The position numbers were made by a program, and so were the translations under genes. From Ktedonobacterales bacterium (lineage in GTDB: Bacteria; Chloroflexota; Ktedonobacteria; Ktedonobacterales; JADMIN01): 32,000 nucleotides of DNA. A model generated the notes under the pieces. It did not search any database. It saw nothing but the letters and a program-made list of their open reading frames with translations, and had not been told where the DNA came from. Location of the stretch: NCBI GenBank assembly GCA_030167145.1, contig CP126532.1:4440001-4472000 (forward strand). The letters are read 5' to 3'. Each line of letters starts with the position of its first letter. The first letter of the stretch is position 1. This document shows positions 1-32,000 of the stretch, one piece after another.

Positions 1-1
1 C

Positions 2-118
2 TGCGGTGTCGGAGGCACGGTCAAGGACGGCGTCATCGAACTGCAAGGCGATCACGTCCCGGTGATACAGAAGAAGCTCACCGAACTGGGCTATCGCGTC
101 AAGGTCGCGGGCGGCTGA
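2..118 (+). CDS. yciH: SUI1/YciH-family translation initiation factor, C-terminal fragment (5' end outside window)
   Basis: My translation from position 2 gives CGVGGTVKDGVIELQGDHVPVIQKKLTELGYRVKVAGG*, with stop TGA at 116-118. This parallels the conserved C-terminus of E. coli YciH as I recall it (..CGGAVKDGVIEIQGD...KVKLAGG). It is absent from the ORF track because it is open at the window edge. Confidence 0.8.
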   Translation, partial: CGVGGTVKDGVIELQGDHVPVIQKKLTELGYRVKVAGG

Positions 119-135
119 GACAGCCTGCGATTTTC

Positions 136-165
136 TTGACACATCCGGCACAAAGGGCATACACT
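136..165 (+). promoter_or_regulatory. candidate sigma70-type promoter for the 323-889 gene
   Basis: TTGACA at 136-141, an 18-nt spacer, then TACACT at 160-165. This implies a leader of about 150 nt. Sequence match only. Confidence 0.35.
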
Positions 166-322
166 CAGGGGAAGGCTCTCGCAGATCCGCCAGCCTGACG
201 CAACCACTGCCGTTGCGCAGTGTAGCTGGCTCCTCAAGGCGCGGGAGCCGTGGCACAGCGCCACCTGGCGCTTGCGCTGTAATGTGACGCGAGACACGAG
301 TCTCCGTGAGGTGAGCAAGAGC

Positions 323-889
323 ATGTTGAGGAAAGATCCCGCACAAGATATGGACCGCCCCCACTACTACTCACAGTATTGGATTGACGTTGCCTTTGGC
401 CAGACCGCCGGGGCCGCCGACAGCGTTGACGCCGCGCCATCTATCGTGAGCGACCATGATGCGTTCGACGAAGACGCCTTCGAGGAAATCGCCAGCAAAC
501 CCGCTCCACGTGCGAAGCCGCCCAAGGCCCCGGAAAAGAAGCCTGAGCCAACCCGCCCAGTGCTCACATCCCTGGCCGACCTCGCCAATATTGACCAGCT
601 CATGAAGAGTTCGGCGGAAATGGGCGCCGAAACTATCCCCGATATCGAGTCGGGCGAGATGGAAGACCTTGAGCCATTCGGCCAGGAGCCGCTGGTTGCG
701 GGCAGCGCGCTGCCGTCCGGCTATAGCTTCGACGATGGCGACACCATGCAGGCGTCAGACGAAGACCTGGATGACGAACTCGAGTTCGATGACGAGGAAG
801 AAGAAGAAGACGACGAGTGGGGTGGCGGACGCAAGCCCCACAAACCGCAGAAGCCGCAACGTCCGAAGCGCGAACGCCGCCCCTATTAA
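323..889 (+). CDS. hypothetical acidic, low-complexity (probably disordered) protein
   Basis: ORF 272-889. I prefer the internal ATG at 323 (MLRKDPAQDMDRPHYYSQYWIDVAFG...), which follows GGTGAG. GC-rich third codon positions support coding. A short conserved-looking N-terminus is followed by a K/P-rich stretch, a D/E-rich tract (DDEEEEEDDEW) and a basic P/K/R tail. A terminator follows the gene. Confidence 0.65.
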   Translation: MLRKDPAQDMDRPHYYSQYWIDVAFGQTAGAADSVDAAPSIVSDHDAFDEDAFEEIASKPAPRAKPPKAPEKKPEPTRPVLTSLADLANIDQLMKSSAEMGAETIPDIESGEMEDLEPFGQEPLVAGSALPSGYSFDDGDTMQASDEDLDDELEFDDEEEEEDDEWGGGRKPHKPQKPQRPKRERRPY

Positions 890-940
890 GGGATCGTCCA
901 CGGGATAACCGAGTGCGATAATCCCAGTCGGCGTAGCAAT

Positions 941-982
941 ATGGAGAAGGGTGGCATTCACGCCGTCCTTCTCCATTTTTCT
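941..982 (+). terminator. rho-independent terminator
   Basis: Perfect 10-bp stem, ATGGAGAAGG (941-950) pairing with CCTTCTCCAT (967-976), followed by TTTTCT. Confidence 0.7.
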
Positions 983-1037
983 CGTATGATTTTTCTCGCA
1001 TGCGCGGCGTTTACCCGCCAGAAAGGCGCGAGCAACC

Positions 1038-1577
1038 ATGGCTGAGCGACTCGACGGCAAGACCATTGGCATATTCGTCGCCCCTGGCTTCGAAGACCTT
1101 GAGTTCTGGGTGCCGGTGATGCGCCTGCGCGAAGAAGGCGCCCGTGTGTTGGTCATCGGCATGAACGGCGACACCGTGACGGGCAAGCACTGCCTCACCG
1201 CGACACCCGATGTTGCCGCGAGCGACGTAGCCTCCGAGAGCCTGTTTGGGCTGGTCATCCCCGGCGGCTGGGCGCCTGATAAGCTGCGCCGCGACCCCGA
1301 TGTGTTGCGGCTCGTGGACGAATGCCACACCGCTGGCAAAACCATCGGCATCATCTGCCATGCGGGTTGGGTGGCGGCCTCAGCGGGCATCGTGCGCGGC
1401 ATGCGCTTCACCGGCTCGCGCGGCATCAAAGACGACCTGGAGAACGCGGGCGCGATCTGGGTGGATGAGCCAGCGTTCCGCGAGGGCAATATCGTCTGGG
1501 GTCGCGTGGTCGAGGATATTCCCGCTTTCTGCCGCGAGCTGGTGGCGGCGTTTGGCGAGCAGGCAGAGCGCACATAG
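1038..1577 (+). CDS. DJ-1/PfpI family protein (type 1 glutamine amidotransferase-like; PfpI-type intracellular protease)
   Basis: 179 aa. It has the family layout GKTIGIFVAPGFEDLEF...VIPGG, a nucleophile-elbow Cys-His (IICHAG), and a C-terminal NIVWGR motif. Confidence 0.9.
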   Translation: MAERLDGKTIGIFVAPGFEDLEFWVPVMRLREEGARVLVIGMNGDTVTGKHCLTATPDVAASDVASESLFGLVIPGGWAPDKLRRDPDVLRLVDECHTAGKTIGIICHAGWVAASAGIVRGMRFTGSRGIKDDLENAGAIWVDEPAFREGNIVWGRVVEDIPAFCRELVAAFGEQAERT

Positions 1578-1638
1578 CGTGCGACCTGCAAGTGGCATGA
1601 GGACCGTATGAGGATGGCATGAGGACGGGGCACAGCGT

Positions 1639-1989
1639 ATGAGCGAGCGCGGCGATGAGATCACCATCGCGGACTTCGAGAAGGTGGACATTCGCGTAGG
1701 GCGCGTGCTTTCCGCAGAGCCATTGGCAGGCGCGCGGAAACCAGCTTACCAGCTTCGCATTGATTTTGGGCCGGAGCTTGGCGAGAAACAGTCTAGCGCG
1801 CAATTAACCGCGCGCTATCGTGCGGAAGATCTGGTGGGACGGCTGGTGCTGGCGGTGGTCAACTTCCCGCCCCGGCGCATCGCGGGATTCCGCTCAGAGG
1901 TGCTGACGCTTGGTGTGGCCGACGCGAACGGCGATGTCGCCCTCATCACGCCAGACGCCGATGTTCCGCTTGGCGCGCGCTTATTCTAG
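1639..1989 (+). CDS. csaA: tRNA-binding protein, CsaA / EMAP-domain family
   Basis: 116 aa. The sequence ITIADFEKVDIRVGRVLSAEP...KPAYQLRIDFG...SSAQLT...LVGRLVLAVVNFPPRRIAGFRSEVLTLG is the typical CsaA/Trbp111 OB-fold pattern. Confidence 0.88.
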   Translation: MSERGDEITIADFEKVDIRVGRVLSAEPLAGARKPAYQLRIDFGPELGEKQSSAQLTARYRAEDLVGRLVLAVVNFPPRRIAGFRSEVLTLGVADANGDVALITPDADVPLGARLF

Positions 1990-1990
1990 G

Positions 1991-3091
1991 TCACCACAAG
2001 ATATTGGCTGGCTGCGCTGTCAGCTTTTCCACCGCGAAGCCCCAATCGAGCAGTTTCGCGGCTTCGGTGAAGCGCGCCGTTTCATCTGGCTCGCCCAGCA
2101 CCACGCCCAGCAGTTGCCCCTGCGCGCGTGTCGCCGAGAAGACCAGGCACGCACCCGCATTGCCGGTGAAGCCAGTCTTGATACCCGTGATGCCCGCATA
2201 GGGCAGATCCGTCAACATGCGATCCGTCGTCGTCCACGTATAGGCTTGATGGTCACTGGTGGCCGGAAGCTGGTAGAGCGCTGTGCGCACCACATCGGGA
2301 AAAACGGGCAACGTCATCGCATACCGCGCCAGGATGGCGAGATCGCGGACGGTGGTGTAGTGGCCGGGAGCGTCGAGGCCGTGCGCGTTGGCGTAGTGCG
2401 TCTCAGTCAGGCCGAGGGTGGCGGCTTCCTGGTTCATCAGCGCGACGAACTGCGCCTGTGAGCCGCCTATACCATCGGCAATGACCACAGCGGCATCATC
2501 ACCAGAGGGCAGCAGCAGCGCGTAGAGCAGATCGCGCAAGGTCAGCACGTCGCCCTGGCGCAGCCCCGCCACGCTCGCGCCAGTGCCTTGGATTGCCACC
2601 GCATCGGCGCCCACCGTGATGCGTTGGTCGAGTTGACCGTGGGTGAGCGCCACGACAGCGGTCATGATTTTGGTCGTGCTGGCCATCGGCAATTTGGTGA
2701 AGAGTTGCTTGCCATAGAGAATCTGACCAGTCCCCAGGTTGAGCAGTATCGCGGCGCGCGCTTCCAGTGCTGGCGGGCGCGGCAACGTGACCTGCGGAGG
2801 CTGCGTAGGCAACGGAGTCGCTGTGCCAGTCGTAATCTGGAGCGCATGACCTTGCGCGACGGGAGCAGGAACGAAAGCCGCACGATATGTGGACCACGCG
2901 CCCATACCAGCGACAAACATTGCCAGATCGGCAAGAGCCAGCACGATAAGCGTGGCGCAGATGATCGCGCCCAGCGGGGAACGCTTGCTGGCGACACCCA
3001 CAGCGATCATCTTATCGGTCAGTGGTCGGGGTACGAAGCGTGGCGAAGGAGGCGCGACACGGCTCGGCTCGATCATCTGCCTCTGTGGCAT
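1991..3091 (-). CDS. dacB: D-alanyl-D-alanine carboxypeptidase (serine peptidase S11, low-MW PBP) with N-terminal membrane anchor
   Basis: 366 aa. Motifs present are SxxK (ASTTK), an SxN-like LPSGDD, and KTG (IKTGFTGNAG). There is an N-terminal TM segment. An RBS-like GGGAAGGA lies upstream of the ATG at 3091. Confidence 0.9.
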   Translation of the reverse strand: MPQRQMIEPSRVAPPSPRFVPRPLTDKMIAVGVASKRSPLGAIICATLIVLALADLAMFVAGMGAWSTYRAAFVPAPVAQGHALQITTGTATPLPTQPPQVTLPRPPALEARAAILLNLGTGQILYGKQLFTKLPMASTTKIMTAVVALTHGQLDQRITVGADAVAIQGTGASVAGLRQGDVLTLRDLLYALLLPSGDDAAVVIADGIGGSQAQFVALMNQEAATLGLTETHYANAHGLDAPGHYTTVRDLAILARYAMTLPVFPDVVRTALYQLPATSDHQAYTWTTTDRMLTDLPYAGITGIKTGFTGNAGACLVFSATRAQGQLLGVVLGEPDETARFTEAAKLLDWGFAVEKLTAQPANILW

Positions 3092-3249
3092 TGCCTGCGG
3101 TCCTTCCCAATCCTCATGTTACCTGGCGTGTCTTCGCGGTTCGCACATTGAGCGCCACCATCTGAAACGACCCATAACGTGAACGTTAACGGGGAGTATG
3201 CCTATCGCACAACTCAATGGTAGCGCCCTGCGAGCCGCGTCGTCCAGCA

Positions 3250-4230
3250 CTAGACAGCATAGGGGAGGCGATTGCGCGGGGGCGTATCCGCCACTGCGAG
3301 GCCTAGCGACAATGGCGCCAGCATCGTCACGGATTGGGAAGCTGGCGGTGTCATCGCCTTCAGCATGTGCGCATCTTTGAGCAGTTGCGTAATGGTCACG
3401 AAGCGGTAGCCACGCGCGCGTAACGCGCTGATGATCTGTGGCAGCGCCTGCACCGTCTGCGAACGGTCGCCCCCGCCGTCGTGCATCAGGATGATCGCGC
3501 CATTGCGCGCGCCCGCCAGCGCGGTACGCACGACACTTGCCACTCCGGGTCGCGACCAGTCGCGCGTATCCACATTCCATTGAATCGGCGTCATGCCCAG
3601 CGCCTTCGCCTGGCTCACCACACTATAGTTGATCGCCCCATCTGGCGCGCGAAACAGCACCGGCGTCTTCCCCGTCACCTGGGCCAGCGCCGCCGAGGTG
3701 CGGCTCATCTCCGTATGTATTGCGCTGGGCGCGAGTTTGGTCAGATTCGGATGATCCCAGGTGTGATTGCCCACATCGTTGCCATTCGCGATCTCCTGCT
3801 GCACGAACGTTGGATACCATGGTACCTGCCGCCCAATGCAGAAGAACGTTGCATGGACATCGTTTTGCTGGAGAATGTTGAGGATTTGAGTCGTCGATCC
3901 AGGCCACGGGCCGTCATCGAAGGTCAGCGCGATCTCAGGTATCGAGCCATTGCCCTGATAGACAACGCCGCCGCGCTGCACACCACCTGGCGATCCGCCC
4001 GACGTTGACCCGCCAGAGCCGGGAGTCACCGTAGGTTTTGGCTTCGGTGTCGGTGTCGGCGGGATGAGCGTGGGCGTAGGGGGAATGGATGTCGCCGTCG
4101 CAGTCGGCATTGCGGTCGGTTGCGCCACCCCGCGCTTCAACGGCGAGACCGCGCACGCGCTTATCACCACGATCAGGGCAGCCAGAATGACGGCTAGCCA
4201 GCCATATTTCCCCGCGTTCCGTGCGCTCAC
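3250..4230 (-). CDS. polysaccharide deacetylase (NodB homology domain; peptidoglycan/chitooligosaccharide deacetylase-like), membrane-anchored
   Basis: 326 aa with a GTG start at 4230. An N-terminal TM segment is followed by a P/T-rich linker. NodB motifs are present: LTFDDGP, GNHTWDHP, and RAPDG...LMHDGG. Confidence 0.9.
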   Translation of the reverse strand: MSARNAGKYGWLAVILAALIVVISACAVSPLKRGVAQPTAMPTATATSIPPTPTLIPPTPTPKPKPTVTPGSGGSTSGGSPGGVQRGGVVYQGNGSIPEIALTFDDGPWPGSTTQILNILQQNDVHATFFCIGRQVPWYPTFVQQEIANGNDVGNHTWDHPNLTKLAPSAIHTEMSRTSAALAQVTGKTPVLFRAPDGAINYSVVSQAKALGMTPIQWNVDTRDWSRPGVASVVRTALAGARNGAIILMHDGGGDRSQTVQALPQIISALRARGYRFVTITQLLKDAHMLKAMTPPASQSVTMLAPLSLGLAVADTPPRNRLPYAV

Positions 4231-4652
4231 GCTGGCGCCGCCTTTCAGCTATGCTCTTCTATGCCATATGCCCCACCGCGTTAGGGCGGCGTTATCGCGA
4301 CAAGCCCGTGGGTGGGTATTGCGCAACGCAGCGTCACGTGCCAGCGCCAGTGTATCTGATCCGAACCGAAAGCGCTGTGAGCAAAATCACACACGCCATC
4401 TGCTGAACAACCGTACACAACTATACGTAACTATGCGTAACGCTATGTGGCGATAACCGTGCCACCAGCGCCATCGCTGAGAGGTGATAGACGCGCCCAT
4501 GATTTCCGGTCTCGGATTACCGTGTGGCTGCCGAGGTCGGCCATACGACTGTACATACATGGATATGTCGCCGTAAAGAGCAGCGTCCGTATGCTGGCTC
4601 TTGCCGCCAGTTGTTGCCGCGAAGCGCGAGAGCCGCTGGGCGTTAGCCCTTT

Positions 4653-4687
4653 AGTGGTGAGTGGTGAGTGGTGAGTGGTGAGTGGTA
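4653..4687 (+). repeat. 7-bp microsatellite (AGTGGTG) x4 plus one near-copy (AGTGGTA)
   Basis: Read directly: agtggtg agtggtg agtggtg agtggtg agtggta. It ends 4 nt before the AAGGGGG RBS (4691-4697), 19 nt before the ATG at 4707. Confidence 0.9.
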
Positions 4688-4706
4688 CCGAAGGGGGCAG
4701 GCTATC

Positions 4707-6227
4707 ATGCGTGTACATACATCGCTCGGTCAGTATGCGGGTGGGTTGTTGGCGCTCGCTCTGGCCAGCACATCGCTGTACAGCTACAATTGGCTTCAGT
4801 TCAACGGCAGCGCGCAGCATTCGGGCGCCAACCACCAGGAACGATTGATCACCACTGCGAACGTGGCTGGCCTGCGCCGTCTCTTCCAGGTGACGCTGCC
4901 GAGCATCGCTGATGGCGCTCCGGCGGTGCTCGCTGGCGTCTCCACGTCCAGTGGCACGCGCGATCTCGTGTTCCTGACCACCAAAGACGGCCACATTCTG
5001 GCCTTGGACGCGCACACCGGCGCGACCGTCTGGTCAAATCAGGTTGGGCCGGGCGCATGCCATATCAACAATGGCTCCACTGTCTGCTACACCACGTCAT
5101 CGCCTGCGGTAGACCCGACTCTGCTCTACGTCTATAGCTATGGTCTCGACGGCTACGTTCACCGCTATGCCGTGGGCAGTGGCGCCGAGGTCACCGGCGG
5201 TGGCTGGCCAGAGTTGACCACCTCAAAAGCGTTCGATGAAAAAGGCTCGTCCGCGCTCACCATCGCCACGACCATCAGCGGCGTCAGCTACCTCTACGTC
5301 GCCAACGGCGGCTACCCTGGCGATAATGGCGACTATCAGGGCCACGTGACGGCGATCAATCTTGCTGATGGCTCGCAACACGTCTTCAACACGCTATGCA
5401 GCGATCAGACGGTGCATTTCGTCGAGACGCCCGGCGCCCCCGACTGCGCGCAACGGCAATCCGCCGTCTGGGCGCGCTCCGGCGTCGTCTTCGACGCCGA
5501 GACCGGCAAGATCTATCTGGCAACTGGCAATGGCGACTACGCGCCCACGCAGCACGATTGGGGCGATACCGTGCTTGCCCTCAATCCCGATGGCACCGGC
5601 GTCAATGGCAATCCGCTTGACGCCTATACGCCCACGAACTACCAGCACTTGCAGGACGCCGACCTTGATCTCGGCAGCACCACCCCAGCGATTCTCCCCA
5701 CGCCCGCCAATTGCAACGTGCGCCATCTTGGTGTGCAGGGCGGCAAAGATTCCGTACTGCGCCTGCTCAACCTGGATAACCTCAGCGGCCAGGGCGGCCC
5801 CGGCCACATTGGCGGTGAAGTCTCCACACTCAACGTGCCCCAGGGCGGCGAAGTGCTCACCGCTCCCGCCGTATGGGTCCGCGCGCGCATCGGTCAGACG
5901 TTGGTAGCCACGAACCCCACGACCTGGGTGTTCGTCACCACCGACCTCGGCATCTCCGGCCTCAAGCTGGTCTGTGGCACAAATGGAACACCAATGCTGC
6001 AATCGGTATGGAAGAGCAGCACGTGGGGCACCTCGCCAGTAGTCATCAACGACATTCTCTTCTACGCTACCCCCACGGCTCTGCGCGCATTGAACCCAAC
6101 CACCGGGGCGACGCTCTGGAAAGATAGCGGCGGCATCGGCGGCATCCATTGGGAAAGCCCCGTCATCGCCAACGGTATCGTCTACATCACCGACGAGAGC
6201 AGCCATCTCACCGCATATTCGCTCTAA
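4707..6227 (+). CDS. secreted PQQ-like beta-propeller repeat protein
   Basis: ORF 4668-6227. I prefer the ATG at 4707, preceded by AAGGGGG. It has an N-terminal signal-like segment (GGLLALALASTSLYS). Recurrent motifs of the PQQ-like propeller family are present: GHILALDAHTGATVWS and LRALNPTTGATLWKD. Confidence 0.8.
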   Translation: MRVHTSLGQYAGGLLALALASTSLYSYNWLQFNGSAQHSGANHQERLITTANVAGLRRLFQVTLPSIADGAPAVLAGVSTSSGTRDLVFLTTKDGHILALDAHTGATVWSNQVGPGACHINNGSTVCYTTSSPAVDPTLLYVYSYGLDGYVHRYAVGSGAEVTGGGWPELTTSKAFDEKGSSALTIATTISGVSYLYVANGGYPGDNGDYQGHVTAINLADGSQHVFNTLCSDQTVHFVETPGAPDCAQRQSAVWARSGVVFDAETGKIYLATGNGDYAPTQHDWGDTVLALNPDGTGVNGNPLDAYTPTNYQHLQDADLDLGSTTPAILPTPANCNVRHLGVQGGKDSVLRLLNLDNLSGQGGPGHIGGEVSTLNVPQGGEVLTAPAVWVRARIGQTLVATNPTTWVFVTTDLGISGLKLVCGTNGTPMLQSVWKSSTWGTSPVVINDILFYATPTALRALNPTTGATLWKDSGGIGGIHWESPVIANGIVYITDESSHLTAYSL

Positions 6228-6532
6228 CTGCTAAACGGCGCTGCCAGGGTGAAACGGCCCCACATCTGAGTCCCGCTGAGTCACGCCCTGGCAATGCCCT
6301 GCTTCAGCGTCCGTCAGTCGCATAGCGTTGCAGGAATATGCGTGCCGACATGGGCCATAGTGCGTAGTGCTTTGCCAATTTAGCGTAATTGTGAAGCGCG
6401 TCACACCGTAACCTGTTGAATTCGGCTATACTGCCGCCCAAGCAACCTGGGCATAACCCTATCATCACATATTCTTCCCCACTCCTTTTGCTGATCGTTT
6501 GCAGAGCATGCCCAGGATTCAACGGAGGTCTC

Positions 6533-7465
6533 ATGCGTACTTCGCGCTTCTCGCGTGCCCTCGCCTGGCTTTCTTGCGTCCTGGCGCTGACACTCGCGCT
6601 GGCGGGCTGCGATCTTGGTGCAACATCCAGCGGCGCCTCACAACCCACGTCCGCGCCCCAGGCGACGCAGATCGCCGCCACCGCCACCCCTGTGCCGAAC
6701 TGCCAGGCGATTGCCGGCTTCGCCAGCGCAGGCGCGGCCTCGGCGGGGCAGGGCTTCAACGATGTCTTCTTCCCAGCGGGCGCGATCAGCACACCAGTCA
6801 CCACCTCTGGCGGCGGGGCAGATCGTTTCACCATCAAGCAGCTTGATGTCTGCGCGCCATCCAGCACGGTAGATTCCATCCATTCCTTCTATGCCGGCGG
6901 CTTCCCGAATAACGCTTGGGCGCAATCATCTTCGTTCCCGTATGACGCCGCCGCTCTGGCATCGTGTGGCGACCCCTACTGCTGGCACATCGGCAAAGAG
7001 CCGCGCTACGCCTCGCTAGAGAAAGTCACCGACAAGGGCAACGGCCTGATCGTCTATCATCTGCGCCTGGCGCTGCCCCCATCTGCCCCCATCTGCACAC
7101 CCGACCCCGCCGCGATCTATGGCACGCGCCCCTACGATACAAACCTGCCGTCCACGGCGAGTATTCCCGCGCCACCGCTGACCAAAGACGGCCTGGGCGA
7201 CGGCTCCAGCGTCGGCAATCTGACACGCTTCTCCGAGGTGGGCGAATGCACCCCCGGCACGAACTCCGCCCTCGACACCTTCTTCAACACCGAGCTGCCA
7301 CACGCAGGCTGGCACCATAGCGCGCCGCCCTCATCGCTGTCCAGCCCCTGCCAGACGACGGGAACGCAATGGTGGAAGGACAATCAAATCTTTAGCTGGA
7401 ATCACCAGGGTGCGGCAGGCGCGGGCACCATCTTCTGGGGCTACAGCATCTGTCAGGTCGGCTAA
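6533..7465 (+). CDS. hypothetical Cys-rich lipoprotein
   Basis: ORF 6416-7465. I prefer the ATG at 6533, preceded by ACGGAGGTC. The signal peptide has the canonical lipobox LALAGC. The mature part has many Cys residues and I recognise no family. Confidence 0.7.
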   Translation: MRTSRFSRALAWLSCVLALTLALAGCDLGATSSGASQPTSAPQATQIAATATPVPNCQAIAGFASAGAASAGQGFNDVFFPAGAISTPVTTSGGGADRFTIKQLDVCAPSSTVDSIHSFYAGGFPNNAWAQSSSFPYDAAALASCGDPYCWHIGKEPRYASLEKVTDKGNGLIVYHLRLALPPSAPICTPDPAAIYGTRPYDTNLPSTASIPAPPLTKDGLGDGSSVGNLTRFSEVGECTPGTNSALDTFFNTELPHAGWHHSAPPSSLSSPCQTTGTQWWKDNQIFSWNHQGAAGAGTIFWGYSICQVG

Positions 7466-7668
7466 TCTCACAACCTGATCGAATCTAGCCATCAGCATAT
7501 CTGACAGGTCGGCGATTCGCGACAGATCTCATGGCTCGCGAGTCGCTGACCTATCATACACGCGCATAGCCGCGCCTGGCACGGAAGATGCCCCGCAACC
7601 AGGAAGCGCGAGCCGGGTCTGCGGCTCAATGGGAAACCCCACCGGACATCACAAAGGAGTGAACCGAT

Positions 7669-8352
7669 ATGCAGGTCCAGATCAAGCATCAGCCAGCCTT
7701 TGCGCTCGCGGTTGTCACCCTGGCCCCCAACGAAGAAGTCAAGGTTGAGCCAGGGGCAATGGTCAGCTTCAGCGAAGGCATGGTCTCCGAGACGGCCGTG
7801 GTAGGAGGCTTCTTCAGCGGGCTGAAACGCGCCCTGGGTGGGGAAGCATTCTTCCAGAATACCTTCAAAGCGCCACAGATCGGCGGTGAGATCACGCTGG
7901 CTCCGGCGCTCTCTGGCGACATCAACACTGTCCAGGTCGCTCCCAACATGCCCGTCTTGCTGCAAAGCGGCGCGTATCTGGCGGCAGAGCCAGGAGTGAA
8001 CTTCGATACCTCCTGGGGCGGCGCGAAGGGCTTCTTCGGCGGGCAGGGGCTGCTCTTGCTGCGCGTCACTGGGCAAGGAAAGCTCCTCTTTTCCGCTTAC
8101 GGCGCGCTCGAAGAGCGTGTGCTAGGGCCAGGGCAGACCTACACCATAGACACCGGCCACATCGTGCTGATGGACAGCACGCTCCAGTTCAAGGTGCGTG
8201 GCATGGGATCGTGGAAGAAAACGATCTTCGGCGGCGAGGGATTAGTCTGCGAGTTGACCGGACCGGGCCGCGTGCTGATGCAGACACGCAGCGAGGCCGA
8301 GTTCCTTGGCTGGCTGATCCCCAAGCTGCCGTCGAACACCAGCTCGAACTAG
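7669..8352 (+). CDS. AIM24 / TIGR00266 (former DUF124) family protein
   Basis: 227 aa with RBS AAAGGAG upstream. The sequence MQVQIKHQPAFALAVVTLAPNEEVKVEPGAMVSFS...GEAFFQNTF...GEITLAP... is typical of this family. Confidence 0.85.
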   Translation: MQVQIKHQPAFALAVVTLAPNEEVKVEPGAMVSFSEGMVSETAVVGGFFSGLKRALGGEAFFQNTFKAPQIGGEITLAPALSGDINTVQVAPNMPVLLQSGAYLAAEPGVNFDTSWGGAKGFFGGQGLLLLRVTGQGKLLFSAYGALEERVLGPGQTYTIDTGHIVLMDSTLQFKVRGMGSWKKTIFGGEGLVCELTGPGRVLMQTRSEAEFLGWLIPKLPSNTSSN

Positions 8353-8381
8353 CGCGGCCCATCGCGTCCATCCTGGTCATC

Positions 8382-9200
8382 TCACGCTCTTGACTGAAAC
8401 AGCGCCGTAGGCCCATACTTCGCGACGATCCGCAACAGCGCGCGTTCGCCATACTCAGCGGGCGCGTACACGAAGGCGTCATCGGGCAGCACTACATCTC
8501 GCGCGGGCTGGTATGCTACTGTCGGCAGCGCCAGCAGTTCCGCCAGCGCCGCGCCGCGCATCACCAGCCGCAACGCCGCTGGCGCGAGCCACAGCACACC
8601 CGATGCCCCGTCACCCGCTTGCGGCTCGCCACTGAGCGCAGCCCGATATGCCCGTACAATGGCCCGTTGCATGCGCGGTATCCCTCGGCCATTCTCAGCA
8701 TCCGGTAGGCTAGAGGCCGGTGGGCCAGACATTCCCGCCGGTGGGCCAGACATTCCCGCCAGTGGGCCAGACATTCCCGCCAGTGGGCCAGACATTCCCG
8801 CCAGTGGGCCAGACATTCCTGTCTGGCGCTGGCTGGGGTCGTTGATCTGCTCCACCGGCGCGCGCCGTTCCACGCGCAGCAGCGGCAGCGGCGCATCCTC
8901 GCCTGATGTGGGCAGCCGGTCAATCGCATGCTCAGCCGACGCCCCATACAAGTGCTCGCTGGGCAGCACATCAACGGGCACACCGAGCCAGCGCCGGCCA
9001 AGCGCCACAGCCGTCACAGCAGACGCGACACCCGGTTCCACGGTTCCAGCAGGCAGCGTGGCGGGAATCAGCGTGTAGCCCGAAATCGCCCGCCACGTCT
9101 CAACGCCGCCCAGCAGCAGCGTGATGCGCCCGCTGTGCGCCACCACCAGCGAGACGAGCAGCAACTGTGCTATATCAGCATCAACGCCTGGCTCCGACAT
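8382..9200 (-). CDS. hypothetical protein with internal GMSGP(L/P)A heptapeptide repeats
   Basis: ORF 8382-9350. The upstream part overlaps the acyl-CoA synthetase gene, so I prefer the ATG at 9200 (MSEPGVDADIAQ...), preceded by CAGGGAG. It lies 29 nt downstream of the acs stop on the same strand and is probably co-transcribed. I recognise no family. A vague degenerate NUDIX-like pattern is speculation only. Confidence 0.6.
   Translation of the reverse strand: MSEPGVDADIAQLLLVSLVVAHSGRITLLLGGVETWRAISGYTLIPATLPAGTVEPGVASAVTAVALGRRWLGVPVDVLPSEHLYGASAEHAIDRLPTSGEDAPLPLLRVERRAPVEQINDPSQRQTGMSGPLAGMSGPLAGMSGPLAGMSGPPAGMSGPPASSLPDAENGRGIPRMQRAIVRAYRAALSGEPQAGDGASGVLWLAPAALRLVMRGAALAELLALPTVAYQPARDVVLPDDAFVYAPAEYGERALLRIVAKYGPTALFQSRA
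8717..8821 (-). repeat. 21-bp tandem repeat x5, in frame within the 8382-9200 CDS
   Basis: Plus strand reads ccggtgggccagacattcccg x2, then ccagtgggccagacattcccg x2, then ccagtgggccagacattcctg x1. On the coding strand this encodes GMSGPLA x3 and GMSGPPA x2. Confidence 0.95.
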
Positions 9201-9229
9201 AGATCGCGCTCCCTGAGCCACGCGCGCCG

Positions 9230-10978
9230 CTACGCCGTTTGGATCCTCGCGGCGTTCTGCAAGCCCAGCTCCTGAATAGACTCTTGCCGCATCAGGAACT
9301 TCTGAATCTTCCCCGTGACGGTCATCGGGAAGGCGTCCACGAATTTCCAATAGCGCGGAATCTTAAAGGTGGCGATCTGGCCGCGACAGAAGTCTTGCAT
9401 CTCCTCCGCCGTGGCGCTCTGCCCCTCCTTCAGCTTGACCCACGCCATCAATTCCTCACCATATTTGGCGTCGGGCACGCCGATCACCTGCACGTCGCTC
9501 ACCTTGGGATGCTGGTAGAGGAACTCTTCGATCTCGCGCGGATAGACGTTCTCGCCGCCGCGTATCACCATATCTTTCAGCCGCCCGACGATATTGACGT
9601 AGCCCTCATCGTCCATCGTCGCCAGGTCGCCAGTATGCATCCAGCGCGCCTGGTCAATCGCGTTGCGCGTGGCCTCCTCATTATTCCAGTAGCCAAGCAT
9701 CACGCAGTAGCCCCGCGTCAGTAGCTCGCCTGCCTCGCCAACGGGCACCACCTGCCCGGTCGCCGGATCAATCAGCTTCACCTCCGTATGCGGCGACACC
9801 TGTCCAACGGTGGCTACCCGCTTCTCGACCGGATCGTTCAGCCGCGTCTGAAACGAAACTGGGCTGGTCTCGGTCATGCCGTAGCAGATCTCCACCTCGC
9901 GCATGTGCATCTTATCAATGACCTGCTTCATCACTTCGGTGGGGCAAGGCGAGCCAGCCATCACGCCGGTTCGCAGTGTGCTCAAATCATACGTGTCGAA
10001 ATCTGGATGCGCCAGTTCGCCAATGAACATCGTCGGCACACCATAGAGCGCGGTACAACGCTCCGCCTGTACAGTATCCAGCACCGCTTTCGCGTCGAAG
10101 GCCTCAGCCGGGTACACAATCGTCGCGCCATGCGTCATGCACCCCAGGTTGGCCATCACACAGCCGAAGCAGTGATACAGCGGCACCGGCACACACAGCC
10201 GGTCGCGCTCGGTAAATCCTTGCAGCCGCGCCACCAAGTAGCCATTGTTGAGGATGTTGTGATGGCTGAGCGTCGCGCCCTTGGGGTTGCCGGTCGTCCC
10301 GCTGGTGTACTGGATATTGGCCGGGTCGTCGAACTCCTGCTCCGACTGCCGCTGCGCCAGCGCCTCCGGCGACACTTCCTTGGCGCGCTCCATCACCTCG
10401 CTCCAGACCCACATCCCCGCCGTGCGTTGCTCGCCCAGGCGAATCACATGGCGCAGGCTGGGCGCTTTGTGCGCATCGAGTTGCCCCGGCGCGCAGCGCT
10501 CCAGCTCCGGGCACAGCGTTAGCAGCATGTCCAGATAGCTCGTCGCGCGGAAGTTTGGCGCCACCACCAGCGTATTACAGCCAGACTGATTGAGCGCGTA
10601 TTCTAGCTCGTGCAGACGGTACGCTGGATTGATGTTGACCAGAATCGCGCCCGCCTTGGCGCAGGCAAACTGCGTGATCGTCCACTCCGCGCAGTTCGGC
10701 GCCCAGATGCCCACGCGGTCGCCTTTGCGAATACCCAGCGCCATCAGCGCGCGGGCGAAGCGGTTCACCTCGTCGCGCAGCTCCGTCCACGTATAGCGCA
10801 GCCCCTGATGACGCGAGATCAGCGCCTCGCGGTCGGGGAAGCGCGCCGTCGTGCTATCCAGCGCATCGCCGATGGTCATGCCGAGCAGCGGCGTGTCGCT
10901 GGTGCCGCTCGTATAGCTCCATTTCGCGGAGCCTCGGTCAACGCTGTGTGCCGAGGATGCGGTCTGTGCCTGCGTCAT
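9230..10978 (-). CDS. AMP-dependent acyl-CoA synthetase/ligase (ACSF2/YngI-like medium/long-chain)
   Basis: ORF 9230-11083. I prefer the ATG at 10978, preceded by AGGAGGA. The AMP-binding signature [18 protein letters not shown] is present, along with the downstream motifs GYGMTE-like (CYGMTETSP), TGDLA and the GKIQK lysine. Confidence 0.9.
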
Positions 10979-11113
10979 GGGGAATCCTCCTGAGCGTATG
11001 GTCTCGCTGACAATGGGAGTGCGACGCGCGACGGGGCTACCTATCTCCGCCCCGTGTAAACCATTTTGCTCGCAAGAAGACACATCCTGTCAACGTAAGG
11101 GCAAGTCTTATGC

Positions 11114-11797
11114 TCAGGTCTGGAGATCGGCTGAAAGTTCCTGCAACTCATCACTCCCCAGGAGCGTGGTTTCGGGAAATCTGTCCTTCCAGACAGCCTG
11201 CACATCATGCAAGATAGTGACCTTCCGAGCAAGGGATAGCCCGTCGGCAGTGAGATCCGTCCTTACCCAGTAGGCAAAGTTAAGTTGAACGGCAACCCGC
11301 TGTACCAGAACCTCCAAGACGAAGTCCATGCCGTTGTATTGGCAGATTCGCTCTAACAGCGGCAGTTGTTCGCGTGCAGAGCGGCCTTTGAGCATCATGG
11401 GCTGCGGAAGCGGACCGCTATACCCCGCACCGTAGTGCGCACTCACTAGGGCAATCGGACCGACAAGGTGCTGATTGAACTCCTCAAGCTGTTCTGCCGG
11501 AACCCACCACTCGCGATGCACGGCGCTCCCCACTACGTGCGCCTTGAATCGGGCGGCGTACTTCGCATCAACCTGGAACTGGGTGACAAAGCCTGCATAG
11601 CCAGCGATGGCACTGGGAGCATTCCAGCCCTGAGTAATCTGCTCAGCATATTCGCGCGTCAGCATGGGATAAAAGATCGGCTGTTCAGGGAGGCGAGGCG
11701 GAAAGCGCGCAGCACCGGCTTCCAAGATAGCGACAACCTCTCCTAAGCCTACGGGGCGATAGAGCGTTCGTACCTTGCCCTGGGCAGATTTGGCCAT
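11114..11797 (-). CDS. hypothetical protein (low-GC islet gene A)
   Basis: ORF 11114-11830. I prefer the ATG at 11797, preceded by AAAGGGG. The distinctive N-terminal segment is LYRPVGLGEVVAILEAGAARFPPRLPEQPIFYPMLTREYAEQITQGWN. I cannot assign a family from memory. Confidence 0.6.
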   Translation of the reverse strand: MAKSAQGKVRTLYRPVGLGEVVAILEAGAARFPPRLPEQPIFYPMLTREYAEQITQGWNAPSAIAGYAGFVTQFQVDAKYAARFKAHVVGSAVHREWWVPAEQLEEFNQHLVGPIALVSAHYGAGYSGPLPQPMMLKGRSAREQLPLLERICQYNGMDFVLEVLVQRVAVQLNFAYWVRTDLTADGLSLARKVTILHDVQAVWKDRFPETTLLGSDELQELSADLQT

Positions 11798-11977
11798 CCG
11801 CGTACCCCTTTCACTCGCTGGTGTTATCAAATTCGCCCGCCCCTCCGCGGTTAGGAATAGCTCTACCAGCTCCTAAAGCGCGTTGCCTGCCAGTGGCCTG
11901 CTCATATGTTCAGTTTACCGCACGCTACTGGATTTCGTCAGGTACTCTTAAAGAGAAGAACCTGAGAACCATCCAGT

Positions 11978-12964
11978 GTGACTGAGGCAGTTGAAACTAT
12001 GAGTAGCTTTTTGGAACGTTATCAGCTTGGTGAGTGTGAAGTTGTATGGGATGAACTGATGTCGCTAGGCAAGGCAGTGCGAAAAGGTTCTGTCTTGCCA
12101 GATGCGCTTGCGGTCGCACGGGAAACAATGCGGCGTGTATTGCACAATCTCGAAACGCTGATTCCACGACTTCGACACCTTGGATACGAATTCGGATATG
12201 GATGGATTCAGCCTTCTAGCACGCAATCATTTAGCCGGGAGCAACGTCAACAGTACTTGGAAATGATGGAGTGGGCAGCCAAACAAACTCCTATTTTAAG
12301 CGTCGCCACTGATCTTCAGAAGAAGTTAGCGAGTGACATTGAGCGATTGGAATATCTTCGCCAGATAGGCGCATCGCCGCTGCTCATCGAGAAGGGTCAG
12401 CACTATTTTGCAGAGTTAGAAGCGCAACGTCACAGAGATCTTGATGAGTTAGAGCAGGCGTCTGAAATGCTGCCGTTATCGGCCTACGCCTGGTATGAAT
12501 CTATTGGTAGCGTCAACTTCACTGGCCAGCAAGCGAGGTGGCTCAGGTATCTCACAGATGAGGACACAACAGGGTCTATTACCGAGCAAATCTATGACCA
12601 ACAGGGATCTGTTCATCCATTTCATCACTTGGAGCCACTGCACGTGTATCCGCTCCAGGGAAAGCGATTACGAGACTATCGAACTTCAATAACTAACAGT
12701 GAAGATAGGAATCCGACTTCGTTGCCACTCATGCCAAACGCGTTTGGAACCTATGCCCAGATGAGCCAAGATGCCTTTGATTATGAGATCGTCATTCCAT
12801 CCGCCGCTGCTGATGCACCGCTGTTATATGAAATGCATCACACCACGTTCGTAAGTTATCTGAGAAACTGTCTGCGCTGGGGTGGTTTTCCAGGCTGGGA
12901 GCAGATACCATCTCGACCTGATGAAGACATTGCCTTTTTGACACGAGATTTGCTCCAGATTTGA
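11978..12964 (+). CDS. hypothetical protein (low-GC islet gene B)
   Basis: 328-aa ORF from GTG 11978, with an alternative ATG at 11999 (MSSFLERYQLGECEVVWDELMSLGK...). It is visibly more AT-rich than its neighbours. I recognise no family and see no TM segment or signal peptide. Confidence 0.6.
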   Translation: MTEAVETMSSFLERYQLGECEVVWDELMSLGKAVRKGSVLPDALAVARETMRRVLHNLETLIPRLRHLGYEFGYGWIQPSSTQSFSREQRQQYLEMMEWAAKQTPILSVATDLQKKLASDIERLEYLRQIGASPLLIEKGQHYFAELEAQRHRDLDELEQASEMLPLSAYAWYESIGSVNFTGQQARWLRYLTDEDTTGSITEQIYDQQGSVHPFHHLEPLHVYPLQGKRLRDYRTSITNSEDRNPTSLPLMPNAFGTYAQMSQDAFDYEIVIPSAAADAPLLYEMHHTTFVSYLRNCLRWGGFPGWEQIPSRPDEDIAFLTRDLLQI

Positions 12965-12987
12965 ACGGGATTCAAGCCATAAGAAAT

Positions 12988-13013
12988 GCCCCCTCCCATC
13001 GCTGGGAAGGGGC
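12988..13013 (-). terminator. hairpin between convergent genes; likely terminator for the aldehyde dehydrogenase gene
   Basis: GCCCCCTCCCA tcgc TGGGAAGGGGC forms an 11-bp stem with one mismatch. On the minus strand it is followed by AUUUCUUAU. Confidence 0.5.
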
Positions 13014-13029
13014 AGGCGTCTGGTTCTGA

Positions 13030-14532
13030 CTACTTCACATCTGGATACGAGACGAACACCGTCTTGATTTCGCTGAACTCCTCCACTGCCTTGTGGCCAA
13101 GCTCGCGGTGTCCGTTGCCGCTCTGCTTCACGCCGCCGAACGGCAGGTGCGGCTCAGCGCCGGTCGTCCCCGCATTGACATACACCAGGCCCGACTGAAT
13201 ATCGCGCATCGCGCGGAAGACCGTGCGCGCATTCTCCGTGAAGATCGCGCACGAGAGGCCGTAGATCGTCGAGTTCGCCGCGCGAATCGCCTCATCGTAG
13301 TCGCGCACCGGAATGATCGCGACCACTGGCCCGAAGATCTCCTCCTGCGCGATCCGCATATCCGACCGCGTATCCGTGAAAATCGTCGGCGCGTAAAACG
13401 CCCCGCCCGCCAGTTCACCATCCGTCACCGGATGTCCGCCAGCGACCAGCGTCGCGCCTTCGCTCTTGCCGATCTCCACGTACTCATGCACCGCCGTCAC
13501 TCGTCCTTCGTTCACCAGCGGCCCCATGTCGGTCTCCGGCAGCAGCCCATCGCCCAGGCGCAGCTTCGCCGCCGTTGCCGCTAGCTTCTCCGCGAACGCG
13601 CCCGCCACCTTCTCATGCACGATCACGCGGCTCGTCGCCGTGCAGCGCTGGCCCGTCGTGCCGAAGCCCGCCCACGAGACCGCCGCCACCGCCTCATCCA
13701 GGTTGGCGTCATCCATTACGATCACCGCGTTCTTGCCGCCAAGCTCCAGGCTGCATCGCTTCAGGTCGCGCCCACATAGCTCAGCGACGTGCTTGCCCAC
13801 CTCAGTCGAACCCGTCAGCGAGATCATCGCCACGCGCGGATCCGTCACCAGCGCATCGCCCAGCGTGCCGCCTGGCCCGGTGATGAAGTTCAGCACACCA
13901 GCAGGCACGCCCGCCTCGATCAACGCCTCCACTAGCGCCGCCGACGACAGTGGCGTGTCGCTCGCCGGCTTGAGCACCACGGTATTGCCCGCCAGCAGCG
14001 CCGGGAACGTCTTCCACGCCGGAATCGCCATCGGGAAGTTCCACGGCGTGATGATGCCCACCACCCCCAGTGGCTGGCGGAATGTCATGCACATCTTGTC
14101 GGGAATTGCCGAGGGCACCGTCTCACCCTCCGCCCGGCGTCCTTCGCCCGCCACGTACTTGCCGAAGTCAATCGCCGTCTGCAAGTCGCCCTGCGTCTCC
14201 TTGACCGGCTTGCCCATCTCGCGCGTCATCTGTGCCGCCAGCCGGTCGCGGTCGCGCTCCAGAATCAGCGCCGCCTTTAAGATGATCTCGCCGCGCGCCG
14301 GAGCAGGCAGATCGCGCCACGCGGCGAACGCCTCGTATGCCGCGCTGACCGCCGCATCCACGTCCGCGAGCGTCGAACGCTGGAAGCGCGCGACCACGTC
14401 GCTGCGCCGCGCCGGATTGATGTTATCGAAGGTCGCGCCCGAAGCCGATGGCCGCCATTCGCCGCCGATATAGTTCAGATAGGTCTTTGGCTCCGCGCTC
14501 GTCGCCGTTCCCGCTGTCGTTGCTGCCGCCAT
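13030..14532 (-). CDS. NAD(P)+-dependent aldehyde dehydrogenase family protein
   Basis: ORF 13030-14637. I prefer the ATG at 14532, preceded by AAAGGAGAG. ALDH hallmarks are present: YIGGEW, FPMAIPAWK, the catalytic Glu region LELGGKN, the catalytic Cys region GQRCTA, and EEIFGPV. Confidence 0.9.
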   Translation of the reverse strand: MAAATTAGTATSAEPKTYLNYIGGEWRPSASGATFDNINPARRSDVVARFQRSTLADVDAAVSAAYEAFAAWRDLPAPARGEIILKAALILERDRDRLAAQMTREMGKPVKETQGDLQTAIDFGKYVAGEGRRAEGETVPSAIPDKMCMTFRQPLGVVGIITPWNFPMAIPAWKTFPALLAGNTVVLKPASDTPLSSAALVEALIEAGVPAGVLNFITGPGGTLGDALVTDPRVAMISLTGSTEVGKHVAELCGRDLKRCSLELGGKNAVIVMDDANLDEAVAAVSWAGFGTTGQRCTATSRVIVHEKVAGAFAEKLAATAAKLRLGDGLLPETDMGPLVNEGRVTAVHEYVEIGKSEGATLVAGGHPVTDGELAGGAFYAPTIFTDTRSDMRIAQEEIFGPVVAIIPVRDYDEAIRAANSTIYGLSCAIFTENARTVFRAMRDIQSGLVYVNAGTTGAEPHLPFGGVKQSGNGHRELGHKAVEEFSEIKTVFVSYPDVK

Positions 14533-14742
14533 ATCGTCCAAACTCTCCTTTGAGCTTACACCGCGCTCCACCAGCGCCCACCACACGCCCAATGCACACT
14601 GCACTGGGCCAATGGGCACACCTTTGGAGTATAGCATGCGCGGCGCATCCGCCGTCTGGCAAGTCTGCTCCCTTGTTTACCTCGTCCTTGACAGCCTGAT
14701 ATAGTACATCCCAACATCCCCAAACCACAGGAGGCCCATCCC

Positions 14743-15897
14743 ATGCCAAACACCACCACCCTCGAAGCCGCCAGCCACCTCGTCGAGCCATTCCTCACCG
14801 ATCTGCGCGCGCTGGTAGACGTAGATTCCGGCACCTATACGCCCGCTGGCGTCGCCGTCGTCGCCGATTATCTGCAACCGCGCTTCGCCGCGCTCGGCGC
14901 GGCGGTCGAGCGCATAGCGGGCGATCAGATGGGGCCGCAACTCGTCTCGCGACTGCGCGGCCAGGGTCAGGGGCGCGTCTTGCTCATCGGCCACATGGAT
15001 ACCGTCTTCCCCGAAGGCGAGGTGGCGCGGCGTCCCTTCCGGCTGGAAAATGGCCGGGCCTACGGGCCAGGCGTGTTGGATATGAAGAGCGGCCTGCTCG
15101 TCGGCCTCTACGCGCTGCGGCTGCTGCTGGACACCGGCGAGTTGCCCTTCTCTGAACTAACCTTCATCTGCAACAGCGACGAGGAGATCGGCTCGCCAGA
15201 GAGCAAGCCGCTGATCCAACGGCTCGCGCGCGACGTGGACGCCGCATTCGTGCTGGAACCCACCGCCGATGTCGCCGTGCTGAAGGTCGCGCGCAAGGGT
15301 GTGGGCACTTACCGCCTGGATGTGACTGGCGTTTCCTCGCATGCGGGCGTGAAGCCCGAAGATGGGCGCAACGCGATTCTGGAGCTTGCCCACAAAATCA
15401 TCGCCATTCAGGCGCTCAACGGTGCGCTTGACGGCCTGACGCTGAATGTCGGCGTGACTCACGGCGGCGAGCGCCCCAACGTCGTCCCCGATGCCGCCCA
15501 CGCGCTGATAGACATTCGCGTCGCCAGCCCCGACCACACTTCGCGCGTCGAAGACATGCTGCGCCAGATCGCCAGCGACGCCACTATCGCCGGAACAATC
15601 GCCACGATTACCGGACACTTCGCGCATCAGCCTTTTGTGCAGAGCGAGCGCGCCAAACAGCTCTTCGCCCTCGCGGCGGAAGAAGCCGCAGCGTTCGGCC
15701 TGACGCTGCGTGGCGAGGCCACCGGAGGCGGCTCCGATGGCAACACCACCGCCGCGCTCGGCATCCCCACGCTCGACGGCCTCGGCCCGGCGGGCGGCCT
15801 TGCCCACAACCCCGGCGAATATGTCGAAGTCGCCTCCATCGCCCCGCGCATCGCCCTGCTTGCCAGCACCCTCCGCCGCATGGGCGCCTTGTCATAA
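14743..15897 (+). CDS. M20 family metallopeptidase (carboxypeptidase G2-like)
   Basis: 384 aa with RBS AGGAGG. Metal-binding motifs are present: LLIGHMDTVFPEG, NSDEEIGSPES, and the C-terminal GGGSDGN. Confidence 0.85.
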   Translation: MPNTTTLEAASHLVEPFLTDLRALVDVDSGTYTPAGVAVVADYLQPRFAALGAAVERIAGDQMGPQLVSRLRGQGQGRVLLIGHMDTVFPEGEVARRPFRLENGRAYGPGVLDMKSGLLVGLYALRLLLDTGELPFSELTFICNSDEEIGSPESKPLIQRLARDVDAAFVLEPTADVAVLKVARKGVGTYRLDVTGVSSHAGVKPEDGRNAILELAHKIIAIQALNGALDGLTLNVGVTHGGERPNVVPDAAHALIDIRVASPDHTSRVEDMLRQIASDATIAGTIATITGHFAHQPFVQSERAKQLFALAAEEAAAFGLTLRGEATGGGSDGNTTAALGIPTLDGLGPAGGLAHNPGEYVEVASIAPRIALLASTLRRMGALS

Positions 15898-15978
15898 ACG
15901 CGAACGGACCGGAGCTAGTGACTCTTGCCACCGCTCCGGCCCGCTATCTTACTCGTCTATCTGCTGTGCTACACTAGC

Positions 15979-16365
15979 TTACAGGGAACGCCGTCCACGC
16001 CCGCCGCCAACGAACACCTCAGGACTCATCCACGCCAGCACCATGAACAGAATCCACAGGCAGACCATGGCGAACTTGACCAACCAGCCTAGCAGCGCCG
16101 CGCCCCCGCTGAATATCCAGCCTATGATCAAGATGTGGCCGAACAGCCCACCGAAGATGCCCAGCGCCAGCAGCACCAGCGACAGTCCGCCGAAGACGAC
16201 CACCGACTGCATCGCATGGCGGCGCACATTCTCGTTTCTCCGCTCGAAGAGCAGGAAGAATAGCCCGCTGACCCAGCCAAACACGTAGCACAGCACCCGC
16301 TCCAAGCGTTCATCCAGCCCCAGCGAGGTCGGCGCGGAAAGCCGGGCGCGATTGTAGTTGTACAT
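15979..16365 (-). CDS. DUF4870-family small membrane protein
   Basis: 128 aa with RBS AGGAGC. The sequence ERVLCYVFGWVSGLFFLLFERRNENVRRHAMQSVVVFG, followed by further TM segments, matches the DUF4870 pattern as I recall it. Confidence 0.7.
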   Translation of the reverse strand: MYNYNRARLSAPTSLGLDERLERVLCYVFGWVSGLFFLLFERRNENVRRHAMQSVVVFGGLSLVLLALGIFGGLFGHILIIGWIFSGGAALLGWLVKFAMVCLWILFMVLAWMSPEVFVGGGRGRRSL

Positions 16366-16489
16366 CCTGTCGCTCCTGATTGGTTGTCAAATTGGTTGCC
16401 AGCGCGCCGCATCATGTGCGCGCATTGTCTTTCCTCAGTGACTACGCGAGACCCATCCCTCAAGTTGCGTCCCACCGCCCCAATCGGCA

Positions 16490-17164
16490 TCATAGCCCGC
16501 TCATGCCAGCGTCCCCTAACTCCGCACGCAGCAGCGACAGCCATGTCGGATACGCAAACGAGCCTTCCAACGCCAGCGTTGGCGCCACACCGGACCCTAT
16601 TGTATGCGCTACCACGCGACCCAGCGCCCCCTCAAGCTCTGCGGCAACCCCGAACGCCTCATAGCCCACCGTCCACCAACGCGCGTTTCCTACAGTGAGC
16701 GCGGTGAGTTCCAGAGCGCATTGCGTTGCCGCTAGCCCGTCTGTGGCCAGCGTCACCCGATTGCCCTGCGCATCTTCGGCGACCGCGAACCTGGCCACCT
16801 TCCGGCGCTTGGCGACCTCAATCCAGCCGCTGTCGCCTTCCCCACCATGCTCACTGCCCACGATGCGCGCCAACTCGTGATCTCCCGGAGCCACGCCAAA
16901 GCTCCACTTGCGCCAGCGCTCCACCTGACCGGCCACCCGATCACTCCACTGCATCATCCCCAGCTCCCCCACGCGCGTCTTTATTTCCATTGCCGTGGGA
17001 TTGCCACCACGCACCTTCATCCCCGCCGTGCGATCCAGACTCAACAGATAATAGTCTGCCCGATATTCCTCGGCGCCGCTGTCGAGCCATTGCTGAAACC
17101 ATGAAGCAACCGCATCTGGCCGCTGGCCTCTCCCAAACCAGCGCACCTCGACCGTCTCCAGCAT
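16490..17164 (-). CDS. hypothetical protein, possibly CYTH-like (triphosphate tunnel) fold
   Basis: ORF 16490-17377. I prefer the ATG at 17164, preceded by the strong RBS AAGGAGGTG. The product begins MLETVEVRWF. The charged beta-strand motifs VEVRWF, RADYYL, GMKVRGG and MEIKTR resemble the CYTH charge pattern. The functional call is weak. Confidence 0.55.
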   Translation of the reverse strand: MLETVEVRWFGRGQRPDAVASWFQQWLDSGAEEYRADYYLLSLDRTAGMKVRGGNPTAMEIKTRVGELGMMQWSDRVAGQVERWRKWSFGVAPGDHELARIVGSEHGGEGDSGWIEVAKRRKVARFAVAEDAQGNRVTLATDGLAATQCALELTALTVGNARWWTVGYEAFGVAAELEGALGRVVAHTIGSGVAPTLALEGSFAYPTWLSLLRAELGDAGMSGL

Positions 17165-17279
17165 GGCACACCTCCTTCTTGCGCATCCGGCTGACCCGCG
17201 TCCACTCCTTGCGGCGTCGTCGCCCGCGCACCACCTCGTGTCCCTGGTAGGATAGCCCGCGTGATCCTTCGATAGCAAC

Positions 17280-17300
17280 TGCCAAGGCTCATCCTTGGCA
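17280..17300. promoter_or_regulatory. perfect palindrome TGCCAAGG-N5-CCTTGGCA in a divergent intergenic region (candidate operator)
   Basis: 8-bp arms at 17280-17287 and 17293-17300. It lies between the divergently transcribed 16490-17164 (-) and 17478-18092 (+) genes. Confidence 0.35.
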
Positions 17301-17477
17301 TGCGACATGCTTACGATGACGACAGATTGCCAGGCGTCACATCTGGCCCTCCCGACCAGGCGATCACCGTGGCGCATGCTCGCGTCGCGGTCCCGTCATC
17401 GCCCGTCCGGTCTGCCAGACAAACCGCCACCAGCGTCTGGTGGGTGCAGCGCCTCGGCGACGAATGGAGGGAACGAC

Positions 17478-18092
17478 ATGGAATCCCCGATGGATGCACG
17501 TGGTATGGGTGCGGATAGCGCAAATGCGCAGACTATGCAGAATCGTCAGGCGGTCGCGGAGATTGCCCGGTTCTGGTGGCTCTGGCTCGCATTTGGTATC
17601 TTGTGGATCTTGGCCTCGGTCGTCGTCCTACAGTTTCACACGGCCTCGCTTACCATCGTAGGCGTCGTCATCGGCATTGTCTTCATTCTCGCGGGCATCC
17701 AGGAATTCTTCACGGCCTATGTCTCTGCGGGGTGGAAGTGGCTGTGGGCCGCCATCGGCGTGCTTTTCGTGCTCGCGGGCCTCTACTCCCTCTTCAATCC
17801 AGTAGGCACCTTCCTCGCTCTTGCCGACACCCTCGGCTTCCTGTTCGTGCTGGTCGGGGTCTTCTGGATGGTGGAGGCGTTCGCGACGCTCGCCGTCAAC
17901 CCTCTCTGGTGGCTGGGGCTGATCGCTGGAATGATGATGGTCGTCCTCGGCTTCTGGGCCAGCGGCCAATTCCTCGCCACCAGGGCCTACACACTGCTCG
18001 TCTTCGCCGGAATCTGGATGCTGCTCCACGGCATCACCGACATCATCAAGGCCTTCCAGATCAGAAAAGTCGGCGCGATGGTCGCCAGTTGA
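17478..18092 (+). CDS. HdeD-family / DUF308 membrane protein
   Basis: ORF 17295-18092. I prefer the ATG at 17478, preceded by GGAGGG. There are six hydrophobic segments with the repeated DUF308 pattern: FWWLWLAFGILWILASV, GWKWLWAAIGVLFVLAGLYSLFNP, and LLVFAGIWMLLHGITDI. Confidence 0.75.
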   Translation: MESPMDARGMGADSANAQTMQNRQAVAEIARFWWLWLAFGILWILASVVVLQFHTASLTIVGVVIGIVFILAGIQEFFTAYVSAGWKWLWAAIGVLFVLAGLYSLFNPVGTFLALADTLGFLFVLVGVFWMVEAFATLAVNPLWWLGLIAGMMMVVLGFWASGQFLATRAYTLLVFAGIWMLLHGITDIIKAFQIRKVGAMVAS

Positions 18093-18126
18093 TCGCCAGT
18101 TGGCGCAGCGCACCCAGTCTGGTTTG

Positions 18127-18164
18127 GCATGCGATGGTATACCCGCGCGTACACCATCGCATGC
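18127..18164 (+). terminator. strong hairpin downstream of the DUF308 gene (probable terminator, weak U-tract)
   Basis: Perfect 12-bp stem, GCATGCGATGGT (18127-18138) pairing with ACCATCGCATGC (18153-18164), followed by GCTTTGG. Confidence 0.5.
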
Positions 18165-18262
18165 GCTTTGGACCATCTTCCCGCTCCGTGCGGTCATGAC
18201 AAATGCCCTATTCCACCTGGGCTGGCCCGTATTTCCGCGTAGCGCGCGCAGCACTCTCAAGC

Positions 18263-18291
18263 TTGACACCACGCCGTTCCGCGCGTATTGT
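18263..18291 (+). promoter_or_regulatory. candidate sigma70-type promoter for ilvE
   Basis: TTGACA at 18263-18268, a 17-nt spacer, then TATTGT at 18286-18291. Confidence 0.5.
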
Positions 18292-18398
18292 GGTGTCGTA
18301 GGGTGGCTCTGTTTTTGGCCGCATGCCTGGCGACAAACATGTCGTTCAGGAGCTTGAGTGCGCGTTCGCGGCAATGGCGCCGCAGGAGGCATGGAATA

Positions 18399-19466
18399 GT
18401 GTCCAGCGCTGCCCCGCTTTCACAGCGGTCAGACATGGTGGTGTTCCTCAATGGCGAGTACCTGCCCGCCGATCAGGCGCGTGTAGGCGTGTTGACACAT
18501 GCGCTGTCATACGGCACCGGTGTGTTCGAGGGGATCCGAGGCTATTGGAATGCGGAGACCGAAGAGAATTACCTCTTCCGCCTGCGCGAACACTTCGAGC
18601 GGATGCATAAATCCGCCCGCATCTTGCAGATCAAGATTCCCCATACAGTTGACGAGTTGATCGAAATCGCCGTCGAGCTTGTCCGCCGCAATGGCCTCCG
18701 CGAGAACTGCTACGTCAAGCCGCTCGCCTACAAGGCCGACGAGACGATAGGCGTCAAGCTCCACGACCTGGCCGATCACTTCTACATGTTAGCCGTTCCC
18801 ATGGGCGATTACGTCTCCACCACCGGCCTGCGCTGTGGCGTGTCGTCGTGGCGTCGTGTAGACGACAACATGATTCCCGCCCGCGCCAAGGTCTCCGGCG
18901 CATACGTGAATTCGGCCTTCGCCAAGACCGAAGCGCAGCAGAGCGGCTTCGACGAGGCGATCATGCTCACCTCCGAAGGCCACGTCAGCGAGGGCAGCGC
19001 CGAAAACATCTTCCTGCTCATCAACAACGAACTGGTCACGCCGCCGCCTTCCGAAAACATCTTGCTTGGCGTCACCCGCGACACCGTCATGCAGATTGCC
19101 CGCCGCGAGATGGATCGCATCACTCGCGAGCGTGTCGTTGACCGGACCGAGTTGTACATTGCCGACGAGATTTTCTTGACCGGCACCGGCGCACAAATAG
19201 CGCCTGTCATCGAAGTAGACCATCGCCCCGTGGGCGCTGGCAAGATTGGTCCGCTTGGTGGCGAGATGCAGCGCCTCTACGGCGAGATCGTGCGCGGCAA
19301 GAAGCCCGAATATATGGAATGGCTCACGCCCGTCTACGGCTCAGCGCCCAAGCGCGTGCCCATGCCAGTTCAAGCCGACGTAGCCCACAACGGCCATAAC
19401 GGTCACAACGGCGTCAGCGTCCAGAAGCCCGCGAAGGTGAAGGCCGCGCGGCCAGCGGCGCAATAG
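18399..19466 (+). CDS. ilvE: branched-chain amino acid aminotransferase (PLP fold type IV)
   Basis: ORF 18288-19466. The likely start is GTG 18399, 9 nt after AGGAGG (18384-18389). The alternative is ATG 18435 (MVVFLNGEYLP...). Family pattern present: HALSYGTGVFEGIRGYW, KVSGAYVNS, EGSAENIFLL and GVTRD. There is an unusual C-terminal tail with an NGHNGHNG repeat. Confidence 0.9.
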   Translation: MSSAAPLSQRSDMVVFLNGEYLPADQARVGVLTHALSYGTGVFEGIRGYWNAETEENYLFRLREHFERMHKSARILQIKIPHTVDELIEIAVELVRRNGLRENCYVKPLAYKADETIGVKLHDLADHFYMLAVPMGDYVSTTGLRCGVSSWRRVDDNMIPARAKVSGAYVNSAFAKTEAQQSGFDEAIMLTSEGHVSEGSAENIFLLINNELVTPPPSENILLGVTRDTVMQIARREMDRITRERVVDRTELYIADEIFLTGTGAQIAPVIEVDHRPVGAGKIGPLGGEMQRLYGEIVRGKKPEYMEWLTPVYGSAPKRVPMPVQADVAHNGHNGHNGVSVQKPAKVKAARPAAQ

Positions 19467-19486
19467 CGAACCCTGCCCACCTGCAC

Positions 19487-19533
19487 GAATCCCCGCCCTC
19501 GATGGAGATTGAGAGCGGGGATTCACTTCTTCC
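19487..19533 (+). terminator. rho-independent terminator after ilvE
   Basis: Perfect 10-bp stem, GAATCCCCGC (19487-19496) pairing with GCGGGGATTC (19515-19524), followed by the T-rich ACTTCTTCC. Confidence 0.6.
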
Positions 19534-19596
19534 GCAGCCACTGGCCCTTCGTAGAGGCGCACAGCGTGCGCCCGTCCCGTCATTTCAACCGCCTGC

Positions 19597-21435
19597 TCAC
19601 CCAGCGTTATAGACCGCGAGATTCGCAAATACCGCTTCCGCCCCGCCATCGAGCACCATCACCCCCACATTTCCAGCGGTCGCGCCATTGTTCGGCAGCG
19701 TCAACTTCTCCACGAAATGCCCATTGGCAAAGAGCAGCGCCTCGCCGCTTGACCCCAGCGCCAGCACCGCCAGCGTATTCGGCTGCCCTTGCCCCAGGTT
19801 CAGCGCATTCGAGTAGCCGCCGGTCAGATAATCCCAATTGTTGCCGAAGTGATGCCACACCTCGTAGCGCCCCTCCGCCGTAATCACATAGCAATAGTAT
19901 TCAGCATCCGGCCCATTGTCAGAATTGATGAAAAAGCGCATGCCCGCCGAATCGCCAGGCTGGCTGTGGACGAACGACATCGTCACGGACGTGACGAGAT
20001 CGGGGTATTGCGTGATTGCGCTCGCCGGGGCATCGGTTCCCGCCACATTCTCCGCCGAAGGATTGAAGACATGCAGACCGCCAGCGCCAAAGAAAGCTGT
20101 CTTGCCGTCGGTCGCCCAGTGCTGCGCATTCGAGGTTAACGCATCCTTGAACACAGGCTTGCCAGCCGTCAACCGGCTGAGCGTCGCCTCGGCATCCTTG
20201 GCGCTGCTGATCTCTGTTGGCGTGGATTGGGGAACCGTCGGCTGCGCGCTCCCACTGCGCGAGATATGCGGCAGCACGCCCACCCCTTGCACTGCCCGGA
20301 AGGCGAAACCGCAGGTTATCAGCGCCACCAGCAGCACCACCGCCGAAGCAATCGCCAACGGTCTCCGCAGCCGTGATGGCGCATCCTCGGATGGCACATC
20401 TGGCGCGGGACGCGCGCCGCTCGCGTTCGGGCTGCCATTTACAGCAGGCCGCAGCGTCAGCCGCACCCCCTGCGCATTCACCGTCCGCCCCCCCGCAAGT
20501 TCATCGCGCGAGAGGCTAGCGAATTGCTGCGTCACACCCGATCCAGCGGGCAGCGCCAGCGCCTCATCCAACGCCTGCACAAATGCCGCCACCGTCGGAT
20601 AGCGTTGCGCCGGGTCTTTCGCCAGCGCGCGCAGCAGCACCGCATCCAGTTCCGGCGCCAGTTCGGGATTGCGCTCCGACGGCGCGCGCACCGGCTGCGC
20701 CGCGATATTCTCCAGCAGCGACGGCCCGCCAACAATCGGCGTCTCGCCCGTCAGCAGCAGATACGCAATGGCCGCCAGTCCATACTGATCTGTGGCCGGT
20801 GTAGTTTCGCCGTGCATCTGCTCTGGCGCGGCGAAGCGCAACTGCTCCTCCGCCCAGCGGTTCTGGCCCATCTGCGACCCAGCGCCACGCCCCACCAGCG
20901 ATGCCGCTGCGGGTGTCAGCAGCGCCTGCCCAAAGTCACCCAATGTCGCCAGTGGCTGGCCGGACGGCGAAGTGCGGACGAATATATTGTTGGGCTTCAG
21001 ATCACCATGCGCGATGCCCACCGCGTGCGCCGCCGCCAGCGCCCGGCCAAGCTGCGTCACCAACCGCGCCACCACGCCCGCGCTTAGTGGCAGCGTCAGC
21101 GGCTTCGCGTGCCCCTGCGCGCCCGCGAGCGTATCGCCAAGCGAGCCGCCTGGCGCATACGCCATCGCCAGCGCCAGCAGCCCATCTTGTTCGTAGACAC
21201 CGTAAAAAGGAGTGATATGCGGCGAGTGCGTTTGGCCTGCGGCCTGTGCCTGCCGGGCGATTTCGCGAGCGGTGGGATCGCTGGTGCTGCCGCCCAGCAC
21301 CTTCACGGCTGCCTGCCCGGTGCTGCTCGCGCTGTCCTGCGGCCCCTGCGCCAGATACACCTCACCCGTGCCGCCCTGGCCCAGGCTGCGTATCAAGCGA
21401 TATGGTCCGATTGAGGCGCCTTCCCATTGTGCCAC
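19597..21435 (-). CDS. transmembrane Ser/Thr protein kinase with an extracytoplasmic jelly-roll (DUF1080/LamG-like) domain
   Basis: 612 aa with a GTG start at 21435, preceded by GGGAGGGA. Hanks kinase motifs are present: GQGGTGEVY, AVKVL, HGDLKPNNIF, DFG and APE. There is a single TM segment (LAIASAVVLLVALITCGFAF). The C-terminal ~230 aa resemble a concanavalin-like lectin/glucanase fold (FANGHFVEKL...GNVGVMVLDGGAEAVFANLAVY). Confidence 0.88.
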   Translation of the reverse strand: MAQWEGASIGPYRLIRSLGQGGTGEVYLAQGPQDSASSTGQAAVKVLGGSTSDPTAREIARQAQAAGQTHSPHITPFYGVYEQDGLLALAMAYAPGGSLGDTLAGAQGHAKPLTLPLSAGVVARLVTQLGRALAAAHAVGIAHGDLKPNNIFVRTSPSGQPLATLGDFGQALLTPAAASLVGRGAGSQMGQNRWAEEQLRFAAPEQMHGETTPATDQYGLAAIAYLLLTGETPIVGGPSLLENIAAQPVRAPSERNPELAPELDAVLLRALAKDPAQRYPTVAAFVQALDEALALPAGSGVTQQFASLSRDELAGGRTVNAQGVRLTLRPAVNGSPNASGARPAPDVPSEDAPSRLRRPLAIASAVVLLVALITCGFAFRAVQGVGVLPHISRSGSAQPTVPQSTPTEISSAKDAEATLSRLTAGKPVFKDALTSNAQHWATDGKTAFFGAGGLHVFNPSAENVAGTDAPASAITQYPDLVTSVTMSFVHSQPGDSAGMRFFINSDNGPDAEYYCYVITAEGRYEVWHHFGNNWDYLTGGYSNALNLGQGQPNTLAVLALGSSGEALLFANGHFVEKLTLPNNGATAGNVGVMVLDGGAEAVFANLAVYNAG

Positions 21436-21553
21436 ATGTCCCTCCCGCTACTCCGCATCGCGCCACCGGTCCAGCATGCCCCATTGCATCTCCGCCCCGG
21501 CTACCATCTCTCCGTCCGTGACCCGTAGGCAACATCATTCAGCGCGTATGTCG

Positions 21554-21583
21554 AGTATAGAAACGGCCCTCCTGACCTGTCAA
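21554..21583 (-). promoter_or_regulatory. candidate sigma70-type promoter for the kinase gene
   Basis: The minus strand reads TTGACA (21583-21578), an 18-nt spacer, then TATACT (21559-21554). This is about 120 nt upstream of the GTG start. Confidence 0.5.
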
Positions 21584-21672
21584 GAAAACAGGGCTTCTGG
21601 GGGTCCGCCCGCACAGCAAATGCCATCCGTATCCATAGGCGCGCACGGCATGCGCCCGCCACCTGCGCCTCG

Positions 21673-22968
21673 CTACTCCACCAGCACCCGCAGCGCCCCC
21701 TGCCGCGAGAACGCGCCAACCGCGCGCCGCTGCGCCGTGATGACCACCGCCACATCCTCATGCGGCTCACCCAGCAGCGATTTCAGAGCTTCGAGCACCA
21801 GCGTATCTTCCGCGACCATGATCGTTGGTGGCCGCGCAAGCGTCTCAGCGGTCACGTGCTCCGGCTGATTGTGCAGCGCGGCCACCACCTGCGCCGGCGC
21901 ATGCGAGACAAACCGCCTCCACACGCCCGAAAGCCCTCCGTCGGTGCGCGGCGTGATCGGCGCGAGCAGCGCGCGATCATCTATGACTCCGCGCAGCGCA
22001 CCATCTGCCCCCACCACCAGCGCCAGCCGCAGCGGCGAGCGATCCAGCGCGGCCACCACCTCGCGCAGCGGCGTCTCACCCGGCAGCAGCGGCAACTCGC
22101 GCTCAGCCAGCGCGCCCGCCGTCAGTCGTTCCCCAGCCCCCGGCAACACGCACAGCCGCAACGTCGCCTCCGCTGGCTGGCTAGCGGGCGTCCGGCCAGA
22201 TGGCGCGACGATGGCCGCCAGAATATCACGTTCGGCCAGCATCCCCACCAGCCGTCCCTGCGCATCCACCACCGGCGCGCGGGTCACTCCCCGTTCCGCC
22301 AGCAAGCGCGCCGCCGCGCCCAGTTCCATGCCGCTTGGCATGGTCACTGGCTCCGCCAGCATACGCTCGCCAACTGTGCGCCCCGCCGCCAGCCTACCCA
22401 GATATGCGCGTATATCCGCTGGCGTCCGCAGGGCCGCCACCCGTGCTCCGCCCACTTGCCATTCCGCATCGCCACCCGCCAACACATGATCGAGTGTCAG
22501 CACCCCCACCACCACATCGCCCACCGCGACCACCGGTAACAGCCGCGTGTCGCCTTCCAGCAGCCGCGCCAGCCCCTCGCTTAATGGCGTCTCTGGCTGC
22601 ACGGCGATCCCAGGTGGACGCATCTCGTCGCGCACCAGCAGATGCGTCGCCGGAAAGTAGAGTCGTGTATCTGCGACGGTCAGCACGCCCGACGTCACCA
22701 GTGCGGCGATCTGCGGCAGCAGCGGCTCGATGCGGTCCGCGCGATCCACGATCTCGATAATCAGCGGTAGGTCGTCGCCAAGGTCCACATGCCCCGATGT
22801 ACGCATCCCACCGTGCGGCGTGAACCCTTCGAGCGCGCGTGTCACCGTCATACCCGCCAGCCCATGGCGGCGCACCAGCGCGAACAGCGCATCTTGCGTG
22901 GACTTGCTTCCAGCGCGGGCGCGCTCATGGGTCAACACACGAACCGTCAGACCAGGGAGCCAGGGCAT
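21673..22968 (-). CDS. DUF190 (PII-like, UPF0166) domain fused to four CBS domains (two Bateman modules)
   Basis: ORF 21673-23004. I prefer the ATG at 22968, 6 nt after AGGAGG. The N-terminal ~110 aa match the DUF190 pattern (LTVRVL...GLAGMTVTRALEGFTPHGGMRT...DLPLIIEIVD...IEPLLPQI). Four CBS-like units follow, each ending in a motif such as VGVLTLDHVL, VGMLAERDIL, RGVIDDRALL or VGAFSRQGAL. It starts 81 nt downstream of the antiporter gene on the same strand. Confidence 0.8.
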   Translation of the reverse strand: MPWLPGLTVRVLTHERARAGSKSTQDALFALVRRHGLAGMTVTRALEGFTPHGGMRTSGHVDLGDDLPLIIEIVDRADRIEPLLPQIAALVTSGVLTVADTRLYFPATHLLVRDEMRPPGIAVQPETPLSEGLARLLEGDTRLLPVVAVGDVVVGVLTLDHVLAGGDAEWQVGGARVAALRTPADIRAYLGRLAAGRTVGERMLAEPVTMPSGMELGAAARLLAERGVTRAPVVDAQGRLVGMLAERDILAAIVAPSGRTPASQPAEATLRLCVLPGAGERLTAGALAERELPLLPGETPLREVVAALDRSPLRLALVVGADGALRGVIDDRALLAPITPRTDGGLSGVWRRFVSHAPAQVVAALHNQPEHVTAETLARPPTIMVAEDTLVLEALKSLLGEPHEDVAVVITAQRRAVGAFSRQGALRVLVE

Positions 22969-23049
22969 ATGGCGCCTCCTGTCCACCAGTGGCACAGTGT
23001 TCACTCCGTATCATACGCCACCGGCGACATACGCGCATGCCGCCTCCCA

Positions 23050-24285
23050 TTACTCGTCGAGGATGCCCGCGACCTCGGCAACCTCTTCCGGTGTCTCTGT
23101 CGGAGTCTCAACTTCGCCCGCCACCGGCCCGGCCTCGCCCAGTTCCACGCGCGGACGGAAGAACGATTGCGCAAAGAGCGTTGGCACTACGGCGCTGAGG
23201 ATCACGACCGTCACCAGCACAGTATATTGCGTCTGATTGATGTAGCCATGCGCCAGGCCGAATAGCGCCGAAATCGAGCCGAAGGTGAGGCCCGTCGCCA
23301 TCAGCAGCGTCGTATAGTTGCCCACGCGCGGTCCCAGGCCAAAGGGGCGCGTCAGCGGACGGATGCCGATGATCTTAGTCAGCATCTTCGTGAAGAAGAA
23401 CACCGCCACCAGTCCTGCGCCCGTCGCCGTCAGCAGCGCCGGCAGCGAGACTAGCGAACCGGCTTTGAGGAAGTAGAACGGCGTCAGCAGCGCGAACGCC
23501 GTCGAGCGCATCCGGTCCATCAGCACGCGGTTATGCATGAACGTCCCCGCGATCACTAGCCCGATGAGGTACGCGGGCAACACCGCCTCGCTGCGGGCAA
23601 TGGTCGCAAGTCCCCCCAACCCAAAGAGCACCAGGAACAGAAACTTTACCTCCGGCTCGCTCACTCGCCCACCCCAGCGGCGAATCACGAAGCGCGCCGT
23701 CCACGGCAAGATTGCCAGCACCATCCCCGTCACGCCGACAAAAAGCGCCAGCCAGATGTCGTAGTTCGCAAAGAGCACCCCCAGCGCCAGCACCGTGCCC
23801 AGGTCGTTGACAAAGCACGCGGCGAGGATCAGTTTGCCGATTTCGGTGCGGTTCAACCCCGTCTCCACCATCACCGCATACACCACCGCCACCGAAGTCG
23901 TGGAGAGCGCGATTCCCGCGATCTGCGCCGCGTGCAGATTCCAGTGAACGCCCCAATAGGCCACCGCGAACGCACCCAAGAATGGCGCGAAGAAGCCGAC
24001 CGTGCCGATGACCATGCTGGCTCTGAAATGCTTGCGGAACGAGGCGGGATCAATCTCCGCGCCCGCCAGGAAGGTCAGCAGTACACTGCCGAAACCTGCC
24101 AGGAAATTGATCCAGTCATTGGTCTGGATATGCAGGAAGTTGCCCGCCACCACCCCGATGAGAATCTCCGTCAGCGCCACCGAAATACCCGTGCGAATCG
24201 AGATCAGGCTCGCCGCCAGCGCCAGGCCAATCCACAGCGCGGCGATGAGATACATGTTGTCGAACTGCACCGCTGGCAATGTCAT
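23050..24285 (-). CDS. cation:proton antiporter (Na_H_Exchanger / CPA superfamily), membrane domain only
   Basis: 411 aa with RBS GGGAGG. It has about 11-12 hydrophobic segments. Family motifs present: FLAGAEID, ALSTTSVAVV and ACFVNDLGTVLAL (Asn160-Asp161, nt 23803-23808). There is no fused RCK/KTN domain and only a short acidic tail. Confidence 0.9.
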   Translation of the reverse strand: MTLPAVQFDNMYLIAALWIGLALAASLISIRTGISVALTEILIGVVAGNFLHIQTNDWINFLAGFGSVLLTFLAGAEIDPASFRKHFRASMVIGTVGFFAPFLGAFAVAYWGVHWNLHAAQIAGIALSTTSVAVVYAVMVETGLNRTEIGKLILAACFVNDLGTVLALGVLFANYDIWLALFVGVTGMVLAILPWTARFVIRRWGGRVSEPEVKFLFLVLFGLGGLATIARSEAVLPAYLIGLVIAGTFMHNRVLMDRMRSTAFALLTPFYFLKAGSLVSLPALLTATGAGLVAVFFFTKMLTKIIGIRPLTRPFGLGPRVGNYTTLLMATGLTFGSISALFGLAHGYINQTQYTVLVTVVILSAVVPTLFAQSFFRPRVELGEAGPVAGEVETPTETPEEVAEVAGILDE

Positions 24286-24464
24286 CTCTCAAGCCTCCCG
24301 GCCACGCCATCATGCCAGATCCACGCGGCCGCGCGAGTGGATGCCGTGTGGCCGTCGGTGGAGCGCCGGAAATTGCCCAGTGCAAAGTTGGGGAATGCCC
24401 GCACACGAGTAGAGGGGTATGCGCGTATGCTTGACCGCGCCTATGTCGCGGCAATGCTGGCCAC

Positions 24465-24544
24465 AAAAAAACGCCTCTACCGGCGGGCGTTCCCTGCTCT
24501 CACCAAGCGAGAGGCAAGACGCGCCGCGCAACAGCCGGTAGAAG
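24465..24544 (-). terminator. intrinsic terminator forming the expression platform of the fluoride riboswitch
   Basis: The minus-strand RNA reads CUUCUACCGGC...(long interrupted helix with apical CUCUC-GCUUGGU-GAGAG)...GCCGGUAGAGG-CG-UUUUUUU. The 11-nt 5' arm (24544-24534) overlaps the 3' end and pseudoknot strand of the aptamer. The U7 tract is at 24471-24465. Confidence 0.75.
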
Positions 24545-24586
24545 CTATCAGCCCCGTCAGAGGCATTACGCGAGCTTCATCGCGAG
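24538..24586 (-). promoter_or_regulatory. fluoride riboswitch aptamer (crcB RNA motif)
   Basis: The minus-strand RNA is 5'-CUCGCGAUGAAGCUCGCGUAAUGCCUCUGACGGGGCUGAUAGCUUCUAC-3'. P1 is CGCG/CGCG closing the loop AUGAAGCU. P3 is GCCUC-UGAC-GGGGC. The 3' tail is UGAU-AGCUUC-UAC. Loop GAAGCU is fully complementary to tail AGCUUC, giving the pseudoknot. The architecture and conserved letters (GAUG, UGAU, CUAC) match the T. petrophila and P. syringae fluoride aptamers as I recall them, with compensatory changes in the pseudoknot. Confidence 0.82.
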
Positions 24587-24609
24587 CGTGGCTCTAGTGT
24601 TCCTTACAC

Positions 24610-24638
24610 ACTATACGAGCCGTCAGCACCCACGTCAA
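24610..24638 (-). promoter_or_regulatory. sigma70-type promoter driving the riboswitch-antiporter operon
   Basis: The minus strand reads TTGACG (24638-24633), a 17-nt spacer, then TATAGT (24615-24610). The predicted TSS is about 15-20 nt upstream of the aptamer. Confidence 0.6.
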
Positions 24639-25055
24639 TAGTCTCACGCGCCTCTGTTGATATCCAACTAGTATCCGACCGTCCCCGCCTGTCTCCTGCT
24701 GAGGCGGACATTCCTGTACTCCCCTTCCCTCGCGGGGAATGGGTTGGGGGTTAGGTCTCTCGCTCACACACGCCGTATGAAGCTTGCCAACAAATGATGT
24801 TCCTCGACCTGGTTGTCCCCGACTAGTCGGCAGCAACGGCGCTGCTCCCTTACGTTGGGCTAGCACCTGATTAGGTTGTTAAACAACACCATGGCCGCGA
24901 GAACGCGCCCGCGTGATACAATACACTGCCGATTGCCCGCCATCGTCGGTACGCCGCCAGTCACCAGCGCCCACAATCAATTGTCTCGCCAAAGCATCTC
25001 AGGGTAGAGCACCAGCTTAGAAACAGCAGCGCCAGAAAGTTCGAGAATATCAGGC

Positions 25056-26525
25056 ATGAAACCACTTGTCGCCATCGTCGGACGCCCCAACGTCGGCAAA
25101 TCCACCCTCTTCAACCGCCTCATCGGCCAGCGCCTCGCCATCGTCGAAGACATCCCCGGCACCACCCGCGACCGCATCTACGCCGACGCTGAATGGAACG
25201 GCCGCATCTTCACCCTCATTGACACCGGCGGTCTGGAGCTTGCCACCGGCGGCGACTTCAGCGCGCAGATCAATGCCCAGGTGCAGCTTGCCATCGAAGA
25301 AGCCGACGTCATCGTCTTCCTCGTAGACGTGCGCGACGGCATCACCACATCGGACAGCGAAGTCGCTGCGCGCCTGCGCCAATCCAAAAAGCCCGTCGTC
25401 CTCGGCGCCAACAAAGCCGACAACGCCAAGCAGCGCCAGGAATCCGTCGAGTTCTACGAACTGGGCCTCGGCGAACCGATCACCGTCTCCTCCATCTCCG
25501 GCACCGGCACCGGCGACCTCCTCGACGCCATCACCGACGTCCTCCCCCCCAGCGACGGCGACGAAGAAGAAGACGCCACCCCCGGCATCCCGCGCTTCGC
25601 CATCGTCGGACGCCCCAACACCGGCAAATCCTCCCTCGTCAACGCCATCCTCGGCGAAGACCGCGTCATCGTCAGCGACATCCCCGGCACCACCCGCGAC
25701 ACCATAGACAGCGAAGTCGAGCACGACGGCCACAACGTCATCCTGATTGATACCGCTGGTGTCCGGCGGCGTGGGCGTGTCGGCCCCGGCGTCGAAAAGT
25801 ACAGCGTCCTCCGTTCTCATCGCGCCATTGACCGCTGCGACGTCGCCATCCTGATGATTGACGGCGTCGAAGGCATCACCGCGCAAGACACCCATATCGC
25901 CGGCTACATCCACGACGCCGCCAAAGGCATCATCATCGTCATCAACAAATGGGATCTCGTGCGCGAGCGCCGCCGCGCCGCCGAAGACCTCGCCGACCCC
26001 GATCGCCCCGTCTCGCTGGTTCCCGGCGAGAATCCGCCGCAGCTTTCCGCCAAAGAGCAAGAACTGCTCGACGCCAAGCAATATACCCGCGCCGTCCGCG
26101 AGCAGCTCAAATTCGTCCCCTACGCCCCCGTCGTCTTCGCTGCCGCCAAAACCGGCTACCACATGCGCAACATCCTCGACCACGCCCTGCGCATCTACGA
26201 CACCCGCCACGTCCGCATCGCTACCCCCGCGCTCAACGACGTCGTCCGCGACGCCATCCAGCATCATCACCCATCCTTCATTCAGGGCCGCCAGCTCAAA
26301 ATCTACTACGCCACCCAGGCCGAAGTCAGCCCGCCCACCTTCGTCTTCTTCGTCAACGATCCCGCCCTGCTCCACTTCTCCTTCGAGCGCTACCTGGAGA
26401 ACCGCCTGCGCGATGTCTTCGGCTTCGAGGGCACCACCATCCGCCTGCAATTCCGCGCCCGCTCCAAAGATGAAGATGACACCAAAGGCAAGAAACGCCC
26501 GAGCCGCAACGGCGCACGGCGGTGA
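25056..26525 (+). CDS. der: ribosome-biogenesis GTPase Der (EngA), tandem GTPase domains plus KH-like domain
   Basis: 489 aa. There are two G-domains, each with G1 (GRPNVGKST and GRPNTGKSS), DTGG/DTAG and NKxD (NKAD, NKWD). The conserved C-terminal domain is present, followed by a Lys-rich tail. Confidence 0.95.
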   Translation: MKPLVAIVGRPNVGKSTLFNRLIGQRLAIVEDIPGTTRDRIYADAEWNGRIFTLIDTGGLELATGGDFSAQINAQVQLAIEEADVIVFLVDVRDGITTSDSEVAARLRQSKKPVVLGANKADNAKQRQESVEFYELGLGEPITVSSISGTGTGDLLDAITDVLPPSDGDEEEDATPGIPRFAIVGRPNTGKSSLVNAILGEDRVIVSDIPGTTRDTIDSEVEHDGHNVILIDTAGVRRRGRVGPGVEKYSVLRSHRAIDRCDVAILMIDGVEGITAQDTHIAGYIHDAAKGIIIVINKWDLVRERRRAAEDLADPDRPVSLVPGENPPQLSAKEQELLDAKQYTRAVREQLKFVPYAPVVFAAAKTGYHMRNILDHALRIYDTRHVRIATPALNDVVRDAIQHHHPSFIQGRQLKIYYATQAEVSPPTFVFFVNDPALLHFSFERYLENRLRDVFGFEGTTIRLQFRARSKDEDDTKGKKRPSRNGARR

Positions 26526-26575
26526 CATGCGCGCTCGACCATCGTTCCCATCGCCTCGTCCCTCAACGGCCAGAG

Positions 26576-26990
26576 CGTAGCGGCCGGGGGGTGTACCGCC
26601 AGCGTCCTGCTGGCCTGCCGCCGCGACGGCGGCGCTACATGTCTGGGCCGGTCCCTTCAGAGCCGCAAGGGTAGTGGAGGCGTAGGGGCGTCCGGTGGAC
26701 GCCCGCTGGTGGCAGCGAGGCGCGTGGCAGAGCGAGAACGCGGCATGAATGCCACAGCTAATCCCGTCCTCAGATTTGCGCGTATGCCCAGCGAGACCAT
26801 GTGTGAAGCGGGATTAGCCCCGGCCTTCAGGCTGGCAACCTGCCCTATCACTCAGCGTGCCCAGCACAGGATTATCCCCGGCCTTCAGGCTGGGGACTGG
26901 ACGGGGGTTCGCAGGCTGAGAGCCACCCTTGAGGGCCGCGTCTGCTCCATTTCTCGCATAGGGAGAGGGCCGAGGGTTAGATCACTGACC
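26576..26990. repeat. cluster of REP-like GC-rich hairpin elements in the der-downstream intergenic region
   Basis: Nested hairpins at 26576-26637: GTAGCG...CGCTAC enclosing CCAGC-gtcct-GCTGG and GCCGCCG-cga-CGGCGGC. GGGCGTCC-ggt-GGACGCCC lies at 26686-26704. Two copies of GGATTAKCCCCGGCCTTCAGGCTGG lie at 26811-26835 and 26869-26893. A GGGAGAGGGCCGAGGGTTAG element lies at about 26961-26980, resembling GGGTTGGGGGTTAGG at 24741-24755. Confidence 0.6.
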
Positions 26991-27702
26991 CTCGCAGCCA
27001 CGCGCCCCACAGCCCCACCAGCGACCCCGCGCACACCCCCAACCCCAGCACGATGACGAGGAACAACGTACCCAGCCCCGCAGATTGCCCCGCCGTCACA
27101 CACGACGCGCAGCCCGTCGGCGGATGGATCGCCCGCCCCACTGTGCTCACCAGCATATACCCCAGCGTCGGCGCGAAATAGCCCAGAAACGCCAGCAGCC
27201 CCAGCCCCATCTGTAGGGGTGCATGGCGTGCGCCCAGTCCGCCCATCGCATCCTCCGTGTCGTCCGTGTCGTCCGTGGAGCGGCGCTCCGGCGCGGCGAA
27301 TGTGAATGCGGCGGCCAGGCTCACCAAGCATGGCGCGAGCAGGTATCCCGCCAGCACCCGCACTACGGCGTCCGTACCCAGCAGCCCCGCCACCAGCGGC
27401 AGTATCCCCGCCACCAACAGCGTTGCCCCTATCCGCCGTAGCCAATCCCCGGCCCCGCGCACCTCCCCGCGCCGCCAATCGCGCGCCACCGTCACCACCA
27501 CCGCCAGCGTGGGCAGCGCCGCCACCGCCACGCAATAGCGTGCCACATCCGGTCCCGACTCCGGAAACGCAGGCTCATTCGTCATCAGCGCCAGCGCCAG
27601 CGCCACGCCGCCCGTCAGCAGCCCCAGCCCGAAGCTCCCCGCCGCCATGGCCCATAGTTCCCGCCGCGCCAGCCCCGGCCCAGCGATCCACTCAGCCTTC
27701 AT
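26977..27702 (-). CDS. hypothetical polytopic membrane protein
   Basis: This is only the 3' third of track ORF 26977-28680. ATG 27702 is preceded by GGAAGGAGAG. The 241-aa product has about 6 hydrophobic segments and an acidic loop TDDTDDTED, encoded by a 9-bp x~3 repeat at 27254-27278. The upstream remainder of the ORF is antisense to the MBL gene and lacks features of its own. Confidence 0.6.
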   Translation of the reverse strand: MKAEWIAGPGLARRELWAMAAGSFGLGLLTGGVALALALMTNEPAFPESGPDVARYCVAVAALPTLAVVVTVARDWRRGEVRGAGDWLRRIGATLLVAGILPLVAGLLGTDAVVRVLAGYLLAPCLVSLAAAFTFAAPERRSTDDTDDTEDAMGGLGARHAPLQMGLGLLAFLGYFAPTLGYMLVSTVGRAIHPPTGCASCVTAGQSAGLGTLFLVIVLGLGVCAGSLVGLWGAWLRGSVI

Positions 27703-27918
27703 CCCACTCTCCTTCCCTTCCCATACATCGAAACCGCTGCATACGATCCGCTCAGCCCATTGTACCTGAGCCATACCACCACACCAACATTTCCACACCA
27801 CGTGCTCCAGCCTCGCCCTCATCCCTGGCATAACATTCGCAAACAGGCGCATAATAATCAGTGCCAGGAACAGGAACTCGTAGCGCGTCCCTCCTCTCCA
27901 CACCAGGGAGTAGCCGCC

Positions 27919-29022
27919 ATGCAGGATGCCATTCCACTCGAAATCGCCGACCTCGAAATCGAAGCCAGCGGCCCGACGGAGCTTGAGCCGGGCCTCTGGC
28001 GCATACCGTCTCCCGTTCCCTTCGGCGCGCGGCTCGTCAACCTCTATCTGCTGCGCGGCCCCAGCGCCGACGACTGGCTCCTGGTAGATTGCCCGCTCAA
28101 CACCTCCCGCTCCGAGGCCGCGCTCACCAGCGCCCTTGCGCAGATCGGTATCGCGCCCAGCGCCATCTCCGCCATCGTGCTCACCCACACCCACCCCGAT
28201 CATCTCGGCGCCGCTGGCTTCTGGCAGCAACGCACTGGCGCGCGTATCTACCTGCTCGCTCCCGCCGCCCACGACATCCTTCCCCTCTGGACCGATCTGG
28301 ACAACAAAGCGTTTATCGAGGCGGCCCACGCCCTCGTCACGCATGGTATGCCCGCCGATGAGGCGCAGGCCCTCGTCACGCGCGCCGTGCAGATCCGCGC
28401 CGTACTTGTACCACCCACGCACCCTACGCTGCTCGCCCACCACCAGCACGTCCGCCTGGCTGGCGCAAGCTACCGCGTCTTCTGGCTCCCCGGCCACGCC
28501 GACGGCCAACTCGGCCTGCTGCGCGATGATGGCCTGCTCCTCGCTGGCGACACCGTGTTCGCCACCATGCAGCCGACCGTAGGTTGGTATCCCTGGTCGC
28601 GCTCCGACCCTATGGCCGACCAACTCGCCACACTCACCGCGCTGCGTTCGATCCCCGCGCGGCTCACCCTCCCCGGCCATGGCGCGCCCGTTGCCAACCT
28701 GGATGAGCGCGCCAACCAGCTTACCGGCGCCTACACCCGTGAACTCGTCACTGTCTCGCGGCTCCTCGCCGAGAGCGCCCCAGCCGGCCTCACCGCCTAC
28801 ACGCTCGCCAACACGCTCTACTCGCTACGCATGCGCCTGCCCGATTCGCGCCTCCTCGCCATGTCCGAGGCCGTCGCGCGGCTTGAGCATCTTCGCAACA
28901 TTGGCCGCGCCGAGCGCGTCACCGGCGACGACGGCATGCTCACCTACGTGCGCTCCGACGAAAGCGCCAGCGAACGGCAACCCGATAGCGAACAAACCGA
29001 CATCCAGGACGCCGCCTCCTAA
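27919..29022 (+). CDS. MBL-fold metallo-hydrolase with C-terminal winged-helix-like extension
   Basis: ORF 27760-29022. I prefer the ATG at 27919, preceded by AGGGAG. The zinc motif THTHPDH is present, with later His/Asp ligands (PGHADG, GDTVF, LPGHG). The C-terminal LAMSEAVARLEHLRNIGRAERV resembles the beta-lactamase-associated winged helix. Confidence 0.85.
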   Translation: MQDAIPLEIADLEIEASGPTELEPGLWRIPSPVPFGARLVNLYLLRGPSADDWLLVDCPLNTSRSEAALTSALAQIGIAPSAISAIVLTHTHPDHLGAAGFWQQRTGARIYLLAPAAHDILPLWTDLDNKAFIEAAHALVTHGMPADEAQALVTRAVQIRAVLVPPTHPTLLAHHQHVRLAGASYRVFWLPGHADGQLGLLRDDGLLLAGDTVFATMQPTVGWYPWSRSDPMADQLATLTALRSIPARLTLPGHGAPVANLDERANQLTGAYTRELVTVSRLLAESAPAGLTAYTLANTLYSLRMRLPDSRLLAMSEAVARLEHLRNIGRAERVTGDDGMLTYVRSDESASERQPDSEQTDIQDAAS

Positions 29023-29043
29023 CGTGCGAAAGGAGCGCACCCC

Positions 29044-30165
29044 ATGAGCGGCGGCGACCCAAGGCACCTCCCTGCGGCTGCCCAGGCCGATTTGGCCGAA
29101 CGCATCGCCTTCCACGGCCAGAACATCTACGGCGCGGCGGCCGCCTTCAACTCCTCGCCGCTCTATGCCCGCCTCTGCCTTGACATCGCCGCCGACCCCG
29201 ATTTGCTCACCCTCATCGCCGACGCCGACCGCGCCGCCCAGGTCGCCAATCTGCTCTTCGCCGCCGTCCACTACCTGCTGCTAGCCAACCCCTCCCACCC
29301 GCTCGCCGCCTTCTTTCCCGACCTCACCGACCGTACTCCGGCCATTGATGGCCGAGAGCTTCCTCGCCCCGCCGCTGAGGCATACCCCGTCTTCCGCGCC
29401 TTCTGCCTGGAACACGCCGCCGCCATCCGCCATCTCGTCACTACCCGCCGCGTGCAGACCAACGAAGTGCGCCGCTGCGCCATCCTCCTGCCCGCATTTG
29501 CGCTCGTCTCGCGTCGCGCCGGTGGCCGTCCGCTGGCCCTGATCGAGATTGGCGCTAGCGCTGGGCTGCTGATGCTCTGGGATCAGTATCGCTACGACTA
29601 CGGCCCAGCAGGTACGGCAGGCGACCCCGCCGCGCCCCTGCTCCTCACCTGCGAGCCGCGCGGTCCGCACCTCCCATCGCTTCCCACCACCCTCCCCACC
29701 GTCGTCTCGCGCATCGGCCTCGACCTCAACCCGATTGACGTGCGCGACGACAACGCCATGCGCTGGCTCCGCGCGCTCATCTGGCCAGAGCATGCCGACC
29801 GTGTGCAGATGCTCGAAGCCGCCCTCGCCGTCGCCCGCCAGCAGCCGCCCCACATCGTCGCGGGTAACGCCACCCAGACTCTCCCCGCGCTGCTCGCCGC
29901 CGCCCCGCCCGATGCCGCCCTTTGTGTCTACTCCAGCTACGCCCTCAACCAGATGCCCGCCGATGTGCGCCAGCGCGTCCTCGCCGCCCTCACCGCCGCC
30001 GCCCACGCCCGCGACCTCTACCGCATCTCCCAGGAGTGGTATGGCCAGCAAGCGCAGCCGCGCCTCGAACTCTTCACCTACACCGCCGCCGAAACCCGCT
30101 CCGAGCTGCTCGCCCACGCCGAAAGCCATGGCCGCTGGATCGAATGGCTCGGCCCCAACATGTGA
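29044..30165 (+). CDS. DUF2332 family protein (possible SAM-methyltransferase-like fold)
   Basis: 373 aa, starting 21 nt after the MBL stop and probably in the same operon. The DUF2332-like N-terminus is SSPLYARLCLDIAADPDLLTLIA...ANLLFAAVHYLLL. LIEIGASAGL resembles MTase motif I; that last point is inference. Confidence 0.75.
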   Translation: MSGGDPRHLPAAAQADLAERIAFHGQNIYGAAAAFNSSPLYARLCLDIAADPDLLTLIADADRAAQVANLLFAAVHYLLLANPSHPLAAFFPDLTDRTPAIDGRELPRPAAEAYPVFRAFCLEHAAAIRHLVTTRRVQTNEVRRCAILLPAFALVSRRAGGRPLALIEIGASAGLLMLWDQYRYDYGPAGTAGDPAAPLLLTCEPRGPHLPSLPTTLPTVVSRIGLDLNPIDVRDDNAMRWLRALIWPEHADRVQMLEAALAVARQQPPHIVAGNATQTLPALLAAAPPDAALCVYSSYALNQMPADVRQRVLAALTAAAHARDLYRISQEWYGQQAQPRLELFTYTAAETRSELLAHAESHGRWIEWLGPNM

Positions 30166-30273
30166 ATCACCTCACACTGTGAGCTACGCCACAGAATGCC
30201 GCCGCGTCCGTTCGTCATACTGACAAGGCGAATTGGCGCGCATCGTGGCGCGCTGGCGAGAGGGAGCGGACCC

Positions 30274-32000
30274 ATGCGATGGAAGCAGAGCAGGCTGCGC
30301 TACGTGTGGCGCGGCGCAGTGGTTATCATGCTGGCATGCGCCATCGCAGCCTGCGGCAGCGCAGCAGCGAAGAACACGCCGCACGCGACACCGGGCGCGA
30401 CATCAACGGCGACTATTGTCCCCAGCCCAACACCAGTGCCCAGAACCTGGAATCTCGTCACCAGTCCCGGCGTGGGCGCGGAAGGCAACCTGATCGCTGT
30501 CGCAGCAAGCTCGGCCACGGACGCCTGGGCCGTCGGCCAGTACGAGGGCACGGATAGCCTGCAACGCACGCTCACCGAGCATTGGGACGGCACACGCTGG
30601 AGTTTCGTCCCCAGCCCCAACCCCGGCCAGGTCAGCAACATCCTGCAGGGCGTCGCCGCGCTCTCGCCCACCAACGCCTGGGCCGTCGGCTATCAAGCCG
30701 CTGCTACTCCCAGTTCCTCCGGCCCGCTGATCGAACATTGGAATGGCTCGCAGTGGAGCGTCGTCCCCAGTGCCAACCTCGGCGCAAACCAATCGCTCGC
30801 CACATTGAGCGGCGTTGCCGCGTCTTCCGCCAGCGATGTCTGGGCCGTGGGCAACATCCAAACACGTAACAGCCAGGGTCAGTTCGCGGGAGAGATCCCC
30901 GTAATCGAACACTGGAACGGCACACAGTGGAGCGTCTCGCAGACTCCCACCATCCCCCCGTCATCACAGGGCGAATCACCATTCGCCACACTCAGCGCGG
31001 TGACGTCCATCGCAGCCAACAACGTCTGGGCCGTCGGCTCAACTGGCAACGTGGCGCTCATCGAACACTGGAATGGCAGCCAGTGGAGCATCGTTCCAGG
31101 GGCGGCTACGAGCGCGCAAGGCGGTGGACTCTCTGATATCTCAGCCCTCTCAGCCAGCGACATCTGGGCGGTAGGTACAGGTCCGCTCGCGCCTCTGCAT
31201 GGCTGTGGTACGGAAAACGGCGTCGTGATTGAGCACTGGAATGGCGCAAAATGGTCCAGTGTGCCCAACCCGCAGCCGCCAGGCCACCAGTACGGGTACT
31301 CACTGGCGAGTGTCACGGCAGTCTCTGCAAATGATGTGTGGGCAGTCGGCGGCGTGTTGGCCTATGCGAGTGACGACAGTACCTCCTTCGCTCCGCTGAT
31401 CGAGCACTGGAATGGCACAACCTGGGCAATCACTTCCGGGCCAAGCACTGGTACCGCGCAAGGGCTGACCGGCATTGCGACGGCCGCTGGCGCCGTCTGG
31501 ACCGTCGGCCAGCTTGAGGCCACCAATGGCCCCGGCGCTACGCTGGTCGCGCAACTCAGCGGCAGTCAGTGGTCCGTCGTCGCCAGCCCCAGCCCCGGTA
31601 CACTCCAGAATGCCTTGCACAGCGTGGCCGCGACCTCTCCTCAGAACGTCTGGGCGGTTGGCTCCTCCGCTGGCGGCACACTCACCGAACGCTGGAACGG
31701 CGTTCAGTGGAGCGCCATTCCCAGCCCAAACGCCACCAATGTGGGCAATATGCTCAACAGCGTGACGGCAGCTTCGGCCACTGATATGTGGGCGGTGGGC
31801 ATCGCGGATGTCATCAACAGCAGCGGCTATGGCGAGCACCGGGCGCTTACGATGCGCTGGGATGGCGCCCAGTGGTCCGTAGTCGCCAACCCAGCGAGTG
31901 GAGGCTCATCCTGGGCCGAACTTGATGGCGTTTCATCAGCCTCCTCAACCGATGTCTGGGCGGTGGGTTCCCAGAACAACGCCCCATTGATCGAGCACTG
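30274..32000 (+). CDS. lipoprotein with at least 10 tandem ~45-55-aa blade-like repeats (beta-propeller-type), 3' end outside window
   Basis: Absent from the ORF track because it is open at the window end. ATG 30274 is preceded by AGGGAG. My translation begins MRWKQSRLRYVWRGAVVIMLACAIAACGS (lipobox IAAC), followed by a P/T linker. Repeats of the form L(I/T)EHWNGxxWSxVPSP...L.(G/S)V.A.S..D(V/A)WAVG follow. I count 10 WAVG/WTVG motifs before position 32000. Confidence 0.8.
   Translation, partial: MRWKQSRLRYVWRGAVVIMLACAIAACGSAAAKNTPHATPGATSTATIVPSPTPVPRTWNLVTSPGVGAEGNLIAVAASSATDAWAVGQYEGTDSLQRTLTEHWDGTRWSFVPSPNPGQVSNILQGVAALSPTNAWAVGYQAAATPSSSGPLIEHWNGSQWSVVPSANLGANQSLATLSGVAASSASDVWAVGNIQTRNSQGQFAGEIPVIEHWNGTQWSVSQTPTIPPSSQGESPFATLSAVTSIAANNVWAVGSTGNVALIEHWNGSQWSIVPGAATSAQGGGLSDISALSASDIWAVGTGPLAPLHGCGTENGVVIEHWNGAKWSSVPNPQPPGHQYGYSLASVTAVSANDVWAVGGVLAYASDDSTSFAPLIEHWNGTTWAITSGPSTGTAQGLTGIATAAGAVWTVGQLEATNGPGATLVAQLSGSQWSVVASPSPGTLQNALHSVAATSPQNVWAVGSSAGGTLTERWNGVQWSAIPSPNATNVGNMLNSVTAASATDMWAVGIADVINSSGYGEHRALTMRWDGAQWSVVANPASGGSSWAELDGVSSASSTDVWAVGSQNNAPLIEH

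Follow-up and report, generated by a model that had tools for sequence, protein, structure and literature searches.

What does a fluoride riboswitch govern when neither of the genes behind it encodes a canonical fluoride exporter? This question is raised by an operon of a soil Ktedonobacterales genome, in which a fluoride aptamer is followed by the gene for a cation/proton antiporter of the CPA superfamily and then by the gene for a protein that joins a DUF190 domain to four CBS motifs (DUF190-4xCBS), all on the minus strand. The window, that is, the whole stretch of 32,000 nucleotides analysed here (contig CP126532.1, positions 4,440,001 to 4,472,000), had been described before in a sequence-only reading, which proposed that the two genes act instead of a canonical exporter. 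Its gene layout, namely a 411-aa Na_H_Exchanger protein, a gap of 81 nt and a 431-aa protein with DUF190 and CBS domains, was reproduced by the ORFs and Pfam, and its statement that neither exporter is present in the window is correct: CrcB was not found there by tblastn (E <= 1e-4), nor CLC among the large ORFs. By contrast, the proposed replacement of the exporter fails at the level of the genome, as a CrcB protein (P0163) is encoded elsewhere. P0163, which was read from a Logan contig of the same sample, was assigned to the same genome through the 5,069,607-bp longest contig that it has in common with the two window proteins (P0001 and P0027), and the possibility of a crcB-less genome was consequently rejected. 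No aptamer was found near this crcB within about 5 kb upstream and 2.6 kb downstream on the Logan contig. The locus is a local variant of an already described fluoride stress regulon, and neither a new exporter nor a new kind of system. In the reading preferred here, which is considered probable, it is an accessory operon, induced by fluoride, within the fluoride stress regulon of a Ktedonobacterales bacterium, with export performed by the CrcB encoded elsewhere. Its elements are the following.

24610..24638, minus strand: predicted sigma-70-like promoter (TTGACG, 17-nt spacer, TATAGT; 10 of 12 matches in a consensus scan)
24532..24593, minus strand: fluoride riboswitch aptamer (RF01734, 25.9 bits, E 0.0027)
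24584-24581 pairing with 24572-24569, minus strand: aptamer helix P1
24564-24560 pairing with 24555-24551, minus strand: aptamer helix P2
24578-24573 (GAAGCU) pairing with 24546-24541 (AGCUUC), minus strand: aptamer pseudoknot of 6 bp, between the P1 loop and the 3′ tail
24465..24546, minus strand: expression platform, from the MFE fold
23050..24285, minus strand: CPA-superfamily cation/proton antiporter of 411 aa (Pfam PF00999, Na_H_Exchanger, E 2.9e-37), with the RBS GGGAGG
22969..23049, minus strand: intergenic spacer of 81 nt, with the RBS AGGAGG in its sequence
21673..22968, minus strand: DUF190 domain (PII-like, aa 1-104) and four CBS motifs (aa ~111-431) in a protein of 431 aa (Pfam, alignment, AlphaFold, Foldseek)

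The first step concerns the riboswitch itself, which, at 24593..24532 on the minus strand, lies outside the interval 21673-24285 that the earlier reading covered. A scan of the window at the Rfam gathering thresholds gave no match, and RF01734 surfaced in E-value mode alone, with an E-value of 0.0027 when all families are run over the whole window and of 7.6e-5 locally. The gathering cut-off of this family is 34 bits, an operational threshold and not a structural feature, and the 25.9 bits of the window aptamer are below it. When the cmscan alignment is read base by base, P1, P2 and the unpaired GAUG, CUGAU and CUAC are all intact, and the pseudoknot GAAGCU/AGCUUC is paired at each of its six positions. 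In addition, a feature-based descriptor gave 24 matches when run over 484 kb of real sequence. Fourteen aptamers were chosen with this pairing descriptor, and the percentage of paired positions among them is circular because of that selection; the control is given by reversed or shuffled sequence, where there were no matches. Across the 14 aptamers, changes on both sides were seen in three of the four P1 pairs and four of the six pseudoknot pairs, while three P2 pairs, and no more, were counted, because P2 is shifted in three rows of the MAFFT alignment (A3). The riboswitch call of the sequence-only reading is genuine, given the RF01734 match in the E-value scan, the intact conserved nucleotides, the pseudoknot, the descriptor controls and synteny, and a chance match was rejected on the last two grounds.

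The same searches also describe how well such aptamers are detected in general. The descriptor overlooked the aptamers of loci L003, in which GAUGAU replaces CUGAU, and L011, which has CAAUG in P1, and covariance models recovered both. Under a custom covariance model (R1), whose training set included the window, the window reaches 68 bits. The aptamers upstream of the CPA homologs in L009, L010, L011 and L012 pass the Rfam gathering scan (35-48 bits), with two in tandem in L010. The Chloroflexota aptamers found are all below 34 bits (copies at 28-30 bits), except for that of L001 at 38.3 bits. Thus, with its curated threshold the Rfam fluoride model fails to detect most of the aptamers in Chloroflexota, and fluoride regulons are likely to be under-annotated in this phylum.

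The next step is how the aptamer might be coupled to the genes. About 17 nt separate the end of the predicted promoter from the Rfam match downstream, and the promoter's -10 region aligns with those of L005 and L006. In the MFE fold, the aptamer tail GCUUCUACCGG (24545-24535) pairs with CCGGUAGAGGC (24483-24473), and a run of seven U at 24471-24465 follows directly after the latter arm; the terminator 3′ arm, CGGTAG(A/G)(G)GC, and the T-run are kept in L005 and L006. According to this model, the platform is an intrinsic terminator predicted to compete with the aptamer pseudoknot. Since the aptamer 3′ tail doubles as the 5′ arm of the terminator, the arrangement would be that of an ON switch. 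The promoter at about 24638-24610 would drive a leader that folds into the aptamer. Without fluoride, the aptamer tail and the downstream segment would form the terminator with its seven-U run and transcription would stop, whereas in its presence the pseudoknot would hold the tail, block the terminator and let RNA polymerase read into both genes. Such fluoride-dependent switching is suggested by likeness to characterised fluoride riboswitches. With the crcB riboswitch of Bacillus cereus, a transcriptional ON type of RF01734, the window aptamer has in common P1, P2, the 6-bp pseudoknot, GAUG, CUGAU and CUAC, as well as a terminator 5′ arm built from the pseudoknot strand. It differs from RF01734 in a shortened J1/2 linker (UAAU), in its score (25.9 vs 34 bits) and in a leader of about 180 nt past the terminator. 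This non-conserved leader, which extends to the antiporter start codon, counts against the preferred reading. A second conserved element or a small ORF was sought in it, and nothing past the terminator is conserved in L005 and L006. A 73-aa ORF at 24531..24310 was treated as a high-GC artefact.

The first gene product is a clear member of PF00999 (128.8 bits vs a cut-off of 26.2). Its AlphaFold model (pLDDT 83) has a 13-helix NapA-like fold, and NapA, KefC and PaNhaP are the best PDB folds found by Foldseek. The TM-score to NapA of Thermus thermophilus (5bz2) is 0.75-0.80, and the fold of E. coli KefC (8bxg) also matches, but identity to NapA and KefC is just 20-22%. The protein ends about 35 aa past the last helix, without a cytosolic regulatory domain. 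Asp161, Lys300 and Lys304 are invariant (Asp161 across the 27 homologs aligned); the TM5 Asp and one Lys of NapA and KefC are kept, and Asp161 is probably equivalent to NapA Asp157, an equivalence based on the motif and not on a residue-level structural alignment. In contrast to NapA and KefC, a C-terminal KTN/RCK domain is absent, as are the DD (NapA) and QD (Kef) motifs. Scores for the CPA2/Kef families are under the NCBIfam cut-offs (TIGR00932, 109 vs 238.3; KefB, 31.6 vs 804; KefC, 28.6 vs 752). As the TM5 motif of the subfamily is (N/T)D and not the DD of NapA, transport stoichiometry cannot be inferred from it. The protein is most likely an exchanger of K+ or Na+ for H+.

The sequence-only reading had also considered that the transporter might have acquired specificity for an anion or HF, which would make it a third family of fluoride exporters within the CPA superfamily. 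Such a change could be in line with the extreme conservation of the protein, whose homologs are 56-85% identical across phyla, with its constant linkage to fluoride aptamers (11 of 11 loci), with the lack of a match to any solved CPA in PDB sequence and profile searches and with a TM5 (N/T)D in place of the canonical CPA2 DD. Nevertheless, the invariant Asp161, Lys300 and Lys304 are what would be expected of a cation/H+ site and argue against a switch to anion transport, and the NapA/KefC-like fold speaks against it as well. Moreover, the antiporter coexists with CrcB, both in a single operon (L007) and in the genome studied here, and the literature treats this class of CPA as one of pH homeostasis (PMC11139923). 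Conversion to a fluoride transporter is therefore regarded as extremely improbable.

A cation/H+ exchanger behind a fluoride aptamer has clear precedents. K+ transport genes were reported behind the crcB motif (Weinberg 2010, PMC2864571), and Na+/H+ antiporters are the second most common class of genes associated with fluoride riboswitches, linked to pH homeostasis (PMC11139923). This class was also listed by Baker 2012, as cited in PMC11139923 and PMC7266159. The gene studied here is a Ktedonobacterales member of this "Na+/H+ antiporter" or "K+ transporter" class, directly behind the aptamer and with no difference in kind. The earlier statement that CPA genes lie behind crcB-motif RNAs agrees with the loci compared, since an aptamer lies upstream of the CPA homolog in all 11 other loci. 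The subfamily is found behind aptamers in Chloroflexota, Firmicutes and one Spartobacteria MAG, the genomes being of Moorella, Thermoanaerobacter, Syntrophomonadaceae, Clostridia, Chloroflexia and Spartobacteria. A contig scan with a single-protein query, which reaches close relatives alone, gave 9 loci.

The neighbours of these antiporters bear on whether the two genes form a dedicated device, as the earlier reading had it, that replaces the canonical exporter and is gated in response to nucleotides or Mg2+. A soluble regulatory partner is plausible for an antiporter that itself lacks a regulatory domain, as a Usp gene lies immediately 3′ of CPA in the four Firmicutes CPA loci (4/4). Furthermore, the single operon of L007 runs from the aptamer through CPA, Usp and DUF190-4CBS to CrcB, CPA is followed by Usp and DUF190 in L070, and the two window genes are neighbours that are probably transcribed together. 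This recurrence of CPA with Usp or a DUF190-type protein makes a direct relationship between CPA and a regulator conceivable, which weighs against the preferred reading. However, the closest relatives of the antiporter (L005, L006 and L069; 78-83% identity) are followed by PEP-synthase-like, Fe-ADH or DUF2180 genes, with no DUF190-CBS among them. The pairing thus recurs loosely, in L007 and L070, and is not seen in the nearest relatives of the antiporter. How far it can be considered dedicated depends also on the second protein.

The start of this second protein at ATG 22968 is taken as the true one, because the N-terminus MPWVPGL is kept in 21 homologs. The DUF190 domain (PF02641, aa 9-101) is well above its cut-off (76.3 vs 23.4 bits), and DUF190-CBS relatives number roughly 340. 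In the AlphaFold model (pLDDT 80.9), a PII-like domain of β-α-β-β-α-β topology is followed by four CBS motifs. PH1503 (2dcl), TM0021 (1o51) and MJ1225 are matched by sequence in the PDB, and the best Foldseek matches are the 4-CBS proteins MJ1225 (E 1e-16) and AMPK gamma, with alignments of about 320 columns. Four PVV...G motifs are present in the family alignment; Pfam finds two CBS stretches above threshold here and four in the L007 homolog. The ribose-binding motif of CBS domains is Gly-h-h-Ser/Thr-x-x-Asp/Asn. In the alignment it is partly kept in each of the four CBS motifs, and consequently adenine-nucleotide sensing is uncertain. The tandem Bateman fold is shared with the 4-CBS adenylate sensors MJ1225 and AMPK gamma. 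Unlike the CBS regulators of transporters (MgtE, CLC, OpuA), it has no attached kinase or transporter domain. It shares the PII-like domain with stand-alone DUF190 proteins (COG1993; PH1503, TM0021), but is fused to 4xCBS and lies beside CPA instead of crcB.

The affinities of this protein point to crcB. Its DUF190 domain is 63-69% identical to that of six close fusion orthologs, four of them adjacent to crcB, and 28-31% identical to that of two CPA-linked DUF190 proteins; over the N-terminal 104 aa, it shares 53-57% identity with stand-alone DUF190 proteins linked to crcB in Ktedonobacteria. For the stand-alone proteins, the earlier statement that DUF190 neighbours crcB is borne out in 27 of 37 loci, and both gene families are fluoride-linked, as had been claimed. 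Fusion orthologs adjoin crcB in L001, L003, L062, L065 and L066, and in L019 and L020 the aptamer is followed by the fusion, DUF190 and two crcB genes. Judged by sequence identity, the window protein is orthologous to fusions whose usual place is beside crcB. Of about 16 distinct fusion loci, only 2 have CPA as a neighbour, and in L062 and L065 the fusion gene is 5′ of an aptamer that controls crcB. Together with the presence of CrcB in the genome and the other genes downstream of the closest antiporters, these observations make a dedicated device that replaces the exporter unlikely.

If fusions belong with crcB, perhaps the adjacency in the window is an accident of rearrangement, with the riboswitch controlling the antiporter alone and the DUF190-4xCBS gene expressed independently to act on CrcB elsewhere. 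This would fit the crcB neighbourhood of the fusion orthologs, their position outside aptamer control in L062 and L065, and the mobile elements beside related loci, where L004 and L065 have transposase genes and L069 has an IS605 element. Nevertheless, fusions lie inside aptamer-controlled operons in L001, L064, L019 and L007, and the 81-nt spacer has an RBS and, when scanned, neither a terminator-like nor a promoter-like site. An accidental arrangement is thus very unlikely. As the earlier reading had assumed, the antiporter and DUF190-4xCBS genes look co-transcribed, from their sequence, and would be induced together in the preferred reading of a fluoride-inducible accessory operon.

Within such an operon, fluoride export itself would be left to the CrcB encoded elsewhere, and the antiporter would correct the disturbance of pH and ions that results from HF entry and electrogenic F- export. 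It might do this by conversion of ΔpH into membrane potential, with less trapping of F- as a weak acid and an additional drive for Fluc. The ΔpH hypothesis of the sequence-only reading is reasonable in this respect: a ΔpH or pH-homeostasis role is the present working view of the field for the antiporter class (PMC11139923), and yeast is protected from fluoride by intracellular acidification, according to work cited in the same paper. From its gene context, the DUF190-4xCBS protein probably senses a ligand as a PII-like regulator in the service of fluoride defence as a whole, possibly by acting on Fluc, the antiporter or both. A riboswitch-controlled multigene operon with accessory non-exporter genes is known from Enterobacter cloacae, whose FRM fluoride operon is ppaC-uspA-eno-gpmA-crcB (PMC5533749). 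Usp accompanies CPA in loci related to the window, but gene content otherwise differs and the FRM operon includes crcB itself.

Non-exporter genes of fluoride regulons, such as those for CPA antiporters, Usp and DUF190, have been listed since 2010-2012, and no biochemical description of these riboswitch-linked genes was found in the literature searched. The locus and its relatives are a clean experimental target in this respect, as the CPA subfamily is very conserved and all homologous loci examined have the aptamer link. The DUF190-4xCBS family, in turn, swaps partners between crcB and CPA. By analogy with GlnK on AmtB, PII-like proteins of the DUF190 type, whether stand-alone or joined to 4xCBS, could act together with Usp as ligand-sensing regulatory subunits that dock on the membrane transporters of the fluoride regulon, both Fluc/CrcB and this CPA subfamily, with the fusion recruited to the antiporter here. 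This proposal is tentative and rather doubtful; if true, ion fluxes during fluoride stress would be tuned to the energy or Mg2+ state of the cell.

The antiporter gene is preceded by a fluoride aptamer with a competing terminator, and the antiporter and DUF190-4xCBS fusion genes follow in an operon-like layout, all on the minus strand:

Features of the locus (window positions)
About 17 nt upstream of the Rfam match, minus strand: predicted promoter-like TTGACG-17-TATAGT (scan)
24593..24532, minus strand: match to RF01734, the Rfam fluoride riboswitch family
Within the aptamer, minus strand: P1, CGCG/CGCG enclosing loop AUGAAGCU (base-by-base reading)
Within the aptamer, minus strand: P2, GCCUC/GGGGC (base-by-base reading)
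24285..23050, minus strand: antiporter gene, 411 aa; Pfam Na_H_Exchanger, E 2.9e-37
Between antiporter and fusion genes, minus strand: 81-nt intergenic spacer with an AGGAGG ribosome-binding site
22968..21673, minus strand: fusion gene, locus tag OJF49_004299, 431 aa; Pfam DUF190 (aa 9-101) and CBS

An Rfam gathering scan of the whole window returned zero matches. In E-value mode, the RF01734 match scored 25.9 bits, the curated cut-off being 34, with E = 0.0027 for the whole window and all families and 7.6e-5 locally. The aptamer keeps the invariant GAUG, CUGAU and CUAC nucleotides, and its loop GAAGCU is fully complementary to AGCUUC of the 3′ tail, forming a pseudoknot that the covariance model is unable to score. 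A descriptor requiring these features gave 24 matches in 484 kb (the window plus fetched loci), but none once the sequences were reversed and none in any of 20 shuffles. Among 14 aptamers, both-sided changes were observed for three of the four P1 pairs and four of the six pseudoknot pairs; picking these aptamers with a pairing descriptor makes the percentage paired circular, though not the compensatory changes. The aptamer tail GCUUCUACCGG pairs, in the minimum-free-energy fold, with CCGGUAGAGGC, followed by seven U, to form a terminator whose 3′ arm and T-run are kept in the two closest relatives; the remaining leader is not conserved. Such a layout is the classic one of a transcriptional ON switch, and on this evidence the riboswitch call of the sequence-only reading is accepted. 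Nearby, a weak CRISPR-DR57 match at 24718-24754 (+; 17.8 bits, E 0.65) is a lone GC-rich hairpin with no repeat array, most likely a chance match. The 492-aa ORF at 25050-26528 is not a gene but a mirror ORF of the kind common in high-GC DNA; it runs opposite the 489-aa der/EngA GTPase gene (25056-26525, +).

In general, Chloroflexota fluoride aptamers fall under the Rfam cut-off (28-30 bits in the fetched contigs L001 and L003, with one at 38). The gathering level misses all seven CPA-linked Chloroflexota aptamers (loci L005-L008, L069, L070 and window 24532-24593), and those of Firmicutes and Spartobacteria pass it. Fluoride regulons are probably under-annotated in Chloroflexota.

The earlier description of both genes, including their sizes, families and 81-nt gap, is borne out by the ORFs, Pfam and an AlphaFold model. 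Each of the two proteins has a 100% identical counterpart in a Ktedonobacterales MAG. A scan of the spacer found neither terminator-like nor promoter-like sites. The N-terminus of the fusion, MPWVPGL, is kept in 21 homologs of the family alignment, and thus ATG 22968, not an upstream GTG, is its true start.

No CrcB or CLC was found within the window, as first reported. Nevertheless, the proposal that the two genes stand in for a canonical exporter does not survive at the genome level. A CrcB protein assigned to this genome (P0163, 'MAG: Fluoride ion transporter CrcB [Ktedonobacterales bacterium]') has 127 aa and is 63% identical to the Ktedonobacterial CrcB query. Its longest contig, like that of both window proteins, measures 5,069,607 bp, and its gene is on the short-read contig L059, which shares its source sample with L060, the window's own locus. 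Therefore, the organism has the usual exporter. At L059:3982-5583, crcB follows a GTPase/DUF697 gene after a gap of 28 nt, and no fluoride aptamer was found on this 8.2-kb contig, even with search filters off. The genome's crcB is apparently free of riboswitch control, and the organism uses the riboswitch for accessory functions.

Antiporter homologs are unusually conserved: they are 64-85% identical among the best 120 matches, and others at 56-63% occur in Moorella, Thermoanaerobacter, Syntrophomonadaceae, a Clostridia isolate, a Chloroflexia MAG and a Spartobacteria MAG. At 9 of 9 genome loci, and on two further contigs, the CPA homolog is directly preceded by a fluoride aptamer. This linkage, which the sequence-only reading also mentions, agrees with the literature. 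The crcB motif has been described in front of 'K+ or Cl- transport' genes, mutS and genes for formate hydrogen lyase (PMC2864571), and a 2024 review ranks Na+/H+ antiporters second only to exporters among riboswitch-associated classes and ties them to pH homeostasis (PMC11139923). The association was thus known before. No biochemical study of this CPA subfamily was found in the literature searched. In a Thermoanaerobacter MAG, tandem aptamers (L010:5777-5951; 48.3 and 35.1 bits) lie upstream of the CPA gene, with a third at 715-774. At L069:4509-6001, an opposite-strand IS605 OrfB/TnpB-like gene is inserted between aptamer and CPA gene, apparently uncoupling the two.

The antiporter had no PDB match at sequence or profile level. 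Its AlphaFold model (pLDDT 83) folds like NapA (TM-score 0.75-0.80, 21-22% identity), KefC and PaNhaP. It has no KTN/RCK domain and falls under the CPA2 and KefB/C family cut-offs. Residues invariant in the homolog alignment include D161 (motif CFV(N/T)D), K300, K304, E141, E233, R258, R260 and the STTS segment, with NapA equivalences drawn from motifs. The kept carboxylate and lysines fit cation/proton exchange. A shift to anion specificity, offered earlier as an alternative, is not hinted at, the D161 carboxylate and the lysines being preserved. At the C-terminus (window 23050-23120), a disordered acidic tail ends in E-V-A-G-x-L/I/M-D-E/D, a motif kept in the closest Ktedonobacterial homologs and missing from the three Firmicutes homologs aligned; it could be a docking peptide.

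The fusion's AlphaFold model (pLDDT 80.9) comprises a PII-like β-α-β-β-α-β domain, in which residues 50-60 form a floppy loop, and then four CBS motifs. The model best matches, in the PDB, the four-CBS proteins MJ1225, SSO3205 with AMP, and AMPK gamma, and the DUF190 part of the fusion matches PH1503 and TM0021 in sequence. The ribose-binding motif of other CBS proteins is preserved only partly in the fusion. A word-indexed search gave about 24 close clusters, and an exhaustive one gave 29 representatives at E <= 1e-30 and 338 at E <= 1e-10. This architecture is widespread, since about 100 of the top 150 matches are full-length fusions, 400-460 aa long. The DUF190 domain encoded in the window shares 63-69% identity with that of six orthologous fusions (four adjoining crcB), 53-57% with same-lineage stand-alone DUF190 proteins (two of three crcB-linked) and only 28-31% with the two DUF190 proteins adjoining a CPA. 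Thus, the fusion is an ortholog of crcB-associated fusions that is placed behind an antiporter in the window. Within a hydrogenase/fusion cluster, Usp + 4xCBS proteins of 610-630 aa are also observed (L004:6118-8004; P0022-P0024). Their CBS module shares 35-41% identity with the module in orthologous DUF190-4CBS fusions and 31% with the window's, and thus one sensor module is combined with a Usp or a DUF190 head.

Table. Gene neighbourhoods of the fusion and DUF190 at fetched loci
L001: aptamer, DUF6062, 203-aa gene, fusion, CrcB, 94-aa gene, CrcB; then another aptamer and FHL-like hydrogenase cluster
L003: fusion, CrcB, aptamer, CrcB, DUF190
L062 and L063: fusion, aptamer, CrcB, DUF190, CrcB
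L065: fusion, aptamer, CrcB, DUF190
L064: aptamer, 218-aa gene, HAD-like gene, fusion, DUF190, aptamer, DUF58
L004: hydrogenase cluster, Usp-CBS, fusion, aptamer, transposase (Mu-like)
L019 and L020: aptamer, fusion, DUF190, CrcB, CrcB
L066: CrcB, fusion, MFS
L067: no related neighbours

Stand-alone DUF190 genes, named earlier as frequent crcB neighbours, do adjoin crcB in 27 of 37 metagenome loci, 25 of them with crcB immediately upstream and co-oriented. Some aptamers lie inside the gene cluster (L062:9458-9528, L065:6441-6518, L003:12175-12248, L004:9548-9600), separating the DUF190-4CBS gene from the crcB that follows, or one crcB gene from the other; this places the fusion gene upstream of the switch at such loci. 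The Ktedonobacteria-like contig L001 is an unusually dense fluoride regulon, with four aptamers in about 7 kb (5499-12741) preceding a MoxR-like AAA gene, two DUF6062 paralogs (one heading the fusion-crcB operon) and the FHL/complex-I-like hydrogenase cluster.

Table. Genes following the CPA gene at fetched loci
L009, L010, L012 and L013 (all four Firmicutes loci): Usp
L070: Usp, then DUF190
L007: Usp, then DUF190-4CBS, then CrcB
L008: MutS-like gene (MutS-domain-V protein, 7327-8862)
L005: PEP-synthase/PPDK-like gene (2473-5145)
L006: Fe-ADH
L069: DUF2180-like gene

The pairing seen in the window recurs only in part. A CPA with Usp or DUF190 is found again at L007, L070 and the four Firmicutes loci, and this recurrent link with small soluble regulatory proteins is real; a dedicated CPA and DUF190-4CBS unit is not upheld, as a CPA is adjacent at 2 of about 16 distinct fusion loci. 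The L008 gene agrees with the long-standing link between the crcB motif and mutS, and the L005 enzyme might replenish PEP under enolase inhibition.

In the most likely mechanism, fluoride would stabilise the pseudoknot and prevent termination, inducing both genes. The antiporter would swap K+ or Na+ for H+, handling the pH and charge effects of HF influx and electrogenic F- efflux; in one attractive version, ΔpH would be converted to membrane potential, lessening weak-acid trapping and driving Fluc. The DUF190-4xCBS protein is probably a regulator that senses a ligand and serves fluoride defence. From genome context, DUF190 has earlier been suggested to modulate channels in a GlnK-like manner (PMC3543383).

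Overall, the original observation is confirmed and its interpretation partly supported. Known components of the fluoride regulon are arranged at this locus in a new, lineage-specific way; the locus is neither a substitute for a fluoride exporter nor a new kind of one. It points mainly to two uncharacterised protein families, both of which are tightly linked to fluoride.

Follow-up and report, generated by a model that had tools for sequence, protein, structure and literature searches.

A divergent crcB-motif fluoride riboswitch predicted in the leader of a Ktedonobacterales cation:proton antiporter operon

Fluoride riboswitches form an established class, with a known mechanism built on pseudoknot, linchpin and terminator and a known link to Na+/H+ antiporters; the element described here is a divergent member of that class. 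Backbone phosphates and Mg2+ mediate fluoride binding (PMC8752731), an A40–U48 pair acts as the linchpin of the riboswitch (PMC8752731, PMC11077080), and a mechanism combining this linchpin with strand displacement is established for B. cereus crcB (PMC8752731, PMC11077080). Using E. coli RNA polymerase, Hertz et al. found that a U–G wobble at the top pseudoknot pair favours switching and that a C–G pair hampers it, and the available portion of that paper does not report a U–A pair as tested (PMC11077080). Na+/H+ antiporters are given as the second most common class of genes under fluoride-riboswitch control in a later account (PMC11139923, citing Baker et al. 2012). The fluorination gene clusters of actinomycetes contain both flH, for a cation:H+ antiporter, and flJ, for a DUF190 protein (PMC9173684). 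We analysed a 32-kb stretch of Ktedonobacterales bacterium DNA (the window) and conclude with high confidence, from sequence comparison, that a minus-strand element in it is a transcriptional ON fluoride riboswitch placed before an antiporter operon. The element carries every structural feature of the family open to testing, falls short in its Rfam score only, and has a junction at the short end of family variation.

The antiporter leader and its aptamer

The leader lies in the 770-bp gap (24286..25055) between the antiporter gene and der, an interval that the first-pass annotation had measured correctly and in which it had also rightly read a minus-strand promoter, TTGACG-17-TATAGT, at 24638..24610. 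A consensus scan of a 1.4-kb stretch recovered this sigma-70-like site with 10 of 12 positions matching. Its −35 hexamer TTGACG (24633..24638, minus strand) lies at the same aptamer-relative position in two close relatives, L001 and L002, and its −10 hexamer TATAGT (24610..24615, minus strand, 17-nt spacer) is replaced there by TATACC and TATACT with spacers of 17–18 nt. The scan returned one site against 0.5 expected in shuffles of the same stretch, which makes the promoter weak as sole evidence; taken alone it is near chance expectation and counts against reading the region as a riboswitch unit. Transcription from this site would start near 24603, ~19 nt before P1.

The fluoride (crcB-motif) aptamer core, which opens with the 5′ strand of P1 and closes with the UAC tail, occupies 24538..24584 on the minus strand and is recognized by both RF01734 and a strict descriptor. 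P1 (24569..24584) pairs CGCG (24584..24581) with CGCG (24572..24569) and closes an 8-nt loop, AUGAAGCU (24580..24573), that begins with AUG and ends in the pseudoknot 5′ strand GAAGCU (24573..24578). The cmscan alignment places a 4-nt P1–P3 junction, UAAU, at 24565..24568, followed by the P3 hairpin GCCUC-UGAC-GGGGC (24551..24564), seen in both sequence and folding and located directly 5′ of the tail UGAU-AGCUUC-UAC (24538..24550). The tail hexamer AGCUUC (24546..24541) is the pseudoknot 3′ strand and pairs with GAAGCU at six of six positions, all Watson–Crick. Every conserved unpaired core nucleotide is present (AUG 24580..24578, UGAU 24550..24547 for the family pattern U-G/A-A-U, and U 24540), and A 24548 and U 24540 are the likely equivalents of the A40–U48 linchpin. 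The architecture first proposed for the aptamer, comprising P1 with its AUG loop, P3 and the UGAU/UAC tail, therefore stands, as does the loop–tail complementarity, and the one part needing correction is the supposedly A-rich junction, which is only UAAU.

Compared with a consensus junction of ~7 nt (uuuAACC), the 4-nt UAAU amounts to three deletions against the RF01734 model and counts against the fluoride-switch reading. An equally short junction is found in the above-threshold members L005 (UAUU), L008 (UACU) and L006b (UAAU), so that the short form falls within family variation. The U–G pair in P3 of the window is C–G in both L001 and L002. In many other aptamers the P1–P3 junction holds an additional hairpin (L003:389-457, L007:2358-2426, three in L017, L047:1352-1425, L063:25-100 and others), which the RF01734 consensus treats as an insertion and which the window aptamer does not have.

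Within the 770-bp gap, only the aptamer resembles relatives at the nucleotide level, with ~90% identity to L001 and L002. The 179-nt spacer between terminator and start codon (24286..24464, minus strand) has neither structure (folding z = +0.64) nor conservation, a search of related loci finding no similarity to it, and GGGAGG stands 8 nt 5′ of the antiporter ATG. On the other side, the ~415 bp that separate the riboswitch promoter from the divergent der (24639..25055) contain no annotated feature or similarity to related loci, and presumably hold the der promoter. Two candidates in this region were rejected. The first, a 90-amino-acid open reading frame (24594..24866, minus strand) terminating at the riboswitch promoter, is most likely non-coding, with a GC3 of 0.49 against 0.82–0.83 in its neighbours and no conserved homolog in the related loci. 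The second, a CRISPR-DR57 match (24718..24754, plus strand; 17.8 bits, E = 0.56), corresponds to a short GC-rich hairpin and was judged to be chance.

Occurrence, covariation and the Rfam score

Loci for comparison were picked by the downstream antiporter protein alone, blind to RNA. A protein-seeded genome search yielded nine loci, two of them Ktedonobacterales MAGs at 80–83% amino-acid identity and the others from Chloroflexi/Chloroflexia, Moorella, Thermoanaerobacter, Syntrophomonadaceae, a Clostridia bacterium and Spartobacteria. An RF01734 match lies just upstream on the gene's strand in all nine, five scoring 38.5–48.3 bits, above gathering, and four Chloroflexota loci scoring 22.2–33.0 bits. 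A metagenome protein-alignment search contributed 80 further loci. Among the 84 loci with enough upstream sequence, our own covariance model or the strict descriptor placed a same-strand aptamer ≤650 nt upstream in 63, and the Rfam model, run on 19 of the 21 apparent negatives, recovered ten more, raising the total to at least 73 of 84 (87%). Many aptamers at orthologous antiporter loci reach 38–61 bits. The window shares this gene context, its aptamer standing upstream of a PF00999 antiporter as in its orthologs, and the aptamer-preceded antiporter clade extends over Chloroflexota, Firmicutes, Verrucomicrobia-like MAGs and metagenomes.

Our covariance model, R1, was built from seven cleanly aligned sequences, MAFFT having misplaced P3 where junctions contain insertions; it favours aptamers with short junctions, and ~10 of the consensus type that were recovered by Rfam escaped it. 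R1 scores the window aptamer at 72 bits, the window being one of its training sequences. The strict descriptor, which requires P1, a 6/6 pseudoknot, P3, UGAU and UAC, produced 57 matches in 53 of 90 sources, including the window, and none in 20 shuffled sets.

Several loci carry additional, tandem or divergent aptamers (L006:2277-2336 and 2391-2451; L017:178-246 on the minus strand, 345-411 and 1372-1441; L005:4158-4233; L064:2761-2813; L077:3059-3117; and minus-strand matches in L024–L026), which would place neighbouring genes under predicted fluoride control as well. At L009:2501-3657, in a Clostridia MAG, the antiporter match contains 13 stop codons in a single frame, which suggests that either the gene is frameshifted or the assembly is at fault; L008 and L009 have identical riboswitches, and the L009 locus was left out of the protein alignment.

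We assessed covariation in 55 distinct aptamers, aligned by a model without a pseudoknot term and unselected on pseudoknot pairing. Standard pairs fill 98.1% of P1, pseudoknot and P3 cells, compared with 41.5–57.3% when 3′ partners are slid by 1–3 columns and 82.6% in column shuffles, and both-side changes occur at 12 of 14 pairs. P1 pairs are 91–100% paired family-wide, all four with both-side changes, and P3 columns are 95.9% paired among the sequences alignable by the model. The pseudoknot columns are 99.1% paired with both-side changes at four of six pairs and with pair types such as GC:33/AU:21, AU:27/GU:14/GC:12, CG:27/UA:27 and UG:26/UA:16/CG:11, which bears out the pseudoknot covariation suggested in the first-pass annotation. 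The window pairs G–C, A–U, A–U, G–C, C–G and U–A are each of a type that occurs in the family.

The Rfam score is the one point on which the element falls short. When the whole 32-kb window was compared with Rfam at gathering thresholds, no family matched. With permissive filters over 24280..25060, RF01734 aligned full-length (model 1–64) to 24532..24593 on the minus strand at 25.9 bits (E = 6.6e-5, or ~3e-3 when scaled to 32 kb by simple arithmetic). The covariance-model hit anticipated by the first-pass annotation is thus present at full length and with a low E-value, but lies under the gathering score of 34 bits, and this counts against the fluoride-switch reading, the gathering score being an operational annotation threshold and no structural feature. 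Points are lost at the three deleted junction positions, the CGCG P1 and the off-consensus pseudoknot letters on both strands. RF01734 treats the pseudoknot strands as independent single-stranded positions and penalises each change separately; we attribute the sub-threshold score to this inability to score the pseudoknot as pairs, together with the penalties on the pseudoknot letters and short junction of a subgroup to which the window belongs.

Scores elsewhere follow the same division. Aptamers of close relatives score 33.0 and 30.8 bits. In 19 sampled metagenomic loci, aptamers of the consensus pseudoknot type GG(A/G)GU(U/C) score 48–61 bits and those of the type GA(A/G)GC(U/C) mostly 21–33 bits, the latter frequently having a shortened junction or one that contains an added hairpin, and both types are found upstream of the same antiporter gene. 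Aptamers of the GA(A/G)GC(U/C) type at 21–33 bits were noted in L010, L017, L031, L032, L047, L051, L060, L063, L066 and L082, ~60–150 nt upstream of the antiporter match. Because the score tracks the pseudoknot type and short junctions occur in above-threshold members, we read the low score as a property of model and threshold and not as decay. The curated Rfam threshold misses a coherent subgroup of genuine-looking fluoride aptamers, known here from Chloroflexota and from metagenomes of soil and sediment, that standard annotation under-calls and that addition to the seed alignment would recover.

Terminator overlap, the proposed switch and alternative readings

Downstream of the aptamer, an extended terminator hairpin of ~73 nt (24473..24545, minus strand) consists of a 12-bp base and a 49-nt interior with its own helix, and folds at −43.9 kcal/mol (MFE; z = −3.6, beating 200 of 200 shuffles). 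The base pairs GCUUCUACCGGC (24545..24534) with GCCGGUAGAGGC (24484..24473) through 12 bp including one G–U, and is followed, after a single G, by a U7 tract (24465..24471, minus strand) that is the sole A/T homopolymer of ≥6 in the 32-kb window (63% GC; 0.23 expected). The terminator 5′ arm takes in five of the six pseudoknot 3′ nucleotides together with UAC and its linchpin U. The leader thereby combines a GC-rich hairpin, a U-tract and an arm overlapping the ligand-fold tail, as in an ON switch, with termination predicted at U7 near 24465. A tail-overlapping hairpin before U7 had been described in the first-pass annotation, whose stem count fell one pair short of the 12 found here; its proposal that pseudoknot and terminator exclude each other is supported by the overlap of the arm with the pseudoknot strand, which is kept in L001 and L002. 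A simple terminator scan limited to loops ≤8 nt called no terminator, and it missed this hairpin because the 49-nt interior exceeds that limit.

L001 and L002 retain the promoter hexamers, the aptamer, the two arms of the terminator (with wobble changes) and the U-run amid diverging flanks; U5-type runs occupy the equivalent place, and the hairpin interior differs yet stays a long hairpin. Terminator hairpins measure ~75–80 nt in these three Ktedonobacterales leaders (window 24473..24545 on the minus strand, L001:685-762 and L002:2066-2146), with variable interiors. Across the family, a tail-complementary arm with a T-run, and thus the same classical logic, accompanies 36 of 57 aptamers, typically with a span of 20–34 nt, compared with an arm-to-arm span of 65 nt in the window and 65–82 nt in the group formed by the window, L001, L002 and L070 (82 nt). 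The atypically long interior counts against the ON-switch reading, and because of the extended hairpin the invading strand would be made ~60 nt later, with a possible kinetic consequence. The top pseudoknot pair of the window, U–A, is shared by 16 of 55 aptamers surveyed and likewise counts against the reading, given the U–G preference reported by Hertz et al.

We propose the following mechanism. The TTGACG/TATAGT promoter would initiate transcription ~19 nt before P1, and the nascent RNA would fold P1 and P3 and dock the loop GAAGCU on the tail AGCUUC as a 6-bp pseudoknot. Mg2+ and fluoride, the predicted ligand, would lock the A(24548)–U(24540) linchpin as well as the pseudoknot, making the tail unavailable as the terminator 5′ arm and letting RNA polymerase read into the CPA2-like antiporter gene and probably the DUF190–CBS gene. 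Without fluoride, GCCGGUAGAGGC would displace the pseudoknot, the 12-bp base would form before U7, and transcription would stop near 24465. A constrained-fold comparison gave −62.0 versus −50.9 kcal/mol with a pseudoknot duplex of −6.3, values that are indicative only, the constrained fold having broken P3 and the energies leaving out the pseudoknot, Mg2+ and fluoride.

The element might be a fluoride aptamer that acts other than through the proposed intrinsic terminator, by Rho-dependent control, RNA stability or some other route, with the hairpin and U7 incidental or serving another role. The 65-nt span lends this some support, as does the existence of other platforms, 21 of the 57 family aptamers having no obvious tail-complementary arm and T-run; however, the 12-bp base abuts the only U-run of its length in 32 kb, and selective retention of arms and U-run around a variable interior in L001 and L002 is difficult to square with an incidental hairpin, and we consider this route unlikely. 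Translational control is argued against by the 179-nt unstructured spacer to the ATG, with the start codon ~180 nt downstream making occlusion of the Shine–Dalgarno sequence by the aptamer implausible. The score and the shortened junction could instead be taken as erosion, the signs of a fluoride-riboswitch relic that is decaying or no longer functions. Such a relic would not be expected to remain ~90% identical to L001 and L002 as the only conserved island of the gap, with all family-invariant positions intact and the pseudoknot fully Watson–Crick; its short junction recurs in above-threshold members, and a whole subgroup sharing its type of pseudoknot persists before the same gene, leaving decay very unlikely.

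The same subgroup features, distinct pseudoknot letters, a shorter junction and sub-threshold scores, would also fit a specificity variant, the fold having been adapted to sense something other than fluoride, and variant classes with altered ligands are known in other riboswitch families. One antiporter clade nevertheless carries consensus-type (48–61 bits) and subgroup aptamers interchangeably, which argues for one signal, and the differences are compensatory helix changes that leave the conserved single-stranded nucleotides (AUG, UGAU and the U of UAC) unchanged; with fluoride held through phosphates and Mg2+ (PMC8752731), we regard a change of ligand as highly improbable. Chance resemblance in GC-rich intergenic DNA, for which the sub-threshold score and the near-chance promoter match might be invoked, is effectively refuted by the comparative data, namely the E-value of the match, the empty descriptor result in shuffled sets and the positional conservation upstream of orthologs. 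Returning to the fluoride ON switch, its identification in the first-pass annotation is supported by the aptamer's recurrence in nine of nine genome loci and at least 73 of 84 overall, by covariation, by the conserved terminator overlap and by a known class of regulated gene. In our assessment this comparative evidence, drawn from sequence, settles the identity of the riboswitch despite the sub-threshold score.

The downstream operon and comparison with known systems

The first gene predicted to be regulated (23050..24285, minus strand) encodes a CPA2-like cation:proton antiporter (PF00999, Pfam 2.9e-37) whose match to the NCBIfam CPA2 subfamily falls below that model's cutoff. A probable second regulated gene (21673..23004, minus strand), identified by Pfam as a fusion of DUF190 and CBS domains, starts 45 nt past the antiporter stop, and the two are probably co-transcribed. 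In 43 of 72 related loci the second-gene position is filled by a universal stress protein; the DUF190–CBS arrangement is common to the window and L047 (L047:2736-4037), and other second genes encode a MutS-domain protein (L004) and a dynamin-like GTPase (L074 and L089). A tblastn search of the window with the partner proteins of other loci, which has limited sensitivity, found no CrcB or Usp homolog.

The proportion of aptamer-preceded loci in this antiporter clade is far above the ~15% and ~30% that PMC11139923 gives for riboswitch control of Fluc and CLC-F exporters, respectively. This near-obligate predicted fluoride control is a residual point of interest and suggests a fluoride-dedicated role for the clade, whose transport function is not characterised in the fluoride literature cited here. 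The clade and its Usp or DUF190–CBS partners may form a dedicated fluoride-response module and, separately, the Ktedonobacterales version may be a kinetically re-tuned switch, two extensions that we advance jointly and tentatively, as possible but on balance doubtful. Under the first, the antiporter may be fluoride-specific and no generic Na+/H+ housekeeping exchanger, and may, for example, counter HF-driven acidification or move a fluoride-linked ion, gated by its CBS/DUF190 partner. Under the second, re-tuning may rest on the U–A top pseudoknot pair and the ~60-nt delay before the terminator 3′ arm.

The window adds Ktedonobacterales to the organisms using a fluoride switch, according to the reading preferred here, and leaves the understanding of riboswitch mechanism unchanged; its further interest lies in the under-called pseudoknot subgroup, the extended terminator and the DUF190–CBS partner gene. 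With the RF01734 crcB motif, represented by the B. cereus ON switch and the T. petrophila crystal structure, the window shares P1 and the 8-nt AUG loop, P3, the 6-bp pseudoknot and the UGAU...UAC tail with its A–U linchpin positions. Its pseudoknot letters are GAAGCU/AGCUUC where the consensus has GGAGUU/GACUCC, and its top pseudoknot pair is U–A, in contrast to U–G in B. cereus; the T. petrophila aptamer has C–G. As in B. cereus crcB, the terminator 5′ arm coincides with the pseudoknot 3′ strand, an overlap read from sequence in the window and consistent with ligand-gated strand displacement. Relative to other RF01734 members it scores low (25.9 bits), has a 4-nt junction where ~7 is usual, and bears a ~73-nt terminator with a 49-nt interior in place of the typical 20–34-nt span. 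In the fluoride-controlled Na+/H+ antiporter operons described in PMC11139923, as in the window, a PF00999 antiporter lies directly downstream of the aptamer, whereas the second gene, usually Usp in the related loci, is a DUF190–CBS fusion in the window and L047. The pairing of an antiporter with DUF190 in a fluoride-related context resembles flH/flJ at the level of protein family, and the actinomycete genes belong to fluorometabolite biosynthesis clusters for which the paper describing them reports no riboswitch (PMC9173684), in contrast to the aptamer-preceded antiporter operon of the window.
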